A DNA stretch of 64,000 nt from positions 186,635-250,634 of the IMG/VR virus record IMGVR_UViG_3300031133_000383. One strand, written 5' to 3'. This document shows, one piece after another, positions 1 to 64,000 of this stretch. The notes under the pieces are model-generated. The model made no database searches, was not told where the DNA came from, and saw only the letters and a program-made list of their open reading frames with translations. Source of the DNA: a virus. Its lineage: Duplodnaviria > Heunggongvirae > Uroviricota > Caudoviricetes. The number at the start of each line of letters is the position of its first letter. The stretch's first letter is position 1. A program made the position numbers and the translations under genes.

Positions 1-9390: not shown

Positions 9391-10446
9391 ATGTTTATTA
9401 TTCTTGGAGAATTTAAATTGATACACGCTTATGACTTAATCTTCTCCCACGTTAAATCATTCTATGACTTGGACAATCATACTCCAATTATCAAAACTGT
9501 GTCTAAACTTTACATTCTTGAAAGAACTGCAAGAGATTATACTTTTATCCAAGAACTTTTGGCACCTGCATGTAGTGAATCGAACATTTCGAAAATAAAA
9601 CAGATGTCTTCATTGTTTGATTTGCTTCACCATGTTGACTATGAATATTCAACAACGAAAAACTCAGAATTAAGAATTGAAGTTTATGAACATGGTATTG
9701 TACAAGTTTCATTTGGTAATATTCTTTATTTTTCAATTTCAAAAACCTCTAAAACCAATCCAGAGAATATGCTCTTTGCATCAAAAAAATCTTTCACAAT
9801 TGATAGCTTTATCAATGATGATATATTTGATAAAATTTACTCTGATAATTTAGATCATTTATCTAAATATGTTAATCCTGACATCACATTTAAATTATTT
9901 AATGAGATAGATAAAAAAACACTTGATGAAGTTAGAGTGGAGAACTTGGAAAATAAAGACATCATTTATTACAGTCTGGATAAAGAAAAATGCCTTTTTG
10001 ATGATTTTGAAGGCGATCATAATGAATTTTTTCATCCATTAAAAAAGATTTTTAGTAATAATCTTTTAAGCCAAGTTAAATCTATTGAAGCATTACTTCG
10101 TTTTGAATCTGACCTAAAATATGGAAAAATTGCTTACGAATTAGAATTCAATTATAGTCTATCTAAATATAAGTTTCGAACGCCCACTAATTTGTATGTA
10201 ATACTTTTTAATTATGATTACGAACTTGATTTAAGAACAACGCTTTATTTTAAATTTAAAAATAATGAAATAAGATATATTGAACTTGATCTTGGGTTTA
10301 ACGAAACAATCGATGTATCAGGATACGAAGCTATTTATGCTTATCTTCATAATCGCATAAAAGAGCTTATCGTTTCTAAATTAGGAATAACAGCGGAAGA
10401 TATTACAAATCAATCAATCTTACTTTATAAAATGTTATCAATTTAA
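9391..10446 (+). CDS. hypothetical protein (start uncertain: TTG at 9358 or ATG at 9391)
   Basis: 362-aa ORF in same operon as 8119-9309. Confidence 0.5.
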   Translation: MFIILGEFKLIHAYDLIFSHVKSFYDLDNHTPIIKTVSKLYILERTARDYTFIQELLAPACSESNISKIKQMSSLFDLLHHVDYEYSTTKNSELRIEVYEHGIVQVSFGNILYFSISKTSKTNPENMLFASKKSFTIDSFINDDIFDKIYSDNLDHLSKYVNPDITFKLFNEIDKKTLDEVRVENLENKDIIYYSLDKEKCLFDDFEGDHNEFFHPLKKIFSNNLLSQVKSIEALLRFESDLKYGKIAYELEFNYSLSKYKFRTPTNLYVILFNYDYELDLRTTLYFKFKNNEIRYIELDLGFNETIDVSGYEAIYAYLHNRIKELIVSKLGITAEDITNQSILLYKMLSI

Positions 10447-10652
10447 AATTATAGTTAACATAAAAAAATCCCTTTATAGGTATTTTTTCATAATTCATTT
10501 ATAAAAAAATTAAAATCTTTTCCTTGATAATCTATGTTATTCTTTCTATATAAATTCATTAAGAAAACTTAATTGGCTTTTTTTTCAATGTTATCTATTA
10601 TTAACAGACAGTATAGTGTATAATTGGTATATCATTCACAGGAAATCTCATT

Positions 10653-11090
10653 ATGTCTTCATCATTTATTGATAACGAAAAAAAACTAAGCAGCATGGCT
10701 GATGAATTGGGTTTAATCAAAGCCTTGTTCTTTACGCTTTCGGCTGTACTTTATTTTGTTTTGGACTATCATCTATTCAGATGCTTTTATTTGATTGCGA
10801 TGGTGTATCTTATAGGATCAAATATTTTTGTATATTTTTTAATGTTTAATTTCAAGTCTATTCCACAAAAGGCACAAGAAGCCATGTCTTCTGCTTGTGT
10901 CACATCTTCCAAATTAACGTTAAGTTTCTTTTCGTATTATATAATCATAGCGATTGGTATTTTTACACCTTTCTTCTTGGGAGGACAAGAGATTTCTAAA
11001 ACCGCTTCAATTGTATTATTTTTCTTGGAGCTTCTAGTTGTTGTAAAAATGTTTTCTATGTCTAAGAAAATAAAAAAAGAAGACTTTTAG
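10653..11090 (+). CDS. small integral membrane protein
   Basis: 145 aa, 3-4 hydrophobic helices, AGGAAA SD. Confidence 0.55.
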   Translation: MSSSFIDNEKKLSSMADELGLIKALFFTLSAVLYFVLDYHLFRCFYLIAMVYLIGSNIFVYFLMFNFKSIPQKAQEAMSSACVTSSKLTLSFFSYYIIIAIGIFTPFFLGGQEISKTASIVLFFLELLVVVKMFSMSKKIKKEDF

Positions 11091-12175
11091 TCTTCTTCTC
11101 TTTCAATTTCTAAACCATCATCCAAAAATTTTCCTCTGATTCTGCGATCTTTAATAAGATCTTCCTTTACCTCACCGATTCTGATTGGATAACGACTGTT
11201 TTTATCTACATTTGCTAGAATATGGTCCCATTCTTTTTTCTCATAATCGTAATGTTGAATAATAGAATCAAACGCACCCTCTGCTATTTTGATCTCTTTG
11301 ATATCTCCATTTTCTTCTTGTTCAACCTCATCTTCTTCGCCAACAACCGTCAATTTTGTTTTTTGATTGTTTTCTTGTTGGTCTATGTCATCATCACTGA
11401 TATCATCTAATTGTGCAATACTCTCCAATATTCTTTCTTTTGATATTGCAGCACACTGTGGTGAACTGTAAAAAAGTCCATGTACAAAAACAGATTCAAG
11501 TAATTCCAACACATCGAAACTGGTATCATTTTTTGTTTCGGCATAAATCATATAATCTTTTACATAAATACCGTCTACCGATTCATCTATAATGGGTTTG
11601 CATGTATCTATCTTAACTTTATGTACAATAAATGATGTTATTCTGTTAATAACAAGCGGTACATTTTTTATCTCATCAATAGAACAGTTTGACATTGAAT
11701 AGTTGCTGGCATCTCCATCTTTGTAACCACAAATATCCAACATGGAATCAATTTCGAAAGTGTTGAGCATTACGGGATCTTTGGGTGTATTCAACCAGTC
11801 AAAAAAATCAATATCATCAGGCTTTTCACCAAAATCTATGTCTCGTTGTACATACACAAGTTTTTTTATCTCAACTCTGTCAAAAACATTATCAACAACC
11901 TCAGCAGGCTTTCTGACAGCATCTACATAGGCTTTGACATTACGATCCACAATATCACCTGCAATTTCTGCCCATGGCTCAAGAGCCATAATAAATGAAC
12001 CCATTGTAGATCCCTTTTCTATCACGGCACTTTTACGAATGTTTTGAAGAAAACAACGTGAGGCTGATAACTCTTGTTGTTGTTGAATCAAAATTAAGGG
12101 AACACTGTTGTTCTCGTCTGAGCTAGATTTGAATCTTAGAATACCATCGTTACAAAAAATTAATTGACCATCCAT
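11087..12175 (-). CDS. hypothetical protein (acidic C-terminus)
   Basis: 362-aa ORF with GAGGTG SD. Confidence 0.6.
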   Translation of the reverse strand: MDGQLIFCNDGILRFKSSSDENNSVPLILIQQQQELSASRCFLQNIRKSAVIEKGSTMGSFIMALEPWAEIAGDIVDRNVKAYVDAVRKPAEVVDNVFDRVEIKKLVYVQRDIDFGEKPDDIDFFDWLNTPKDPVMLNTFEIDSMLDICGYKDGDASNYSMSNCSIDEIKNVPLVINRITSFIVHKVKIDTCKPIIDESVDGIYVKDYMIYAETKNDTSFDVLELLESVFVHGLFYSSPQCAAISKERILESIAQLDDISDDDIDQQENNQKTKLTVVGEEDEVEQEENGDIKEIKIAEGAFDSIIQHYDYEKKEWDHILANVDKNSRYPIRIGEVKEDLIKDRRIRGKFLDDGLEIEREED

Positions 12176-12306
12176 AATAGGTACACCTCATAAAGTTCGT
12201 CCATTGTATAGTATTTTTTTTATGTCGTCAACGTTAATTATTATTGCTGTTTTTTTTATATTATGCTATTATACACTTCAACCTGATGACACTAGAGGAC
12301 TCAATA

Positions 12307-12465
12307 ATGAAAAGTAGCCTGCAAGCAGATATGGAAGAATCGCAACTTTCTGATACCGATATTGACGATTTGGATTATGATGTCAAAGAAGCTCACTCTG
12401 CTTCAAAATGGGTAGAAGTTGAGGTTGTTTGTTCAGAATCGTTTAAATCAGCCAAGAATATTTAA
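12307..12465 (+). CDS. small acidic protein (52 aa)
   Basis: GAGGA SD then ATG at 12307. D/E-rich. Confidence 0.4.
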   Translation: MKSSLQADMEESQLSDTDIDDLDYDVKEAHSASKWVEVEVVCSESFKSAKNI

Positions 12466-12466
12466 C

Positions 12467-13174
12467 ATGATTGATTTAACACTTAATAAGATATTGAGAA
12501 TTGATAGTCTTAATATTCAAACCTACACGAATTCAAATAAATTTGAAGAGTTATTTGAATTTAATGAATTCTCGAATATTAAATGTTATGTTGATTATAC
12601 TCATTTTTTGGATTTATTGAAATCGAATAATTTTACAATATCAACACAAAAAAATGATTTTATTATTGCAGAAACAGCAGCATTCAAAATCAGATTTGTG
12701 TTGGGTGATTATTATTCATCTCATGATGAATCAAAAACTACGATTAAGCATGATGATAATGATACATTTTTTTTCATCAAAGATATCTGGTTCAAGGATA
12801 TCAATCATAAAATTTCACATATCCATTTCGATGAAAGAGTCCAAGTTGATGGTGTTTTTTTCAATAATGATAAAAGTCATAAAGCACTTCAGAGTATTCA
12901 GTATTACAAGGGGGCCAGTAATGCATTAAAACTAATTCAACATGAATACTACGATAATACTGCTCACGGATGCTATCTTTCTCATGTTCAGATGTGTGGT
13001 GTGATTGTCACAAATATTCATTATTCAATCGATGGTCGTCAACATAGCCTTTCACGTTTATTGGAAATTGTTGATAAAGAAGCAACAGTAGATCCCTTTA
13101 TGAAAAATTTTGAAGATCTTTTTGATATTTTTACTTTTGATGAAATTAAAATCCTAAAGATGTATAATTACTAA
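12467..13174 (+). CDS. hypothetical protein, C-terminal-tail family (…IKILKMYNY)
   Basis: ATG 1 nt after upstream stop (coupled). Family tail. Confidence 0.55.
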   Translation: MIDLTLNKILRIDSLNIQTYTNSNKFEELFEFNEFSNIKCYVDYTHFLDLLKSNNFTISTQKNDFIIAETAAFKIRFVLGDYYSSHDESKTTIKHDDNDTFFFIKDIWFKDINHKISHIHFDERVQVDGVFFNNDKSHKALQSIQYYKGASNALKLIQHEYYDNTAHGCYLSHVQMCGVIVTNIHYSIDGRQHSLSRLLEIVDKEATVDPFMKNFEDLFDIFTFDEIKILKMYNY

Positions 13175-13941
13175 CGAAAGAAGTCACCCATCAGATGAAT
13201 CTGCCTGTTGACCAGTTCAGGTTCATTTTTATAGGTAACTTTGTATTCAATCAGTTTGCTAATAATAAAATCATGAGCAATCTCTTTGTTGTCAAAAATA
13301 TACACGTCTTCATTATTATATTGATATATACCATCTTTTATTTCAAAATTTATGAATTTTTGCTGTATATCTAAGTTATTGAAAATATGCGTATGAATAT
13401 CGATTCTGTTTTCATTTACATGAATATTTAATGACTCCACAAAAGATCGATAATATTTTATAACTGGTTTATTTCTTAAATCAAAAAACAATATTGTGTC
13501 GTATTCTTTTAGTTTGCTATCAAATATTTTCACTTCGTCTTCTATATACTGAATTGTGATATGGCCTTTCTGAATATCATGATTTTGTTGTTCTGATTTT
13601 TTTAATATATCTTCATGCCATTTTATTTTTTGATTTTTTCTTTTATTGAACAAGTTCAATTCTGCAACAAAATAGTCTATTTTGCTGTATTTACTTAATT
13701 CTTCTGTATGATAATGATACATCATATTAAAATCATCACGACTCTTTTTTTGACAGTATAAAATTGCTTGATCCAGTGATTTAAAAATATTTTCTGCTTG
13801 TAGTTTGACTTGCCCTAAATTCTCTGTAATAACTACTGCTTGAAAACCTTCATAATTGGCTTCATACTGAACATTATAATAAGTGCCGTATTGATCAATA
13901 GCTTTATCTCTGCTAATTACAATGTAATTTTCATTTGTCAT
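13171..13941 (-). CDS. hypothetical protein
   Basis: 256-aa ORF, GAGGAAA SD. Confidence 0.55.
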   Translation of the reverse strand: MTNENYIVISRDKAIDQYGTYYNVQYEANYEGFQAVVITENLGQVKLQAENIFKSLDQAILYCQKKSRDDFNMMYHYHTEELSKYSKIDYFVAELNLFNKRKNQKIKWHEDILKKSEQQNHDIQKGHITIQYIEDEVKIFDSKLKEYDTILFFDLRNKPVIKYYRSFVESLNIHVNENRIDIHTHIFNNLDIQQKFINFEIKDGIYQYNNEDVYIFDNKEIAHDFIISKLIEYKVTYKNEPELVNRQIHLMGDFFR

Positions 13942-14004
13942 TATTATTTCCTCAAATCCGACTAATTATAACTTTTAAAATTATAAAATCAACCTCCAAA
14001 ACAA

Positions 14005-14433
14005 TTAATGAATCTCATTGTCCACTAAAGCAACTAGACAATATTTTTGGTATTTGACTGCCGCATCATACAGAGTGGCAATATCTAAATAATTGAAAAT
14101 ATCATTATCAAAATATATTGAATCGAACCTAGATTCAATGTCTTCATTATAAAATAATTCATATTGATTTAATTGATTTTCAATAACTGCAATAAAATAC
14201 TCAATCGATTCTATCTTAAAATGACAGAGCATTTTGTGTAAATGATTATAGAATTCATCAAACGCTTCATCTCCAAAAGCCATTTCATTAAAATCATCTT
14301 GACTCATTGTATCATAACTCCATGCACTCCATACCCGAGTGCAAGAATAACATCTTTTGAATGTTGATTGCATTTGAATATCAAATTCATTTTTGGCTAA
14401 TTCTTTTTTGACAATATATTCTCGATCTTTCAT
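14005..14433 (-). CDS. hypothetical protein
   Basis: 142-aa ORF. Confidence 0.5.
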   Translation of the reverse strand: MKDREYIVKKELAKNEFDIQMQSTFKRCYSCTRVWSAWSYDTMSQDDFNEMAFGDEAFDEFYNHLHKMLCHFKIESIEYFIAVIENQLNQYELFYNEDIESRFDSIYFDNDIFNYLDIATLYDAAVKYQKYCLVALVDNEIH

Positions 14434-14551
14434 AATTATAAACCTTAAAAAAAAGCATTATACCAGATTTTATACACAAATAAAAGATTGATTTTCAATG
14501 TCCTTTATGATATATTAATAGCCTTGCATTTAGATAAAAAGGAAATAATCG

Positions 14552-14986
14552 ATGAAAAATACAAACGCTGATTGGGTTTCATTGATAAAGTCGAGACAAC
14601 GCTTTGATTTGACTGGTGGTAATATTGAAACGTATCTTGTTGACACTTTAAACGCTATTAACGCTTCTACGCTCGTAGATGAAAGTGCCGAAATATTCAT
14701 GGAAAACATAGGGCATGTACTACCTTTTAGAATTTTACAAAGTTTCAGTACCACAGAAGTCAATCGCCTTTTCAATAAGCATGATTTTGAAAATGTAATA
14801 AAACTGTTTTTTAGTCAATACCATCAACTGGCATTGGATTATACAAAAACAAAGCGTATAAGTGCAATTCAATATGCTGTTTTTCAAAAGTTTCTGTTAT
14901 TTAAAAGTGTTGAAGAATCAGTAGATATTGATAAGAAACGATTTCTGTTGACGCTTAAAAGAAGTAAGAATCGTAAAGATGATTAA
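14552..14986 (+). CDS. hypothetical protein
   Basis: 144-aa ORF, AAAAGGAAA SD. Confidence 0.55.
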   Translation: MKNTNADWVSLIKSRQRFDLTGGNIETYLVDTLNAINASTLVDESAEIFMENIGHVLPFRILQSFSTTEVNRLFNKHDFENVIKLFFSQYHQLALDYTKTKRISAIQYAVFQKFLLFKSVEESVDIDKKRFLLTLKRSKNRKDD

Positions 14987-15030
14987 TGTACCTTAATTAA
15001 CTAATCATTTGAAATTGTGGAGAAACAGAT

Positions 15031-16266
15031 ATGATTGACGTTAGACAAAATGAATTTGGTAAAAAAGTGGCAAGAAATCTGGCTCCTATTCTGGTTTCAC
15101 TGGTGCAGAATTCTGAACTTTTTTACAGAATCCACCATGATACTGATTTGATTTTCGAATCCAAAATCAATTATAAAAATAGGTATTATATTGTCAAAAT
15201 TGATAATCGTATCACTGTTTCAAGGCAATCTAAATATGACAAAGATGTTTTGGATGACATTTTTGCAACACCCGCTTTGTTCAATAAGGCTTCACCAGTC
15301 ACTCAAAAAGATTATGAGATGGTTGTTGAATATGTATTTTTTATTAATGATACAGAGGCTTTTGCTGAATTCTTTTCTGATATGAACATTGATGATATTA
15401 AACCTTATTACTATTTAATGGACTCAGCAACCCAACTTTATAATGATTTAATGTTGATGGATCTTGAAAGCATCTTTAAATGTAGTCAGCGTTTTTCAAA
15501 AAGTATTAACTTATTTAGTGGAACTCAATATATTCATAAACATATTATAGATAATAAGGAGACGCTTACCTTTGTGGACACTTCAAGGGTAGTCGAAGAA
15601 TTTATTATCTATGAAAAAAATCCAGACAATGGTCATATCAATGTTTATCGTGAATTGGTAGCCAATATTGATCCGAACGTATTTAAAATGAACACTATTG
15701 TCGTAAGTAAGTATAAAAATCTCATTGAACATTGTATCAAGACCCTTGTGCCAAAGTTAATAGTAAAAGATAAAAAGATAATTAAAAACTCTGACTCCAC
15801 TATTATTAAAGTAACAGATGATTTGGCTATTGATTTAAACAATAAATATAAAATAGTAACACAGACAGTGTTTGACAAAAGTCATTTACCAACAATTATG
15901 GATTATCTGTCATATGACAATATTAACTTATTGTATGGTTACGCATTATGGTCTAGTGGGCGAGGAAAATGGGTCAAGGGAAAAAGGGGGTTTTACATCG
16001 TTTTTTCAGACTCTGACGTTCTTAGAGTCAAAAGAATGACTCCCATGCAAATAAACAGCAATAATCTTGGGTATATTGCAAGCACTTCGGAAAACTGTGT
16101 GATGTCCAATATTCCAGAAGGTGTTATTGATCCCGATTGGTGTGAACTGGTTCGAAAATCTTATTGGTTTATGTATCATAATTATGATAAAATCCCTGTT
16201 TGTGATGTTGATGAATTACTTTTGGATAAAGTAGGTCATCAACTTGAAAGGTTATCTATTATCTAA
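15031..16266 (+). CDS. hypothetical protein (411 aa)
   Basis: GGAGAAA SD. Upstream of ligase in same orientation. Confidence 0.6.
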   Translation: MIDVRQNEFGKKVARNLAPILVSLVQNSELFYRIHHDTDLIFESKINYKNRYYIVKIDNRITVSRQSKYDKDVLDDIFATPALFNKASPVTQKDYEMVVEYVFFINDTEAFAEFFSDMNIDDIKPYYYLMDSATQLYNDLMLMDLESIFKCSQRFSKSINLFSGTQYIHKHIIDNKETLTFVDTSRVVEEFIIYEKNPDNGHINVYRELVANIDPNVFKMNTIVVSKYKNLIEHCIKTLVPKLIVKDKKIIKNSDSTIIKVTDDLAIDLNNKYKIVTQTVFDKSHLPTIMDYLSYDNINLLYGYALWSSGRGKWVKGKRGFYIVFSDSDVLRVKRMTPMQINSNNLGYIASTSENCVMSNIPEGVIDPDWCELVRKSYWFMYHNYDKIPVCDVDELLLDKVGHQLERLSII

Positions 16267-16276
16267 GGAAACTATC

Positions 16277-16453
16277 ATGCAAGTTAAAAAAGAAAACAAT
16301 ATAGTAACTTTTATACCTGAAAATCAAGCTGAATTTGAGATCTTGCGAGAGATTAAAGAAAAAGGAATTCGTAGAACTTCTTTAAGTCAAAGTTGGGATA
16401 GTAAGCTACAAGAGCTAAATGTCTTTATTCCCGAAAATGATGGATGGGATTAG
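16277..16453 (+). CDS. small hypothetical protein (58 aa)
   Basis: TAAGGAAA SD then ATG at 16277. Confidence 0.4.
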   Translation: MQVKKENNIVTFIPENQAEFEILREIKEKGIRRTSLSQSWDSKLQELNVFIPENDGWD

Positions 16454-16512
16454 CTTGCTTTTAATGCTATAAATTGGTATAATATGATAAATCAAATGGA
16501 GCCAATAGATAC

Positions 16513-18384
16513 ATGAAACTTACCGAATTTCCATACCCAACTACTGAACCAGAATTTGTCGAATTGCTGACAGATCTCAATGACTGTTATCGAAAACAGC
16601 TTTCAATGTCACCAGTGTTTGGTCTTTTTCCCATTCTTGATGAAGAATATGATGCTTTGGTTGAAGACTTCCGTTCTAAGTTTCCAGAGTCAGCATGGTT
16701 GTCGGAAATTGAAATGGAAGAAGTTGGTGAAAACTATATCATCCATTCAGCACCAATGCTTTCAACTGAGAAAGCTTATTCTGTTGATGATTTGGCTCGT
16801 TGGGCTAAGAAAGTAGAAGACGCCGCAAAAAACCTTCATGTTGAATCAGTGTTCAAAGTAACATGCAAACTTGATGGTTTTGCGGGTGATCACGAATTTG
16901 GCAAATTATCTACTCGGGGTGATGGTGTTAAAGGTAATGATATTACTCATATTTTTGCATCCGGTGTCCTTCATATTGATGGAGTCGATGGACGTGGTGA
17001 AATTGTAGTATCCAAAAGTTATTTTGAAAGCAACTTGAAAGATATCTTTGCCCATCCTCGCAACATGATTGCCAGTGTTGTTTCATCTGATGATATTAAA
17101 GCAGAAACCAAGCAAGTACTTGCTGATGGGGCCGTTCATTTTGTACCTTATTCAACTCTGCCAACCTATGTGGGAACAGCCGATGATATTTTGAAAAATC
17201 TTGAAAAAATCACTACTGATTTGCGAAACAGTGTTGACTATTTGATTGATGGCTTTGTCATTGAATCAACCGTTGCTGAAATCAAAGATTATATGGGCTA
17301 CAATAACCATCACTACAAATGGCAAATCGCTTTCAAAGAACGTGGCGAAAAAGCTCAATCTCCCGTTATTGATATCAAACTTCAAGTCGGACGGACTGGC
17401 ACTGTGACGCCTGTACTGAGCATTCAACCTGTACTCCTTTCTGGTGCATCCATCAGCAGTGTTACGGCTCATCATATGAACAATATTCGCCAAAGTAAAA
17501 TTGGTATTGGTTCTGTTATTGAGATTATTCGCAGTGGTGAAGTGATTCCTAAAATTGAAAGGGTTATTACACAAGCTGAATATGAAATGCCTACTCAATG
17601 CCCTTGCTGTTCAACTGAGTTGCAGTGGGATAGTCATTTCTTGTATTGCCCAAACTCTGCAGGCTGTTCTGAACAAATCAAGCAAACTTTGCTTCATTTC
17701 TTTTCAACTCTCGATAATAATGATGGTTTTGGTGGTAAAACAATCAGTAAATTGGTTGATAGTCAATTCGATACATTGGAAAAAATCTATGCAATGAATG
17801 AGCAAGATTTCTTGATGGCCGGTTTTGGTCCGGGTGAAAGTGTCAATTTGGTAAAAGCCCTAGAAGCAAGTCGTACTACCAAGATTGAAGATTGGAGATT
17901 TCTTGCTGCTTTTGGCATTGCCGATTTGGGTAAAGGAGATTCCAAAAAATTGCTTCAAAACTTTACGTTGGATGCTCTGCATGAAGTAACCGCTGTTAAA
18001 TTGAGCAGTATCAAAGGGTATGGTAAAATCAAAAGTCTGACCATTACAGCAGGTATTGAGAAATACAAGTCTTTGATTGAAACCCTGCGGCCTTTCTTTA
18101 ATCTAGAATTATCTTCAAAAGTTATTATTGATAATGAAAGTCCTTTTTCAGGAAAAAATGTTGTTGTAACAGGAACAATGAAAAAGTTTTCTCGCAAAGA
18201 AATTGAAGCGTTCTTTACTTCAAAGGGAGCTAAAGTACAAAGCAAAGTTAGCAAAACAACCAATTACCTAGTGTATGGCGAAAGTGCTGGTTCGAAGTTT
18301 GATGACGCACAGGCATTAAGGGAAAAAGGAAATCCCATTGAAATTTTGACAGAAGATGAGTTTGTTAATCAGTTTGAAATTTAA
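16513..18384 (+). CDS. ligA: NAD-dependent DNA ligase (compact LigA-type, 623 aa)
   Basis: EEYDALVEDFRSKFPES and HSAPMLSTEKAY (Ia/adenylation N-terminal region). KLDG adenylation motif, TRGDG..GNDIT. Cys4 zinc finger CPCCSTEL...CPNSAGC. C-terminal BRCT (GKNVVVTGTM...YLVYGESAGSK). Confidence 0.85.
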   Translation: MKLTEFPYPTTEPEFVELLTDLNDCYRKQLSMSPVFGLFPILDEEYDALVEDFRSKFPESAWLSEIEMEEVGENYIIHSAPMLSTEKAYSVDDLARWAKKVEDAAKNLHVESVFKVTCKLDGFAGDHEFGKLSTRGDGVKGNDITHIFASGVLHIDGVDGRGEIVVSKSYFESNLKDIFAHPRNMIASVVSSDDIKAETKQVLADGAVHFVPYSTLPTYVGTADDILKNLEKITTDLRNSVDYLIDGFVIESTVAEIKDYMGYNNHHYKWQIAFKERGEKAQSPVIDIKLQVGRTGTVTPVLSIQPVLLSGASISSVTAHHMNNIRQSKIGIGSVIEIIRSGEVIPKIERVITQAEYEMPTQCPCCSTELQWDSHFLYCPNSAGCSEQIKQTLLHFFSTLDNNDGFGGKTISKLVDSQFDTLEKIYAMNEQDFLMAGFGPGESVNLVKALEASRTTKIEDWRFLAAFGIADLGKGDSKKLLQNFTLDALHEVTAVKLSSIKGYGKIKSLTITAGIEKYKSLIETLRPFFNLELSSKVIIDNESPFSGKNVVVTGTMKKFSRKEIEAFFTSKGAKVQSKVSKTTNYLVYGESAGSKFDDAQALREKGNPIEILTEDEFVNQFEI

Positions 18385-18387
18385 ATA

Positions 18388-18410
18388 AAGCCACCTACGG
18401 GTGGTTTTCT
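18388..18410 (+). terminator. rho-independent terminator (ccacctacgggtgg + TTTTCT)
   Basis: Hairpin with T-run immediately after ligA stop. Confidence 0.65.
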
Positions 18411-18468
18411 CATTGCTTTAGAGAATAAATTTTGCTATAATTTCATAATATTTTGGAATTCCATAACT

Positions 18469-19332
18469 ATGGTAGATATAAAAGTAGAACATATTCAAGA
18501 GATCTTGCATAATTTAACTGAGTTATTATCAAGTGTTACCCCAATTACACATTTCAATATTGATACCAAAACACATTTCAATATCAATAACGAGAAAAAT
18601 TATAAAGGATCTTTATACAATGGCCAAGAACGTCTTTTCAATGTTACTATTGCAAATAAGATCGACATTTTTCCTTGCTTGAAAAAAGGCAATCGTTCAT
18701 TGTTTGCTAATAAAATTTCTCAACAGCTATGTACTTTATTTAATTTTGACGCTCCCGATGTTAACCATCTTATCTCTATTATCAAAAATAATATGGAGAT
18801 TTTTCAAAACAAGGGTTATTGGTGTTCAAAAAAAATGAGTCATTCTGATATAAACTATGTTGATGTATGGGAATCTATTAAATACTCTAATCCTCCCTAT
18901 GTCAAATTTAAAAGTCAGACAATATGTAGCAGCTTTTTATCTTCAACATTAAAAGTAAATAGACTACAATCTGTACAAGTTGATATAGCTTTATTAATTA
19001 TGCCAGATAAGCTTTTATCAATAAAACACTTTATAACGGCCAAGATACCTTTTGGTAATAATTGGTATAGCTGGTATTTATTCGAACCTCACCAGCCAGA
19101 TATTTTTTATTACCTCAGAGATATCAATGTGTCATTGAAGTATGAAGATATTTTAAAGGTTTCAACGAAAATATATAGACAAGACTTGGCAGAACACATG
19201 AAACAGGTTACGTACTCACGTATGGTGCCTATTATAAAAAAACTATCGGGAATGAAACAAGAAGATGCTAGAAATTTATCAAATGAAGATAAAGATAGAT
19301 TTTTAACGCTTCAGCATATGCAATCTATTTAA
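18469..19332 (+). CDS. hypothetical protein (…RFLTLQHMQSI, family-like tail)
   Basis: 287-aa ORF with TTGCTATAAT extended -10 upstream. Confidence 0.55.
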   Translation: MVDIKVEHIQEILHNLTELLSSVTPITHFNIDTKTHFNINNEKNYKGSLYNGQERLFNVTIANKIDIFPCLKKGNRSLFANKISQQLCTLFNFDAPDVNHLISIIKNNMEIFQNKGYWCSKKMSHSDINYVDVWESIKYSNPPYVKFKSQTICSSFLSSTLKVNRLQSVQVDIALLIMPDKLLSIKHFITAKIPFGNNWYSWYLFEPHQPDIFYYLRDINVSLKYEDILKVSTKIYRQDLAEHMKQVTYSRMVPIIKKLSGMKQEDARNLSNEDKDRFLTLQHMQSI

Positions 19333-19348
19333 AATTAGGAATATAATC

Positions 19349-19924
19349 ATGAAAGATAGAGAACCACAGTATTATCCTGTCACCACGCCTACACTAGAAT
19401 TGATAAAATCATGTTTTACAGATTGTGAATCTTTTAACAAATTGACTGATGAACAAATTCAACATCGTGATTGTTTACGAATTGACAAGATTGAATGTGA
19501 GCATACTGAAATTATATTTCAAAGTTTTTGGTTTTTTTGGTCAAGTAATCAGTATAACGAATATTTAAATAAGCTTTTGAATTTTCCTCATTTTCCAATT
19601 GAATCTTATGCCGAAAACATTGAACATATTTTAGGCATTGAAAAAGACAGTTTCAGTACATATGATGAATCATTCTATTTTGATAAAGATGGACAATTAA
19701 AGTTGTTAAAAAACTATCATTTTATTGATGCTTATGATGAATATTCCGACGAATCAAGTCTCTTATTTTATGAAGGAATGAATGACGATGATTGCAAAAA
19801 TATGATCAATGAATTCTATTTCGATAATTATATCTGTCATCTCAAACTACCTCCTGAGCTTTATAAACCTCTTAATCAATTAAGTTCCGATGAAATTGAA
19901 GTATTGAAAATGTATATTGCTTAG
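19349..19924 (+). CDS. C-terminal-tail family protein (…LSSDEIEVLKMYIA)
   Basis: AGGA SD. C-terminal 20 aa clearly paralogous to 19985-20551. Confidence 0.6.
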   Translation: MKDREPQYYPVTTPTLELIKSCFTDCESFNKLTDEQIQHRDCLRIDKIECEHTEIIFQSFWFFWSSNQYNEYLNKLLNFPHFPIESYAENIEHILGIEKDSFSTYDESFYFDKDGQLKLLKNYHFIDAYDEYSDESSLLFYEGMNDDDCKNMINEFYFDNYICHLKLPPELYKPLNQLSSDEIEVLKMYIA

Positions 19925-19984
19925 TAGCTATTATATTTTTTTTATGCTATAATCTAGCTTTCTAATTAAAGGATTTTTTCTATT

Positions 19985-20551
19985 ATGCTTATTACTCAAG
20001 AAATGTCACATGATATTATTTATAATTCTTTCCAAGATTTTTTTGCTGCAAATGGTTTGACTCTGAAAAGTTTTCGCTTGCAGTCTAATAATTTGGTATA
20101 TGAACAGACTTATGTAGATGGTGTGACATTGGATGAAGTTAATGCATTTAAAGTTAATCCTGCTCACCCTATGTATAAAAAATTTTTAGACCATCTTAAT
20201 TCAAATTATAATTTTGAACAGGTTCTGAAAAAAGAAATTGATGATTATGATAGCTTTTTCAATCTTGAAAATAAAGAAAAAGACTATTACAGGGAATCTT
20301 CATCTTTTATTATTGATGAAAACAGTAAAATTCGTAAAATAATTACTTTTGAGTTTATAGAACTTACCTATGGCGATGACCATATGCTGCTGGTCGAATT
20401 TGAGGGGGCACCCATGACAAACAATTATTCTAGACTTTTCAACTATTACACAGAATATTTTGTTAATAGTGATATTCCAGTTGAAATTTTTAGACCTCTC
20501 AATGAACTTTCTGCAGATGAGCGACATATATTGCGTATGATTTGTATTTAA
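19985..20551 (+). CDS. C-terminal-tail family protein (…LSADERHILRMICI)
   Basis: TGCTATAAT promoter, AAGGA SD. Confidence 0.6.
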   Translation: MLITQEMSHDIIYNSFQDFFAANGLTLKSFRLQSNNLVYEQTYVDGVTLDEVNAFKVNPAHPMYKKFLDHLNSNYNFEQVLKKEIDDYDSFFNLENKEKDYYRESSSFIIDENSKIRKIITFEFIELTYGDDHMLLVEFEGAPMTNNYSRLFNYYTEYFVNSDIPVEIFRPLNELSADERHILRMICI

Positions 20552-20664
20552 CTAGATTCATACCATTATAAGTAACCTGAACGATTTTGACGGTTTTACT
20601 ATTAAATATTTTATTGAAAAATTTTTTACTGCTGATGAAATTTGGATATACTTAGGAATTATTT

Positions 20665-21279
20665 ATGAAGCAAGCATTATCTTTATTTTTACAAGAAACT
20701 TTAAACAATTATGATTATCAATATTTTATTGAAGATAATGAAATTTATAGAATGCCATCGAATCAACATGGCAAGCCTTTAGATAATAACTATCAAATTA
20801 TAGGTGAATGTTTTGTTGATGAAACACATATCTATGATGAAGATGACATTTTTTATAAAAATACATTCCATTTTTATTCAAGTGCCAATAAAGAACATAA
20901 CACTATTATGCGTAATTCTGATAGCTCGGCGACTCGAAATTTATTTTTAGCTTTTGTTGATAATATGAAATTAATTTGCCCCTATGTTTTAGAAGAGCAA
21001 AAATATTCATTAACTTCTCAATATTTCAAATACTATAATGCATTTATTTTAAATAAAGATGACTTATACACGATAGCACTGCCTGTATTTTCTATTCAGA
21101 CCAAAGAAAAAAAGCTTCATTACGAGTTTACTGCTGATAAATTGCAGGATATCGACCAACAAGTAGATTTCATTCATAATCTATTTAAAACTCATTTTTT
21201 CAAAGATATTGTTGATAAAACTGTACCAGAGATGTCACAAGAAGAAAAAAATATAATTAGAATGTATTATTCAAATTAA
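20665..21279 (+). CDS. C-terminal-tail family protein (…MSQEEKNIIRMYYSN)
   Basis: AGGAA SD. Confidence 0.6.
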   Translation: MKQALSLFLQETLNNYDYQYFIEDNEIYRMPSNQHGKPLDNNYQIIGECFVDETHIYDEDDIFYKNTFHFYSSANKEHNTIMRNSDSSATRNLFLAFVDNMKLICPYVLEEQKYSLTSQYFKYYNAFILNKDDLYTIALPVFSIQTKEKKLHYEFTADKLQDIDQQVDFIHNLFKTHFFKDIVDKTVPEMSQEEKNIIRMYYSN

Positions 21280-21293
21280 TGTGAGGATCTTTA

Positions 21294-22163
21294 ATGTATT
21301 TTGTAAAAAAATTTAAACACATTTATTATCAAAAATTTAAAAAAATGGGATTTGATTTTAATAATCCCATCTGTCGGCAAGATAAAATAAATAATTATAT
21401 TGTTGATATATATGAATTTATCAATGAAGATGCAGAAGAGTATATTACAGTCAAAGATTTTTATACTTTTAATAATATAGATAATATGTTAATGCATAAT
21501 CATTATTTTGAAATCAATTTTGATAATGATAACACTATTGAATATAAACAAAAACGATTTTGCAGTATTCTCAAAAATTGCTTAGGTGTAGATACTGACG
21601 GTGTTGAACTCATTGTTAATTCATTTATTGATTCGCTTTGCACATTGGGCATTATCAAAAAGAATACAAACTACAAAGATTTCTCAATTACTCAAATTTT
21701 CGATGTGAATGATATAAATTTTAGTATTCATAATGAAAACACGATAGAAATTAAAAATATAGAATTCAATAAAGTTTTAGATGATATAGCCGTTTTATCA
21801 AAAGGAAATTTTAAAAATATAACACTTGAAAACTTTGCTATCAACTTCAATATTGTTTTTAAAATAAAATCAACAAACTCTCAGTGGAGTCTGGTTCCAT
21901 CTACGACATTTATTGTTCCATTATTGGATGACATCTGTTTTTTAACGCTTTTAGAAGATACTCATGGTAGCAAAAAACCTGTTATTAAAACAAATAACAA
22001 CTATTATTTAATTGAAGAAAATAAGGCCCCAATAGACCTTATTCAATCACTGGTTAACGTGAAATTTAACGAGTATTTCAAAAACCAAGAAATAGATTTA
22101 CATACACTTACCTATCGGCAACTATCTCAATTCATAGAAATAAATGAGATGTTGGACGACTGA
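21294..22163 (+). CDS. hypothetical protein (…FIEINEMLDD, family-like)
   Basis: GAGGA SD. 289 aa, Asn/Ile-rich. Confidence 0.55.
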   Translation: MYFVKKFKHIYYQKFKKMGFDFNNPICRQDKINNYIVDIYEFINEDAEEYITVKDFYTFNNIDNMLMHNHYFEINFDNDNTIEYKQKRFCSILKNCLGVDTDGVELIVNSFIDSLCTLGIIKKNTNYKDFSITQIFDVNDINFSIHNENTIEIKNIEFNKVLDDIAVLSKGNFKNITLENFAINFNIVFKIKSTNSQWSLVPSTTFIVPLLDDICFLTLLEDTHGSKKPVIKTNNNYYLIEENKAPIDLIQSLVNVKFNEYFKNQEIDLHTLTYRQLSQFIEINEMLDD

Positions 22164-22186
22164 TTTCTGATTTAAATACAGAAAAT
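22163..22186. terminator. weak bidirectional hairpin between convergent genes
   Basis: tttctg-atttaaata-cagaaa. Confidence 0.3.
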
Positions 22187-22203
22187 AGGCTATTCTTTTA
22201 TGG

Positions 22204-23364
22204 TTATATTTTCTTGATTATTTTTTGATTGTTTTTATTTAATACATATTCCATCATTCCAGATTCAGCATATTTTTTACTTTCATTTTCGCCTACAACA
22301 ATAATATCAGGAATTCCTTTATTTTTCCAATTTCTTATTTTTTTTCCTAAAGATTCAGAACTTTCATCTAGCTTACATGATTTTTTATCAAATTTTGAAT
22401 GAAGTAGCTTTGCGTAGTCGGATGATTTTTCAGAAACGGGTATGATTACTGATTTTATTGGATGCAAAAAATCTGGTATATCTTTCCCAAAAGATTCCAA
22501 CAAAATACCAATCATTCTTTCTAGAGATCCAAGAACAGCATGATGCAATATAATAGGACGTTGCATTTTATTATCAGAATCAACATATTCAAGTCCAAAT
22601 CTTTCTGGTAATACATAGTCCAACTGTATAACACCCAATTGCCAAGAACGACCTAGTTTATCTTCCACCTGAAGCTCTAGTTTTGGACCATAAAAAGCCC
22701 CCTCTCCCGGCAATTCTTGAAAATCAAGGTTGTTCATGGCACAAGCTTCACGCAAGGCGGCTTCAGCCTTATCCCAAAGACTATCTTCACCAAACCTTTT
22801 TTCTGGTCTGAGAGCAATCGCATATTTTATTTTTTTGAATCCTAGTTCTTCATAGGCTTTCTTGCTCATATTGATATATTGATTAACTGAATTAATGAGA
22901 TTTTCTGGATTAACAAACACATGACTGTCATCCTGACAAAATTGTCGCTGTCTGAACAATACCTGCAAAGCTCCTGATGCTTCATTACGATACACTTCAC
23001 CAAATTCAAAAATGGGTAAAGGTAATTCTTTATAACTACGTTTTTCGGATTGATAAATTAAAATGTGATTTGGACAACTCATAGGACGCAGTGCATAATT
23101 ACTAGCTTCTGATGAATTCAAGAAAAACATGTTTTCTTTATATTTTTCCATATGGCCTGATTGTTCAAATAAATTAGCTACCACAATTGAAGGACTTTTA
23201 ACTTCAAGATAACCATTATCTTCATGATGTTTTCTAATAAAAGATTTTAGATTTTCATAAAGCTTTAATCCTTCTGGTTTCCAATAAACAACACCTGCAC
23301 TTTCACTTAACATGAAAAGATTCATTTCATTTGCCACTTGCATATATCTTTTTTCTTCATTCAT
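22204..23364 (-). CDS. thrS: threonyl-tRNA synthetase, catalytic + anticodon-binding core only (no N-terminal TGS/editing domains)
   Basis: RPMSCPNH (ThrRS motif), FRQRQFCQDDSHVF, LHHAVLGSLERMIGILLE. AGGAG SD 8 nt before ATG (MNEEKRY) at 23364. Upstream 105 nt of the ORF-finder frame lack an SD. Next upstream gene is on the other strand. Confidence 0.8.
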   Translation of the reverse strand: MNEEKRYMQVANEMNLFMLSESAGVVYWKPEGLKLYENLKSFIRKHHEDNGYLEVKSPSIVVANLFEQSGHMEKYKENMFFLNSSEASNYALRPMSCPNHILIYQSEKRSYKELPLPIFEFGEVYRNEASGALQVLFRQRQFCQDDSHVFVNPENLINSVNQYINMSKKAYEELGFKKIKYAIALRPEKRFGEDSLWDKAEAALREACAMNNLDFQELPGEGAFYGPKLELQVEDKLGRSWQLGVIQLDYVLPERFGLEYVDSDNKMQRPIILHHAVLGSLERMIGILLESFGKDIPDFLHPIKSVIIPVSEKSSDYAKLLHSKFDKKSCKLDESSESLGKKIRNWKNKGIPDIIVVGENESKKYAESGMMEYVLNKNNQKIIKKI

Positions 23365-23417
23365 TTTATTTCTCCTAGATAATTGATTATATTTTATTAA
23401 AATTAAGGCATAAAAAA

Positions 23418-23441
23418 ACCCAGCATTTAGCTGGGTTCTTG
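23418..23441 (-). terminator. hairpin cccagcatttagctggg with 7-T run on minus strand, upstream of thrS promoter
   Basis: Same hairpin family as 4392-4409/4642-4659. Confidence 0.45.
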
Positions 23442-23651
23442 GTGTGCAGGTATCAATTATTAACGACAATACCTCACCAGCCCAGCTTCGATCTGAGTTG
23501 TTGTGGTAGTTGTTGTATTCTTGACTATGTGCATTATATTTATCCTTTTTTACATTTTAATTTGAATTCTAAAATAAGTCAAGTGTTTTGAATGTATAGA
23601 GATCTCATTGATTTTAGTTTTTGATTTGTTAACCTATTAAAAGAACAGGAG

Positions 23652-24179
23652 ATGTATATGCCAGACAAACCACTACTTTGTTTTACTGAGTTTAATCCAG
23701 ATTTTATTCAAAAAGCTGATACAATTGTTAAAAAATATTGGTCTGGTGATTTTGATCCTGATCCTTATCAAGAAGGATTTATTGCTGTTCCAAATTTATT
23801 TTCATTTTATTTCTGTGCTGATGAAGGTTATAATAATTTAAAACCCGAAGTTATCTATAAGACTAGGTTTCCTTACTTATCCGAAGACGAAAATGAAGAC
23901 AATTTAGATTTTGATAGTTCAAAAATACATTGTGCTATTTTTTTTCAATGCTCCAATAATGTAAATGTTTCATTGGCTAATTTATTTGAAACTTTACTTC
24001 CAAACTACATCTTTGAAGTGGATGATGGAGCTTTTGTAGTGTCTCCTGATGAGAACCAGCATATTACTTTATTGGAAATTATGTCTTTGCTGACGGCAAG
24101 AGGCTTTATTTATGACAAAGAAAATTGTGACTTTAAAAAGTTTTTTAAAGATTTAGTGGTAATCAAAAGACCTGTATAA
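23652..24179 (+). CDS. hypothetical protein
   Basis: 175-aa ORF, ACAGGAGA SD. Confidence 0.55.
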   Translation: MYMPDKPLLCFTEFNPDFIQKADTIVKKYWSGDFDPDPYQEGFIAVPNLFSFYFCADEGYNNLKPEVIYKTRFPYLSEDENEDNLDFDSSKIHCAIFFQCSNNVNVSLANLFETLLPNYIFEVDDGAFVVSPDENQHITLLEIMSLLTARGFIYDKENCDFKKFFKDLVVIKRPV

Positions 24180-24197
24180 TGATTCATCATGAGATGT

Positions 24198-24986
24198 CTA
24201 GTAAACTTCCATTTCTTTTGTAAGCGTATAACTATGTAGATGTTTGAACTCTGATTTCAAAATATCATCTAAAAAAGAGTCCATTGAAAAATCAACTTCT
24301 TCTGATGAGGCTGTTATGCTCAGTTGTATTAATGCACTTAATTGTTCTTTGTCCAAATTTTGTAATATTTCTTCATTATTATTATTGCTGCCTAATTTGG
24401 CGGCATATATCTGATTTTCGTTATTGTCCATGTCTAAGAGAATATAAGCATAGTTGGCTTCATGATTGTTGAATACAAAAGCAACTTCTACACCTCTTTC
24501 ACGAAAATCAATTGTTAGCATGATTGGACGGGTATACCATGTAATGCTGATATTTTTTAATTGTGGATTGCACATAACTGTGATTTCGCCAGTTTGATCC
24601 TGTTTTGGAATTAATTTACTTGGATCAATATCTTCATTTAATAAGTATCTATTAAAAAAATTACACAGAAAGGATTGATACACTTTATTATTTGGTTTTG
24701 AATTCTTTATTATTTTATATTCATCTCTATATTCAAAGAAATACCCATCAACTTCATTTGTATATTTTTCGTATACAGCAAAAATTACAGAATCTTTATT
24801 AGCATCTTGTTTGGAGAGTGTATTGACTGTTTCAAAAGAGATATTGAAAATTTCTCTAATTTTATTATTCAATCCACCAATATAATTAATTAAAAGTTCA
24901 TTTTTATTCTCTAAAATAACACGTTGCATATTGCTTCCTATTTGGGTGACATACGTATCGGCATGAATAACAAGAGAATTGATCAA
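24198..24986 (-). CDS. hypothetical protein (TTG start)
   Basis: 262-aa ORF, AGGAT SD. Downstream of 25011-26108 in same operon. Confidence 0.5.
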   Translation of the reverse strand: MINSLVIHADTYVTQIGSNMQRVILENKNELLINYIGGLNNKIREIFNISFETVNTLSKQDANKDSVIFAVYEKYTNEVDGYFFEYRDEYKIIKNSKPNNKVYQSFLCNFFNRYLLNEDIDPSKLIPKQDQTGEITVMCNPQLKNISITWYTRPIMLTIDFRERGVEVAFVFNNHEANYAYILLDMDNNENQIYAAKLGSNNNNEEILQNLDKEQLSALIQLSITASSEEVDFSMDSFLDDILKSEFKHLHSYTLTKEMEVY

Positions 24987-25010
24987 AAGATCCTAAATAA
25001 AAGAAACCAA

Positions 25011-26108
25011 CTATTTGGCTTCTTTTAAATTGATCAACAATTCCATTGCTTGCTCTCGATGTTCAACAACAAAACTCTCATAGTCTTGAACAATGATTTT
25101 TAATTCATTGAGATAATCACGAATTGCTTCTTTTTCAAGCTCCGGCTTGAACTTTAACAATTGACTTCCACCAAAGAATTGTTTAACAACCTTACGCCTT
25201 TCAAGAACACTCCATGTTGCGGTTTCACTTTCTTTGAATAGAGGAAAGAGTTCATAGACCCTTTCTTTCCATTGAGCATTATTCAAAGGTGTCTTATTAT
25301 TGAAGTAGTGTTCAGCATTTTTGATTTCAATCCATTTCAGAAAACCATTATACGTAGGACGTTTACGATCTCGGGTTCTTTGTGTATGATTTCGATTTTC
25401 AAACGCATACAACTCTGGATTAAAGAATCTACTTGATGCCGCATACTCATAAACATCTTCCAGTGTATTAAAACCTTTGTGATAACGTTCAATATCATAA
25501 CCAAAGAAATCAAGAGCCAAATCCCAATCATTAGTGAGAACAATGCTTTCAAACAGATTGTCACCATCTCGAAACAAGAAACGCAGACCATCATGACCAT
25601 ATTTCAAGAAACCATTAGAGCTTGCAACAACACCCACTAGATTACCCAAATCATTCCAGTTCAAATAAGAAGAATGAAATTGATAATAATCACGCTCAGA
25701 TGCAATGAGATCAAGCTGAAAGTACACATCAGGCTCATCAGAAGGCAGTCCAATACTGATTACCATATCTTTCTTGTCTTTTGGTTTGTAAGGTAGATGG
25801 CCTTTATGCTCAAATTCAATACGAAGTAATTCCATCAGTTCTTGATAACTGACAAAATCGAAGAGTTCACCATCAACCAGCAAGTCAAGATCACCAAAGG
25901 TTTCCTTTTGACGATAAGCCTTTACTTCATGGGGAGCATCAATAATTTGAGCACCCATAGCATTGGCTTTTGAAATAGCAGCATTTAATACATTGACCAC
26001 TTTTGCAGTCAAACTATCAAAATCTTTTTTGTGAAGACGTTTAGATTGAACGCCAACTCGTTCAGGATTACTGTTCACAATTGCAAGAGCCAATGCATTA
26101 CCACCCAT
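25011..26108 (-). CDS. hypothetical protein (365 aa; weak FGDLDLLV nucleotidyltransferase-like motif)
   Basis: AAGGAG SD. Motif is weak and a G[GS] partner is absent. Confidence 0.6.
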   Translation of the reverse strand: MGGNALALAIVNSNPERVGVQSKRLHKKDFDSLTAKVVNVLNAAISKANAMGAQIIDAPHEVKAYRQKETFGDLDLLVDGELFDFVSYQELMELLRIEFEHKGHLPYKPKDKKDMVISIGLPSDEPDVYFQLDLIASERDYYQFHSSYLNWNDLGNLVGVVASSNGFLKYGHDGLRFLFRDGDNLFESIVLTNDWDLALDFFGYDIERYHKGFNTLEDVYEYAASSRFFNPELYAFENRNHTQRTRDRKRPTYNGFLKWIEIKNAEHYFNNKTPLNNAQWKERVYELFPLFKESETATWSVLERRKVVKQFFGGSQLLKFKPELEKEAIRDYLNELKIIVQDYESFVVEHREQAMELLINLKEAK

Positions 26109-26206
26109 GATGAAACTCCTTTAAAAAATAGTGACTTATTATACCATAATATAATTAAAAGAGCAAAGATTTATAAAGGCATTTAATAGTCATTTTTAAT
26201 ATTATC

Positions 26207-26983
26207 TCAATAATTTTTGATGAAATTTTCAATAAAATATTGATTCTTTGTCAACTCTTTATTGATGGTAATATTTTTATTTTTGGCAATGTAAAATTCA
26301 AAAGCCATTTTGTAAGCTGTTTCATTCATTTCAATAGCTTCATAGATATCTACAAAATGTTTTTTAGGTTCAATGTCATATTTCTTATGATAATGACGGC
26401 AAACATCCATCATGTATTCAAAAAATCCACTGTACAACATCCTAAACAATTCAGAAATCTCACCATCATCTTTATTTTCATACAAATCATTTGATTCAGC
26501 GACTTCATTTGCCCATAACCATTTATGTTCACCTGAAAAAGCTTCGTGGTTTCTGGTTTGTTCTTGAGTGAACTCAGTTAATGCTTCTTTATAATGAGTG
26601 TAACAAAAATAGGTAGACGAAATATTATGGGCCACACCGGCAGCTTCACAAACAGAACATTTGGTTAATCTGACAAACTCTTTCTCTTTCTTCATACCAC
26701 AGTGCTTACACTTGCCCATCGTTGAGTAGTCACCAAAACGTTTAAATGAGTGATTACAATTTTGATAATGTTGATAAATGCCCCATGCTTTATTTTCAGC
26801 AGATTTAATATCCGTGCCTTCACCTCGGATGTAAGAAATACCTTCGATAAAGACTTCAAAGAACGTCAGTTCACCCATACCATCAATGGAACCACCACCC
26901 GCTTGTGATCTAGCAGTATCAGGCCATTGATTAATAGTTTCATACACGAACTCATTGTTGATTAAACCTGTTCTAATTTTCAT
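26207..26983 (-). CDS. hypothetical Cys-rich protein (CKHCG…CSVCE zinc-ribbon-like)
   Basis: 258-aa ORF. Confidence 0.55.
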   Translation of the reverse strand: MKIRTGLINNEFVYETINQWPDTARSQAGGGSIDGMGELTFFEVFIEGISYIRGEGTDIKSAENKAWGIYQHYQNCNHSFKRFGDYSTMGKCKHCGMKKEKEFVRLTKCSVCEAAGVAHNISSTYFCYTHYKEALTEFTQEQTRNHEAFSGEHKWLWANEVAESNDLYENKDDGEISELFRMLYSGFFEYMMDVCRHYHKKYDIEPKKHFVDIYEAIEMNETAYKMAFEFYIAKNKNITINKELTKNQYFIENFIKNY

Positions 26984-26997
26984 TTAATATTCTCTTC

Positions 26998-27036
26998 AAA
27001 TTTTCAATATTTTATCATATTTTCAATATTTTATCA
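26998..27036. repeat. two tandem copies of 18-19-bp direct repeat (a)ttttcaatattttatca upstream of promoter
   Basis: Seen directly. Lies between divergent genes. Confidence 0.6.
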
Positions 27037-27049
27037 AACTTCTTTAAGA

Positions 27050-27077
27050 TTGACAAATTCACGTTTTTTGCTATAGT
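27050..27077 (+). promoter_or_regulatory. sigma70 promoter TTGACA-17-TGCTATAGT
   Basis: Canonical spacing. 24 nt before ATG 27101. Confidence 0.55.
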
Positions 27078-27100
27078 TGGACAACTACATTGGAGGCAAG

Positions 27101-27436
27101 ATGGCTGACACATTGGCGGTTGAACAAGCAGAGAGTGATTTGGTAGATATCTTTGAAAAAGAAGTTGATATCATTTTAGACGCACTAGGTCATCCCGAAG
27201 CACTGGTTACAGATGAATCAGAAGTAGGTGATTTTCTTATCATGATCTTTATCGAGCCAAAAACTGCCGATGATTTTAAAGAGATGAATAAAATATCAGA
27301 ATACAATAAATTGTCACTTGATCATCTTCAATCTACTTTCAACTCGGTGTGTGAAGTGAAAGCAACATCGTTGATTGGAGAACTCGCTCAACAGCTTTAT
27401 TTTCATAACGCCTCAAAGATAAGAACACTTCATTAG
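27101..27436 (+). CDS. small acidic protein (111 aa)
   Basis: GGAGG SD. D/E-rich. Confidence 0.5.
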   Translation: MADTLAVEQAESDLVDIFEKEVDIILDALGHPEALVTDESEVGDFLIMIFIEPKTADDFKEMNKISEYNKLSLDHLQSTFNSVCEVKATSLIGELAQQLYFHNASKIRTLH

Positions 27437-27488
27437 TGGTTGATTGCTTTTAAATATTATGATATGATAGCTCATATTTTTAGAGATC

Positions 27489-28100
27489 ATGTTGATGAAA
27501 AAATTTGATAGAACATTAGCGAGTCGATATCCTGTAGAGGAAACAATCAATCTGAAAAATACACGCTCATGCCGTGGATCTTCTATTCGTTTCAAGTGGA
27601 ATAATATCTATATTGTTAAAAATAGTGGCTATACCGGATGGAATTTAACATTGGATGACATTATTGGTCAATATACTAAAAAAACATTCAATGATTACAT
27701 TTTTGATTTTATTGAGCAGTATAATAAATTTTCAAATTTTTTGAATCTTCCATATCAGTCTATTATCAATAAAATTATTAAGATAGAAGTTGTTTACAGT
27801 GGCAAGAGATTTACTGATTTTAAACGTCCATCCATGATTAAAGTGGAATGGGGCTATAGTTTTTTTCATATTATTCATTTTGATAATGATTATTCTTTTT
27901 ATGAACAATATCGAGGCGAAGATAGAAATAGAAAGGGTGAAGTCTATATTCATCACCCCATTGAAAGCACTTCACAAGCTTTTGTATTAATGTTGAAAAA
28001 CAGCCACGAATTAATTCCTGCCCAATATTGTGTTGATGCTGACAAATCTGAAATAGACTATGCTTCATTAGCAACTTTAGTTGAGATGATGAGTTATTAA
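27489..28100 (+). CDS. hypothetical protein
   Basis: 203-aa ORF. Confidence 0.5.
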   Translation: MLMKKFDRTLASRYPVEETINLKNTRSCRGSSIRFKWNNIYIVKNSGYTGWNLTLDDIIGQYTKKTFNDYIFDFIEQYNKFSNFLNLPYQSIINKIIKIEVVYSGKRFTDFKRPSMIKVEWGYSFFHIIHFDNDYSFYEQYRGEDRNRKGEVYIHHPIESTSQAFVLMLKNSHELIPAQYCVDADKSEIDYASLATLVEMMSY

Positions 28101-28188
28101 TAGAACAATAGACTTTCAACATTTTTTGATGCGAAAAATCAAAATCAAAAAGTCTATTAAAATAATTTATATAAAATTTAAAAAAAAC

Positions 28189-28217
28189 TTGATTGTTTGA
28201 AAAATATCTGATACTAT
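28189..28217 (+). promoter_or_regulatory. sigma70 promoter TTGATT-17-TACTAT (TG-extended) for tRNA cluster
   Basis: 31 nt upstream of first tRNA. Confidence 0.5.
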
Positions 28218-28247
28218 AGCTTTATGAAATAAATGATGTCAAAATAT

Positions 28248-28326
28248 CGGAGTGTAGGTTAGCCCGGCTTATACCGCCTGCTTTGGGAGCAGGATGTCGC
28301 AGGTTCGAATCCTGCCACTCCGACCA
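28248..28326 (+). tRNA. tRNA-Pro (anticodon UGG), CCA encoded
   Basis: Acceptor cggagtg/cactccg. Anticodon stem cctgc/gcagg with loop tttggga. T-arm gcagg-ttcgaat-cctgc. Long D-loop. Confidence 0.75.
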
Positions 28327-28339
28327 ATTTAATAATAAT

Positions 28340-28417
28340 TGACAGGTAGCTCAGTGGGGAGAGCGGCTCCAAATTTTCGGGAGACGGTCGGGGGTTCAAA
28401 TCCTTCCTTGTCAACCA
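28340..28417 (+). tRNA. tRNA of uncertain identity with atypical (9-nt or mispaired) anticodon loop …cuccAAAUUUUCGggag…; Lys(UUU)-like?
   Basis: Acceptor tgacagg/cttgtca (U1-A72), U8, D-arm gctc-agtgggga-gagc, T-arm ggggg-ttcaaat-ccttc, CCA. Anticodon arm has 2 extra nt. Confidence 0.5.
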
Positions 28418-28426
28418 TCTTTATAT

Positions 28427-28514
28427 GGAAAAGTGGCAGAGCGGTTGAATGCAACGGTCTTGAAAACCGTCGGGTGTAAAAGCCTCGTGAGTTCGAATCT
28501 CACCTTTTCCGCCA
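28427..28514 (+). tRNA. tRNA-Ser (anticodon UGA), type II long variable arm, CCA encoded
   Basis: Acceptor ggaaaag/cttttcc. Anticodon stem acggt/accgt with loop cttgaaa. Variable arm cgggtgtaaaagcctcg. T-arm tgag-ttcgaat-ctca. Confidence 0.85.
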
Positions 28515-28519
28515 GCTTC

Positions 28520-28615
28520 GAAACAACATGGTGAATGGTAGTAGCCAATTAGGTGCAGCGGGGATCGTGCCCCCAAACTAGCTTGGTTCGAATCCAGCAG
28601 TGCATGGTGCAAAAC
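28520..28615 (+). other. tRNA-like element (T-arm ggttcgaatcc present, no foldable acceptor), possibly degenerate tRNA or att-site remnant
   Basis: T-loop consensus. GC hairpin ggggatcgtgcccc. Flanked by direct repeat catggtg(a/c)a at about 28527 and 28606. Confidence 0.3.
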
Positions 28616-28649
28616 CCAATATGTTTCGAACTTGGACAAGGTTCTTCAA

Positions 28650-29369
28650 ATGCTAAAAAATCTTATTATTCTCACTGCATCTTTCTTTATTATTCCTTTC
28701 TCCTTTTCCGCCGAAGCTATTTCTGATACTGCAAATGCCGATTTTCGGTTTTCTCAGATTATCAATCATGTTGGTAAACAATCAAAGCTTTCTTTTATTT
28801 TTTCAAAAAATGGTGAAAATGCCGCACGATTATCGAATACAAACTTCTATAAGCAAATAAAGCAAAAAGACTACAACAATTATGAAAATATAGTCATCAA
28901 AGATTTGATTGAGGATAAAGACAATTATTACATTTCATTGGATACCAATGTTGATTGGGCTAACTATTATCTGTATGTGCCGCAACCTTTAAAAAATGTT
29001 AAATTTAGTTATGGAATGGGGTATGTTTATAGTATTTCCATGATTTATAATGTACCCGGAAAATATGTCATTAGTCGTCATGAAAAAGAATTGGTGATTG
29101 ATCAGATTGTACAACAACTTCAAAAATTAAATTTTATTACATCGAATGATGATGATAATTTTGATGCACTGGGCATTTCCAAAAACTCAACTATTATGAA
29201 GAAAGATAATATATTAGTCGTATTAGATGGCTTGAATGATTTTAATAATGACATAATTATCAAAGTTATGGAAAATAATGTAAAACAAAAAATTGAAAAA
29301 CTAAAATATGAATTTTATAAAAAGAAGTCGATGGCAAACACTAAATATATTGAAAATTTCTTTAAATAA
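28650..29369 (+). CDS. secreted hypothetical protein (signal peptide MLKNLIILTASFFIIPFSFSAEA)
   Basis: ORF with N-terminal hydrophobic signal. ATG 28650 preferred over TTG 28632. Confidence 0.55.
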   Translation: MLKNLIILTASFFIIPFSFSAEAISDTANADFRFSQIINHVGKQSKLSFIFSKNGENAARLSNTNFYKQIKQKDYNNYENIVIKDLIEDKDNYYISLDTNVDWANYYLYVPQPLKNVKFSYGMGYVYSISMIYNVPGKYVISRHEKELVIDQIVQQLQKLNFITSNDDDNFDALGISKNSTIMKKDNILVVLDGLNDFNNDIIIKVMENNVKQKIEKLKYEFYKKKSMANTKYIENFFK

Positions 29370-29373
29370 AAAA

Positions 29374-29389
29374 ACCGTCTCTAGACGGT
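29374..29389. terminator. bidirectional terminator accgtctctagacggt flanked by A6/T5
   Basis: Perfect palindromic stem between convergent genes. Confidence 0.7.
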
Positions 29390-29395
29390 TTTTCT

Positions 29396-29839
29396 TTATG
29401 GATAAGATTGATAGATTCTTTGAGTTTGATAAACCCTAACAGCAGGGACTTGATAAACTGGCTGATACACAGGCTGGGCGTATACAGGTTGTGTATAAAC
29501 AGGTTGAGTGTATACGGGTTGTGTGTATACTGGCACTTGTTGATAAACAACAGGTGGTGCTGAATAATAGTATGCATTTCTACGTGCCATTTCAGCATCA
29601 TAGGCGGCTTGTTCTCTACGAGCGTCCTCATATCTCATTCTATCGTTATAGCCTCTATTGTAATAGTTATTGGATTGTGAACAACAGAAATATCCTACGG
29701 CACCAACTGTTAATGCAGCGGCAGCAGTATAGCCTAATACGCGGCCTACATCATGACCATGATGCCTGCCTCCGGCATTTGCCATACTCACTGTTGTAAG
29801 TGTTGTGATAAGTAGCATACTTGTTATTAGTTTTTTCAT
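29396..29839 (-). CDS. secreted glycine-zipper membrane protein with C-terminal (QPVYT)n tandem repeats
   Basis: Signal peptide MKKLITSMLLITTLTTVSMANA. GYTAAAALTVGAVGY glycine zipper. PVYTQPVYTQPVYTQPVYAQPVY repeats encoded by 15-bp DNA repeats at 29465-29535. Confidence 0.65.
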   Translation of the reverse strand: MKKLITSMLLITTLTTVSMANAGGRHHGHDVGRVLGYTAAAALTVGAVGYFCCSQSNNYYNRGYNDRMRYEDARREQAAYDAEMARRNAYYYSAPPVVYQQVPVYTQPVYTQPVYTQPVYAQPVYQPVYQVPAVRVYQTQRIYQSYP

Positions 29840-30081
29840 ATATTATTCTCATAGGTGTTATCTTTAATCATATAATATCAAAATAATAATGATTTACAAT
29901 AAGGTTTACAAAAGAATTACACTTCTTTTTTTTAAACATAAAAAATATACTTTTATTGATTATACAATCTTTATAATGGCTTAATCAAAGAGACTTTCAG
30001 ATTCATTATTTTCTAGCTTTCAGGTCTTTCTAAAACTGCATTTTTATGATATTATTGCCCAAATACTTAGGAGTTATTTTG

Positions 30082-30372
30082 ATGAAATTGGTACTTGAAC
30101 ATTCAATTGGTGATGGGTATACTTGGAACGTAACTGCTCATGTTCCTTTTGAATACGAATCCAAAGAAAAATTTCTTTATGATTTAATGTCTAAGTGCAT
30201 TGAATGTGTGGATGCACAAGCCTATTCTTTCAAATTTTTGGGTATAGATTTCAAACCTACTGACTTCGGTTATTTTGAATATCCAGAAAAGAGAAAAGGC
30301 TATGATTTTTATCATGCCTTTATTTATACATTGGACGAATGGTTTGAAAAGAATAAAGCACAAGGTGATTAG
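30082..30372 (+). CDS. hypothetical protein (96 aa)
   Basis: TTAGGAG SD then ATG at 30082. Confidence 0.5.
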   Translation: MKLVLEHSIGDGYTWNVTAHVPFEYESKEKFLYDLMSKCIECVDAQAYSFKFLGIDFKPTDFGYFEYPEKRKGYDFYHAFIYTLDEWFEKNKAQGD

Positions 30373-30380
30373 ATTCTTAT

Positions 30381-30845
30381 TTATATTTTAGGTTTATATA
30401 GATTAGATGCTGTTTTCTTGATGACATTTTCTTCTATTGCTAATTCTTTTTCTAGATTCTTCTTTATTTTTCTTGCTGCAAGGTCATGGTCAGCGGCTCT
30501 GATCCCTGTCCACGCAAAAGTACCAGCAGTCGATATCATTCCGAGTCCTGTTAAAGGCAGTGATTCAGCCGACATGCCGCCTACTAGGGCAACTATACCA
30601 CCCAACATGGAAGCAACTGCGAAGCCTGTTTTTAACGCTTCCCTTTGAGTATTATAGAATGTTTCTGGTATCAATCTTTCAAGATCGACTTCTATTTGTG
30701 GTGATGGTTTTTCTTTAAACAATTTTGGTTCATCAAATTCAAGTAAGTTTAATTCTTTCAACACCTCTCTCAGAGGTATTTTATTGACAGCTATTGAAGT
30801 CTTTTTGCCATCATTATCAAGTGTCGTATTGTTTAATAATTCCAT
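30381..30845 (-). CDS. hypothetical membrane protein with GxxxG-rich helix
   Basis: 154 aa. FAVASMLGGIVALVGGMS segment. Confidence 0.5.
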   Translation of the reverse strand: MELLNNTTLDNDGKKTSIAVNKIPLREVLKELNLLEFDEPKLFKEKPSPQIEVDLERLIPETFYNTQREALKTGFAVASMLGGIVALVGGMSAESLPLTGLGMISTAGTFAWTGIRAADHDLAARKIKKNLEKELAIEENVIKKTASNLYKPKI

Positions 30846-30971
30846 AGGCTTACAGATGTTCTTTCATGTATAATATCATAGAATAAAAAAAAGGGAACAA
30901 TTTATCAAAAATATTTTTACTTTTCATCAATTTAATGATATTATTAGGCCATGAATGACAGAGGATTATTG

Positions 30972-31508
30972 ATGAATATTTCTACTCGAAAACTGTTTGC
31001 TGCTCAAAAAATTACAAATATCAAATTTGCAAATGCTCAATTACTCGATATTCCAAAACATAAAACTTTTTCTGACATCTTGCCTATCTTCCAGAATACT
31101 TACATCAAAGATAATCCATTAGAACATATTGATTCTATCGATGATTTTATTCTGGGTTATAATTTATTATTGAACTTAAAGTTGAAAGAATTGGAACGCC
31201 TTCAACTTAAAATACTAACACATGGCATGTGTAAGGAATTATTCAATAATTTTTCAACGATATGTAATACAAAGGAAGATGATACCGGGATCATTAGAAG
31301 TCTTGAAGATAAATGTTTAAAATATAGTAATCTTAAAGCATGTATAGCAGGATTTAAGGCAGCACAAAATCGTCTTATGGAAGTATGTCAATATATTTTA
31401 AAAGAACAATCAATTCGAGATCTTCAAAATGAATGTATATATACCAATTTTTGGGATTTTACGCATGCTGAAATAGTTCGATTTGCTAGCCTGAATCAAG
31501 TTCATTGA
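30972..31508 (+). CDS. hypothetical protein
   Basis: GAGGAT SD before ATG 30972. Confidence 0.5.
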   Translation: MNISTRKLFAAQKITNIKFANAQLLDIPKHKTFSDILPIFQNTYIKDNPLEHIDSIDDFILGYNLLLNLKLKELERLQLKILTHGMCKELFNNFSTICNTKEDDTGIIRSLEDKCLKYSNLKACIAGFKAAQNRLMEVCQYILKEQSIRDLQNECIYTNFWDFTHAEIVRFASLNQVH

Positions 31509-31573
31509 TATGTTTTGACAATTATTCTTGAATAAGGTATAGTGCAAATTCAATAATTAAAAGGAGATGTACA

Positions 31574-32473
31574 GTGGGTAATTTTATTTTAACGGTTGCT
31601 TTTTTCGTCATAATTGGTTTGTTAGCTTGGTCCTGTATTGTCATCACTCGAAATAAACATGTTTCCATTATTGAAACATTTGGTAAGTATTCCAACACCA
31701 AAGAAGCAGGTCTTTCTTTTAAACTTCCATGGCCTATTCAGCATGTAGTGAAATTGGTTCCATTGAATATTCAACAAATAAGCACTACCCTAGAACTTAA
31801 AACCAATGACGATCTTTTTATTCGTTATCCAATCAATGTGCAGTTCAAAGTAGTCGATGCAGAAAAGGCCACCTATGAGCTTGATTCGCCTGAGCAACAG
31901 ATTCTAAGTTATATCAGTAACCTTGTTCGTTCAGAAGTAGGTAAAAAAACATTTCTGGAATTATATAATGTCCGTGATGAAATTCAAGATGTTATTGAAG
32001 AAGTACTGTCAGAAAAAATGTCCAGTTTTGGTTTCAAGATTGTTGCTGTTCTGGTAGATGAACCTATTCCAACAGAAGAAGTTCAAAATTCTTATAATGC
32101 TGTAACCGCATCGGTTCGTGAAAAGGAAGCGGCTAAAAACCGTGCAGAAGCTACTCGAATCACCATTGTAGCAGAAGCACAAGCACAAAAAGAGTCTAAA
32201 AAGCTTCAAGGTGAAGGTATTGCTGATCAACGTTTGGCTATCAGTCAAGGTTTCAAACAGTCCATTGAAGATGTTTCGACTTCTCTAGGCATTTCAAATG
32301 AACTTGCACTTGGCATGATTCTTCAATTGAATAAGTTTGATACACTGCGTGATGTTGCCAATGGTAAAGGCACACTTGTTGTCGCAGATGGTAGTGCTGG
32401 TTCTTCTTTATCTGAAATGACCAGTTTGATTTCAAGTATTAAAGCAGTTGAACTGCAAGCAAAACATATTTGA
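31574..32473 (+). CDS. SPFH/band-7 domain membrane protein (stomatin/prohibitin-like), GTG start
   Basis: N-terminal TM helix, then band-7 core (FKLPWPIQHVVKLVPLNIQQ…). Ala/Glu-rich coiled coil (REKEAAKNRAEATRITIVAEAQAQKESKK). AAGGAG SD. Confidence 0.75.
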   Translation: MGNFILTVAFFVIIGLLAWSCIVITRNKHVSIIETFGKYSNTKEAGLSFKLPWPIQHVVKLVPLNIQQISTTLELKTNDDLFIRYPINVQFKVVDAEKATYELDSPEQQILSYISNLVRSEVGKKTFLELYNVRDEIQDVIEEVLSEKMSSFGFKIVAVLVDEPIPTEEVQNSYNAVTASVREKEAAKNRAEATRITIVAEAQAQKESKKLQGEGIADQRLAISQGFKQSIEDVSTSLGISNELALGMILQLNKFDTLRDVANGKGTLVVADGSAGSSLSEMTSLISSIKAVELQAKHI

Positions 32474-32488
32474 TTAATCTTGTATGAC

Positions 32489-32514
32489 AAAGAGCCTTCG
32501 GGTTCTTTGTTTTT
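32489..32514 (+). terminator. rho-independent terminator gagccttcgggttc + T-run
   Basis: Hairpin after SPFH gene. Confidence 0.6.
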
Positions 32515-32562
32515 ATAAGTCTATATCAAATATAAGAGTAATTTATTAGAAAAGGATATTGT

Positions 32563-33303
32563 ATGCAGGACCTAATTTATAATATGTTAACCGCCATCAA
32601 TAAGAATCAACACTCTGAGAACCCTGTATCGATCCAACCTTTTTTCTTGAACATTCATAATTTAAGCCTTTTTAAAGTCGATCCTAGATGGTCTTTTAAT
32701 GATATATATAATAAAAATCATGACATCTATATAAACCATTTTAAAAGTCATTTTCATTATGCTTTTAATGGTTCTTCTAGTGAGATTCAGAAAGATCTTT
32801 TGAATTATTTATCATTTGATAATTCAATGATTAATCAAGTTGTAGATTATTTTGTCCAGACTTTTAAAAACAGTAATAAATGTCAAGATATAGAACTGGA
32901 TAATGATTTTCACTTTAAGGAATTTCAGATACTTCAAAATCATATTTCCGAAAAAATATATGGCTTTCATGATAATGCTGATTATTATGCTCGCAGAATA
33001 AAATTTGGAACTTACCTGAATAGTCATATTATTTTTCTTCAATATCTTTTTTTTGTCGAAAATGAAAATTTGAAAGTAAAAGCAAAAATTTGCTTTCCTA
33101 TTAGTGAAAACAATTGTTTTTCTGTGTTTATTTGTGAACCAAACGATATTAAATTAGCCTGTGAAATTATATTTGGTCATTTTTTAAATGATATGAGAAA
33201 ATTTTTATATGAAAAATATCCTCTGGAATGTGCTGACATTTTTGATGTTGACGATAATACTATAAAACTTTTTCTTGATCTCGTTAAAATGGATAATATT
33301 TAA
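32563..33303 (+). CDS. C-terminal-tail family protein (…IKLFLDLVKMDNI)
   Basis: AAGGA SD. Confidence 0.6.
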   Translation: MQDLIYNMLTAINKNQHSENPVSIQPFFLNIHNLSLFKVDPRWSFNDIYNKNHDIYINHFKSHFHYAFNGSSSEIQKDLLNYLSFDNSMINQVVDYFVQTFKNSNKCQDIELDNDFHFKEFQILQNHISEKIYGFHDNADYYARRIKFGTYLNSHIIFLQYLFFVENENLKVKAKICFPISENNCFSVFICEPNDIKLACEIIFGHFLNDMRKFLYEKYPLECADIFDVDDNTIKLFLDLVKMDNI

Positions 33304-33312
33304 GGTGACCCT

Positions 33313-34008
33313 ATGTTGAATTTAGAAAGCTTTGAGCCTATAGTTAATAGGATAAGACAATCTAAAAACACTCATGGAATAGAATCACTGGTATTTGGTA
33401 ACATTTCTGTTAATTTATCGTATTTAAAATTGGAAGATAATCGTATCAACGTTAGAATTGAAAAATTCAAACTGGATTTTGTTCAGCAATTATATAAACA
33501 GTTTGGTATTGATTTAAAAGATATAAATAAAATTGTTGATCTTTATTATCAAAGATGTATGGAAGCCAATATCATTCATCAGTTAGCCTTTAAACCAATT
33601 TTTGATATTGCTTCATTTTTCACTGCCTACAATGGATTGAAAAGTCACTTTCCATTGAAAGATAGAAATGTTATCAGTTACGAAAGTCATCTTTTCAAAA
33701 AGGAATTGCTTACTAAAAAAATCCCAATGGTGTTGGTGGATTTTTATTTAGATTTTTTTTCAAATAGTCCTGTACCTTACATTTTGATTACTTTACCATT
33801 GGCAAGAGAAGAAAAATTTCAAGTTAGGCTAACTGCTTTTGGTAATATTGATGAAATTGATAGTGTTATCAAACATCATCTAAGGATTCGTATGAAATCC
33901 TTACTTAATGGAGCAACACGCAATTATATAAGTAAGCAAGAATTCAAAATAAGTGATTTTGATTCGATGTGTCGGCATATGCAATTACGTGATATGATTA
34001 ACTATTGA
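33313..34008 (+). CDS. C-terminal-tail family protein (…CRHMQLRDMINY)
   Basis: AAGGTGA SD. Confidence 0.6.
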   Translation: MLNLESFEPIVNRIRQSKNTHGIESLVFGNISVNLSYLKLEDNRINVRIEKFKLDFVQQLYKQFGIDLKDINKIVDLYYQRCMEANIIHQLAFKPIFDIASFFTAYNGLKSHFPLKDRNVISYESHLFKKELLTKKIPMVLVDFYLDFFSNSPVPYILITLPLAREEKFQVRLTAFGNIDEIDSVIKHHLRIRMKSLLNGATRNYISKQEFKISDFDSMCRHMQLRDMINY

Positions 34009-34032
34009 GATTATTAAGGAGACATAGATTAG

Positions 34033-34785
34033 ATGTATAATGTTATCAAACCAGATTTTTATGAATTTATGTCTTTTATGAATCAACATCTACCTTTGGC
34101 AAAACAAAAAGATACTCATATCTTTGGGTATACTAAATATTTTTTTGAAATTACAGATGGTTTTGAAGTAAAAGTAGATGCTTCCATTTTGAATCTCAAA
34201 TTGGATAATAATTTCGCTAAACTTGTCTACAATTATTTTAATTTTGATTTCAAAGAAGTTGTCTCCATCATAGAATCTTATCATAAACATTTTACTGATT
34301 ATGGTTTGATAGATAACAAAAATCTAAATGAAATCCTCAATAATTGTTTTTTGACAGAGGATGAACGTATATTTTTTAGTGATATTAATCTTTATTCATA
34401 CAATACACGATGTGTAACCTTTAATAATTTAATAGTTGAAGTTCAAGTAACACACGATGCTTGCAAAGAAATGAAAATAAGAACTGTTATTTATTTTCCT
34501 GTTATGGATATTTCCTATATCAGTGTGACTGTTGACAAGACTATTAGCCAACCACCTATTGTTAAAGTAAGCAAAGTATTAAAAAGTCAGTCAATCAAAA
34601 GAACTCGAAATGCTCATTCTATTATTTCTAATTATTCATCTATAGATACTTATATGGAAAATATAGCGTTTTCAAGAGCAAAAAATATTATCAATCTGCG
34701 ATTGGGAATAAATAAACGAATAATAAAAAAAGATCCATTGGTTGTTCAAGATTATTTCAAATTATGTGAAATGATCAATATTTAA
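34033..34785 (+). CDS. C-terminal-tail family protein (…YFKLCEMINI)
   Basis: AAGGAG SD. Confidence 0.6.
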   Translation: MYNVIKPDFYEFMSFMNQHLPLAKQKDTHIFGYTKYFFEITDGFEVKVDASILNLKLDNNFAKLVYNYFNFDFKEVVSIIESYHKHFTDYGLIDNKNLNEILNNCFLTEDERIFFSDINLYSYNTRCVTFNNLIVEVQVTHDACKEMKIRTVIYFPVMDISYISVTVDKTISQPPIVKVSKVLKSQSIKRTRNAHSIISNYSSIDTYMENIAFSRAKNIINLRLGINKRIIKKDPLVVQDYFKLCEMINI

Positions 34786-34843
34786 AATATTTGACTGTAT
34801 GTTTTAAACAAGGTATAATTTTTCAATTTTAGGAGTCTACATA

Positions 34844-35257
34844 ATGACATTTGATAATAGGTTATTCAACGTGAACGGAAAATCAAAAAAGCTTTTGAAG
34901 TCAGCTATCAAGCTTGCTTTCAAATTGGAAAGCCATAACGAAAACGGAGCTACGGCACAAGGCTATGTGGTTGACTCGAAAAAGGGAATTCTATTGCTTT
35001 GGCACGCTGATGGCATAAAGGGTGCCGTCAATTTTGAAAAACCAAAAGGGTATAGGGAATCTTGCGATTTTATTATAGATTGGCTAAAAACTCCAGAAGC
35101 ACACTCTATTGAGCTTAATGATTGGGAAGCGGATATTGATCACGATGGATCGAGTGATTTAGGCTGGCGAGTCTACCTTGAAGATTGGGGTCATGTAGGA
35201 AACAATCACTATGCTATTTGTGCTGTAAAACCTTGCTATATCTGGTATGGTAAATAA
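34844..35257 (+). CDS. hypothetical protein (137 aa)
   Basis: AGGAG SD. GGTATAAT -10 upstream. Confidence 0.55.
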   Translation: MTFDNRLFNVNGKSKKLLKSAIKLAFKLESHNENGATAQGYVVDSKKGILLLWHADGIKGAVNFEKPKGYRESCDFIIDWLKTPEAHSIELNDWEADIDHDGSSDLGWRVYLEDWGHVGNNHYAICAVKPCYIWYGK

Positions 35258-35258
35258 C

Positions 35259-35918
35259 ATGCCTAAAATCTATCCTGTTATACATTACAAAGATGATATT
35301 ACTACACTGGACGAAGCTTTACTGGCCAGCGAGGTAGGTGCTGACGGTATTTTTTTGATTTCACATATTGGTCATAATGAATGTTTAATTCCTTTGGCTG
35401 TTAAAATTAAGCAACTTCATGGTTTCAGAGTAGGCTTAAATTTTTTAGGCGATGATGTACTATCAACAGCTAATATTGTTAAAGAGCATGGTTTGGATAT
35501 GGTATGGGGTGATTACTGTGGTGTTTCTTCGAGTGGTTTGAATGACAAGGGAAGAAAACTTAAAGTATGGGCAGACAATAACCCAAATATTGATGTTTTT
35601 GCATCAGTTGCTTTTAAATATCAAGATATAGAAACAGATCCACCATTAGCTGCAAGGCATGCATTGATGGCAGGTTTTATTCCTACTACAAGTGGTTCTG
35701 GTACTGGTTATGCCCCCTCTATTGAAAAAATAAGTACAATGTCTGCTTGTACAGATGGTATTTTGGCGGTGGCAAGTGGTATGAATTGTGAAAATGTTCA
35801 AAAATTTAGTCCGTATCTTTCATCTATTTTGGTAGCAACCGGCGTCTCAATTGATGAGTATCATTTTGATTATGAAAAACTGTATCGTTTTATTCGATTG
35901 TCTAGGTTAAAACAATAG
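35259..35918 (+). CDS. putative TIM-barrel protein (BtpA/SgcQ-like?); alternative start 35247
   Basis: Gly-rich phosphate-binding-like segments (FIPTTSGSGTGYAP, VGADGIFLISHIG). Coupled to upstream stop. Confidence 0.4.
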   Translation: MPKIYPVIHYKDDITTLDEALLASEVGADGIFLISHIGHNECLIPLAVKIKQLHGFRVGLNFLGDDVLSTANIVKEHGLDMVWGDYCGVSSSGLNDKGRKLKVWADNNPNIDVFASVAFKYQDIETDPPLAARHALMAGFIPTTSGSGTGYAPSIEKISTMSACTDGILAVASGMNCENVQKFSPYLSSILVATGVSIDEYHFDYEKLYRFIRLSRLKQ

Positions 35919-35995
35919 CTGTAACAACGTTTACTTTTCTTTATAATTTTATTATTTAAATAATTATTTCGAAATTAATGGTAAACGTTTTGACA

Positions 35996-36031
35996 TTTTG
36001 TTTGTTGTTGGTATTATAATATTAATATAAT
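35996..36031 (+). promoter_or_regulatory. sigma70 promoter TTGACA-19-TATAAT
   Basis: Upstream of first secreted-repeat gene. Confidence 0.5.
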
Positions 36032-36047
36032 AACAATAATGATATAT

Positions 36048-37322
36048 ATGAAAAAGTTTAAATTTTTACCATTGATATTGATTATACATACAGTAAGTTA
36101 TGCTGACTACACTGTTATCTATCCACTTACAAATGCCTCTATAACTATATCACAAAAACCGCCTAGTTATACTGATTGGGTTTCTGTCGGCAGCCCCTAT
36201 AATTGTGCATCCGCAAGTCCTATGGAAAATACAATTAATGAAGGTATTTCATATACCAAAAATTTTACTAATTGTGACCAAAACCAAGAAAGAAAAAAGA
36301 CGATAGGGTCAGTTGTCACTAATGAACAGCGTACCGTTTCTGGTATCAATTATCAAACTCAAAGTGTAGGTACAAAAAAATATATCCCAACCTATACTGA
36401 TTGGGTAAATGTGGATAATGCTTATAACTGTGCTTCTGCGACTCCTATGGAAAACACTGTCAATGAAGGCGTTGCTTATACAAAAACATTTAGTGATTGC
36501 AGTCAAAATCAAGAAAGAACAAAGACACTAAACTCCGTGGTTACCATAGAACAACGTACTGTTTCTGGCATCACTTATCAATCTCAAAGTGTAGGTACAA
36601 AAAAATCTGTTCCTACCTATACTGATTGGACCAACGTTGGTGGAGCTTATAATTGTAATCAAAATCCTAAAGAAGACACTATTGATGAAGGAGTGAGTTA
36701 CACAAAAACTTTTAGTGAATGTAGTCAAGATCAGGAAAGAACAAAAACATTAGATTCCACAGTTTCTGTAGAAAAACGCACTATTCCAGCACCTAGTTAT
36801 CAAACCCAAAGTGTTGGAACAAAAGTAGCTGTTGCAACTTATACAGAATGGGCAAAATCAGGAACTCCATACAATTGCAAAAATATTGGACCTATGGAAG
36901 ATACATTTAATGAAGGAACAGTGTTTACAAAAAATTACAATGATTGCAGTCAGGATTACACTCGAACTAAGACATATAAAGGTGTCAACACAACTGAGAG
37001 TCAAACGTTACAGGGATTTAATTATTCTGTTCAAAGCGTAGGTACACGATCAGTAACAGAATGTGCTCCTTATGCGACTAACAATAATTATCGTTGGATT
37101 GACGTTGCCAAACAACAGCTTGGTACACCTAATTATAAATATGAATTATGGTGGAATGGCAAAGCATTGGCTTTCTTAACAGATAAACCTGTTACCACTG
37201 CAGCGGATAAAACTTTTACCACAGGTGGTTATGTGTATAGTCGTGGAGAATATAAAGAAAGTACAGTAAGAAATAGCGATTATAAATACTTCTATTATCA
37301 AGTGTGTAGAAAACCTGTCTAA
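36048..37322 (+). CDS. secreted repeat-module protein (4 x ~77-aa Cys-pair modules + conserved C-terminal domain)
   Basis: Signal peptide …HTVSYA|DYTVIYPL. Modules YTDWVxVGxPYNCASxSPMENTxNEGxxYTKTFxxCSQNQERTKT…RTVSGIxYQxQSVGTK x4. C-terminus YKYFYYQVCRKPV. Confidence 0.75.
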   Translation: MKKFKFLPLILIIHTVSYADYTVIYPLTNASITISQKPPSYTDWVSVGSPYNCASASPMENTINEGISYTKNFTNCDQNQERKKTIGSVVTNEQRTVSGINYQTQSVGTKKYIPTYTDWVNVDNAYNCASATPMENTVNEGVAYTKTFSDCSQNQERTKTLNSVVTIEQRTVSGITYQSQSVGTKKSVPTYTDWTNVGGAYNCNQNPKEDTIDEGVSYTKTFSECSQDQERTKTLDSTVSVEKRTIPAPSYQTQSVGTKVAVATYTEWAKSGTPYNCKNIGPMEDTFNEGTVFTKNYNDCSQDYTRTKTYKGVNTTESQTLQGFNYSVQSVGTRSVTECAPYATNNNYRWIDVAKQQLGTPNYKYELWWNGKALAFLTDKPVTTAADKTFTTGGYVYSRGEYKESTVRNSDYKYFYYQVCRKPV

Positions 37323-37330
37323 CTTAAAAA

Positions 37331-37360
37331 ACACTCTTTTTCGAAAGGGTGTTTTTTTAT
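37331..37360 (+). terminator. rho-independent terminator acactctttttcgaaagggtgt + T7
   Basis: Seen directly. Confidence 0.7.
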
Positions 37361-37385
37361 AAACGTCTATTATTCAATAAAAATT

Positions 37386-37416
37386 TTGACATTATAATTA
37401 TTTTTGATATTATAAT
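37386..37416 (+). promoter_or_regulatory. sigma70 promoter TTGACA…TGATATTATAAT; near-identical copy at 38344-38376
   Basis: Duplicated promoter cassette preceding paralogs. Confidence 0.55.
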
Positions 37417-37439
37417 GTTAATACAACAATAAATATATT

Positions 37440-38273
37440 ATGACACATTTCAAGCTTTTACCTCTTTTGCTTTTTGTACAAACCATTAGTTATGCTGACT
37501 ACACTGTTATTTATCCATTAGCCGATTCTTCAATTTCAATAAAGCATAAAATTGAACCATCATTGCCGACCTATACAGAATGGGCATCCGTAGGCGAACC
37601 CTATAATTGTACGTATTCAACACCAAAAGAGGATACAATTGAAGAAGATACCGTATATACGAAAACTTTTAGTAATTGTACTCAAAAACAATCAAGAACA
37701 AAAACACTAGATTCGAATGTTACTACAGAGGAACGTACTATTTCTGGCGTACAATACCAAGCTCAAAGTATAGGTACAAAATTGGCTGTCGCTACTTACA
37801 CAGAATGGGCTATATCTGGTAAACCTTATGATTGTAAATCAGCTAGCCCTATGGAAGATGCCTTTACGGAAGGAACTGTCTTCACAAAACACTATACTGA
37901 TTGTAGCCAGAATTTAACTAGGATTAAAACCTACAAAGGTGTACAAACAACTGAAAGTAAAGTGGCGACCGGTTATGGATATGATGCTGAAAGCGTTGGA
38001 ACACGATCTGTGACTGAATGTATGACTCGATCTACTGATTATTATTGGATCGATGCAGCTAAACAACCGCTTGGATCACCCAACTATAAATATAATATAA
38101 AATGGAACAAGTCAACTTTGGCCAGTTATACATCAAAAGTCAATAACAACCCAGCAGATACAAGTTTTACCTCAGACGGTTATATTTATAGTCGTGGAAC
38201 CTACAGATCAACAACTTTACGATTTGAGGATTATAAATACTTTTATTATGACATATGCAGAAAACCTATTTAA
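37440..38273 (+). CDS. secreted repeat-module protein (2 modules)
   Basis: MTHFKLLPLLLFVQTISYADYTVIYPL signal. Same modules and C-terminal domain (…YKYFYYDICRKPI). Confidence 0.75.
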   Translation: MTHFKLLPLLLFVQTISYADYTVIYPLADSSISIKHKIEPSLPTYTEWASVGEPYNCTYSTPKEDTIEEDTVYTKTFSNCTQKQSRTKTLDSNVTTEERTISGVQYQAQSIGTKLAVATYTEWAISGKPYDCKSASPMEDAFTEGTVFTKHYTDCSQNLTRIKTYKGVQTTESKVATGYGYDAESVGTRSVTECMTRSTDYYWIDAAKQPLGSPNYKYNIKWNKSTLASYTSKVNNNPADTSFTSDGYIYSRGTYRSTTLRFEDYKYFYYDICRKPI

Positions 38274-38282
38274 CTTATAATA

Positions 38283-38310
38283 AAAAGCACATTGTGGGAT
38301 ATGCTTTTTT
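38283..38310 (+). terminator. rho-independent terminator agcacattgtgggatatgct + T6
   Basis: Seen directly. Confidence 0.6.
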
Positions 38311-38398
38311 ATTAATTATTATTTCTATTATTCAATAATTTATTTTGACATCATATTAATTTTTGATATTATAATATTAATACAATAATAAATATATT

Positions 38399-39232
38399 AT
38401 GACACATTTCAAGCTTTTACCTCTTTTGCTTTTTGTACAAACCATTAGTTATGCTGACTACACTGTTATTTATCCATTAACCGATTCTTCAATTTTAATA
38501 AAGAATAAAATTGTACCATCAGTGCCTACCTACACAGAATGGGCATCCGTAGGCGAACCTTATAATTGTGCATCATCAAATCCACAAGAATATAATGTGG
38601 ATGAAGGTGTAACCTATACTAAGACTTTTAATGATTGCATACAAAAACAAGAAAGAACGAAAACATTAGACAAAGAGATTACCACTGAATCTCGTACTAT
38701 TTCTATTTCGCAATATAAAGTTCAAAGTATTGGAACAAAGGTAGCTATACCTAGTTATACCGAATGGACTAATTCTGGTAGTGCTTATAACTGTCAATCC
38801 GTTAGCCCTATGGAAGATACTATTTCAAAAGGAAAAGAATATACAAAAAATTATACCAACTGCAGTATTAATCAAACTAGAACAAAAACACTTAATAATG
38901 TTAAAAATACTGAGACACGAGTTGCTGATGGGTATTCATACTCTATTCAAAGTGTTGGAACAAGAAATGATGAAGAATGTTTAAAATTTTCAAATTCTAG
39001 TCGTTGGGTAGATTATGCAAAAACACCACTTACTGCACCTAATTACAAATATCAAGTAGTATGGAATGGTAATGTATATGCTTCTTTTTCAAATTTACCA
39101 GAAAAAACCAATGTAGACATGAGTTTTACTTCAGGAATCTATGTATACACTCGTGGAACCTATCAATATTCGCAAAAAGTTGATAAGGATTATCAATATT
39201 TTTATTATGAATTATGTAGAAAGCCTATTTAA
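38399..39232 (+). CDS. secreted repeat-module protein (2 modules)
   Basis: 5' 100 nt nearly identical to 37440 gene. C-terminus …YQYFYYELCRKPI. Confidence 0.75.
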   Translation: MTHFKLLPLLLFVQTISYADYTVIYPLTDSSILIKNKIVPSVPTYTEWASVGEPYNCASSNPQEYNVDEGVTYTKTFNDCIQKQERTKTLDKEITTESRTISISQYKVQSIGTKVAIPSYTEWTNSGSAYNCQSVSPMEDTISKGKEYTKNYTNCSINQTRTKTLNNVKNTETRVADGYSYSIQSVGTRNDEECLKFSNSSRWVDYAKTPLTAPNYKYQVVWNGNVYASFSNLPEKTNVDMSFTSGIYVYTRGTYQYSQKVDKDYQYFYYELCRKPI

Positions 39233-39340
39233 TTTTTATCAATAAATAATAATAAATGTTAAGTATTATATTAAATATTTTGATATTGTAGAACTTGGTG
39301 GTATTATAATAATAGAACAATAATTATATATTTAACCTCT

Positions 39341-40198
39341 ATGAATTTTTTTAAATTACTACCTTTGATTTTTGCAATACAATCAATCAGCTATGCTGAT
39401 TATACAGTCATTTATCCTTTGGATAGTTATCTTCTTAGTATAAAAAATAAAGTTGTAACCAATCCTGATGACGGCTCTGAACAATCTGTCTATACAGAAT
39501 GGTCATCCAATACAGATCCATACGATTGTGCAAAAATTTCGCCACTTTCAGAAACTATTGACGAAGGGGTATCCTTTACTAAAACATTTTCCAACTGTCT
39601 GCAAGACCAAACACGAACAAAAACTTTAAATTCTAAAATATCTATTGAGCATCGGACTGTTCAGGGTGTAGGTTATACAACTCAAAGTATAGGAACAAAG
39701 AAAGCCGTGGCTACTTATACAGAGTGGGTCAGATCAGGTGTACCTTATAAATGTGAGTTTATTGGGCCGATGGAAGATACTGTTGTGGAAGGATCTGCAT
39801 ATACCAAGACTTATAAAAATTGTAGTGCGGATTTTATCAGAACTAAAACACTCAGTGGTGTTGAAACAACTGAAAGTAAGGTCGTCACTGGTTATGAATA
39901 TTCTGTTCAAAGTATTGGAACTCTATCAGGAACAGAATGCTTGGTTTATAACGATACCACTAGTCAGAGTCGTTGGATTGATGCTGCTAAAACAGAGATG
40001 TCGGCTCCCAATTATAAATATGAGCTAACATGGAAAGGAAAATATATAGCAAACTTTACATCATCTACTGTCAATGTGGTTGATAACAGTTTTACAAAGG
40101 ATGGTTATATTTATAGTCGTGGAAAGTTTTTTTCTCGCTATGACCGTAATTTTGGCTATTATTATTTTGCCTATCAAGTGTGTAGAAAACCTGTTTGA
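39341..40198 (+). CDS. secreted repeat-module protein (2 modules)
   Basis: MNFFKLLPLIFAIQSISYADYTVIYPL. C-terminus …YYYFAYQVCRKPV. Confidence 0.75.
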   Translation: MNFFKLLPLIFAIQSISYADYTVIYPLDSYLLSIKNKVVTNPDDGSEQSVYTEWSSNTDPYDCAKISPLSETIDEGVSFTKTFSNCLQDQTRTKTLNSKISIEHRTVQGVGYTTQSIGTKKAVATYTEWVRSGVPYKCEFIGPMEDTVVEGSAYTKTYKNCSADFIRTKTLSGVETTESKVVTGYEYSVQSIGTLSGTECLVYNDTTSQSRWIDAAKTEMSAPNYKYELTWKGKYIANFTSSTVNVVDNSFTKDGYIYSRGKFFSRYDRNFGYYYFAYQVCRKPV

Positions 40199-40280
40199 GT
40201 CAACTATAAAATTGTTGACATTTAAAAAAAGCTTTGTTATATTCAATTCTTAAAATTAATAAACAAAAGAGGAATACACC

Positions 40281-40451
40281 ATGGCTAAGATAACAGTTTA
40301 TACCAAGAGCGAACGTAAAGAACGTGATGTTGAGTTAGCATGGAGACAGAGAGAAGCTGCTTTCAATCCAAAAATCTCGAAAGAAAAAGCTTGGGAACGA
40401 TTTGAACAATTACGTGAAAAAGCTCTTGGCTATTAACCTTACTATAATTAA
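40281..40451 (+). CDS. small basic protein (~56 aa)
   Basis: AAAAGAGGAA SD 8 nt before ATG. Lys/Arg/Glu-rich. Confidence 0.35.
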
Positions 40452-40495
40452 AAAGCAACTTTCATGTTGCTTTTCTTCATTTGGGGCACTGATAT

Positions 40496-41062
40496 ATGCA
40501 TGATATTTCAACACTCAAAAATCCTTCATTACTCTTTGCTGGTTTACTCAATGTGTATCGAGACATTGGTTTGGCTGATTTGGATGTTGCTGATGAAGAA
40601 ATTATTCAGCAAAATATATTGGTTATACAAGAATTGGTAAAATCTCCACACAATAGTTCTATTCCTTTTATCTTGACAAACTCTACTGTTTCTTTGTTGT
40701 CAAAACAAAACAGTGTTCGTCTAACAGGAAATAATTCATCGTTATTATTTAAAATCAAAACCATCCTTTCCACTCAATCTTTCTATATGTCATTGGACAA
40801 AGATAATGAACAAAAAATAAAGTTAATAAAATTTCATAAAAATAATATTCATGATATTGCTTCATATGAATATGTGTATATTACCTTAGACGAATTTCTG
40901 GTTCTTCTGAAAGACCTATTGCTGAATGAGCTTTTCACTATTATCAACAACTCATTTAAGCAAACCAATACTATGGACTTTTTTAGTTTTGAAGATTTTA
41001 TAGCATTACCAGCCTCTACTCGACGCCAGTATATTAACTTGTATCATATGAATACTATTTGA
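40496..41062 (+). CDS. C-terminal-tail family protein (…RRQYINLYHMNTI)
   Basis: 188 aa. Confidence 0.55.
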   Translation: MHDISTLKNPSLLFAGLLNVYRDIGLADLDVADEEIIQQNILVIQELVKSPHNSSIPFILTNSTVSLLSKQNSVRLTGNNSSLLFKIKTILSTQSFYMSLDKDNEQKIKLIKFHKNNIHDIASYEYVYITLDEFLVLLKDLLLNELFTIINNSFKQTNTMDFFSFEDFIALPASTRRQYINLYHMNTI

Positions 41063-41110
41063 ATTTATCCTCAATTTATGAGATAATCGGTACAATTCAG
41101 AGGATTTATC

Positions 41111-41701
41111 ATGCAGGATTTAAAATTATTAGATTATACAATCGTAACAGATTTTCTAACAAAAGCATTTGATTTGGGTGTTGAGTTATGTGCTTTTGAA
41201 GACCATAAATTTTCAGTCAATGCAGTTATTGAACAAATTATCTTGAATGGGTTTACACAATACACAGCAAGCAATCAAAGTCGTTTTCAACGGTTAACTT
41301 ACCGTAAAGCGTATCGTAAAAAATCAAGTAGCGGTTTGCTGGCTAATACATCCGTGGTTAATCATAAATTCTTTACTCCTGAGTTTTTTGAAGGTCAGCC
41401 TCTTTTTCTACATTTATCTTGGCCAGTGCATTTACATTTTCGTAAAGATATTTATTTTGATTTAAAAAATCAGGAAATTTATGAAGATGTTAAGAACATA
41501 AGAAAAGAAGTTGTCAGTTATTTTAAAAGTGATATTGATACAATTTTAAATGAATGTTCAGAGCGTCATTATAGTGGTTTGCATATATCGTTTACTAATG
41601 CAATTGAAGATTTTTCGCTTAAACGTAAAGATATGATGAGTATGCCAATCGATGATATTAATCGCTACATGACACTGGCTGATATGATAACAACTGTTTG
41701 A
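41111..41701 (+). CDS. C-terminal-tail family protein (…INRYMTLADMITTV)
   Basis: CAGAGGA SD. Confidence 0.6.
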   Translation: MQDLKLLDYTIVTDFLTKAFDLGVELCAFEDHKFSVNAVIEQIILNGFTQYTASNQSRFQRLTYRKAYRKKSSSGLLANTSVVNHKFFTPEFFEGQPLFLHLSWPVHLHFRKDIYFDLKNQEIYEDVKNIRKEVVSYFKSDIDTILNECSERHYSGLHISFTNAIEDFSLKRKDMMSMPIDDINRYMTLADMITTV

Positions 41702-41713
41702 GGTTGGGCATTT

Positions 41714-42538
41714 ATGAATAATAAATTTTTATCCGTATTCAAGTCTTATTACTCTGCCAAACTTGAGCAATATGGTTTTTACACAAACAACATTGTTGAA
41801 AAAAATTATACATCTAATCTTGGCGAAGTCCTACTTCTTCAAATTGAAAATGTTAACTCTGACCTATTGTGTGTTGAATTTATTTCAAATCAGTATTCTA
41901 AATATAAAAATTCGTATCGTATTTTTTTTATTTTTCAAGATAGCACGCTTAGTCCTGATGATAAGAATATAAGGGTCAACCATTATTCAACCGCCATTTT
42001 TGGTTTTGACTTTGATAACATACATCAATTGCTGCTGTCTTATTTTCGGGCAGGTCTGGAAAAGAAAATTTTCGTTTGCACAGATCCTTTAATATTAAAC
42101 AATATACCCAGTTCTTTTATTGTTGATCATAGCGATTCTACATCATATTTAGCATCAAAACATAATATAATTTTAAAAGGATTAGAGTATAATCCTTTAT
42201 TAAGAGGTATTATTAAAAATAACAAACCTACTGTTAGCTTAAAGATTGTTTTCAATTTCGATAATGGCTTTGGTCAAGCAACAGTAGCAACCTTCAAATA
42301 CATTAAAAAACATAATTATAATATTATTTCAGCCAATGATATCGACAAAAAAGAAACTGCAAAAATTATTCATTTTAATAATGAATTTACACGGTTGAGT
42401 TTTTTGCAAGCAGAATGTGAAATGGTGATACAACAACAACTTGATGATTTATTAAACAATAATGTAGTTGATTTAACCATGATTTCACAAATAGATTTTG
42501 ATAATATTGTCTTAACAAAAAGAATGGCGGATTATTGA
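41714..42538 (+). CDS. C-terminal-tail family protein (…LTKRMADY)
   Basis: GAGG SD. Confidence 0.55.
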   Translation: MNNKFLSVFKSYYSAKLEQYGFYTNNIVEKNYTSNLGEVLLLQIENVNSDLLCVEFISNQYSKYKNSYRIFFIFQDSTLSPDDKNIRVNHYSTAIFGFDFDNIHQLLLSYFRAGLEKKIFVCTDPLILNNIPSSFIVDHSDSTSYLASKHNIILKGLEYNPLLRGIIKNNKPTVSLKIVFNFDNGFGQATVATFKYIKKHNYNIISANDIDKKETAKIIHFNNEFTRLSFLQAECEMVIQQQLDDLLNNNVVDLTMISQIDFDNIVLTKRMADY

Positions 42539-42540
42539 TC

Positions 42541-43287
42541 ATGACTATTATAGAATCATATCCTTTTATTAATCAGCAAATTATTTCTTTTTTTAAAGAG
42601 CAGTTTAATTTGAAAGTACACACTGAGCTAAAGGTTTCTCTCAGTACGCAGATTTTTGTATTTGACTCGTTTAATAAAAAAACAATATTTAATATCTACT
42701 GTTCTCAAACGAAATTAGGAAAATTGCTTTATACGTTTTACATATTGGATAGAGAATCAAGTATTTATTTAACGACATTCACACAATTTTATATGCTAAG
42801 TACATCAAAAGAAATGAATGCTTATTTTGACATAATAAAGCAAGTAGGTAACTCATTAGGTTTTCCTCTTGATTTATCAGTGAGATCCTTTGAAGAATTG
42901 AATTCAACAATTAAACCTAAGATTTATAATAATTCTTTAATGGTATTATGCGATCAACAAGTTGGTTATGACAAAAAAATGAAATACAATTACAATATAT
43001 ATTCCAGTTTTTCTTTTGAATTCAACACTGATCATATTGATGTTATTAGAATTCTTTACTATGATGCACCACATGGTAAGAATTTTGCACTTTGTTTACA
43101 TTCTGATGGTACACTTTTCGACAATGACTTGATTGTATTCGAAGAAAATATTCGAGGTTTTTTCCGTGAAGAAATAATTCGACGTTTAGTGAATGTATTG
43201 TATTATGATATTAAAGATTTACGTGATTTCTCGGACGCTGAGTTGGCAATTCACCTGCCTTTGATTGAAATAATTGATTTTTCATGA
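42541..43287 (+). CDS. hypothetical protein (…LPLIEIIDFS, family-like); TTG alt start 42535
   Basis: Start overlaps upstream stop region. Confidence 0.5.
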   Translation: MTIIESYPFINQQIISFFKEQFNLKVHTELKVSLSTQIFVFDSFNKKTIFNIYCSQTKLGKLLYTFYILDRESSIYLTTFTQFYMLSTSKEMNAYFDIIKQVGNSLGFPLDLSVRSFEELNSTIKPKIYNNSLMVLCDQQVGYDKKMKYNYNIYSSFSFEFNTDHIDVIRILYYDAPHGKNFALCLHSDGTLFDNDLIVFEENIRGFFREEIIRRLVNVLYYDIKDLRDFSDAELAIHLPLIEIIDFS

Positions 43288-43331
43288 TTTTTTCTATATA
43301 CTTATAAAGTTTTGTACAGGGAAAAAATAAA

Positions 43332-44057
43332 ATGAGTGAACTCACCGATATTCCAAAATTTATAGGGATTTTCTTTGACAAGTATAACAATGGCAAAATT
43401 GGTATACAATTAAAAAAAGAACACTATAATAACGTTGTTTGTGTTGAAACTAATAAAGGAAAACCTATCTTAAAACTATCCGAATATGTTACTCGTTCTC
43501 CATATCCTTGTTTTTATGTTTCTTGTCACTATGTAAAAGATCAGCATTTTATTACAAGATTAATAAGAGAATACAGTATTGAAGATAAAGAAATGTTTCT
43601 TTTTATGATTGATACCATCAAAACAGCATTAGTTAAGCTAGGTCTAGCCACTGATGTAAAGATAAATCCAAAGATATTTACAGCTAGATTAGATTTTAAC
43701 AGATACAGTAATGGATATGTCGTCAAGGATATTGAATGTTTTTCAATTATTGATAATAATTCAACAACTATTATTTATCAAAATTTTAATTTTTCTATTT
43801 TTGAAGACAAGGTTTATTTAATTCGAACATTTCATTTCAACTATTTAATGCAAGAGTATGTTTTTGATGTGTTTAGTCACTTTGTTGACCGTGAGCAATC
43901 ATTCAATACCATCAAGCAAAATATTTATAGCAACTTTCGACAAAAGATGATTGAACATATTTCTCAAATAATGAAAATACCAAAAGAAGAATTTGCAGAT
44001 TTTTCAGACGAACATTTAGCTGATTCGTATAAGCTTTGTAACATGTATAGTTATTGA
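43332..44057 (+). CDS. C-terminal-tail family protein (…LADSYKLCNMYSY)
   Basis: 241 aa. Confidence 0.6.
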   Translation: MSELTDIPKFIGIFFDKYNNGKIGIQLKKEHYNNVVCVETNKGKPILKLSEYVTRSPYPCFYVSCHYVKDQHFITRLIREYSIEDKEMFLFMIDTIKTALVKLGLATDVKINPKIFTARLDFNRYSNGYVVKDIECFSIIDNNSTTIIYQNFNFSIFEDKVYLIRTFHFNYLMQEYVFDVFSHFVDREQSFNTIKQNIYSNFRQKMIEHISQIMKIPKEEFADFSDEHLADSYKLCNMYSY

Positions 44058-44096
44058 TTTATTGTCTTTAATGCTGTATGATTAGCAAATATTTGA

Positions 44097-46200
<2,104 letters not shown>

Positions 46201-46262
46201 TATTTACAATGTTATGTGTTATCATTATTTCTTTTTATTGAAATATAAAAGGTCAATGAATT

Positions 46263-47039
46263 ATGGCAAATACACAAGAGAAAGATTTCTTAATGCTTAT
46301 CAAAGCTTTGTCTGCCCATACTGGTGAACGGTATCAGCATCACAATCAAGGATCTTCTTTGTTGATCAAAAGTAATAAAGAAGATATTTCATTTGTTAAA
46401 TTTGGTTATGACAGAGTGTTGAGAGCGTTCAATTCAATTCAATTTACCGATGCAACGCCAAACAATATAAAAGAAATATTTATTGTTCCCACCGAACTTA
46501 AAATTATTCAATCCATCGTTGACGGTTTTTTCAATCACCCACTTGTAAAAAGTGTTTTTATTAATCCTCTTATCGCATCTATCAATACTCCTATGGTTTC
46601 TTTTAATAACATAGGGATACCTGCACATAGTCGGCTAGCTCTGAAAAAGCAATTTTCATACCGTAACGCATTGAATGAGTTTACATTAGAAAAACACATT
46701 ACAGCAACTGCTGCACTAGATATTGTTTTGGAAGTGAAATTGAAATTCAATATTTCAAAAATTGGCTGTTTCGAGTTTTTATATAACCCTATTGATAAAC
46801 AAATTAAATTGATTTCAAATATTGTCTACATTGACAGTAGACCTCAATATATATATTGTGATAGACTTCCAATGAGTGAAGAATGCTTAAAATCAAAAAT
46901 GATCGATTGGTTAAATAAAATTTCCGAACCTGTATTTATACATTTATTGTATGCACATCGTTTGAATATAACAGATGTTAGTTTTAACAAACAAAACATA
47001 CAAGAAAGTTTTTTAATGTTGGAGATAGTAATTGACTGA
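46263..47039 (+). CDS. hypothetical protein (…FLMLEIVID, family-like)
   Basis: AAAAGG SD. Confidence 0.55.
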   Translation: MANTQEKDFLMLIKALSAHTGERYQHHNQGSSLLIKSNKEDISFVKFGYDRVLRAFNSIQFTDATPNNIKEIFIVPTELKIIQSIVDGFFNHPLVKSVFINPLIASINTPMVSFNNIGIPAHSRLALKKQFSYRNALNEFTLEKHITATAALDIVLEVKLKFNISKIGCFEFLYNPIDKQIKLISNIVYIDSRPQYIYCDRLPMSEECLKSKMIDWLNKISEPVFIHLLYAHRLNITDVSFNKQNIQESFLMLEIVID

Positions 47040-47868
47040 TAATACTGTGTTGAACAACTTAAAGGAATTTTTTATAGCTTATTTAAAAACTAATCATCAC
47101 CTTGATGTTGTTAAAACAGCTATTAAACATAAGGTGAATAATGGTCGTTCTGATGTGATTAAATTTATCATTAAGGATTTGACTATCAGTCCGCACAATA
47201 GATATGTATTGGTTTATGTAGATCGCTATAATAAAGGTTTTATTGATATATCGACGAACATAGATAAAATTTTTTTGATCACAATGTATAATGATTTCTT
47301 GTCACCTTATCTCTATAAGGAGATAGATGTCTTCAAAAAAACATTACAATTTATTTCAGATAAATTTATATTGTTTGATTCTATGGACTATGATATTGGC
47401 GAAGAGTATGGACATATTAAACATGCGACTTCAAAAGAATTTAGTGAGCAATATTTTAATATGTCTAGTTTATTGATTACCAAACTTCCTATCAATACAG
47501 ATGTATATCCCAAATGGAAAAATTGTTATATCACCAGTCAACTACAATTTATTTATAACAATGATAAATTAGTGGCCTTTCCTGTTATTTCACTCCACTT
47601 AGGCAATATCTATCATGCTCAGAAATTAAAAAACAATTCAATTGTCGCTGTGTCTTCTAATGAAGAAATCATATCGATTGAATTAAGCTTACGCAAGAAT
47701 TTTTCTAGTCATGTCTCAAAATTCGTTAGTATTTTTGAAAATTTGTTATACAATGATTTCTATAAAGCTCTAGGCCAATTTTTCAACATCAGTCTTGAAG
47801 ATATTAAACAAAGCACTGCCCAAGATCTAGAAGCCTATGCAACTGTATTACGTATAAAATATACATGA
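47032..47868 (+). CDS. hypothetical protein (TTG start, …ATVLRIKYT)
   Basis: GGAGA SD 9 nt upstream of TTG. No in-frame ATG for about 88 codons. Confidence 0.5.
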   Translation: MTDNTVLNNLKEFFIAYLKTNHHLDVVKTAIKHKVNNGRSDVIKFIIKDLTISPHNRYVLVYVDRYNKGFIDISTNIDKIFLITMYNDFLSPYLYKEIDVFKKTLQFISDKFILFDSMDYDIGEEYGHIKHATSKEFSEQYFNMSSLLITKLPINTDVYPKWKNCYITSQLQFIYNNDKLVAFPVISLHLGNIYHAQKLKNNSIVAVSSNEEIISIELSLRKNFSSHVSKFVSIFENLLYNDFYKALGQFFNISLEDIKQSTAQDLEAYATVLRIKYT

Positions 47869-47878
47869 GGATTTATTG

Positions 47879-48757
47879 ATGTCAGACTCTATCAAACGTT
47901 ATTTTCCATTAATAAAAATGGTTAACTCCAAAATAAATATGTATTATCCTAATAATCTTACAACTGTATTACGCAATAGTTCGTTAAATGATTTCGAAAT
48001 TATTATAAAAACTGATAGTTTTCATTCTTCAAAGACGGATTCTATCATTTTTGAGAAAAATGATAAATCTTCTCGTATCAATAGTATTTTATTAGAAAAA
48101 ATAAGATTTTACTTTAGAGAATACGATGGTTTTAATCTGCTGACAATGACAGCTTCGACCAATAGAAAATCACCTATTATAAAAGATATTTACGATGAAT
48201 TATTTTCTGGCGTTGAATTTCCATCTTCTCGTTTTATTGATATATTAGATAGGTATGAAGAAACAACTGCAAAATTTGATTATTTTTCAGGCTTTAAAAA
48301 GCGATTTATTCCACAATCAATTGATGATATGTTCGTAAAAAAGACGGATGGCAAACAAACAAAAGATTTAAAGGTTGGACAAGCTCATTATTCTCAAATG
48401 GGTAAATCAGAAAACATGCGTAAATCTAGCATGAATTCTAGTTCTTCCTACTCTCCAATTAAGGCAGATTTAAAAATTGGATTTACTGATAAAGATAATT
48501 TTATTCCAATTGTTTTATTTACATTGCCTATTCTGTCATCCAATAAATATAAGATGCCTGTTCCCATTCTTTCAAACAACTTTGAGAATTTTTTGGAGCA
48601 ATCTTTTGAAAAGTTCGAAGCAGCCTTCAAGAAGTGTATTATTAATATTATTGCCAATAAAGAAAATCTCAAACTTAAAGAAAAAAAATTACTGTTTAAT
48701 CTTTCTGATGAAGAGCTTTATATGAGATATAAAATTGTTGAAATGATCAATATATGA
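47879..48757 (+). CDS. C-terminal-tail family protein (…YMRYKIVEMINI)
   Basis: GAGGA SD. Confidence 0.6.
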   Translation: MSDSIKRYFPLIKMVNSKINMYYPNNLTTVLRNSSLNDFEIIIKTDSFHSSKTDSIIFEKNDKSSRINSILLEKIRFYFREYDGFNLLTMTASTNRKSPIIKDIYDELFSGVEFPSSRFIDILDRYEETTAKFDYFSGFKKRFIPQSIDDMFVKKTDGKQTKDLKVGQAHYSQMGKSENMRKSSMNSSSSYSPIKADLKIGFTDKDNFIPIVLFTLPILSSNKYKMPVPILSNNFENFLEQSFEKFEAAFKKCIINIIANKENLKLKEKKLLFNLSDEELYMRYKIVEMINI

Positions 48758-49533
48758 AGATTAAAGATTATTTTTTAAACACCTTTAATCACTATACTGT
48801 GCATTTTGATAGTTTGAATAATTTTTTATTTGTTCGTTTGTATGATGGTGTGAAATTTATAGCTAAATTTAAAATAAAAGGCAATTCTATCATAGGGATT
48901 TATTTACATCCAGAATATGAAAAAGACATTGATAGAGTTTTTCGTTTTACTTATGATTTAACTATCGAAAAAAAGCTTTGTATAGCTGTTAATCTTTTTC
49001 TCAACAATAAAGTTATGGCTGCTTTTTTTAAGTCTGTTGACAGACGTTTCCGGCAAATTCAAGATGCCAATATTTATGATAATTTAAGACAATATGATAT
49101 GGATACTTCAATGTACCTTGAAACGTATCCTCGATTTGAACTTCAATACAGAACATGTGGAAAAATTTATTACGCTCAATTCTTTATATTTGATTCAAAC
49201 AATTATCCACATTCTATTTTTGCTATTAGTTTTTTGTTGCCAAAATATACAGTGCATATTTTGTATTCAGTAGAATTAAATACGTTTATAAGTGTTCAAG
49301 GCTTATTTAAAGATTTACCAATTCAGTTTCATGAAAAAACCTTTGAACATATTTTCGAAAGTGCTAAACCAATTAAAGATCTCAGCACTTATATAAATGA
49401 TTATCATAGTTATGACATTATGTTTACTTTTGTCAATATGATAACAAATGATAGATCTTTAACTGAACACATGTTGCCTTCCATCGATTCATTGGATAAT
49501 GCCATTGATCTATTAAATATGATGTATATTTGA
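48754..49533 (+). CDS. C-terminal-tail family protein (…IDLLNMMYI); ATGA start/stop overlap
   Basis: 259 aa. Confidence 0.6.
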   Translation: MKIKDYFLNTFNHYTVHFDSLNNFLFVRLYDGVKFIAKFKIKGNSIIGIYLHPEYEKDIDRVFRFTYDLTIEKKLCIAVNLFLNNKVMAAFFKSVDRRFRQIQDANIYDNLRQYDMDTSMYLETYPRFELQYRTCGKIYYAQFFIFDSNNYPHSIFAISFLLPKYTVHILYSVELNTFISVQGLFKDLPIQFHEKTFEHIFESAKPIKDLSTYINDYHSYDIMFTFVNMITNDRSLTEHMLPSIDSLDNAIDLLNMMYI

Positions 49534-49696
49534 GGCAGTTACTACTATTCATATTACATATTTGATTAAAACTATAATTTATTCAATGACAGTTAATACC
49601 AAATGAATAAAACATTGACAAAATTTAATATTATCGCTATATTTATTAATCGAAATCATGCTCTATACCTATGTAACACAAGAAAAGGAGAAACCT

Positions 49697-50215
49697 ATGT
49701 TATTTGTTGAAGGCTATTATGAAAAAGATAGATTTATCAAAGACTTTAAAAAATTTTCACCCCATTTCAAAAGTTATAGAAAAGCTCAGAATCGTAAAAG
49801 TCTGATCGACTTTTTTATCACTGTCATGATGTCTATACTGTTACTTTCACTGACCAATATTTATGAAGACTATTCGTTATTAATTTTCATAGTAGGTTTT
49901 ATTGTCATTTCAATCAGTATGTTTTTAATAATCAATATTAAAAATGAAGATTTGAAAAGCTTTGACTTGTTTCAAGTCTCTGCACTGGATGGAACATTTA
50001 AAGATCTAGATGAAGAAGATTGTTTTGGGCCTTTTTTGAAAGATTATCTCAGAGATAATAAACAAGAAATAAAAGAACGATTATCTGAATCTAAATTAAT
50101 TAGTGGACGGCTTGCCCTAGAAATCTACAATAAAATAAATTCAGATACTTATAAAAATGGAAAACGTATAATCGAAAATGAAAAAAGAATTCTTAGAGAA
50201 ATCGAAGATATTTAA
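49697..50215 (+). CDS. membrane protein (2 TM helices)
   Basis: AAAAGGAGAAA SD before ATG 49697. Confidence 0.55.
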   Translation: MLFVEGYYEKDRFIKDFKKFSPHFKSYRKAQNRKSLIDFFITVMMSILLLSLTNIYEDYSLLIFIVGFIVISISMFLIINIKNEDLKSFDLFQVSALDGTFKDLDEEDCFGPFLKDYLRDNKQEIKERLSESKLISGRLALEIYNKINSDTYKNGKRIIENEKRILREIEDI

Positions 50216-50298
50216 TATGAGGATGTCATCTGGAAAAAAATCTTGCAGTTTTTTTGATAATTTAGTATACTTACTGCTAAATCAAAAAGAGATATTTT

Positions 50299-50523
50299 AT
50301 GAAGATTAAACATACCTTGGTAGCTAATAAAGAATACTCTATAAATAAACATAGTTATACAGTTTCCATGATTACATCCTATGACAGAGGATTGCTGATG
50401 GGAACTCGTATTTATGTCCTAGAACCTGTCGATCCTTTGCTCAGGACTCTTACAGCAGTTCATTGGCCGGATGGTGTAATTGATCGTATCAAGCCCTACA
50501 CAAAACCAAAATCTCTACTTTGA
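50299..50523 (+). CDS. small hypothetical protein (74 aa)
   Basis: ORF with weak SD. Confidence 0.35.
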   Translation: MKIKHTLVANKEYSINKHSYTVSMITSYDRGLLMGTRIYVLEPVDPLLRTLTAVHWPDGVIDRIKPYTKPKSLL

Positions 50524-50607
50524 CATATTTGGTAGTAGTTTTTTCTTTACAGATTGTTTGTTTTTTGTTACAATCGCATTATTAAATCAATATCACTAGG
50601 AGTTGTT

Positions 50608-51498
50608 ATGTCAAAAGAAATTCGCTTTAAAACTGAAATTGCCTCACTCGATAAATCTCTTATGAAGCAAGTTTCTGAGAAGCGTTCTCGCAAAGAATTT
50701 AAAGATCTGAAGTCTAAGTCAAATGAAATTGTTTATGTTATCCGGTTCAAATCAAGTGAAAAAGATCTTGCGTTTGAAAAATTGGAGCGTGACGTTGATA
50801 TGACTATTCTTAATAGTTCTCGTGGTGAGACAGTTTATATGGTTATTCATAGTCCCGGTGGTAGTGTAACTGCTTACGCAAACGCAGCACAACAAATTCA
50901 GCGTTTGAAGGCTCACGGACTCAAAGTGATTGCCTATGTTGATGAAGTTGCTGCTTCGGGTGGCTATATGATGGCGTCTGTTTGCGATGAAATTGTAGCA
51001 CAACCTTTTGCTTTTGTAGGGTCCATTGGTGTTGTTTCTCAAGTGCCAATTGTTGAAGAAGCCCTTAATAAAATTGGTGTTGATTACAAAGTATATACAG
51101 CAGGAAAGCTAAAGCGTACAGTTGTGCCAACTAAAACGCCTACTGTAGAAGAAGAAATCAATTATAAAGAAAAATTGAATGATATTCATACTGCCTTTAA
51201 AAACCATGTTCTGAAATATCGTCCTTATGTCAATGCAGATAAATTGATGGAAGGTGACTTCTATATGGCTCAAGATGTAGTGGATGCCCGATTGGTAGAC
51301 TCCATTGGCGATAGTCGTAGTGCCATTCTTGCAGCTTTCAAAAAAGGGACCCATTTGTATGAAGTCAAAACAGAAGCAAAAAAAACAGGTGGCGGTCTTG
51401 TCAGTTTTTTTGGTGTAGACTCAGTTCTGGAAATGGCGATTGGTAAGTTTTTCGACCGTATTGTTTCAATGACACATCCTAACGAAAACATCCGTTAA
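50608..51498 (+). CDS. S49-family serine peptidase (SppA / ClpP-fold protease-like)
   Basis: AGGAG SD then ATG 50608. Motifs MVIHSPGGSV, AASGGYMMASVCDEIVAQPFAFVGSIGV. Confidence 0.7.
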   Translation: MSKEIRFKTEIASLDKSLMKQVSEKRSRKEFKDLKSKSNEIVYVIRFKSSEKDLAFEKLERDVDMTILNSSRGETVYMVIHSPGGSVTAYANAAQQIQRLKAHGLKVIAYVDEVAASGGYMMASVCDEIVAQPFAFVGSIGVVSQVPIVEEALNKIGVDYKVYTAGKLKRTVVPTKTPTVEEEINYKEKLNDIHTAFKNHVLKYRPYVNADKLMEGDFYMAQDVVDARLVDSIGDSRSAILAAFKKGTHLYEVKTEAKKTGGGLVSFFGVDSVLEMAIGKFFDRIVSMTHPNENIR

Positions 51499-51519
51499 TA
51501 TTTCTAGTCATTTTGTATA

Positions 51520-51547
51520 AAAAGATCTCGGTAGAGATCTTTTTTCA
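51520..51547 (+). terminator. rho-independent terminator agatctcggtagagatct + T7
   Basis: Perfect 8-bp stem. Confidence 0.75.
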
Positions 51548-51614
51548 TTTTTAATATTTTTGTATTTTTTTAGATAAGTTTATATGTTATAATAATAAAA
51601 AATAGAAAATTTCA

Positions 51615-53480
51615 ATGTTAACAATAAAAGATATAAATATTTTAAAAAATTGCTATGCCACTGAATTAAACAGTTACGAAGATTTTTCACTCAGTCATTA
51701 TTTTGAAAATAAATCCAGTAAAATACGCAAATATGATGCAAGGTTTGACAAATATTTCTCAGGTTTGGACAATCAGTATAATAATAATACAGCATCCTCT
51801 TATATCGTAGATCAATATATGATGAACTTGGAAAAGATCAATAATTACGATTTTAATGATATGAATTCTATTAATGATTTTGTTTCTCAAACTTATTGGC
51901 TGCAGCAATTGATGCAAAATTTTAATAATTTGTGTGCTGGTTCTATTTGTGACGATTTATCAGCTAACTTTGAAGGTTGGCAAAAAATTGCAAAATTAAA
52001 TGAAAAAGATATTTCTATTCAGCTTACTCAATTTCAGCAACTGATTGCAAATATTATTTCAGATGATGTTTTTACGCCTATCATAAGCAAGATTGAAAAA
52101 CTTCTTGATAACATGAGAGACATTAAAAATGATATAAAATATTTTGATGGAAAAGATAATTCATCTTATATGGAAAGTTGTTTTAATTTAAAGAGAAACT
52201 TATCTTTTTTTAAAAAATACTCCAAACAAGATAATATTCTTGATAACTTAATTGCTGAAAGCAAAATCTTTGACCATATAGAATCTTATAAAAAGATAAG
52301 ATTGAGTATAGTAGAAACTTTGCAACAAGACAATTATCAATTTAGCTATTCAGATTCTGATTCTTTTGTTAGATCAATAAATAATTCTAATAATGTAAAA
52401 ACCATACTTCTAGAGCAAACAGAAAGTAGAGTGATTGACGAAATAAAATTTAATCAGGAATATTACGGTATTAATAATCTATATTTATTTAAGGATAGCA
52501 GTATTGCTTTTAAAAATAAACGCAATGAATGGAAGTCTGTTGAATCCATGGAAGAAAGACATTTCCTCATAGAAAGTTTGTTGTGCAGAGAGATGGCTTA
52601 TAAATTGAAAAAAAATCCTACCATTGCTAAGTTATTTATGAAAAAGTTAAAGGAAAATCCACTTGATTGTCAAAAAGCTTTTACCACTGCAGATACTTAT
52701 ATTGCTAATGAAGCTATATTAAAATCTAAAGATTATAATTTATTAGAAGAAATCAGGGATCATATGTTTGAAGATTTAGATGATTCAATGAATTCATTTA
52801 TTCGCAAACATAATATTGAGCACTATGGATTCAGTATAGCCAGCAAGAAATATAAAGAACTTTACAATGAAAAATCATTTCAAATAATAGGGATGCTTTA
52901 TGATTTAAAAGTGCCATCCACTGAGCTACAAGAGAGCTTGGGTAGAAAACTTGCTTCATTCAAAAATACTAATGATTTTAATAAAGCATTAAGATCGCTT
53001 TACATGATTCACAGCAGCTTCAATAATGAATCAGTTGCGGCTAAGGCTCGTATCAATAATGCCGAAATTATAAAAAATAAAGATAATATTTTAATTATTA
53101 AAATAGACAATTTTTTACAAAGTGCAGCAATTGGAAGTAGTGCTTGGTGTATATCAAGGAATGAAGTCTATTTTAAAAGTTATACAAAAGAAGCTCAGCA
53201 GTATTTTGTATACGATTTTAACAAAGATCCTACTGATAATGATTCTATCGTTGGTGTGACATTGAGATCTGATGGTAGTCACAGTGCTGCTCATTTCAAA
53301 AATGACGATGTATTGAACAATAATGACGTGTTTAAAAGTTATCAATTAGATATTTTGAGACATGATTTAAAAAGTTATAAAAATCTAGATAAAGAGTTAA
53401 AGATACAAATTGATAATTCCACAAAAATTATAAAAAAAAGTTTATTTCAAGAGTTGAAATCAAAATTCTTGAATCTTTGA
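51615..53480 (+). CDS. large Asn-rich hypothetical protein (621 aa)
   Basis: Long ORF, low-complexity N/K/D-rich. Confidence 0.6.
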   Translation: MLTIKDINILKNCYATELNSYEDFSLSHYFENKSSKIRKYDARFDKYFSGLDNQYNNNTASSYIVDQYMMNLEKINNYDFNDMNSINDFVSQTYWLQQLMQNFNNLCAGSICDDLSANFEGWQKIAKLNEKDISIQLTQFQQLIANIISDDVFTPIISKIEKLLDNMRDIKNDIKYFDGKDNSSYMESCFNLKRNLSFFKKYSKQDNILDNLIAESKIFDHIESYKKIRLSIVETLQQDNYQFSYSDSDSFVRSINNSNNVKTILLEQTESRVIDEIKFNQEYYGINNLYLFKDSSIAFKNKRNEWKSVESMEERHFLIESLLCREMAYKLKKNPTIAKLFMKKLKENPLDCQKAFTTADTYIANEAILKSKDYNLLEEIRDHMFEDLDDSMNSFIRKHNIEHYGFSIASKKYKELYNEKSFQIIGMLYDLKVPSTELQESLGRKLASFKNTNDFNKALRSLYMIHSSFNNESVAAKARINNAEIIKNKDNILIIKIDNFLQSAAIGSSAWCISRNEVYFKSYTKEAQQYFVYDFNKDPTDNDSIVGVTLRSDGSHSAAHFKNDDVLNNNDVFKSYQLDILRHDLKSYKNLDKELKIQIDNSTKIIKKSLFQELKSKFLNL

Positions 53481-53532
53481 TATTCTTTTAAAAAATCTAA
53501 TTGATATTAATTCAATCTTAAAAAAACACTCT

Positions 53533-54597
53533 TTACGGAGTATTTTTATTTCTTTTTTTAATGCTTGCTTTATTTTTAATTGTATTACTTTTTAATATAT
53601 AATAATTTTGACCATCAATAACAACTTCTTGTATTTGTGAGGGATGATCTTTTTTAATTTTCTGCCACAATCCTTTTGCACTAGGTGATTGCAACGATGA
53701 ACTTCTAAATACCATATTTTTGTTCGCATAATGTTCGGCCATTCTTAAATACATTTGAGAGCCTATTCCTCTACCTTTAAATTCATCACTTATGTTTGAA
53801 TAATCAATTGTTGCTATTTCGTTAAATAATTTCAAATCTGTCTTTATTTCTTTGTATTTTTGTTTTAGTTCATTTATTTTAAGATTGAATATAATATCGC
53901 AGTTATGCTGGTCAAATTTAATATCATTGTCTTCTAGATAAGAAGCTTTTTCATCTTGTTTAATATTATTTTTTATTTGTATTTGGTAATCTCTTCCTAA
54001 CAATTCTTGTATAATTTTATCACTGGTGTATTTAGTTTTTAAGTAACCAATTTGCATACCATTTTTATACAGTCTCAATTCGTCTAATAACAGTAATGAA
54101 CCCAGCGTCATATCACTATTTTCAATAATCTTGTAAGTGAATTCTTCACCTTCCTTTGAATAGATAAAACCTTGTTCTTTGAGATTGCAAAAACCTGCCA
54201 TTAGCGTACTGGCTTCTTCTAGCTTTTCTTTATTTAATTTTCCAAAAACACTTTCGAACTCAACTTCATTTAGTGTTTGAATTTTTATATTTGTTATTTG
54301 ATCATTCTTATAATTAAAATTTGGGTTGAGCACATATGAACTTGTCAATGATGTTTTATTACCGCTAATATCAATAAAACTGTCATGAATTCTGTGGTCA
54401 TTTATATTTGAAACTTTTCGTTGTTTAATAATTGCTTTTTTATGTTCCTGCCCATCACGATTAAAGGTTACAACACACATCTCAGCATTTTCAACTTCCT
54501 TCACTTTTTGGTAATAGGCCCATGTGAATTCAGCATGATATTCTTCAATAAATTCATTTTTTACCTTATCGCTTATATACTCTTTTTTTAAATACAT
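53533..54597 (-). CDS. hypothetical protein with C-terminal GNAT acetyltransferase-like domain
   Basis: Motif FKGRGIGSQMYLRMAEHYA (GNAT motif A-like) near C-terminus. Confidence 0.5.
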   Translation of the reverse strand: MYLKKEYISDKVKNEFIEEYHAEFTWAYYQKVKEVENAEMCVVTFNRDGQEHKKAIIKQRKVSNINDHRIHDSFIDISGNKTSLTSSYVLNPNFNYKNDQITNIKIQTLNEVEFESVFGKLNKEKLEEASTLMAGFCNLKEQGFIYSKEGEEFTYKIIENSDMTLGSLLLLDELRLYKNGMQIGYLKTKYTSDKIIQELLGRDYQIQIKNNIKQDEKASYLEDNDIKFDQHNCDIIFNLKINELKQKYKEIKTDLKLFNEIATIDYSNISDEFKGRGIGSQMYLRMAEHYANKNMVFRSSSLQSPSAKGLWQKIKKDHPSQIQEVVIDGQNYYILKSNTIKNKASIKKRNKNTP

Positions 54598-54743
54598 GTA
54601 TGTTTCAATAGTTGTTTCTTTTATTATATCATATTACTCTTTATTTTAAATGATTATCAATTATTTTATCTTGCTAATCTTTTAATTTGGTATTTTTGAT
54701 ATAAAATAAAGGATAGGTTAAATCATTGATAAGGATAAATCAT

Positions 54744-55133
54744 ATGAAGCAGCATTATGTATTAGGTATTTCTATAAATAAAGAAAGAACACAAGTCTTA
54801 TTGATTAAAAAAACTAAGCCTGCGTGGCAACTGGGGTTAGTGAATGCAATTGGTGGTAAAATAGAAGCTGGTGAGACACCTCTCCAAGCCATGGTTAGAG
54901 AGTATAAAGAAGAAACTGATTTGGATACTGTTGAGCAACAATGGACTGAGTTGGTGGTACAGGAAAATGAATATTTTAAAATGTTTGTTTTCTATATGAT
55001 AGACGATTGTATCCACAATGCAGTGACTACAACAGAAGAAGAAGTTTTTGTACACGATATAGATATTGATTATCTAAAGTATAACGGCGTAGACAACCTT
55101 TACTTATTGGTAAGCGAAGTATTGTATACTTAA
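54744..55133 (+). CDS. Nudix hydrolase
   Basis: Nudix box GGKIEAGETPLQAMVREYKEETDL. AAGGA SD. Confidence 0.75.
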   Translation: MKQHYVLGISINKERTQVLLIKKTKPAWQLGLVNAIGGKIEAGETPLQAMVREYKEETDLDTVEQQWTELVVQENEYFKMFVFYMIDDCIHNAVTTTEEEVFVHDIDIDYLKYNGVDNLYLLVSEVLYT

Positions 55134-55191
55134 ATCTTTGTTTTAATTATTTCATTTTATGTTACAATACTAAAAAACATTGGATTTCATC

Positions 55192-55770
55192 ATGCTAAAA
55201 AAAATAGAAGATTCCCAGCTTGATCAACTCAATCAAAAAGGATTGTCTGATTTGAATGTTTTGCATCAGGTATTCAAGATAAACCAAACTATGCAACAAT
55301 CTGATAGCGAAAGAATCAGAAATTATGCTCAAAACTATTACAATGACTTGAAGGTGTTTGTGTTGAGAAGAGATTTTATTGATTTATATCCTAAGTTTTC
55401 AATGATAGAAAAAGGTTGGCTGGATGATTTTAAATCTGCATCTTCAACGGCACTGCATCTAAAGGATAGTCAAATAGAATCTTCACTATCAACCAAACAT
55501 AATAAAACAGTTGAAGATTTTCAAAAAGCTATGCAACAGTTGGGTATTATTTCAGGTATTGCCGATTTGTCATCTATTGAAAAAAATAAAGTGAGTCAGA
55601 ATGAATTTGTCAATCAGAAGACAGTTTATAATTTGATGTTTGCTACTGCATTAAAGGAAAATGCTCATTTAGTTAGTTTTTCGATAATTGAAGACCAACC
55701 TATTGCTTCCAATGACATATTAAATACTAAAAATTTAAAAGCTGAAAAAATTTGGAGACCAACTATTTAA
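55192..55770 (+). CDS. hypothetical protein
   Basis: ORF. TGTTACAAT -10 upstream. Confidence 0.45.
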   Translation: MLKKIEDSQLDQLNQKGLSDLNVLHQVFKINQTMQQSDSERIRNYAQNYYNDLKVFVLRRDFIDLYPKFSMIEKGWLDDFKSASSTALHLKDSQIESSLSTKHNKTVEDFQKAMQQLGIISGIADLSSIEKNKVSQNEFVNQKTVYNLMFATALKENAHLVSFSIIEDQPIASNDILNTKNLKAEKIWRPTI

Positions 55771-55829
55771 ATTAAATCTTGACTATTTTTGTCGATTTGA
55801 TATTATCTGCTTAAATTGGAGATAATCAT

Positions 55830-56219
55830 ATGTCTGTACTTATCAATAAAACGCATGCGTCTTTTTTAAAAGCAGTATTAAAAAACCATATTAAGCGTAT
55901 ACTTGTTCCTTCTATCAATGAACTTGAACATCTAGACAATAATTTATTATCATCTAGTTTGCTGGTTCATACTAAAAATTCTATCAAATCTATAGAACAA
56001 TTGTGTCATAAGTTGGCTGGTTATAAGTTAACTCCTGAACCACTGTTACTACATCCTAATCAAAAAAAATTGTTGGCCGCTGCTTATCAAGGGTATGTCG
56101 ATAGATGTAGTACTCGTTCTAAATACCTTGCATCTGTTATTTCTGAAATCAATATTGACTCAAACGTTGTATATGCAAAACCTCATTATCAGGAGATGAT
56201 GGAAGAGATTTTAAAATAA
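55830..56219 (+). CDS. hypothetical protein
   Basis: GGAGA SD. Confidence 0.5.
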   Translation: MSVLINKTHASFLKAVLKNHIKRILVPSINELEHLDNNLLSSSLLVHTKNSIKSIEQLCHKLAGYKLTPEPLLLHPNQKKLLAAAYQGYVDRCSTRSKYLASVISEINIDSNVVYAKPHYQEMMEEILK

Positions 56220-56222
56220 TTG

Positions 56223-56251
56223 TTGACCGAAAGTGCATGATTTGCTATACT
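56223..56251 (+). promoter_or_regulatory. sigma70 promoter TTGACC-17-TATACT (TG-extended), followed by ~160-nt leader before tyrS
   Basis: Canonical spacing. Confidence 0.5.
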
Positions 56252-56415
56252 TTCATAAAATCAGACGCATTAAGGAATACCTACATGAAAGCTACATTTC
56301 ACTTCCAGAAGTCATTTACTGTTCGATATTGAACTTTCTCCATACTATTGCTTTTTATAGGCAATACATCTTTTTCTGAAAAATCCAACTTCAAAACTTC
56401 TATGGAGAAATCGTA

Positions 56416-57675
56416 ATGCATATTTTTATTAAAGAACTAAAAGACCGTAATCTTATTTCACAAATGACTGATGAAAATAAAATTTCAATTTTGTTAGACA
56501 AGGGTGTTTCGTTATACTGTGGTTTTGATCCAACGGCTGATTCATTACATGTGGGTAGTTTATTACCACTAATCACCATGCTTCGTTTTAAGCGGGCTGG
56601 TCATCGTGTATTCCCCTTGATTGGTGGAGCAACAGGTATGATTGGTGATCCTAGCTTCAAAGCTCAGGAACGTAGTCTTAATGATGTTGATACTGTAAAT
56701 CGGTTTAAATCAGGTATTGCTGCCCAAATTAAAGCAATTCTTGGGGATGTAGAACTGGTTGACAATCATGATTGGACAGCAAACCTTTCAGTTATTGATT
56801 TTTTGCGAGAAGTAGGGAAACATTTCTCAGTGAACAGTATGTTGAATAAAGAATCTGTACGCAGTCGCTTGGATCGTGATGATCAGGGTATTTCTTTTAC
56901 TGAATTCTCATACCAGTTACTGCAGTCCATGGATTTTCATCATTTGTTTAAATCAAAAGGGTGCCAACTGCAGTTGGGCGGTAGCGATCAGTGGGGAAAC
57001 ATTACGGCAGGCATTGATTTGATCCATCGTAAGGAAGGCAATGATGCTGTGGCAACTGGTTTGACTATGCCATTGTTGGTAAAATCGGACGGTACTAAAT
57101 TTGGTAAAAGTGAAAGTGGTGCAGTATGGCTAGCTCCTGATAAAACTTCGGCTTTTGACTTCTTCCAGTTTTGGTTAAAAGTGGCCGATGCTGATATTCC
57201 AAAGTTTTTCAAGATGCTTTCCTTTAGAAGTATTGAAGATATTGATTGTATCCTCGAAGCTGATAAGAATCGTGTAAAACCAGTAGCTCAACAATTGCTT
57301 GCCGAAGAATTAACTGCTTTGATTCATGGTCAAGACGCATTGGATGCAGTTCTTCGAAATAATCAGGCTTTGTTTGACAACAACTTTGACAGCTTACATG
57401 AAAACGATTTTCACATGTTGGTAAAAAACGGTATGAAGTTGATGAAAACACAGGAAAATAACTTATTAGAACTCCTAGTCGCTTCTGGTTTGTCTAAATC
57501 AAAACGTCAAGGTAGAGAGTTTATTCAAAATGGAGCAGTACAGATTAATGGACGAAAAGTCAAAATTGATGAAAATGACATGAACTCTGCCATTATTGAA
57601 GACTTTAAATTTGGTCAGTTTGCTGTACTGCAACGAGGAAAACGAGAATTTATTCTCATTGAAAAGCCCGCTTGA
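56416..57675 (+). CDS. tyrS: tyrosyl-tRNA synthetase
   Basis: YCGFDPTADSLHVGSLLPL (HIGH region), KFGKS (KMSKS), C-terminal S4-like domain. 419 aa. Confidence 0.95.
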   Translation: MHIFIKELKDRNLISQMTDENKISILLDKGVSLYCGFDPTADSLHVGSLLPLITMLRFKRAGHRVFPLIGGATGMIGDPSFKAQERSLNDVDTVNRFKSGIAAQIKAILGDVELVDNHDWTANLSVIDFLREVGKHFSVNSMLNKESVRSRLDRDDQGISFTEFSYQLLQSMDFHHLFKSKGCQLQLGGSDQWGNITAGIDLIHRKEGNDAVATGLTMPLLVKSDGTKFGKSESGAVWLAPDKTSAFDFFQFWLKVADADIPKFFKMLSFRSIEDIDCILEADKNRVKPVAQQLLAEELTALIHGQDALDAVLRNNQALFDNNFDSLHENDFHMLVKNGMKLMKTQENNLLELLVASGLSKSKRQGREFIQNGAVQINGRKVKIDENDMNSAIIEDFKFGQFAVLQRGKREFILIEKPA

Positions 57676-57689
57676 TGCGGGTTTTTTTA
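57664..57689. terminator. bidirectional terminator cccgcttgatgcggg flanked by A4/T7
   Basis: Between convergent tyrS and 57687-58106. Confidence 0.75.
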
Positions 57690-58106
57690 TTGTTTTTGAG
57701 TGCCTGTTTCAAAACGACTATCAAATTGATTGGTAGACAATCTCTTTTCAATAACAACATCTCCTACGTCTCGATAAATACCTTGAGTATTGACCTCTTG
57801 ATTCTGTACCATTCGATATTGTTCAACACTGCAATCATAAGCAAATTGACGAAATATCTTTCCTTCCGGTATAGTACTTGCTTCTGGTTTCCAGACGTTG
57901 CATTTAAAATCAGATGAATCATACCATTCTGAAACTAAGGGTGTTTCCTGTTTCCAATCACTACTTTCTATTATAGTGGGTAACGAGGAATTTAAAGAAG
58001 CCTTTTGTGTATTGAATTTTGATATGTCGTCCAAGGAATAAAAGACTATAATCGAAAAACTACAAGCTACAATAAAGATAATAAATAACATTGTTTTATT
58101 TCCCAT
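57687..58106 (-). CDS. secreted single-module relative of the 36048-40198 repeat-protein family
   Basis: AAGGATA SD. Signal/TM MGNKTMLFIIFIVACSFSIIVF. SEWYDSSDFKCNVWKPEASTIPEGKIFRQFAYDCSVEQYRM matches module pattern TEW..VG.PYNC..P.E.T..EG..YTK.F..C.Q.Q.R. Confidence 0.55.
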   Translation of the reverse strand: MGNKTMLFIIFIVACSFSIIVFYSLDDISKFNTQKASLNSSLPTIIESSDWKQETPLVSEWYDSSDFKCNVWKPEASTIPEGKIFRQFAYDCSVEQYRMVQNQEVNTQGIYRDVGDVVIEKRLSTNQFDSRFETGTQKQ

Positions 58107-58254
58107 CACTTTATCCTTCAAGATTGATTTATTTGCTATATTAATACAAATTTAGAAAAAATCAATTTTATAAGTTAACTTTTTGCTTTTGACAAAATGA
58201 ATTAACTTTGGTAGACTTATGATGTATTTTAGGAAAATTAATGAGGATCAAGAA

Positions 58255-58425
58255 ATGGTTAAAGTTAGTGAAGTAAAAAAAGGTGATACCTTGATTTATG
58301 ACAAATCGTTTAAGGTCACTTTTCTGCGAGTTGAAGGCGATAAGGTTATTATTAAAGATCCTGTGTTGGGTGAACTAAAAGTACTTGTGGACATTTTTGA
58401 GAAGCATTATTCTTTTATTGATTAA
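58255..58425 (+). CDS. small hypothetical protein (alt start 58219)
   Basis: GAGGA SD before ATG 58255. Confidence 0.35.
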   Translation: MVKVSEVKKGDTLIYDKSFKVTFLRVEGDKVIIKDPVLGELKVLVDIFEKHYSFID

Positions 58426-58437
58426 TTGAGGTTTCAG

Positions 58438-58812
58438 ATGATTCTTTTGAACAAATTCAATAAACTTTTCAGATGGGAAGCGGGTAGACAAATAAGTGGC
58501 TACAGTAAATTGAAGCTATTAACAGGTGGTTTTCCTGTTCCTTTTGATCTCTATTTATTAAAGTTTCCAGAAGGTTCCAAGATTGCTGAGCATGTGGATA
58601 TCGTTGATAAAGAATTTAATCATTATCGAATTAATATTATTCTAAAGAAATCAAAAATGGGCGGTGAATTTTTAGCTGAACATTCTATTATTGATTGGGA
58701 TCGCTTAAAATTTTTTAGACCGGATATTGTTAAGCATTCTGTGACTAAAGTGGTTGGTGGTTCAAGATATGTGCTTAGTATTGGATTTTTGTTAAAAAAG
58801 AGAGGACTCTAA
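58438..58812 (+). CDS. putative small 2OG-Fe(II) oxygenase-fold protein
   Basis: HVD…(48 aa)…H…RYVLS spacing typical of HxD…H…RxS. GAGG SD. Confidence 0.4.
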   Translation: MILLNKFNKLFRWEAGRQISGYSKLKLLTGGFPVPFDLYLLKFPEGSKIAEHVDIVDKEFNHYRINIILKKSKMGGEFLAEHSIIDWDRLKFFRPDIVKHSVTKVVGGSRYVLSIGFLLKKRGL

Positions 58813-58813
58813 T

Positions 58814-59077
58814 ATGGCTGTTGCTTGCTGCCGATTTTGTTATCAGAAATATATAGAAGAAGACAACTCATTAGATCGTGAGTTTATCAAAAATAATATT
58901 TTTTCTAATTATTCCATATTAAGACAGCCAACATCCATTAATATAAAGATTAAATTAGATGAAGATATTAAAGTACCTTTGCCTATTGGCGAAAATATCA
59001 CATTATCTGTGGATGGACAATTGCATGAAATATGTACATGTCTCTGTCACATTAAAGGCTGTAATGTAAGACACTGA
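58814..59077 (+). CDS. small Cys-rich protein (paralog A)
   Basis: ACCRFCY…CTCLCHIKGCNVRH. GAGAGGA SD. Confidence 0.55.
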   Translation: MAVACCRFCYQKYIEEDNSLDREFIKNNIFSNYSILRQPTSINIKIKLDEDIKVPLPIGENITLSVDGQLHEICTCLCHIKGCNVRH

Positions 59078-59091
59078 TTAGGAGAAATAGT

Positions 59092-59349
59092 ATGGTGATG
59101 GCTTGTTGTGAACGTTGTTATGAACATTATATTGAGCAAGATAACTCTGTTAATACTGAGTTTCTAGAAAAGAATTTTGGAGTGGAATATACAATTATCA
59201 CTCAGGAAATTGAAGATAAGTCGTTTGTACAAATGGCTAAAAAATTAAAACAGCCTATTCCTATGGATACATTTGTTGTAGTCAATGGCACAAAATATAG
59301 TTTGTGTATGTGTAGTTGTCACGTTAAAGGTAGTCACGTTTTTCACTGA
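59092..59349 (+). CDS. small Cys-rich protein (paralog B)
   Basis: ACCERCY…CMCSCHVKGSHVFH. AGGAG SD. About 35% identical to paralog A. Confidence 0.55.
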   Translation: MVMACCERCYEHYIEQDNSVNTEFLEKNFGVEYTIITQEIEDKSFVQMAKKLKQPIPMDTFVVVNGTKYSLCMCSCHVKGSHVFH

Positions 59350-59471
59350 CGTAATATACTTACGTTAATAAATTACCGGGTCTTACCACAAGATCTCTTA
59401 AACGCGATAATTTAAATAGATTTTATTTTTCAGCAGTTGTACTTTCATAATTATAAGTAAGAGGACACTCC

Positions 59472-60263
59472 ATGATTGATTTACAGAAAGAACTTGTTAA
59501 ACATGCTATGATATTTGATAAAAAAACTCTGGCAGAACGGATTACGAAATTGTCAGAAGAACAAGGTGAATTGGCAGAAGCTATTGTCAATAATAATTTT
59601 CCAGAAATTCTAGAAGAATCGGTAGATAACTTGCTGGTTTCACTTTCTGTTTACCTTGATTTGGATGGAGAGATTGATGTTGCCCAAAAAGCAGTGAGTG
59701 ATGGTTTTAAGAAAGGGTTTAAGCCTGTTAATAATTTTCTTTATAATTTTGCGTTACTTTCAATAGCTATAGGACAAATGGCTGAGAGTTGCCAAAAGTA
59801 TTCAATAATATCTACAAGTACTTATAAAGGTAAATCCACAAAAGAAGAGGTTCTTTCAAGTGTCATGAAGGTTGTTGTTCAATCAGCTTTTATTATTGGC
59901 ATGTGTACCACTGATTATGATACTGTCAATGAAACTATATGTATAAAAAATAGTAAATGGAAAAAACACGCAATTGCAGGTTATCTTTCTGCTGCTGGCA
60001 ATAAAATAATTCCTTTTGCCAATGACAAACAATTTGTGCAGTCATTTAGGCGTTATGTTAGAGACAATAAAAACTTATCTGCTCATTTTATTGATTTTAC
60101 GGTTATTGAAGATCGATTATATGATCCAGCTATTATTGAAGAAATTCTTTTATTGGAAGACTCTGATAAAAACACTATTGTCATCTTGGAAAATGTTCCG
60201 TCCTTTATGGCCGATAGTTTAGTGAAAGTTCAAACTTCCTTTAAATTAATTTGTATTACTTAA
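59472..60263 (+). CDS. hypothetical protein
   Basis: 263 aa, AGAGGA SD. Confidence 0.55.
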   Translation: MIDLQKELVKHAMIFDKKTLAERITKLSEEQGELAEAIVNNNFPEILEESVDNLLVSLSVYLDLDGEIDVAQKAVSDGFKKGFKPVNNFLYNFALLSIAIGQMAESCQKYSIISTSTYKGKSTKEEVLSSVMKVVVQSAFIIGMCTTDYDTVNETICIKNSKWKKHAIAGYLSAAGNKIIPFANDKQFVQSFRRYVRDNKNLSAHFIDFTVIEDRLYDPAIIEEILLLEDSDKNTIVILENVPSFMADSLVKVQTSFKLICIT

Positions 60264-60276
60264 AAGAGACTATTAA

Positions 60277-60558
60277 ATGAATAGTTTCTTTGTGGCTATA
60301 TTCATGAGTATTATGGTATGTAATCTAATTGTTTTTTTCAAGGTTTTTGAAGAGTATATATCACGAACATCTTGCTATATTTTGGTAATATATTATTTTT
60401 TAAATGTGGTGCTAGCTATCTTGCCAGCCGTTCTAGCGATGAAAGGCAGCTTATCATTTTGGTCATTTTCTTTATGTTCTTTGAACAGTGCTTTATGTAT
60501 TATTCTTACTGCTTACATTATAGGGAAATACTGTGCTGATAATCCTCAAAAAACTTGA
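60277..60558 (+). CDS. small membrane protein
   Basis: 93 aa, 3 hydrophobic segments. Confidence 0.5.
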   Translation: MNSFFVAIFMSIMVCNLIVFFKVFEEYISRTSCYILVIYYFLNVVLAILPAVLAMKGSLSFWSFSLCSLNSALCIILTAYIIGKYCADNPQKT

Positions 60559-60618
60559 TTGAACAGTATAAATATGATACAATGTTGTTGATATTTATAC
60601 TTGAATATGGAATCCAAC

Positions 60619-64000: not shown

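Follow-up and report, generated by a model that had tools for sequence, protein, structure and literature searches.

A fast-diverging tandem gene family with a stop-anchored C-terminal tail in an uncultivated huge phage

Introduction

Several protein families join a variable body to a constant C-terminal module or signal, among them the ankyrin/PRANC proteins of poxviruses, the Dot/Icm effectors of Legionella, whose Glu-rich C-terminal signal has a hydrophobic residue near position -3/-4, and proteins bearing encapsulin cargo-loading peptides. These signals are flexible, and the machines that read them are an SCF ligase, a type IV secretion system and the encapsulin shell, respectively. The C-terminal peptide of the DNA polymerase of phage RB69 reportedly binds the sliding clamp. 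Lineage-specific paralog expansion has been described in a jumbo phage, Bacillus phage G, which carries a zinc-ribbon family of ~35 copies (Iyer et al. 2021, PMC7824862).

Here we analyse a 64-kb stretch of DNA (the window; all positions refer to it, and genes are named by their first nucleotide) from an uncultivated huge phage. Its 323 kb contig is distantly related to the Xanthomonas jumbo phages XacN1 and Xoo-sp13, a context seen in a phrog_33734 match (E = 2e-153) and 45% identity to XacN1. Like the phage G zinc ribbons, the family described below has many copies of a fast-diverging gene in one very large genome, largely in tandem and restricted to a lineage; it differs in having no recognisable domain, its only family-wide signature being a helix anchored to the C-terminus. 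With the PRANC, Dot/Icm and encapsulin systems it shares diverse bodies, ~10-30 conserved C-terminal residues that are acidic and then hydrophobic, and dozens of genes per genome; here, however, the tail is predicted to be ordered, is carried by no recognisable enzyme, and no such machine was identified.

On balance we favour the view that the genes of 18469-21279 belong to a large, lineage-specific, fast-diverging paralog family of this phage, whose tail would be kept as a structural lock, as a common docking handle or as both. This one unannotated family, known only by its precisely placed C-terminal helix, takes up over a third of the genes in the 64-kb stretch, and an explanation for it would cover much of the lineage's 'dark matter'.

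Organisation of the array

An initial annotation, made from the sequence, described a tandem array of four adjacent plus-strand genes with related tails, and we recovered all four reading frames with the tails that it quoted. The first (19349..19924, 191 aa, clade I below) ends in the tail module LKLPPELYKPLNQLSSDEIEVLKMYIA (19841-19921), the second (19985..20551, 188 aa, clade II) in …IPVEIFRPLNELSADERHILRMICI (20468-20548), and the third (20665..21279, 204 aa), a related family gene, in …VPEMSQEEKNIIRMYYSN (21196-21276), with its Met at -5. For these three the assignment to the tail family stands. The fourth (21294..22163, 289 aa) is an orphan for which there was no HHalign match and no homologue but itself among 5.8 billion proteins; its tail, …FIEINEMLDD (22131-22160), has Met at -4, lacks a hydrophobic last residue and is the weakest of the four; the gene is only marginally a family member. 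The annotation also missed a gene on the same strand, 18469 (18469..19332, 287 aa), which ends in …FLTLQHMQSI (19249-19329; heptad LQHMQSI) and belongs to the array, which thus starts one gene earlier. Its ortholog in the related metagenomic locus L009 (281 aa) has the same position after a ligase gene and ends …FIQLRLMQQI; no relation of the 18469 body to 19349 or 19985 was detectable.

Each of the four genes had been credited with a TGnTATAAT promoter of its own, and this proved wrong. On the plus strand the motif occurs only twice, as the promoter-like extended -10 element TGCTATAAT at 18433..18441, upstream of 18469, and again (TGCTATAAT) at 19945..19953, upstream of 19985, which is the only one of the four to have it. 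Gene 19349 starts 16 nt past the preceding stop codon and has an AGGA ribosome-binding core; given this short gap and the core, the 18433 promoter probably drives 18469 and 19349 together. The only promoter candidate for 20665 is a weak TTTACT-16-TATACT, and 21294, which starts 14 nt past the preceding stop codon, is probably co-transcribed with it. As read from these spacings and signals, the array genes appear to form short operons. Shine-Dalgarno cores were found in 51% of genes, against a background of 7%.

The tail across the window

Membership of the tail family was defined operationally, by the heptad [LIVMF]xxMxx[IYFVLMTA] ending exactly at the C-terminus. Of 72 window ORFs, 18 end in this way, where 0.17 would be expected (p = 2e-31), and 21 have Met at -4, where 1.7 would be expected (p = 3e-17). 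The enrichment of the C-terminal heptad was reproduced in four related metagenomic loci (L002, L003, L006 and L009) and was absent from the 42-kb region of XacN1 examined. At least 27 family members lie within the window, in short operon-like tandem arrays, and their sizes are narrowly distributed (~190-290 aa). The C-terminal module comprises a short acidic turn, which in the 19349 group reads P-E-E-L-x-K-P, then an S/T-x-x-E helix cap, and last a hydrophobic helix that closes the chain with h-x-x-M-x-x-h. In heptad tails the stop codon comes three residues after the Met, and the last four residues are almost wholly hydrophobic (M-h-h-I/Y).

Within the array 18469, 19349 and 19985 end in the heptad, 20665 is one residue longer, and 21294 departs from it at the last residue (Asp). 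Conservation of the tails beyond composition, which the initial annotation had left to a statistical check, was borne out with a position matrix derived from 23 further tail-bearing ORFs, the tested genes being left out: the tails of 19349, 19985, 20665 and 21294 all scored above the best of 45 non-member C-termini, with shuffle p-values of 0.035, 0.0025, 0.0054 and 0.024, respectively (Fisher's combined p = 1.4e-5). A 28-position HMM of 23 other tails misses all four, in which the helix cap lies four residues nearer the Met.

Three further plus-strand arrays were found. A three-gene tandem array at 384..3000 (384-1151, 1404-2147 and 2164-3000) has the tails …ILPMMFT, …IIEMQYY and …LLEMIGV, and the bodies of 1404 and 2164 are similar (E = 9e-6). 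A second, at 32563..35918, comprises 32563-33303, 33313-34008, 34033-34785 and possibly 35247-35918, with intergenic gaps of 9-24 nt and the tails …LVKMDNI, …LRDMINY and …LCEMINI. The largest, at 40496..49533, holds ten tail-family genes separated by gaps of -11 to +62 nt and is split by a seryl-tRNA synthetase gene (44106-45389). It adjoins a gene for an S49-type peptidase (50554-51498), which PHROGs files with head-maturation proteases.

Level of the constraint

Genes this tightly packed, some followed 9-24 nt past the stop codon by a next gene whose signals overlap the tail, might owe their similar ends to a DNA or RNA element, such as a promoter, a terminator or a recombination site for cassette shuffling, or to convergent low-complexity composition. 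The tail conservation is, however, concentrated at second codon positions. The residue three before the Met, hydrophobic and mostly Leu, draws on 12 codons, including all six for Leu, and all three stop codons are used after tails. Nothing is conserved downstream of these stop codons, and the motif keeps its register with the stop codon, not with the next start codon. On the codon-position analysis we reject a DNA-level element, and shuffling controls exclude a composition effect, which leaves explanations of this kind scarcely any probability. The tail motif is a protein-level constraint.

Descent and rate of change

The tails of 19349 and 19985 had been said to align residue by residue, and they do (10 of the 21 quoted residues are identical); the BLASTP alignment (E = 4e-9) in fact covers 83 aa, residues 108-188 of the one against 107-185 of the other. 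An iterative profile search within the window, started from this pair, recruited nothing, and an exhaustive profile search for 19349 gave ~22 full-length homologues. Both genes and ~20 homologues can be aligned over their full length. The resulting alignment of 24 sequences (A5) falls into two clades, with ~30% identity within and 18% between them; 19349 lies in clade I and 19985 in clade II, where it groups with 14 other representatives; its best match has 42% identity. The two clades are adjacent in L009, which keeps the order ligase, 18469-like, clade I, clade II and 20665-like gene. The pairwise paralogy seen in the initial annotation holds for 19349 and 19985, and over the full length, but the two belong to old clades and do not stem from a recent duplication.

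Gene 20665 shares homology with the 19349/19985 group along its C-terminal ~83 residues (A5 versus A7 in HHalign: probability 87%, E = 4.3e-6, 83 columns), and its orthologs in L003, L006 and L009 retain MS/TxEEKxxIRMYY. Genes 19349, 19985 and 20665 go back to one ancestor through old tandem duplications. The rest of each protein had been called divergent; mean body identity is indeed 22%, but the likeness is not confined to the tails, being full-length for 19349 and 19985 and ~83 residues long for 20665. For 18469, for 21294, for the 12419 group and for most of the remaining tail-bearing ORFs, no similarity was detectable beyond the last 10-25 residues. Body-to-body scores are slightly but significantly higher among family members than against non-members (p = 0.001), a weak collective shift. 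We infer the common ancestry of the whole family, since body homology is demonstrated solely for 19349, 19985 and 20665.

Conservation in A5 is highest over the last ~27 residues, with a mean pairwise identity of 41% in the tail, against 22% in the body, and the best 25-column window is the tail (mean BLOSUM62 2.27, where the best body window reaches 1.26; Mann-Whitney p = 3e-5). A dN/dS analysis split by region had been suggested; dN is lower in the tail (0.39-0.60) than in the body (0.64-1.0), but pS is about 0.65-0.7 (overall range 0.5-1.0), and since dS is saturated the ratio is unreadable and only dN and amino-acid identity are informative. With a dN of 0.24 in the adjacent ligase, the array genes evolve about three times faster than their neighbour. 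The proposal that bodies diversify rapidly while the tail is constrained is therefore upheld in its rates and identities, but the bodies are not free-running, as the full-length alignment and a confident model (pLDDT 93) attest.

Predicted structure and the favoured explanation

Given the 24-sequence alignment, AlphaFold models 19349 with a pLDDT of 93.2 and a pTM of 0.85; six sequences alone gave a poor model (pLDDT 65). The tail blocks have pLDDT values of 93-96 and 90, and the tail is predicted to form an ordered terminal helix (residues 180-190) within a compact α/β domain. For 19349, 19985 and their ~20 homologues a common fold is thus predicted with confidence, and this α/β domain has no structural relative in PDB or BFVD (best BFVD E = 0.11). 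A tail that is amphipathic but free in reality might still be packed onto the body by AlphaFold.

Judging from the confidence values and from the last four residues, which are hydrophobic all round, we infer that the terminal helix lies buried and locks the domain; such a lock would account for the fixed chain end. The helix may also offer all paralogs one constant surface toward a common partner or assembly. The remainder of each protein would meanwhile diversify, as host-interaction factors (takeover or anti-defence) would be expected to do, and the proteins would be expressed from host-type promoters.

A hydrophobic C-terminus could instead be a degradation tag, by which a host or phage protease that recognises non-polar chain ends would keep these proteins short-lived and time their removal during infection. 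Non-polar C-termini destabilise proteins in E. coli, the last four residues here are almost all hydrophobic, and the window contains a peptidase gene (50554-51498). Known degrons, however, are unstructured and tolerate little upstream conservation, whereas these tails have ~25 conserved residues, including prolines and a helix cap, and are predicted to be ordered; nor does anything tie the S49 peptidase to the tail proteins. We consider such a tag very improbable.

Relation to described proteins and signals

Nothing yet described matches the family, its predicted fold or its function. Neither the four array genes nor the 27 family members had a significant match in Pfam-A, PHROGs v4 or PADLOC. 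IMG/VR, scanned with 19349, with the ligase and with P0009, gave no match, GTDB genomes returned generic ligases only (28-29% identity), a DNA search of INPHARED was empty, and the literature searched for such a family yielded nothing relevant.

Mimicry of a sigma factor was considered and rejected. Thermus sigma-A region 4 was among the top three PDB sequences for the tail profile A6, at a non-significant E of 0.7, and the first helices of sigma-70 region 4 (Thermus aquaticus sigma-A, PDB 1KU3, 1KU7 and 3N97) contain a 20-residue look-alike, EELEKALSKLSEREAMVLKM, of the profile eELkKPlskLSedEidLlrM. With the broader tail profile A11 the match was lost, and unrelated proteins, nitric oxide reductase and SmD2 among them, appeared instead; there was no match to Pfam Sigma70_r4, and the resemblance was judged to be that of a generic helix cap. 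The tail proteins also stop three residues past the Met, at the point where sigma-70 region 4 and LuxR-type proteins would begin their DNA-binding helix-turn-helix.

There is a formal parallel with T4-like clamp-binding tails. RB69 DNA polymerase (gp43) ends …KKASLFDMFDF, of which the last residues (…SLFDMFDF, heptad LFDMFDF) fit L-x-x-M-x-x-F-COOH; the pattern L-x-x-M-x-x-aromatic/aliphatic-COOH is identical in the tails studied here. This raises the possibility, which we hold to be doubtful though not negligible, that the tail works as a transferable signal for docking or sorting to one hub, be it a sliding clamp, as with the T4/RB69 polymerase and late-transcription proteins, the capsid interior, as with encapsulin cargo peptides or internal proteins of phages, or another assembly. 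Across subfamilies without body similarity the Met keeps a strictly fixed distance to the chain end, and it is Met itself, not any hydrophobic residue, that is kept in 23 of 27 tails despite AT-biased mutation; the largest array, moreover, adjoins the peptidase that PHROGs groups with head-maturation proteases. A peptide appended to unrelated proteins through a disordered linker is nevertheless at odds with the model, in which pLDDT exceeds 90 throughout the tail, as in an ordered element and not a floppy peptide. No protein of known domain in the window has the tail: it is missing from every recognisable enzyme, namely the ligase, the polymerase-like ORF 25011-26108, three tRNA synthetases, the PNKP-like phosphatase and the peptidase. 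No clamp gene was recognised within the window, and in T4-like phages the clamp tail is found on a few replication and transcription proteins, whereas here ~27 proteins of unassigned role carry the motif. The RB69 protein gp55 has the C-terminus …SLDFLYEDDN. The narrow lengths, tandem layout and residual body similarity fit paralogs better than unrelated cargo, as the favoured reading, a paralog family with a retained tail, would have it.

More broadly, we would tentatively entertain the h-x-x-M-x-x-h-COOH tail with its S/T-x-x-E-capped helix as a new phage 'handle' that brings dozens of dissimilar proteins to one partner or assembly (a clamp-like hub, the capsid interior or another phage-built structure). 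If true, a common handle would reveal the way in which these phages order their many host-interaction proteins, and the family would be the phage equivalent of the effector and adaptor families with a constant C-terminal signal.

The C-terminal tail and its conservation

The observation that four tandem genes on the plus strand (19349-19924, 19985-20551, 20665-21279 and 21294-22163, named below by start position) end in related tails is real, and at the family level stronger than the initial annotation claimed; all four ORFs are present with the tails it described. Of the 72 window ORFs of at least 80 aa, 21 have Met at position -4 from the C-terminus (1.7 expected, p=3e-17), and Leu at -7, Glu at -5 and Ile or Tyr at -1 are likewise enriched. 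The heptad [LIVMF]xxMxx[IYFVLMTA] forms the exact C-terminus of 18 of these 72 ORFs, where 0.17 would be expected from its rate at internal positions (p=2e-31). A scoring matrix was trained on 23 other tail-bearing ORFs, excluding the four tested; each of the four tails outscored all 45 non-member C-termini, with shuffle p values of 0.035, 0.0025, 0.0054 and 0.024 (Fisher's combined p=1.4e-5). These three tests exclude a chance or composition effect, so the refuting outcome named in advance, a loss of significance once composition is corrected for, did not occur. Four related loci, each from another sample than the window, show the enrichment again; the XacN1 region examined lacks it.

What is conserved is the protein rather than the DNA. 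Conservation is carried by second codon positions, the hydrophobic residue three before Met (mostly Leu) uses 12 different codons including all six for Leu, all three stop codon types follow the tails, and nothing is conserved 3′ of the stop. This pattern excludes the tail as a by-product of a DNA element.

In a 24-sequence alignment of the 19349/19985 group, the most conserved window is the last ~27 residues, with consensus h-P-[DE]-E-L-x-K-P-h-x-x-[LM]-[ST]-x-[DE]-E-x-x-h-h-x-M-x-x-[IL]-COOH. Mean pairwise BLOSUM62 score is 2.27 in the tail versus 1.26 in the best body window, and identity is 41% versus 22% (p=3e-5). Between window genes and orthologs, dN is 0.39-0.60 for tails and 0.64-1.0 for bodies (0.24 for the adjacent ligase gene); the dN/dS ratio itself is uninterpretable because synonymous sites are saturated. 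Diversification of the body under tail constraint holds as far as the tail is the more conserved part, but the 19349/19985 homologues match over their full length.

Paralogy and array layout

The residue-by-residue alignment of 19349 and 19985 proposed initially extends in register across 83 residues (E=4e-9). Among 1.84 billion representatives, searched exhaustively with a profile, 25 proteins reached E<=1e-3; about 22 of these are full-length homologues (176-207 aa) in which the match extends to the last residues of the chain. These homologues form a 19349-like clade (I, n=9) and a 19985-like clade (II, n=15), with identity of about 30% inside a clade versus 18% across clades, so the duplication is old. 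Synteny agrees: one related metagenomic locus (L009) keeps the window's order of ligase, 18469-like, clade I, clade II and 20665-like genes, and in two others (L003 and L006) the ligase, a clade I gene and a 20665-like gene are present. The 20665 group (five orthologs) aligns with the 19349/19985 profile across 83 columns spanning three strands, a long helix and the tail (probability 87%, E=4.3e-6). The 18469 group, 21294 and the 12419 group, another tail-bearing group, have no detectable link to 19349, 19985 or 20665 beyond the tail, and body-to-body alignment scores among all tail-bearing ORFs are only slightly raised (p=0.001).

The array begins one gene upstream of the initial annotation's start, at 18469-19332, whose tail is …FLTLQHMQSI (…FIQLRLMQQI in the L009 ortholog). 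At its other end 21294 belongs to the family only marginally: it terminates in Asp, HHalign gave no match, and searches recovered no homologue other than 21294 itself. Window-wide the family comprises about 27 ORFs, in arrays (384-3000, 18469-22163, 32563-35918 and 40496-49533) and as singletons, and the contig flanks hold a few more.

The initial interpretation was right in part, and wrong in giving each gene its own TGnTATAAT promoter: of the four only 19985 has one (at 19945). Another lies at 18433, 5′ of 18469; 19349 and 21294 follow the stop codon of the previous gene by 16 and 14 nt, and for 20665 the one candidate promoter is weak. The layout looks like short operons [18469, 19349], [19985] and [20665, 21294]. 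The window holds 15 exact TGnTATAAT extended -10 motifs, most 25-45 nt 5′ of start codons (for example 1374, 8083, 16475, 18433, 19945, 51585, 60796 and 61956 on the plus strand; 285, 4343, 14465, 26146 and 54631 on the minus strand). Since the genes downstream are of many classes, such as ligase, phosphatase and a polymerase-like ORF, the motif is not specific to the tail family.

Predicted structure and possible roles

AlphaFold, given the 24 sequences, predicts 19349 as a single α/β domain (pLDDT 93.2, pTM 0.85), with the tail region above 90 and a final helix at residues 180-190. The last four residues are hydrophobic on all sides of the helix, which together with the model confidence suggests a buried C-terminus; such burial would account for the chain stopping three residues past Met in almost every member. 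The predicted fold has no counterpart in PDB or BFVD, and the family and its terminal signature have no match in Pfam, PHROGs or PADLOC. An apparent resemblance to sigma-factor region 4 (E=0.7) was lost with a broader profile.

The genes appear to form a lineage-specific, fast-diverging family made by tandem duplication, and selection at the protein level constrains its C-terminal helical module, a predicted ordered part of the domain. Multigene expansions are already known in jumbo phages (PMC7824862). The module may act as a structural lock, and possibly also as a constant interaction surface, while the bodies would diverge toward different targets. Rival readings make the tail a degron, or a detachable signal for docking or packaging, tails of clamp-binding type among them. 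For the latter, RB69 DNA polymerase gp43 ends …KKASLFDMFDF (RB69 15640-15732, minus strand), which fits the same L-x-x-M-x-x-F-COOH heptad; RB69 gp55 ends …SLDFLYEDDN. Against an appended signal, the family tail is predicted to be ordered, occurs on none of the recognisable enzymes of the window, and its bearers have paralog-like properties.

Genome setting

The window (GC ~30%) is a portion of the 322,998-bp metagenome contig ena:ERZ27247402:k141_253576. Its only strong tie to cultured phages is a 778-aa ORF (4883-7219, minus strand) matching phrog_33734 (function unassigned, E=2e-153), with 45% identity to XacN1 ORF396 and to a protein of Xoo-sp13, both Xanthomonas jumbo phages. This match, PHROGs matches of other ORFs, Shine-Dalgarno cores 5′ of 51% of genes (versus 7% of background 15-mers) and frequent sigma-70-type promoters agree in pointing to a very large phage. 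No close relative was found in INPHARED, IMG/VR or GTDB species genomes. Close relatives occur on contigs of 1,539,155 bp, 773,483 bp and 604,313 bp (L003, Ga0247725_1000001; protein clusters P0003, P0049 and P0057), and the 604,313-bp contig encodes proteins identical to window ORFs. The largest phage genome known to us is 735 kb (PMC7162821), a record this lineage would surpass if the long contigs are genuine single genomes; they may instead reflect misassembly, concatemers or cellular origin.

Recognisable genes include an NAD-dependent DNA ligase (16513-18384), a PNKP-type phosphatase, a MYG1-like exonuclease and an SPFH/Band-7 protein (31574-32473, plus strand). An S49/NfeD-like peptidase (50554-51498, plus strand), which PHROGs groups with head-maturation proteases, lies directly 3′ of the largest tail-family array. 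The 64 kb hold three aminoacyl-tRNA synthetase genes, namely a short gene resembling ThrRS (22204-23469, minus strand), SerRS (44106-45389, plus strand, inside that largest array) and a bacterial-type TyrRS with S4 domain (56416-57675, plus strand); near synthetase genes is a tRNA-Pro/Lys/Ser cluster of three tRNAs (28248-28514, plus strand). Most remaining ORFs are orphans.

Four tandem plus-strand paralogs of 427, 277, 277 and 285 aa (36039-40198), 48-62% identical and lacking Pfam matches, share the C-terminus …CRKP[IV], and a near-consensus TTGACA-N17-TATAAT promoter lies 5′ of each gene. Two adjacent small plus-strand paralogs (58814-59077 and 59092-59349; 87 and 85 aa, 36% identical, E=3e-20) both carry a conserved, Cys/His-rich pattern at the C-terminus, …C.C.CH.KG..V.H. 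A 147-aa ORF (29396-29839, minus strand) ends in a Pro/Val/Tyr/Gln-rich repeat, …PVYAQPVYQPVYQVPAVRVYQTQRIYQSYP, and L003 encodes a protein end resembling it at 19218-19733.

Follow-up and report, generated by a model that had tools for sequence, protein, structure and literature searches.

A core-only threonyl-tRNA synthetase gene behind a predicted Thr-codon attenuator, probably from a small AT-rich gammaproteobacterial genome

The window, by which we mean the whole stretch of 64,000 nucleotides that was analyzed, carries on its minus strand a thrS gene that reads from an ATG at 23364 to a stop codon at 22206-22204 and encodes a protein of 386 aa. The gene, the two domains of its product and its ribosome binding site lie as follows.

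Positions 22204 to 23364, minus strand: thrS, core-only threonyl-tRNA synthetase (open reading frame, Pfam, TIGR00418, PDB alignment and AF2 model).
Positions 22207 to 22452, minus strand: HGTP-type anticodon-binding domain, aa 305-386 (PF03129, profile positions 2-65 of 94).
Positions 22492 to 23115, minus strand: class-II catalytic domain, aa 84-291 (Pfam PF00587 and residue mapping).
Positions 23372 to 23376, minus strand: Shine-Dalgarno sequence AGGAG of thrS, 7 nt upstream of the ATG.

A preliminary description of this DNA had read the gene as a ThrRS cut down to its catalytic and anticodon-binding core, and this reading holds. Pfam finds two domains in the 386-aa protein, tRNA-synt_2b (PF00587) at aa 84-291 (E 1.8e-43) and HGTP_anticodon (PF03129) at aa 305-363 (E 3e-11), and nothing else, while the NCBIfam thrS equivalog TIGR00418 is matched with 400.4 bits, above its cut-off of 383.65, over profile positions 175-536 of 565 only. 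The three ThrRS signature motifs quoted in that description (RPMSCPNH, QDDSHVF and HHAVLGSLERMIG) are all present in the translation, and the perfect AGGAG it had claimed as a Shine-Dalgarno sequence was located at 23376-23372; similar motifs precede 32 of the 66 open reading frames of the window, against a background of 5%. The reading frame is real too, but the 387 aa given for it include the stop codon, and the gene lies on the minus strand. Alignment to bacterial ThrRS, proposed there as a check, placed the truncation point in the linker between N2 and the catalytic domain, at about residue 244 of the E. coli enzyme: in a phmmer search against the PDB, residues 7-362 of the window ThrRS correspond to residues 244-601 of E. 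coli ThrRS (1qf6, E 1e-87). The boundary is that of the engineered deltaN enzyme.

The residues of the active site were mapped on a 642-aa enterobacterial ThrRS with E. coli numbering. C334, H385, H511, R363, E365, R375, Q381, D383, Y462, K465, Q479, Q484, S517 and R520 are all kept; in the numbering of the window ThrRS the Zn ligands are C97, H148 and H274, the motif-2 arginine is R126 and the motif-3 arginine R283. When 21 members of the family were aligned, no variation was seen at the Zn triad, at either arginine or at most of the other ligands; the threonine-binding residues D146, Y225, K228, Q242 and Q247 were invariant like the Zn triad, and Q139 was at least 90% conserved. The anticodon-binding domain stops after its last beta-strand, the terminal helix of about 20 C-terminal aa being absent both in the alignment and in the AF2 model. 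This model has a pLDDT of 89.4 and TM scores of 0.90-0.92 to deltaN ThrRS (1evk) and to the yeast mitochondrial enzyme MST1 (4eo4); the fold of the anticodon domain is predicted with a pLDDT >87, and the chain ends in strands 372-377 and 380-385. E361, the equivalent of E. coli E600, is kept and the position of E. coli R609 is not conserved, so that the missing C-terminal helix and the changed R609 position could affect tRNA binding. Going by its motifs, Zn triad and domains, the protein is a TIGR00418 / EC 6.1.1.3 threonine--tRNA ligase, for which charging of tRNAThr is predicted.

To search for the missing half, an HMM of TGS and N2 was built from 75 full-length bacterial ThrRS (positive controls E 1e-110 and 1e-89) and run over six frames of the window and nine related loci, without any match (best E 2.2). 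The claim that the N-terminal domains are not encoded adjacently therefore agrees with a TGS and editing HMM that is negative in every frame, and the upstream neighbor said to lie on the opposite strand is indeed the gene at 23652-24179 on the plus strand. A frameshift that had left TGS and editing domains in frame upstream, which the same description had named against itself, was looked for, and no N-domain was found. The open in-frame stretch 5' of thrS is 35 codons long, up to a TTG at 23469; it holds no domain, and the terminator hairpin described below lies inside it. The core-only architecture is common to >120 clusters at 90% identity, with proteins of 376-409 aa that have the same start point and are 57-100% identical. 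The dN/dS was 0.034 for the only unsaturated pair, between the related loci L086 and L090 (dS 0.38), and <=0.29 for the saturated pairs. Judged from these comparisons, the core-only thrS is under strong purifying selection and is naturally without the whole proofreading half.

It is highly improbable that the gene is an artefact or in decay, whether a frameshifted, split or pseudogenized thrS or the gene of a ThrRS-like enzyme no longer active in translation. Its boundaries are identical in the >120 clusters from independent assemblies, an N-domain remnant is present in no frame, and selection has been purifying. The protein does fall about 250 aa below the length of bacterial ThrRS and its anticodon-binding domain is also trimmed at the C terminus, but the catalytic residues and the anticodon-domain fold are all retained. 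The 35 open codons before the ATG, which could be counted in favor of decay, are a conserved attenuator and not coding sequence, and the regulation by Thr codons links the gene to tRNAThr charging.

The region upstream of thrS contains the following elements.

Positions 23554 to 23582, minus strand: sigma-70-like promoter, TTGACT, 17 nt spacer, TAAAAT (10 of 12 consensus positions; consensus match only).
Positions 23543 to 23547, minus strand: Shine-Dalgarno sequence AAGGA of the leader ORF (from sequence).
Positions 23460 to 23534, minus strand: leader peptide ORF MHIVKNTTTTTTTQIEAGLVRYCR, 24 codons, with seven consecutive Thr codons at 23496-23516.
Positions 23475 to 23487, minus strand: region 2 (AGCUGGGCUGGUG), with two alternative partners, the Thr-codon stretch (1:2) and region 3 at 23429-23444 (antiterminator).
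Positions 23412 to 23440, minus strand: intrinsic terminator (3:4), AAGAACCCAGC-UAAAU-GCUGGGUUUUU followed by a U tract (fold -16.1 kcal/mol).

By its sequence, this is the anatomy of a classical leader-peptide attenuator preceding thrS, and ribosome-mediated transcription attenuation is predicted. A ribosome stalled on the seven Thr codons would leave region 2 free, the 2:3 antiterminator would form and transcription would enter thrS; with ample charged tRNAThr the ribosome would reach the leader stop codon, the 3:4 terminator would form and transcription would end. Because the leader reads Thr codons, it is evidence independent of the protein that the product serves tRNAThr charging. The element overlaps what had been described earlier as an open frame without a Shine-Dalgarno sequence, and is absent from that description. 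A simple terminator scan missed the hairpin at 23412 to 23440, since some of its U tract is taken up in base pairs.

The attenuator is shared with the relatives of the window. A homologous ORF with an unbroken run of 3-8 Thr codons was present in 8/8 leaders examined; AAGG/GGAG-type motifs lie 5' of the leader ORFs in L084, L086, L090 and L091, and TTGACT/TTGAC-like boxes occupy the equivalent place in L084 and L091. A hairpin and T-run matching the terminator were also found 5' of thrS in L084, L086, L090, L091, L252, L253 and L257. All eight leaders have, 8-15 nt past the last Thr codon, a 7-mer that can pair at 6-7 of its 7 positions with the terminator 5' arm, and this region-2 7-mer covaries with the terminator arms in L252, L253 and L257. 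The attenuator is kept across 22% to 59% GC, with regions 2, 3 and 4 covarying. The 2:3 duplex of the window has an energy of -20.4 kcal/mol, compared with -16.1 for the terminator, and was reached by 3/300 shuffles; the duplex was at least as stable as the terminator in 6/7 leaders tested, and the shuffles reaching the observed energy were <=3/300 in six of these seven and 18/300 for L253. In the unconstrained fold of the window leader the 1:2 pairing and the terminator are formed, and whole-leader MFE folds favored the antiterminator only in L086 and, at a later stall position, in L091. The case for the antiterminator consists of duplex energies, shuffles and covariation among few independent lineages. 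Leaders were compared by per-sequence folds and an explicit table of the arms, since the MAFFT alignment misaligns region 2 and L252.

Other types of control were looked for in the same DNA. The Rfam family Thr_leader (RF00506) gave a weak match at 23414-23530 on the minus strand (16.3 bits, E 1.5), below its gathering score of 55. The Rfam T-box model had no match in the window at the gathering threshold, and none in positions 23300-23700 even at E<=10. A known riboswitch 5' of thrS was considered and rejected, as 'freshwater-2' reached only 28.4 bits versus 49.9 and reflects the hairpin and the Shine-Dalgarno sequence. Leaders with cognate codons were found neither before the SerRS, TyrRS and LigA genes of the window nor before GluRS in L090 and ArgRS in L091. 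A comparable Thr leader precedes the full-length housekeeping thrS of Vogesella, and none was found before the core-only ThrRS genes of huge phages that were examined.

These phage genes are the other large set of core-only enzymes that we encountered. On huge-phage IMG/VR contigs of 289-578 kb, 14/14 ThrRS are core-only, with 386-435 aa and <=45 open codons upstream, and the 636-kb phage LR756504 also matches the window ThrRS. They resemble the window enzyme in architecture but not in family: identities are 36-45%, the contigs are viral, the Thr-codon leader is missing and the sequences are separate in the NJ tree. The cellular bacterial homologues in GTDB were full length, with TGS and N2 present, in 80/80 of the matches listed, and the relatives among the matches listed in the GTDB and metagenome scans were 37-44% identical only.

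Several genes bear on the cellular or viral nature of the DNA. DnaK is encoded about 2 kb past the left end of the window and shares with the window ThrRS a contig of 604,313 bp. Relatives of this DnaK (79-85%) are found on contigs of 1,851,360 and 1,539,155 bp that also bear ThrRS genes (P0006 and P0015), and the closest named DnaK is that of Pseudomonas/Azotobacter (73%). At L086, on a contig with 22.7% GC throughout, a ThrRS 70% identical to that of the window occurs together with a 557-aa primary sigma factor, RecX, RNase HII, PilB and an S41 protease. The RpoD of L086 recurs at 99% identity on a 1,042,066-bp contig bearing another ThrRS (P0031), a related RpoD has DnaE, ExoI, DsbC, ParC/ParE-like topoisomerases, RuvB and TopA as neighbors, and the closest named RpoD is gammaproteobacterial. 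The ThrRS-bearing contigs of relatives reach 1.0-1.9 Mb; among them are Ga0247725_1000001 of JGI 3300024308 (1,539,155 bp), Ga0310127_000002 of JGI 3300034072 (1,042,066 bp) and others of 1.84-1.92 Mb. The tetranucleotide similarity of the window and L254 is compatible, without being decisive.

Could the ThrRS be instead the auxiliary enzyme of a phage or mobile element, the window being part of a huge phage, or of an extrachromosomal element of giant size, equipped with synthetases and tRNAs for taking over translation? We regard this as very unlikely. It is true that about 85% of the some 110 genes around the window are without Pfam match, that Thr, Ser and Tyr synthetases, three tRNAs, a NAD-ligase and a PNKP-like phosphatase lie within 64 kb, that a 778-aa ORF has 45% identity with a protein found in two jumbo phages of Xanthomonas, XacN1 and Xoo-sp13, that a Pol-beta-like ORF matches jumbo and huge phages, and that the ThrRS on the huge-phage contigs above are core-only without exception. 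DnaK, however, shares its contig with the window ThrRS, and the lineage has RpoD (group 1, 557 aa), DnaE, ExoI, topoisomerases, RuvB, type IV pilus genes and DsbA/DsbC. Its contigs of 1.0-1.9 Mb exceed 841 kb, the size of the largest phage genome reported (bioRxiv 10.1101/2025.01.14.633092). No member of the window ThrRS family was found among the 2.9 million viral contigs of IMG/VR, the ten largest window ORFs scanned had no match among PHROG structural proteins, and the Thr leader is missing from the phage core-only genes. The huge-phage origin that the ORFan density and the two jumbo-phage-like proteins had raised was discarded because DnaK, RpoD, DnaE and topoisomerases are encoded on this contig or its siblings and because the family is absent from IMG/VR. 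A giant eukaryotic virus was discarded as well, on the Shine-Dalgarno motifs before about half of the ORFs, the bacterial-type synthetase and the sigma-70, and so was a member of the Dependentiae (TM6), for which there is no literature support and against which DnaK and RpoD indicate Gammaproteobacteria.

On this evidence the gene belongs more plausibly to the chromosome of a bacterium whose genome is small and AT-rich than to a phage or mobile element. The preliminary description had left the choice between a phage or mobile-element auxiliary and a highly reduced genome; the first falls with DnaK on the same contig and the absence from IMG/VR, and the second stands as a small bacterial genome, 'highly reduced' being an overstatement for a lineage whose relatives have contigs of 1.0-1.9 Mb. 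We think it probable that the gene provides a functional ThrRS to an AT-rich bacterium as yet uncultured, likely a gammaproteobacterium that lives with a host and has some 1-1.9 Mb of chromosome, and that under control of the attenuator it is the working ThrRS of the cell, presumably the only one.

The last point has to be weighed against an accessory role, in which a full-length thrS would also be present in the genome. The core-only gene would then serve as a back-up, or as a paralogue insensitive to inhibitors, which the attenuator would switch on only when tRNAThr charging collapses, by analogy with B. subtilis thrZ or the antibiotic-resistant aaRS paralogues. We hold this to be rather unlikely. 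Neither a full-length ThrRS nor an N-domain was found in the approximately 220 kb of sampled lineage DNA, duplicate synthetases are rarely kept in genomes of 1-1.9 Mb, and the constraint on the gene is very strong (dN/dS 0.034). Between two sub-lineages, ThrRS is 70% identical, compared with 50% for the primary sigma factor, which is tentatively assigned to the window's lineage from a contig of nearly equal length (604,209 vs 604,313 bp) and compatible composition only. The accessory role draws on the attenuator, which ties expression to poor charging of tRNAThr, yet the full-length housekeeping thrS of Vogesella has a like leader, so such a leader is no mark of a back-up gene. Nor is the attenuator diagnostic of a sole copy, as a back-up synthetase would be regulated alike; in B. 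subtilis thrS and thrZ are both under T-box control. The gene order around thrS varies and is poorly conserved within the family, and the GC-rich L252 (58% identity) and its sister L257 adjoin AcrVA2-like, SprT-like, AbiEii and PilS/Hint genes, a mobile-looking context that would fit an accessory paralogue spreading by horizontal transfer. In a rough NJ tree the family and five successive sister groups, all core-only, stand apart from ordinary bacterial ThrRS, and core-only proteins make up about 32 of the best 150 global representatives, which also speaks for an accessory enzyme.

As the working enzyme of the cell, the core would activate threonine at the Zn site and charge tRNAThr as the engineered E. 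coli deltaN does, as its intactness suggests. Without N2, Ser-tRNAThr would not be deacylated in cis, and fidelity would therefore rest on discrimination in the active site, possibly on hydrolysis of Ser-AMP before transfer as in MST1, or on Thr-to-Ser substitutions being tolerated. No free-standing Ser-tRNAThr deacylase, N2-like or DTD-like, was found in the window, its flanks and eight related loci (about 220 kb; HMM and Pfam tables). We suggest, only tentatively, that the whole AT-rich gammaproteobacterial clade has the core-only enzyme as its single ThrRS with no trans-editing factor; it would then be the first bacterial lineage in nature whose complete proteome is translated with no post-transfer proofreading of Ser-tRNAThr. 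If there were such a single uncorrected ThrRS, the attenuator would set the supply of synthetase by reading charged tRNAThr, Thr- or Ser-bearing alike, and the like truncation of all huge-phage ThrRS would imply that reduced or parasitic replicators can in general do without the N-terminal module.

Bacterial ThrRS is described as having an N2 editing domain that removes Ser-tRNAThr (PMC4267643). In the accessible literature, the only cases of complete N2 loss that have been characterized are those of yeast mitochondria and of Crenarchaea, the latter having a separate editor, though there may be an earlier mention of such a ThrRS. A large selected bacterial family and huge-phage ThrRS that were core-only in every case examined suggest that loss of the proofreading half of ThrRS is recurrent and viable. 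Serine misplaced at threonine codons may be tolerated by the lineage or corrected in another manner. If the enzyme is the sole ThrRS, it offers a natural system for how much Thr-to-Ser mistranslation cells tolerate for whether a catalytic core alone can be tuned for accuracy, and for how regulation is rebuilt once the domain for translational autoregulation of the E. coli type has been lost. The Thr-codon attenuator provides a directly testable mechanism, besides its value as independent genomic evidence for the amino-acid specificity of the enzyme, and the compact natural scaffolds of 386 aa may be of use in synthetase engineering.

The leader resembles that of the E. coli thr operon (RF00506) and that of pheST, which regulates a synthetase, in having a short ORF with cognate codons, the 1:2, 2:3 and 3:4 pairings and an intrinsic terminator. 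Unlike the thr operon leader it would govern thrS, and its match to RF00506 is far below threshold. In E. coli, thrS itself is controlled by a translational operator, at which repression requires the N-terminal domain of ThrS, and in Bacillus thrS is under T-box control. The nearest counterpart of the enzyme is E. coli deltaN-ThrRS (residues 242-642; PDB 1EVK/1EVL), which reportedly, in work ascribed to Dock-Bregeon et al. 2000, no longer clears Ser-tRNAThr. The window ThrRS has the same boundary, two domains and Zn triad (TM 0.90, 38% identity), but deltaN is a laboratory truncation, whereas the window enzyme is the product of a natural selected gene and in addition is without the C-terminal helix of the anticodon domain. 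In a bacterial ThrRS deprived of the N-terminal module, activation is intact and charging efficiency is lower (PMC4267643).

Reduced proofreading is known from other organisms as well. Small-genome, host-dependent bacteria such as Mycoplasma have shed synthetase proofreading (PMC10057733, PMC7373986); as reviewed there, those cases involve point-mutated or degenerate editing sites or a deletion of LeuRS CP1, whereas in the window ThrRS the complete TGS and N2 are absent. E. coli copes well with a loss of ThrRS editing (PMC10057733). The crenarchaeal ThrRS-cat is shortened and without an editing domain like the window ThrRS (PMC7373986), but that system is archaeal in type and has a separate ThrRS-ed, no counterpart of which turned up in the window and related loci (about 220 kb). 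[quoted passage not shown] MST1 has pre-transfer editing, for which it is the mechanistic model in the absence of N2, and Ser-tRNAThr is still formed in vitro (PMC4267643). It is a mitochondrial, eukaryotic enzyme serving a proteome of 13 proteins, while that of the window would serve a whole bacterial proteome. With phmmer the window ThrRS matched bacterial ThrRS at E 1e-94, MST1 at E 3e-64 and Aeropyrum ThrRS-1 at E 1.7e-49, and since the match to MST1 is far weaker than that to bacterial ThrRS, the editing domain has apparently been lost independently. From these sequence matches, what the window ThrRS shares with MST1 is the natural absence of a post-transfer editing domain and not descent.

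The threonyl-tRNA synthetase (ThrRS) of the window consists of a catalytic and an anticodon-binding core, and the preliminary description was right on this point and on the Shine-Dalgarno (SD) sequence before the start.

22204-23364, minus strand: thrS, ATG at 23364, stop codon at 22206-22204, product of 386 aa
7 nt 5' of the ATG, minus strand: thrS SD sequence AGGAG

The only Pfam matches of the product were the class-II core (aa 84-291) and the HGTP anticodon-binding domain (aa 305-363). It scored 400.4 bits against the NCBIfam thrS equivalog TIGR00418 (cut-off 383.65), matching only positions 175-536 of the 565 in the profile, and in a comparison with solved structures E. coli ThrRS 244-601 aligned to its residues 7-362. 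The protein thus begins at the linker joining the N2 editing and catalytic domains. The boundary is identical to that of the engineered E. coli ThrRS without N-terminal module (deltaN). When the active site was mapped on a 642-aa enterobacterial ThrRS, whose numbering is common with E. coli, the zinc triad C334/H385/H511 was found intact (C97/H148/H274 in the window protein), and R363, E365, R375, Q381, D383, Y462, K465, Q479, Q484, S517 and R520 (E. coli numbering) were likewise conserved. Across 21 family members there is no variation at the zinc ligands, the two motif arginines or most other ligands, the remainder being at least 90% conserved. A confident AlphaFold model made from the family alignment (pLDDT 89.4, pTM 0.88) gave TM values of 0.90-0.92 with deltaN, Salmonella ThrRS and the yeast mitochondrial MST1. 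Both alignment and model indicate that the anticodon-binding domain lacks a terminal helix of ~20 aa and stops just past its last beta-strand.

A frameshifted or decaying thrS was ruled out by three results. More than 120 clusters (90% level) in the protein collection are 57-100% identical to the window ThrRS, and the cluster members of this family (376-409 aa) all have a common start position. An HMM of the TGS and N2 module, built from 75 full-length bacterial ThrRS, found no match in the six frames of the window and nine related loci (best E 2.2), with positive controls at E 1e-110 and 1e-89; no TGS/editing module split off upstream by a sequencing frameshift, as had been envisaged, was thus detected. 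The thrS genes of the related loci L086 and L090, the sole pair unsaturated at synonymous sites, gave dS 0.38, dN 0.013 and dN/dS 0.034.

The window looked like a huge phage in several respects. Its GC is ~31%, ~85% of the ~110 neighbouring genes have no Pfam match, and SerRS, TyrRS, an NAD-ligase, a PNKP-like phosphatase and three tRNAs are also encoded in it. One of its proteins, of 778 aa, has a counterpart with 45% identity in the Xanthomonas jumbo phages XacN1 and Xoo-sp13, and a Pol-beta-like protein is common to the window and jumbo/huge phages.

4883-7219, minus strand: 778-aa ORF, Xanthomonas jumbo-phage-like (XacN1/Xoo-sp13 counterpart hypothetical)
25011-26108, minus strand: Pol-beta-like nucleotidyltransferase, 365 aa, with matches in jumbo/huge phages, including 636-kb and 735-kb genomes
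28248-28514, plus strand: tRNA-Pro(UGG)/tRNA-Lys(UUU)/tRNA-Ser(UGA) cluster
44106-45389, plus strand: SerRS, full length, 427 aa
56416-57675, plus strand: TyrRS, full length, 419 aa

The 778-aa ORF also matched phrog_33734 and, in part, NCBIfam RING_SCO0854. We assign the window to the chromosome of an uncultured AT-rich bacterium, because SD motifs precede 32 of 66 window ORFs (background 5%), DnaK and RpoD are linked to the ThrRS on contigs, and the family was absent from IMG/VR in a scan of the whole collection. This linkage and absence also disfavour the phage or mobile-element ThrRS suggested in the preliminary description. DnaK lies ~2 kb past the left end of the window, one 604,313-bp contig holds both DnaK and the window ThrRS, and 79-85% DnaK relatives are found on contigs of 1,851,360 bp and 1,539,155 bp that bear the related ThrRS P0006 and P0015. 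At L086, on a contig of uniform 22.7% GC, a ThrRS of 70% identity is 8 kb away from a primary sigma factor (557 aa), RecX, RNase HII, PilB and an S41 protease; this sigma factor recurs at 99% identity on a 1,042,066-bp contig bearing the ThrRS P0031. The neighbours of a related sigma factor include DnaE, exonuclease I, DsbC, PilB, prepilin peptidase, ParC/ParE-like topoisomerases, RuvB and TopA. The closest named DnaK is that of Pseudomonas/Azotobacter (73%) and the closest named RpoD proteins are gammaproteobacterial (38-45%). The gene probably belongs to a gammaproteobacterium that is host-associated and whose replicons measure ~1.0-1.9 Mb, and the 778-aa and Pol-beta-like ORFs would be phage-like genes within a bacterial chromosome.

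Other genes of the window were also inspected. About 25 of the 60 ORFs with 120 aa or more encode 190-360 aa proteins with no Pfam match and a common extreme C-terminal motif, roughly h-x-L-x-E/K-M-I/Y-x-I/Y.

1404-3000, 7370-13174, 18469-22163, 27489-28100, 32563-34785, 40496-44057 and 45379-49533: motif-ending ORFs (~25)

They are a massive paralogue expansion; the proteins may be effector-like, with the motif as their signal for secretion or targeting. Four tandem paralogues at 36039-40198 (plus strand; 427, 277, 277 and 285 aa; no Pfam match) have signal-peptide-like N-termini (M..FKLLPL...SYADYTVIYPL), internal repeats (YT[DE]W...Y.C....P.E.T..EG..[YF]TK.[FY]..C.Q...R.KT) and a conserved C-terminus (YFYY..CRKP[IV]). 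The cumulative GC skew has its minimum at ~26-28 kb, at the tRNA cluster, and nearly all genes to the right are on the plus strand, so that a replication origin region may lie here. RNA-repair-type genes accompany thrS in the lineage: a 797-aa kinase/phosphoesterase/T4-Rnl1-like ligase fusion directly 3' of thrS in the related locus L253 (11196-13589), and a 410-aa protein with a PNKP-type HAD phosphatase domain in the window (8077-9309).

Among the matches listed from GTDB species genomes (37-44% identity), 80 of 80 ThrRS homologues are full length (633-848 aa). All 14 ThrRS on IMG/VR contigs of 289-578 kb are core-only (386-435 aa), lacking both TGS and editing module, and are preceded by no more than 45 open codons (huge-phage loci L094, L105, L112, L135, L140, L150, L156, L157, L162, L163 and L168-L171; ThrRS begins at position 10001 of every locus). 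Several further core-only ThrRS are on IMG/VR contigs of 99-149 kb, and most full-length ones (mainly 642 aa) lie at edges of small prophage contigs. Core-only ThrRS goes unmentioned in the accessible text of the paper on huge phages, where 'threonyl' does not occur (PMC7162821). Of the 150 best-scoring among 1.84 billion representatives, ~32 are core-only. A rough NJ tree, only suggestive at such sequence distances, has the window family monophyletic and five successive sister groups all core-only. In the relative L252 and the sister L257, core-only ThrRS is flanked by AcrVA2-like, SprT-like, AbiEii and PilS/Hint genes with a Thr-codon leader still there, which hints that the thrS cassette and its attenuator may move horizontally.

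The divergent intergenic region 5' of thrS is 287 nt long and carries these elements on the thrS strand.

23582-23554, minus strand: promoter-like TTGACT, 17 nt, TAAAAT
23547-23543, minus strand: leader SD AAGGA
23534-23460, minus strand: leader ORF MHIVKNTTTTTTTQIEAGLVRYCR
23516-23496, minus strand: seven consecutive Thr codons
23487-23475, minus strand: region 2 (AGCUGGGCUGGUG)
23444-23429, minus strand: region 3
23440-23412, minus strand: hairpin of 11 bp and U tract

The unconstrained fold of the leader combines 1:2 (Thr-codon stretch with region 2) and the terminator 3:4. The alternative duplex of region 2 with the terminator 5' arm has -20.4 kcal/mol, a value reached by only 3 of 300 shuffles, compared with -16.1 for the terminator. 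The layout recurs before thrS in all relatives examined (L084, L086, L090, L091, L253, L252 at 59% GC and L257 at 57% GC), with 3-8 consecutive Thr codons. The interacting segments are GCUGGG/CCCAGC/GCUGGG in AT-rich members; in L252, L253 and L257 the three segments are altered jointly and pairing is still 6-7 of 7. The Rfam thr-operon leader model fell exactly on the leader stretch and strand at a sub-threshold 16.3 bits. The leader is built like a classical ribosome-mediated attenuator: a shortage of charged tRNAThr would stall the ribosome at the leader Thr codons and permit read-through into thrS. The searchable literature, of incomplete coverage, yielded no account of leader-peptide attenuation of thrS.

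By established biochemistry, loss of the N-terminal module leaves threonine activation by ThrRS normal, makes the charging of tRNAThr somewhat less efficient and abolishes hydrolysis of Ser-tRNAThr (PMC4267643); pre-transfer editing by MST1 makes up only part of the loss (PMC4267643). From this biochemistry we infer that the window ThrRS would charge tRNAThr without post-transfer editing in cis. E. coli tolerates the loss of ThrRS editing well (PMC10057733). The protein may be the only ThrRS of its lineage, as the genomes are small, selective constraint on thrS is strong and no N-domain was found in ~220 kb of sampled lineage DNA. It may also be an accessory paralogue: GC-rich relatives adjoin AcrVA2-like, SprT-like and AbiEii genes, synteny around thrS varies, and the attenuator is equally suited to a back-up gene.

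Leaders of other genes were compared. The stretch 56220-56415 (plus strand) 5' of TyrRS has a promoter-like TTGACC...TATACT and a 15-codon ORF (56285-56332, plus strand; MKATFHFQKSFTVRY), followed by a weak hairpin with a T-run and tyrS; as Tyr codons are not abundant in the ORF, it is no obvious cognate-codon attenuator. In seven Vogesella species (Betaproteobacteria; L015, L019, L021, L022, L025, L034 and L042), an analogous MFKRTTTTRISR leader and terminator precede full-length thrS, and therefore the device is not unique to the truncated enzyme, which suggests that thrS leader-peptide attenuation also occurs outside the truncated family. The order there is a tRNA gene, the leader ORF (MFKRTTTTRISR or variant) and a strong terminator, the leader lying ~120-290 nt 5' of thrS (near position 9287). 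The metagenome loci L183 and L192 have MTPRTTTTPTRV leaders similar to those of Vogesella. The huge-phage ThrRS genes are without a Thr leader. In the accessible literature, N2 is taken to be present in all bacterial ThrRS (PMC4267643), and host-restricted bacteria are described with editing sites that are mutated or have degenerated (PMC7373986, PMC10057733). Beside these systems, and with an earlier mention possible, what appears new is the natural loss of the whole module in a large bacterial family, combined with a Thr-codon attenuator and paralleled in huge phages.

Follow-up and report, generated by a model that had tools for sequence, protein, structure and literature searches.

A tRNA-Lys(UUU)-type gene with a two-nucleotide-longer anticodon arm in a very large phage-like genome and its relatives

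The 64,000-nucleotide stretch of viral DNA analyzed here (the window) encodes a tRNA-Lys(UUU)-type gene with 19 nucleotides instead of 17 between position 26 and its 5-nt variable loop. As judged from comparison with related genomes, the two extra anticodon-arm nucleotides are a family trait of giant-phage tRNA-Lys, recognized as such here for the first time; they are inherited within a small group of related tRNAs and make up an additional, sixth pair of the stem in six sister genomes. Our tentative reading of the window gene is that it is a phage tRNA-Lys(UUU) with a remodelled, non-canonical anticodon arm, which would be charged by the host LysRS, would decode AAA and AAG as triplets, and would be a poor nuclease substrate.

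The gene at 28340–28417 is a genuine tRNA gene by two methods. ARAGORN calls it as tRNA-Lys(ttt) with the anticodon at position 35, and Infernal/Rfam scores it at 43.1 bits against RF00005, for which the gathering cut-off is 29. Read directly, the layout of the gene is TGACAGG-TA-GCTC-AGTGGGGA-GAGC-G-[GCTCC AAATTTTCG GGAGA]-CGGTC-GGGGG-TTCAAAT-CCTTC-CTTGTCA-A-CCA. The acceptor stem is canonical, with 7 bp including U1-A72 and one G·U pair; the D arm, also canonical, has a 4-bp stem and an 8-nt loop with G18G19; the T arm has a 5-bp stem and a GTTCRA-type loop (G53-T54-T55-C56, A58); and the 16 pairs in these three helices are standard throughout. Every nucleotide for tertiary interactions is present (U8-A9, A14, G15 opposite C48, and G46, with the 5-nt variable loop), and the discriminator A73, the A at 28414, is followed by an encoded CCA. 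A preliminary description of this DNA had called the acceptor, D and T arms, U8 and the encoded CCA canonical, and both the direct reading and the Rfam score bear this out. A73 and UUU are identity elements for bacterial LysRS, and a Lys(UUU) origin of the window tRNA, which the same description had put forward, is supported by the ARAGORN call, by A73, by the presence of UUU at positions 34–36 in both plausible registers of the loop, and by the normal A-U-UUU-G-G loop of its orthologues.

An anticodon arm of five base pairs and seven loop nucleotides is among the most constant features of cytoplasmic tRNAs, and the window tRNA-Lys lacks a canonical 5-bp anticodon stem and 7-nt loop with U33 and a purine at 37. 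Its sole Watson-Crick pairs in the arm are those of CUCC (28367–28370) with GGAG (28380–28383) around the 9-nt loop AAAUUUUCG at 28371–28379, which holds a UUUU run at 28374–28377; the arm length and this pairing are both as previously described. Thermodynamic folding of the arm hairpin returns the same 4 bp and 9-nt loop with a minimum free energy of -4.1 kcal/mol, compared with -8.6 kcal/mol for the arm of the sister genomes, and in the minimum-energy fold of the whole window molecule the D-arm is not formed. Alignment to RF00005 with Infernal places a 9-nt insert where the 7-nt loop should be and flags G27·A43 as non-standard, and ARAGORN, one of the checks that had been proposed, arrives at a 7-nt loop (AAUUUUC) only by closing it with A·G. 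When six consecutive anticodon-stem pairs are counted under a 7-nt loop, all six are standard in the sister alleles, whereas in the window allele the first is G·A and the last A·G.

The loop can be read in two registers. In a gapless alignment the sister loop A-U-UUU-G-G corresponds to A-A-UUU-U-C in the window, such that UUU stays at 34–36 and both U33 and G37 are lost. Alternatively, the heptamer directly 5' of the 3' stem strand is AUUUUGG in the sister form and AUUUUCG in the window (6/7 identical, including A32 and G38); in this motif register the window has two extra A's on the 5' side, and its 3' half, consisting of the anticodon, two loop bases, five stem bases and five variable bases, is of exactly canonical length. 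The UUUU run keeps UUU central in either register. The options are thus A33/UUU/U37 or U33/UUU/C37, and in no register do U33 and a purine at 37 occur together, which agrees with the original observation that no fold puts them in their standard places. A37 is the t6A site in bacterial tRNAs reading ANN codons; position 37 is U or C in the window allele and G in the sister allele.

The tRNA-Lys gene is part of a tight RNA cluster with spacers of 13 nt (Pro-Lys) and 9 nt (Lys-Ser), and these three tRNAs are the only tRNA genes found by ARAGORN and Rfam within the 64-kb window of a genome that is at least 323 kb long (Table 1). All three have U34 and each matches A-ending codons. The window tRNA-Pro is ~92% identical to its sister-genome orthologue, from which it differs at six positions and by a 2-nt D-loop indel, and its stems show compensatory changes. 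The ~88-nt structured RNA that completes the cluster has no match to an Rfam family; the model built for it matches at 82–110 bits in every lineage keeping any of the cluster tRNAs, with 95.5% of cells paired and four pairs changed on both sides. The clustering of the gene with tRNA-Pro and tRNA-Ser that had been proposed for this locus is real. The co-transcription proposed along with it is suggested by the promoter-like site upstream, which has a counterpart with the sequence TTGACA-17-TATTAT in the same place in sister genomes.

Table 1. Features of the RNA gene cluster, with positions counted from the first nucleotide of the window.
Feature	Position	Strand	Basis and remarks
Promoter-like site, TTGATT-17 nt-TACTAT	28189..28217	+	~30 nt upstream of tRNA-Pro; 8/12 positions match, below scanner threshold; read from the sequence; function putative
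tRNA-Pro(UGG), enlarged D-loop, otherwise canonical, CCA encoded	28248..28326	+	ARAGORN; Rfam 61.8 bits
tRNA-Lys(UUU)-type gene, 19-nt anticodon arm, A73, encoded CCA	28340..28417	+	ARAGORN Lys(ttt); Rfam tRNA 43.1 bits; orthologous to the tRNA of six sister genomes
Anticodon arm of tRNA-Lys	28366..28384	+	G·A, C-G, U-A, C-G, C-G, then A·G closing a 7-nt loop AAUUUUC; equivalently 4 bp + 9-nt loop AAAUUUUCG
tRNA-Ser(UGA), class II, canonical	28427..28514	+	ARAGORN; Rfam 59.9 bits
Structured RNA, ~88 nt, two T-arm-like hairpins	28526..28613	+	Directly after tRNA-Ser, same RNA cluster; covariance model built here

The source of the window is treated as a very large, ORFan-rich phage or phage-like element of a bacterium. 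The window has a GC content of 31% and is densely coding, with 69 ORFs (≥90 aa) spanning 84% of its length; only about one-sixth of these ORFs match Pfam. Recognizable genes encode TyrRS, SerRS, ThrRS, an NAD-dependent DNA ligase, a PNKP-type phosphatase, a NUDIX protein, an S49 protease and a Band 7 protein. The ThrRS is reduced to its catalytic and anticodon-binding domains and is closest (42% aa) to the ThrRS of a 636-kb uncultured phage, and a 777-aa ORF shares 45% aa identity with hypothetical proteins encoded by XacN1 and Xoo-sp13, two jumbo phages of Xanthomonas. Both sigma-70-like promoters and Shine-Dalgarno sequences can be seen. The nearby class II synthetase was considered as a partner for the odd tRNA and rejected, since the enzyme is the catalytic core of ThrRS and no lysine enzyme. 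A T4-like tRNA-repair pair was also looked for; the PNKP-type phosphatase lies at 8119–9306, and no RNA ligase partner for it was recognized within the window. The Pol-beta-like ORF at 25011–26108 has no PDB or NCBIfam match.

To recover syntenic metagenome loci, the search was anchored on the Band 7 gene lying 3 kb downstream and combined with a DNA pattern specific to the family. In six distinct related genomes (L005/L019, L008, L021, L022/23, L024/25 and L035-37) tRNA-Pro(UGG) is followed ~48 nt later, in the same place as in the window, by an orthologue of the odd tRNA. The family was met only in metagenomic contigs, with no member in IMG/VR, the GTDB representative genomes or the deposited phage collection. 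The family pattern found nothing in IMG/VR, where the exact anticodon-arm pattern gave one chance match in GC-rich coding DNA, with no tRNA, and the flanking 203-aa ORF has no relative. A pattern with a fixed 25-nt centre found nothing in GTDB genomes and in IMG/VR only a suppressor tRNA(CUA), which was set aside as a different case as its two extra bases sit in a 7-nt variable loop. A blastn search of the tRNA against deposited phages returned only generic similarity to cyanophage tRNA-Arg(UCU). XacN1 was dropped as a possible syntenic relative, its tRNA-Lys(UUU) being canonical and its Band 7 gene having no detectable relation to that of the window; other Band 7 homologues, at 63–70% identity, were likewise set aside, as they lie in bacterial contexts (RND efflux, pilins) with no tRNAs.

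The orthologues in the six sister genomes have the sequence TGAAGGG TA GCTC AGTGGGTA GAGC A GCCTGC-ATTTTGG-GCGGGT ATGTC GG[G/A]GG TTCAAAT CCTTC CTCTTCA A, and their anticodon arm is also 19 nt long. It is made up of six pairs (G·U, C-G, C-G, U·G, G-C, C-G) and a normal 7-nt loop, A32 U33 U34 U35 U36 G37 G38. The minimum-energy fold of this form is a clean cloverleaf of -25.6 kcal/mol that occupies 55% of the ensemble, and its RF00005 scores are 46.8–49.9 bits, compared to 43.1 bits for the window allele. An encoded CCA is absent from most sister alleles. Among the six genomes the tRNA is 99.6% identical, its sole variable site being a change from a G·U pair to A-U, and tRNA-Pro is 97.4% identical, whereas the 100-nt flanks of the tRNA pair are 68% identical upstream and 67% downstream. 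The contrast between 99.6% identity and flanks at ~67% shows purifying selection, and thus the 19-nt-arm tRNA of the sister genomes is a functional gene. The cluster is nonetheless dispensable in the clade, because the tRNA-Pro/Lys pair is deleted in L026/27, with only a tRNA-Pro stub left before tRNA-Ser, and there is no tRNA in the region in L011/12 and L032/33.

The window and sister alleles align without gaps and differ at 19 of 75 positions. Two acceptor pairs are changed on both sides between the sister form and the window form (4:69 and 5:68; A-U to C-G and G-C to A-U), as are two anticodon-stem pairs (C-G to U-A and G-C to C-G), to which a U·G to C-G change is added; in the combined alignment 98.5% of cells are paired, compared with 51–61% for slid partners. 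The differences cluster in the anticodon arm, with 10 in its 19 positions and 9 in the 56 elsewhere (odds ratio 5.8, Fisher p=0.004). What is worse in the window allele than in the sister form is confined to the terminal pairs (G·U to G·A and C-G to A·G) and the loop. The window lineage thus kept a tRNA-shaped, paired molecule with one arm remodelled; with just two allelic states on record, the change is not polarised.

Given these features, we tentatively propose that the three tRNAs of the cluster would be transcribed together from the sigma-70-like promoter upstream, and that tRNA-Lys would be released by host RNase P and 3' processing with its CCA already encoded. It would fold to a normal L-shape, be charged by host LysRS through recognition of U34-U35-U36 and A73, and read AAA and AAG as ordinary triplets. 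With 1227 of the 18003 codons in the window, AAA is used more than any other (AAG occurs 298 times), and the phage tRNA-Lys may supplement or replace host tRNA-Lys(UUU) for this codon. In the course of arm remodelling in the window lineage the four Watson-Crick pairs would have been kept by compensation, the terminal pairs would have become purine-purine, and the U-run would have moved one position further 3'. The unusual arm may also make the tRNA a poor substrate for host nucleases that attack tRNA-Lys(UUU), and an arm of unusual length with an arm-specific burst of change fits this picture of nuclease escape.

The known biology of phage tRNA-Lys lends context to this proposal. tRNA-Lys(UUU) is the best-documented target of anti-phage nucleases, with PrrC cutting 5' of the wobble base and the PARIS effector AriB cutting the anticodon stem in its 3' strand, between positions 40 and 41; phage T5 tRNA-Lys evades AriB by anticodon-stem substitutions (PMC12409363, PMC11464382). 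Evasion of anticodon nucleases through changes in the anticodon loop has also been hypothesized for phage tRNAs more generally (PMC10264068). The T5-type phage tRNA-Lys is probably the closest functional likeness to the window tRNA, although the difference from a normal tRNA is architectural here and not one of point substitution. Both are phage-encoded, have the anticodon of a nuclease-targeted host tRNA and show differences concentrated in the anticodon stem-loop, which for the window tRNA are those between the phage alleles, and both plausibly keep AAA decoding going during infection. T5 tRNA-Lys, however, retains a 5-bp stem and 7-nt loop with the point substitutions U39A and A41C, whereas the window arm is 2 nt longer and re-registered, and resistance and rescue have been demonstrated for T5 whereas the window tRNA is likened to it from its sequence.

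In architecture, the 6-bp anticodon stem of the sister form is shared with tRNA-Pyl, tRNA-Sec, allo-tRNAs and mammalian mt-tRNA-Ser(UCN), and the window allele has the same 19-nt arm length (PMC7609411). In those tRNAs the longer stem is compensated elsewhere, in Pyl and mt-Ser by a 1-nt acceptor/D connector, a small D-loop and a 3-nt variable loop, and in Sec and allo-tRNAs by a 13-bp acceptor/T stack and a long variable arm (PMC7609411). Unlike all of these, the window family retains the 2-nt U8-A9 connector, an 8-nt D-loop with G18G19, position 26, a 5-nt variable loop and a 7+5 acceptor/T arrangement.

Several observations count against this best explanation, namely that the hairpin is half as stable as that of the sister form, that the D-arm is unformed in the minimum-energy fold and that the cluster is dispensable. 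Moreover, a pyrimidine at 37 beside a weak UUU anticodon, with no t6A37 option, leads to an expectation of poor decoding, which counts against a working decoder. These features are shared in part with the foremost alternative, that the window gene is a young pseudogene, i.e. a recently disabled copy of the 6-bp-stem tRNA in which loss of the closing C-G pair and of U33/G37 abolished decoding and which persists for want of time to decay. The lost U33/R37 arrangement, the mismatched closing and top pairs, the halving of hairpin stability, the somewhat lower Rfam score, and the loss of the tRNA-Pro/Lys pair with a tRNA-Pro stub in another lineage are all as this would have it. A disabled copy would not be expected, however, to keep its other helices perfect and its elbow nucleotides intact, to show compensatory double changes (two each in the acceptor and anticodon stems), or to retain UUU and a CCA that most sister alleles do without. 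Decay of one arm only is unlike the prediction of neutral drift, and there are zero changes in a second strain that carries the allele, though merely about one would be expected. The suggestion in the preliminary description that the gene might be a pseudogene is thus weakened by the intact helices, compensatory changes and kept CCA, and although plausible we regard it as somewhat improbable.

We are more doubtful about the fuller adaptive interpretation of the preferred reading, in which the 19-nt arm is an anti-defence adaptation. Either architecture, six pairs or four pairs with a 9-nt loop, would then keep triplet decoding of AAA and AAG while removing recognition by PrrC- or AriB-like nucleases, and the window allele would be a working 9-nt-loop decoder without U33 and R37. 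Taken as a whole, this seems unlikely.

A further alternative is a functional tRNA-shaped RNA that does not decode, acting as a decoy or sponge for a defence nuclease or modification enzyme that binds tRNA-Lys, or as a module for processing of a Pro-Lys-Ser-ncRNA precursor. The combination of a conserved tRNA body with a remodelled anticodon arm is in keeping with such a role, as are the tight cluster with its 9–13 nt spacers and conserved tRNA-like ncRNA, and inhibition of AriB by over-expressed viral tRNAs has been raised as a possibility (PMC12409363). A decoy, however, would be expected to mimic the anticodon arm of its target and not to depart from it, while the UUU, A73 and CCA that have been kept are what a decoder needs and the sister allele looks like a decoder. 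A non-decoding role therefore appears more unlikely still.

The preliminary description had also raised the possibility of an expanded loop of the frameshift-suppressor class, which would make the gene a natural frameshift or quadruplet decoder of AAAA/AAAU type. The 9-nt loop does contain a UUUU run, and expanded loops are a hallmark of +1 suppressors and quadruplet tRNAs (PMC9094753, PMC8324841); like SufB2, sufD and engineered qtRNAs, the window tRNA has a loop of more than 7 nt in an otherwise normal cloverleaf (PMC8324841, PMC9094753). The classical suppressors, however, have an 8-nt loop that arose by a single insertion, whereas the window loop has 9 nt, or 7 nt if A·G closes it, and its extra bases are not an insertion in one gene but a trait of the family, forming the sixth stem pair in the relatives. 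The same difference separates it from yeast mitochondrial tRNA-Thr, in which an 8-nt loop with one inserted base still reads triplets (PMC3113583). Codon usage in the window also argues against this function. Of the 1223 AAA codons in the 69 ORFs, 475 form in-frame AAA-A sites, or 39% against a background of 34.5%, showing no avoidance, and efficient quadruplet reading would ruin nearly every protein. Orthologous genes are collinear, including in their lengths, in genomes with the window allele, with the other, 7-nt-loop allele or with no such tRNA. The search for quadruplet or shifty sites that had been proposed revealed no frameshift-dependent or split genes in the 64-kb window, where the only two +1-frame overlaps are ordinary ATGnnnnnTAA start/stop overlaps. 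We consider quadruplet decoding very improbable.

Finally, that two spurious bases in a normal tRNA arose by sequencing or assembly error, the base-call error that had been named as a way to overturn the initial observation, is excluded, because the identical 78 nt are present in independent assemblies, namely an ENA assembly (L002) that matches the window over 20.6 kb and a JGI metagenome assembly of a distinct strain (L016) in which the flanks are ~1.3% substituted, with a ~290-nt deletion and a 7-nt insertion directly after CCA, and because the orthologues of six other genomes have the same 19-nt arm length.

These genomes thus harbor a family of class I tRNAs whose anticodon arm is 19 nt long without any shortening elsewhere to compensate. 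Strong purifying selection maintains the family in several very large genomes of phage-like character, and in one lineage the arm takes the 9-nt-loop form while the rest of the molecule is maintained. If the window allele is dead, it would document the order in which such a tRNA decays, with the anticodon arm going first. If it does decode, it would show an anticodon-arm geometry that is tolerated in nature by the bacterial ribosome and LysRS, and would bear on the engineering of quadruplet codons and tRNAs. The tRNA would then also be a concrete candidate for an escape of phage tRNAs from tRNA-Lys nucleases that is structural and does not proceed by point mutation.

All of the lineages that retain any tRNA of the tRNA cluster (tRNA-Pro(UGG), the tRNA-Lys(UUU)-type gene and tRNA-Ser(UGA)) also have a conserved structured RNA of ~88 nt, and those without the tRNAs are without the RNA. 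It lies either directly after tRNA-Ser or within ~1 kb of the Pro/Lys-type pair, and includes two hairpins resembling T-arms, one of them GGGG-TTCGAGT-CCCC and the other an arm of 8 bp whose loop reads TTCGAMT, together with an invariant 3' CAGTGCATGGTG. Four of its pairs covary, with both sides changed, and the RNA matches no Rfam family.

Coordinates of RNA genes, protein genes and sequence elements in the window and in loci from other genomes
Feature	Source	Coordinates	Strand	Remark
~88-nt structured RNA	window	28526-28613	+
~88-nt structured RNA	L005	5914-6001
~88-nt structured RNA	L008	5167-5254
~88-nt structured RNA	L021	1414-1500	-
~88-nt structured RNA	L022	3574-3661
~88-nt structured RNA	L024	5271-5358
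~88-nt structured RNA	L026	8100-8189
~88-nt structured RNA	L035	8032-8118
Spacer hairpin region	L005	4843-4890		equivalent spacers in L008, L022, L024, L035
Deletion scar	L026	7960-8000
Promoter-like TTGACA-18-TATAGT	window	28237-28242 to 28213	-	near-consensus, 11/12
Pol-beta-like nucleotidyltransferase ORF	window	25011-26108		phrog_24943
ThrRS	window	22204-23364	-
SerRS	window	44106-45389
TyrRS	window	56416-57675
11-nt overlap ATGGTAAATAA	window	35247-35257
11-nt overlap ATGAAAAGTAA	window	45379-45389
Long-variable-arm tRNAs	XacN1	15564-15652, 24054-24139, 27570-27660, 30203-30291, 30980-31068
110-nt tRNA-like gene	XacN1	15283-15392
Permuted tmRNA	XacN1	22202-22622		ARAGORN

In genomes with form 2 of the Lys-type tRNA (a sister allele with a 6-pair stem and a 7-nt loop), tRNA-Pro is separated from the Lys-type gene by a spacer of 48 nt that carries a conserved hairpin (AGAGTAAC-loop-GTTGCTCT) and is 91% identical between genomes, compared with 67% for the flanks; this hairpin is missing from the 13-nt spacer of the window. 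At locus L026 the Lys-type tRNA is gone, and a deletion scar fuses the first ~7 nt of tRNA-Pro directly to its last ~10 nt (CGGAATG-CA-ACTCCGAC); all that is left of the cluster, tRNA-Ser and the ncRNA downstream of it, follows a strong TTGACA/TAATAT promoter. The window has a promoter-like site just upstream of tRNA-Pro on the minus strand, directed away from the cluster.

An encoded CCA is present in the Lys-type tRNA only in the window allele and in L035-37, and the alleles of L005, L008, L021, L022 and L024 end in A-CAA, A-TCA or A-CAT. These form-2 alleles would need a CCA-adding enzyme. A Pol-beta-like nucleotidyltransferase ORF is conserved ~2 kb upstream in all lineages.

Of the three aminoacyl-tRNA synthetases encoded in the window, the ThrRS is pared down to its catalytic and anticodon-binding domains; its alignment to the E. 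coli ThrRS spans residues ~242-600 of the latter, it meets the TIGR00418 cut-off, the N-terminal TGS and editing domains are missing, and the reduced form is kept in all related lineages. Two gene junctions in the window share an 11-nt ATGnnnnnTAA overlap, a design that suggests translational coupling at both.

Xanthomonas phage XacN1 (AP018399.1) has tRNAs that combine long variable arms, of class II shape, with the anticodons Lys(CUU), Gly(UCC), Thr(UGU), Cys(GCA) and Asn(GUU). It also carries an unannotated 110-nt tRNA-like gene whose acceptor, D and T arms are normal, with an insert of ~50 nt replacing the anticodon arm, and ARAGORN predicts a permuted tmRNA in this phage.

The ORFan-rich, phage-like window region has syntenic relatives on metagenomic contigs ranging in length from 0.5 to 1.86 Mb, including those of L021 (JGI contig Ga0308158_10000001; 1,859,102 bp), L012 (Ga0310131_000001; 1,539,155 bp) and L019 (520,353 bp), and the longest contig of P0001 (604,313 bp). 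We know of no reported phage genome as large, the reported maximum being about 0.7 Mb, and these contigs may represent giant phages, integrated copies, mis-assemblies or another type of element. For the Band 7 gene, which lies ~3 kb downstream of the cluster, the closest homologues outside phages share 63-70% identity and have bacterial surroundings (L029/L030, i.e. NCBI GCA_040959605.1 and GCA_040959275.1; L031; L034), with neighboring genes that include an RND efflux pump, type IV pilins, DUF4116 arrays and IS605 OrfB. These bacterial homologues may point to the host lineage.

Follow-up and report, generated by a model that had tools for sequence, protein, structure and literature searches.

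Our results show that 26 proteins encoded in the window, the stretch of 64,000 nucleotides analysed here, end in the same conserved C-terminal module of about 25 residues, carried on bodies that have diverged widely. The window belongs to an uncultured huge bacteriophage of ~0.6 Mb (contigs of 323 and 604 kb), and tail-bearing genes make up ~40% of the genes in the window. The family is best explained as a group of clade-specific, tandemly expanding, fast-evolving proteins of huge (0.4-0.6 Mb) phages. As to function, we lean slightly towards the generic reading of the module as a docking or address element for a putative partner.

Extent of the family

An earlier note on this DNA had described ten genes in a row on the + strand at 40496-49533, interrupted only by serS. 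All ten are present (188-293 aa), with serS as the sole interruption. The tails that it quoted are correct, except that the tenth member, 42535-43287, was missing from its list. The overlaps that it took for translational coupling also occur as claimed, with 4 nt at 42535-42538, 8 nt at 47032-47039 and ATGA at 48754-48757. The array consists of the following features:

40215..40474, + strand: promoter-like site (TTGACA-17-TATATT, TG-extended), then a stem-loop with T-run, directly 5' of the first array gene
40496..41062, + strand: member, 188 aa, tail ...INLYHMNTI (Met at -4, L at -7), without Pfam or PHROG match
41111..41701, + strand: member, 196 aa, tail ...TLADMITTV with one extra terminal residue, matrix score 9.7 when shifted by one; an extended -10 promoter-like sequence lies upstream
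41714..42538, + strand: member, 274 aa, tail ...VLTKRMADY (Met at -4); its stop overlaps the TTG start of the next gene
42535..43287, + strand: member, 250 aa, variant tail ...LPLIEIIDFS (Ile for Met, one extra residue), matrix score 9.1 when shifted
43332..44057, + strand: member, 241 aa, tail ...YKLCNMYSY, top leave-one-out matrix score (31.2)
44106..45389, + strand: seryl-tRNA synthetase (serS), non-member that breaks the array (Pfam Seryl_tRNA_N and tRNA-synt_2b)
45379..46200, + strand: member, 273 aa, tail ...LTLSEMINY; its start overlaps the end of serS
46263..47039, + strand: member, 258 aa, variant tail ...FLMLEIVID (Ile at -4), weak body similarity to 384-1151
47032..47868, + strand: member, 278 aa, variant tail ...ATVLRIKYT (Ile at -4), matrix score 2.8, in the top 0.05% of the null
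47876..48757, + strand: member, 293 aa, tail ...YKIVEMINI, body similar to 45379-46200 and 34033-34785
48754..49533, + strand: member, 259 aa, tail ...IDLLNMMYI, ATGA overlap with the preceding gene

The further arrays and singletons named in the earlier note are real as well. It had claimed at least 20 members; we counted 26, of which 21 are strict members and five close variants, including all ten genes of the array. Newly added are 384-1151, 9358-10446, 24198-24986 (on the - strand) and 27489-28100. Member lengths range from 188 to 362 aa (median 257). The members outside the array are:

384..1151, + strand: subfamily B, 255 aa, tail ...AIILPMMFT, full-length alignment with subfamily B
1404..2147, + strand: subfamily B, 247 aa, tail ...IKIIEMQYY
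2164..3000, + strand: subfamily B, 278 aa, tail ...VKLLEMIGV
7370..8053, + strand: subfamily D, 227 aa, tail ...QSLIEMLTF
9358..10446, + strand: subfamily R, called as 351 aa from 9391, tail ...ILLYKMLSI
12419..13174, + strand: about 235-251 aa, tail ...IKILKMYNY
18469..19332, + strand: 287 aa, tail ...LTLQHMQSI
19349..19924, + strand: subfamily C, 191 aa, tail ...IEVLKMYIA
19985..20551, + strand: subfamily C, 188 aa, tail ...RHILRMICI
20665..21279, + strand: 204 aa, tail ...NIIRMYYSN, one extra residue
21294..22163, + strand: 289 aa, tail ...IEINEMLDD
24198..24986, - strand: 262 aa, tail ...TLTKEMEVY
27489..28100, + strand: 203 aa, tail ...ATLVEMMSY
32563..33303, + strand: 246 aa, tail ...LDLVKMDNI
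33313..34008, + strand: 231 aa, tail ...MQLRDMINY
34033..34785, + strand: 250 aa, tail ...FKLCEMINI

The residue at -4 is Met in 21 of the 66 window ORFs of at least 120 aa (binomial P = 9e-20, background Met frequency 2.0%). Likewise, 21 ORFs terminate in the pattern [LIVMFT]x[EDKRNHQSP]Mxx[YIFVLTAD], against 0.1 expected from its internal frequency (28 matches in 17,496 positions). In leave-one-out scoring with a 24-position matrix anchored at the C-terminus, all strict members fell within the top ~1.2% of the null of 16,044 internal windows. The best-scoring non-member, 26207-26983, was level with the weakest members, and the other non-members were scattered through the remaining null range.

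The genome has only 28-35% G+C, with I, N, Y and K frequent in its proteins, which might generate such a pattern from AT-rich codons. With 21 observed against 0.1 expected matches, this explanation is excluded. The pattern is missing from the non-family ORFs of the window, so that these in-window controls refute the idea, raised in the earlier note, of a similar frequency in unrelated proteins. Moreover, orthologs of 37-46% identity retain the pattern, and synonymous codons are diverse at the conserved positions (10 codons at -7; ATT, TAT, TAC and others at -1). Because of this synonymous variation, the tail is neither a DNA repeat nor an AT-codon artefact, and selection acts on the protein.

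Anatomy of the module and divergence of the bodies

The shared tail of the earlier note is real, but the conserved segment, at about 25 residues, is longer than a tail. Its end follows the consensus ...[LI]-h-[E/K]-M-x-x-[I/Y]-COOH, and conserved positions extend upstream (E/D at -22, hydrophobic at -21 and -18, S at -17, L at -13, I/L at -9). The DFSDAEL segment upstream of the variant tail of 42535..43287 fits this module. Met at -4 is the most conserved residue of the family, and is followed by three residues in 21 of the 26 members and by four in three. The distance to the C-terminus is constant within one residue, whereas indels are frequent elsewhere, even just upstream of the tail. In the alignment of subfamily B (15 sequences), only four columns are nearly invariant, and these include the tail residues E243 and M244. 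AlphaFold models of members of two subfamilies, both of low confidence, have a common order of elements: beta-meander, long helix, short helix, terminal helix. For 45379..46200 (pLDDT 51.8) the helices were placed at 216-245 (long), 250-253 (short) and 258-272 (terminal); the model of 1404..2147 had a pLDDT of 53.8, with its N-terminal domain at 70-84.

A definition of the family by its tail alone is valid across subfamilies, but within a subfamily the proteins are homologous over their full length. The bodies are not all unrelated to one another: they group into several subfamilies, between which no relationship was detected. Profiles of subfamilies trimmed of their tails scored no higher against each other than against controls, and iterative HMMs did not grow past small seed clusters. 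Searches of the members against Pfam, PHROGs, PDB and fold databases gave no match, and the sole database match of 47876..48757 was its own copy on the 604,313-bp contig. Weak similarity is nevertheless enriched within the family. At E<=0.01, seven family-family pairs but no family-nonfamily pairs showed body similarity, family pairs made up 22 of the 30 best hhalign pairs, and 42535..43287 resembles 43332-44057 weakly over its full length.

The tandem copy number of subfamily B varies from 2 to 5. Between assemblies, the family bodies have 7 nonsynonymous and 6 synonymous differences, versus 0 and 7 in serS plus a MYG1-like gene. In 43332..44057 alone there are 6 nonsynonymous and 2 synonymous differences, while those in serS (44106..45389) are all synonymous.

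Syntenic pieces of three other huge-phage lineages carry the tail on 10 of 19, 7 of 18 and 3 of 5 genes, and positional counterparts retain it where the bodies have become unalignable. For instance, the counterparts of 12419..13174 in contigs L044 and L047 end in ...VIEMVYI, ...IIEMMYI and ...ILNMMHI. The subfamily R member 9358..10446 has an ortholog in L044 (12087-13145) ending in ...ILLYRMMAI. The subfamily D member 7370..8053 has full-length orthologs in four other contigs (37-46% identity); three of the four have Met at -4, and the one in P0003 has Ile.

Possible functions of the module

The earlier note proposed a shared targeting or docking signal on hypervariable proteins. This remains the best reading and is partly supported, by the fixed register, the best-conserved Met and the survival of the tail over unalignable bodies. 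Each member would consist of a variable alpha/beta body capped by the C-terminal helical module of ~25 residues. The amphipathic last helix and the free C-terminus might fit into a hydrophobic groove on a single conserved putative partner, so that many different payload bodies would be brought to one place by a common module. Taken as a whole, this explanation, in which the module ties variable bodies to one conserved partner, has in our view about an even chance. The favoured destination would be the prohead interior, where the members may be packaged and then delivered with the DNA, like the T4 internal proteins and the phiKZ-like head paralogs. The packaging signal considered in the earlier note is thus plausible by analogy with the T4 internal proteins and the SPN3US head paralogs, and favoured but unproven; the prohead step by itself is a guess that we regard as doubtful. 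In no member was a recognisable domain found that could have shown the tail to be a portable module, which counts against docking. Also counted against docking and packaging were the low confidence of both AlphaFold models and the early-type promoters, and no portal, capsid or scaffold genes were recognised within the window.

The shared last helix could be explained by common descent alone. An alternative explanation might be that all members derive a small helical domain at their C-terminus from a single ancestor, with the tail as its final helix, kept to close the fold or for self-association and with no external partner, in a lineage-specific expansion that has diverged extremely. The length of the conserved segment with another amphipathic helix before it, the identical order of elements in the two models, the enrichment of weak similarity in family pairs and the similar member lengths all point this way. 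However, an invariant Met at a fixed distance from the C-terminus is unusual for a helix of purely structural role that packs on bodies diverged past recognition, and the deeper subfamily profiles fail to recognise each other. We consider this alternative rather unlikely. Improbable, too, is a C-terminal degron for a phage or host protease or unfoldase, which would give early proteins a common limited lifetime. It would suit the hydrophobic C-terminus in fixed register and the predicted sigma-70-like promoters preceding the arrays, which suggest early expression and would suit early rather than late structural genes. A phage HSP70 gene lies 10 kb upstream of the window, and an S49 protease of ClpP-like fold (50554-51498) is encoded directly downstream of the array, after a membrane protein. 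Yet nothing links this protease to the family proteins. It may belong to the membrane proteases of NfeD/SppA type and not to the prohead proteases, which also counts against packaging; a membrane protein precedes it, and an SPFH protein is encoded at 31574-32473. The module is also longer and more structured than usual degrons, and we know of no ClpX, Lon or Tsp C-terminal tag that it resembles.

More improbable still is a peptide of the PIP-box type that binds a sliding clamp or ring and tethers the proteins to DNA-bound clamps. The C-terminus of RB69 gp43 is ...SLFDMFDF-COOH; its L (-7), acidic (-5), Met (-4) and aromatic (-1) residues stand in the register of the family consensus. This peptide sits in a hydrophobic pocket of gp45 (PMC6212786). 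Against this, it is hard to rationalise why >30 hypervariable proteins would compete for one clamp; no member has a nucleic-acid-enzyme domain, the polymerase-like fragment and NAD ligase of the phage lack the tail, and no clamp gene was visible in the window and 10 kb on each side. The likeness is to a single sequence and could be coincidence. Finally, the earlier note considered a signal for secretion or translocation and a ligand of a PDZ protease, both of which we find very improbable. Hydrophobic residues predominate at -1 (91%) and -3 (66%), a feature of class II PDZ ligands, but PDZ recognition does not involve the conserved Met (-4) and Leu (-7). Scans and precomputed Pfam listings, covering most, though not all, of the non-family ORFs of 120 aa or longer in the window and its 10-kb flanks, contained neither PDZ domains nor secretion-system genes. 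The PDZ reading thus finds no support, the nearby protease being S49/ClpP-like, and the phage nature of the element, together with the lack of signal peptides and of secretion-system neighbours, makes secretion unlikely.

Comparison with known systems

The T4 internal proteins are diverse and fast-evolving, with a short capsid-targeting sequence as their sole common feature (PMC3012670). Like the family, they are highly diverse phage proteins sharing one short terminal peptide. However, the T4 sequence lies at the N-terminus, spans about 10 residues and is cleaved off by the prohead protease, whereas the family module is C-terminal, ~25 residues long, apparently helical and ends the protein. 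The two have no sequence similarity, and packaging of the family members is putative. Large tandem paralog arrays of variable copy number in giant phages are shared with the phiKZ-like head paralogs (Pfam PF12699), of which family B has 20 members in SPN3US versus 2 in phiKZ (PMC5694885). No homology to them was detected (PHROGs and Pfam scans negative). They are recognised by body similarity and proven in virions by proteomics, whereas our family is recognised by a terminal motif and its presence in virions is hypothetical.

For C-terminal binding to capsids, encapsulin cargo-loading peptides and the C-terminal helix-turn-helix of the P22 scaffolding protein, which binds coat protein (PMC9965877), offer a comparison. 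P22 binding involves basic residues, whereas the family tail, which is acidic to neutral, has a hydrophobic face, and the sequences are unrelated. The RB69 clamp peptide matches the family tail at four positions in identical register. It occurs on one replication enzyme, while the family tail occurs on dozens of proteins, none with a nucleic-acid-enzyme domain, and the family module runs ~18 residues further upstream. Bacillus phage G carries ~35 zinc-ribbon copies, a lineage-specific expansion (PMC7824862). As in such jumbo-phage expansions, one small protein family occupies a sizeable share of a giant genome; those are defined by a known fold, whereas the members described here have no recognisable fold and only the C-terminal module in common.

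Extent and shape of the module

Met stands exactly at position -4, counted back from the C-terminal end, in 21 of the 66 window ORFs of at least 120 aa, against a background Met frequency of 2.0% (P = 9e-20). The seven-residue pattern around this Met was observed at 21 ORF ends, compared to 0.1 expected from its internal frequency. Five further genes are close variants, with Ile for Met or one additional terminal residue, and the resulting family of 26 members comprises about 40% of the sizeable ORFs. The 10-kb flanks add three more genes with Met at -4 (two with clear tails, one with a weak tail) and one weak variant without the Met. According to a C-terminus-anchored matrix evaluated by leave-one-out, the members score as high as the top ~1.2% of internal windows. 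Among non-members, 26207-26983 reaches the scores of the weakest members, and the others are scattered across the null range. The gene at 35247-35918 (...FIRLSRLKQ), at first counted as a weak member, was dropped, as it has a marginal BtpA-family match and a background-like matrix score.

These results agree with the earlier note on the array of ten genes at 40496-49533 and their tails. The note also held that a compositional artefact of AT-rich codons would undo the claim. Within the window this explanation is refuted by the enrichment at C-termini and by the codons, which vary freely at the conserved positions (ten different codons for Leu/Ile at -7). Such varied codons argue for selection on the peptide, not for a DNA repeat.

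The shape of the module is apparent from position counts pooled over 44 strict members in four lineages, all with Met at -4. Position -7 is Leu, Ile or Val (93% hydrophobic), -6 is hydrophobic in 77%, and -5 is Glu in 55% and otherwise another polar residue. Downstream of the Met, -3 is hydrophobic in 66% and -1 is Ile or Tyr (91% hydrophobic); upstream, Ile/Leu stands at -9 and Leu at -13. Within the window set, Asp/Glu occupies -22 in 15 of 21 members, -21 and -18 are hydrophobic, and Ser is frequent at -17. Basic residues account for 0-23% at each of the last 12 positions, and acidic residues for up to 61%. Hence, the shared C-terminal end described earlier is real, but it is more than a tail of ~20 residues, because conservation runs further upstream, to -22.

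The residue spacing is that expected of an amphipathic helix. Upstream of this terminal helix are a capping Ser/Asp-x-x-Glu turn and a short segment, preceded by a longer amphipathic helix. AlphaFold predicted the same order for both modelled members, long helix, short helix, terminal helix, at low confidence (pLDDT 51.8 and 53.8); a higher pLDDT, 70-84, is confined to the N-terminal domain of 1404-2147. The LSxEE...L segment resembles the first helix of sigma-70 region 4, as a truncated copy might, but nothing follows the segment. The family shows no physicochemical bias: its members are soluble, with a median pI of 6.0 versus 6.4 for other ORFs.

Bodies and subfamilies

All-against-all BLAST and phmmer gave few links between the bodies of the members. 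With the last 30 residues trimmed, matches at E<=0.01 comprised seven family-family pairs, no family-nonfamily pairs and two other pairs, and weak matches were enriched in family pairs. Likewise, family pairs made up 22 of the 30 best hhalign pairs, versus 36% expected. Iterative profiles did not grow past small clusters, and subfamilies became clear only after relatives were added. Subfamily B (384-1151, 1404-2147 and 2164-3000, with 12 relatives) aligns over its full length, with nearly invariant columns D46, P76, E243 and M244, and in subfamily D (7370-8053) orthologs with 37-46% identity match along the whole length. After tail trimming, the profiles of subfamilies B, D, N, R, A, A2 and C recognised each other no better than unrelated controls, with all probabilities below 5%. 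Since alignment is full-length within subfamilies and the trimmed profiles do not cross-recognise, the sequences indicate that the family is homologous within subfamilies and that the C-terminal module is the only tie between them. The earlier description of a family defined only by its tail thus holds between subfamilies but not within them.

The earlier note also found no recognisable domain and no named family. In line with this, searches of Pfam, PHROGs and PDB sequences with members and family profiles returned no significant match for any member. In word-indexed protein searches, 47876-48757 and 7370-8053 retrieved nothing but themselves, the subfamily B alignment retrieved two proteins, and tblastn against GenBank phages gave no match. 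Family HMMs reached at most 21-25 bits by leave-one-out, too weak for billion-sequence databases.

Two subfamily B genes of a 392-kb phage (L044 2595-3599 and 3599-4627) have a tandemly duplicated N-terminal domain, with LLVDDAL...YPF...FDL motifs occurring twice, which implies that the body contains a separable domain. The body of 7370-8053 has a unit resembling the HRxNxLPAxIxYxxNG repeats, MORN-like by eye, of two multi-repeat proteins (P0006 and P0009) that were weak matches in the exhaustive search; this motif is absent from other subfamilies.

Relatives and rate of change

With 7370-8053 as query, exhaustive phmmer searching gave three orthologs. Their contigs, and one reached via a neighbouring gene, are syntenic with 384-16500 of the window. 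The Met -4 tail occurs on 10 of 19 genes in L044 (a 391,564-bp contig with 32% G+C, JGI 3300035210 Ga0370511_0000002), on 7 of 18 genes in L047, which has two variants in addition, and on 3 of 5 genes in L031, these being contigs of three other huge-phage lineages. Tandem copies of subfamily B number 2-3 in the window, 2 in L031 and 5 each in L044 and L047. Flanking a 58%-identical gene, positional counterparts share the tail, yet their bodies are unalignable.

Between near-identical assemblies of the window phage, the family genes differ by 7 nonsynonymous and 6 synonymous changes, compared to 0 and 7 in serS and the MYG1-like gene; one non-family gene has 4 and 4. The family gene at 43332-44057 differs from the assemblies L002 and L003 by 6 nonsynonymous and 2 synonymous changes, and the adjacent serS by 0 and 3. 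One of the changes in 43332-44057, S to R, lies at tail position -2, a non-conserved position. These differences, small in number, are compatible with fast protein evolution and a protected tail.

Other anchors for relatives were rejected. Searching from SerRS gave huge phages that are unrelated, high in GC and devoid of the family. The 778-aa protein encoded at 4883-7219 is absent from IMG/VR and, being widespread in bacteria, is not a marker of phage relatives, although a metagenome scan with it did yield L031. Xanthomonas jumbo phage XacN1 shares this gene but not its neighbourhood.

The phage and its gene content

The window has a G+C content of 28-35%, and its genes are tightly packed, the majority on the plus strand. 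A gene scan of the window gave the following features:

8077-9309, PNKP-type phosphatase
16513-18384, NAD-dependent DNA ligase
22204-23469, minus strand, class II aminoacyl-tRNA synthetase
25011-26108, minus strand, DNA-polymerase-like fragment
28248-28514, three tRNAs
31574-32473, SPFH protein
44106-45389, plus strand, SerRS
50554-51498, S49 protease
56416-57675, TyrRS
61997-62902, MYG1-like gene

Window proteins recur on large metagenomic contigs, one of 323 kb, ENA ERZ27247402 k141_253576, and one of 604 kb, and relatives among sequenced phages are all distant (XacN1, 45% identity for one protein). Upstream of the starts are Shine-Dalgarno sequences and sigma-70-like promoters, many of them TG-extended. 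From these observations we conclude that the window is a piece of an uncultured huge phage, whose host is a bacterium with ordinary promoters and ribosome-binding sites. Recoding was rejected, as the genes for the aminoacyl-tRNA synthetases and the ligase read intact with code 11 and the family stops are a mix of TAA, TGA and TAG.

Several other features accompany the family. Aminoacyl-tRNA synthetase genes lie in or next to family arrays (22204-23469 on the minus strand, 44106-45389 and 56416-57675). On L031, a 369-aa gene between two family members (5220-6329, minus strand) is class II synthetase-like by eye; the window phage has no gene at that spot. Within 10 kb upstream of the window, L027 4770-6671 and 3066-3914 encode an HSP70/DnaK-like protein and an ADP-ribosylglycohydrolase. 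The 778-aa protein (4883-7219, minus strand; phrog_33734, no Pfam match) is 58% identical in a related phage and 43-49% identical to proteins of many bacterial genomes (Mesorhizobium, Dactylosporangium, cyanobacteria, Bacteroidota), with homologs at 43-49% identity also in the Xanthomonas phages XacN1 and Xoo-sp13; its family is widespread and uncharacterised.

NfeD and SPFH proteins are established partners in cells. The window encodes an SPFH/Band 7 protein (31574-32473); at a separate site (49658-51498), the gene for a membrane protein precedes that for a protease with the S49/ClpP fold and partial similarity to NfeD. The PHROGs label of this protease is 'head maturation protease', so that its role is ambiguous in view of the NfeD similarity.

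In the non-coding gap separating two minus-strand genes, 4387-4871 holds two tandem copies (period ~251 nt, 79% identical). Each has on the minus strand a promoter-like TTGACC-17-TGATATTAT and terminates in a stem-loop and T-run, and on these grounds the copies look like a pair of small-RNA genes; nothing in Rfam matches them, and their fold z-score is just -0.85. Directly upstream of the array, at 36039-40198, is a second family, whose four paralogs share 48-62% identity and have signal peptides as well as internal repeats of ~75 aa. All four end in YY-x-(V/I)-CRKP(V/I), and each is preceded by a near-consensus promoter TTGACA-16-TG-TATTAT. Immediately before the first array gene, 40215-40474 contains a strong promoter-like site and, ~200 nt later, a stem-loop and T-run, which could be a leader, an attenuator or a small transcript.

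A possible docking helix and its alternatives

We give about an even chance, or slightly better, to the reading that the module is a docking or address helix for a common external partner: many diversifying payload proteins would share a C-terminal helix by which one partner recognises them. Alternatively, the module might be purely structural, the last helix of one ancestral domain, which we consider rather unlikely. An external partner is favoured over such an internal role by the fixed register to the free C-terminus even though indels are frequent elsewhere, by the invariant Met at -4, and by the retention of the tail on bodies diverged past recognition. Met is typical of helix-in-groove contacts and is seldom the most conserved residue of a protein core.

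Other readings assign the free C-terminus a more specific role. A C-terminal degron seems improbable. A clamp-binding peptide draws on the polymerase of phage RB69, whose C-terminus (gp43, ...SLFDMFDF) is in the same register as the family consensus. Its carriers would be expected to be replication, repair or transcription proteins, however, whereas none of the dozens of carriers has a DNA-enzyme domain or any other recognisable domain, and the tail is missing from the ligase and the polymerase-like ORF; nor did Pfam scans and precomputed listings of most ORFs in the window plus 10 kb on each side contain a sliding clamp. We therefore regard this reading as very improbable. Still less can be said for a secretion or PDZ signal, which is extremely improbable: the hydrophobic-x-hydrophobic end would suit a PDZ ligand (-1 is hydrophobic in 91%, -3 in 66%), but conservation is strongest at -4 and -7, outside PDZ recognition. 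The PDZ-protease partner proposed earlier did not materialise nearby, with no PDZ match in Pfam scans of 30 non-family window ORFs or in precomputed Pfam results for the flanks and window ends, which together cover all but a handful of ORFs.

If the module is a docking helix, the favoured partner site would be the prohead interior, where the proteins would be loaded. This destination is suggested by analogy with T4 internal proteins, the SPN3US paralog family and the P22 scaffolding protein, and remains doubtful. Against it count the promoters, which resemble host sigma-70 promoters, the lack of capsid genes nearby, and the adjacent S49 protease, which may be an NfeD/SppA-type enzyme and not a prohead protease. 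Tentatively, and with the chances against it, this 0.4-0.6 Mb phage clade might load dozens of fast-diversifying, structurally unrelated effectors into the capsid, or onto another single hub, via a C-terminal 'zip code' helix (...L-h-E-M-x-x-I/Y-COOH). If so, it would deliver a modular, expandable arsenal with its DNA, and the helix would correspond, at the C-terminus, to the capsid targeting sequence of T4 and might be reusable as a cargo-loading tag.

Nearly all knowledge of huge phages comes from metagenomes, and function is unassigned for most of their genes. Here, one rule, a fixed C-terminal helix, unites about 40% of the genes of a 64-kb stretch and, over four lineages, at least 44 proteins. 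Many orphan genes thereby become a single system open to testing, in which the partner of a single 25-residue peptide would give the destination of the whole family. With a prohead partner, the tail would be a new signal for loading cargo into very large capsids, and the family an injected arsenal that evolves fast; a protease or clamp would imply a new means for phages to coordinate many accessory proteins. Were the tail only structural, the family would still be an unusually large, fast-diverging expansion, of modest interest.

Comparison with known systems

T4 internal proteins are a diverse set with a capsid-targeting sequence as their sole common feature (PMC3012670). That targeting peptide is N-terminal, whereas here the N-termini are unconserved and the shared element is C-terminal. 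The T4 peptide is removed by the prohead protease at (L/I)-x-E; in our family, L-x-E precedes the Met in 55% of the 44 members, the Glu being replaced by K, R, H, N or D in the others, and cleavage there would cut off only 4 residues. In the giant phage SPN3US, a packaged paralog family has 20 members, a number that differs between relatives (PMC5694885). No sequence homology links the window family to the head paralog families of phiKZ and SPN3US (PF12699, SPN3US family B): in a Pfam/PHROG scan of the 26 members, no family matched more than one member and no match was significant.

The P22 scaffolding protein docks on the coat protein via C-terminal helices (PMC9965877). Its helix-turn-helix spans ~30 residues; for our module AlphaFold predicts a short and a terminal helix, but only at pLDDT 46-69. 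In P22, basic residues of the terminal helix bind the coat, whereas our last 12 positions are only 0-23% basic. The C-terminal peptide of RB69 polymerase binds gp45 (PMC6212786), and its register, L-x-acidic-M-x-x-aromatic-COOH, is matched by the family consensus.

Lineage-specific tandem expansions in jumbo phages were already known (PMC7824862), as were diverse phage proteins with a common terminal targeting peptide. New here are the family itself, without homolog in curated libraries, the C-terminal location and apparently helical form of the shared element, and the scale, with 26 genes in 64 kb and conservation over a clade of 0.4-0.6 Mb phages.
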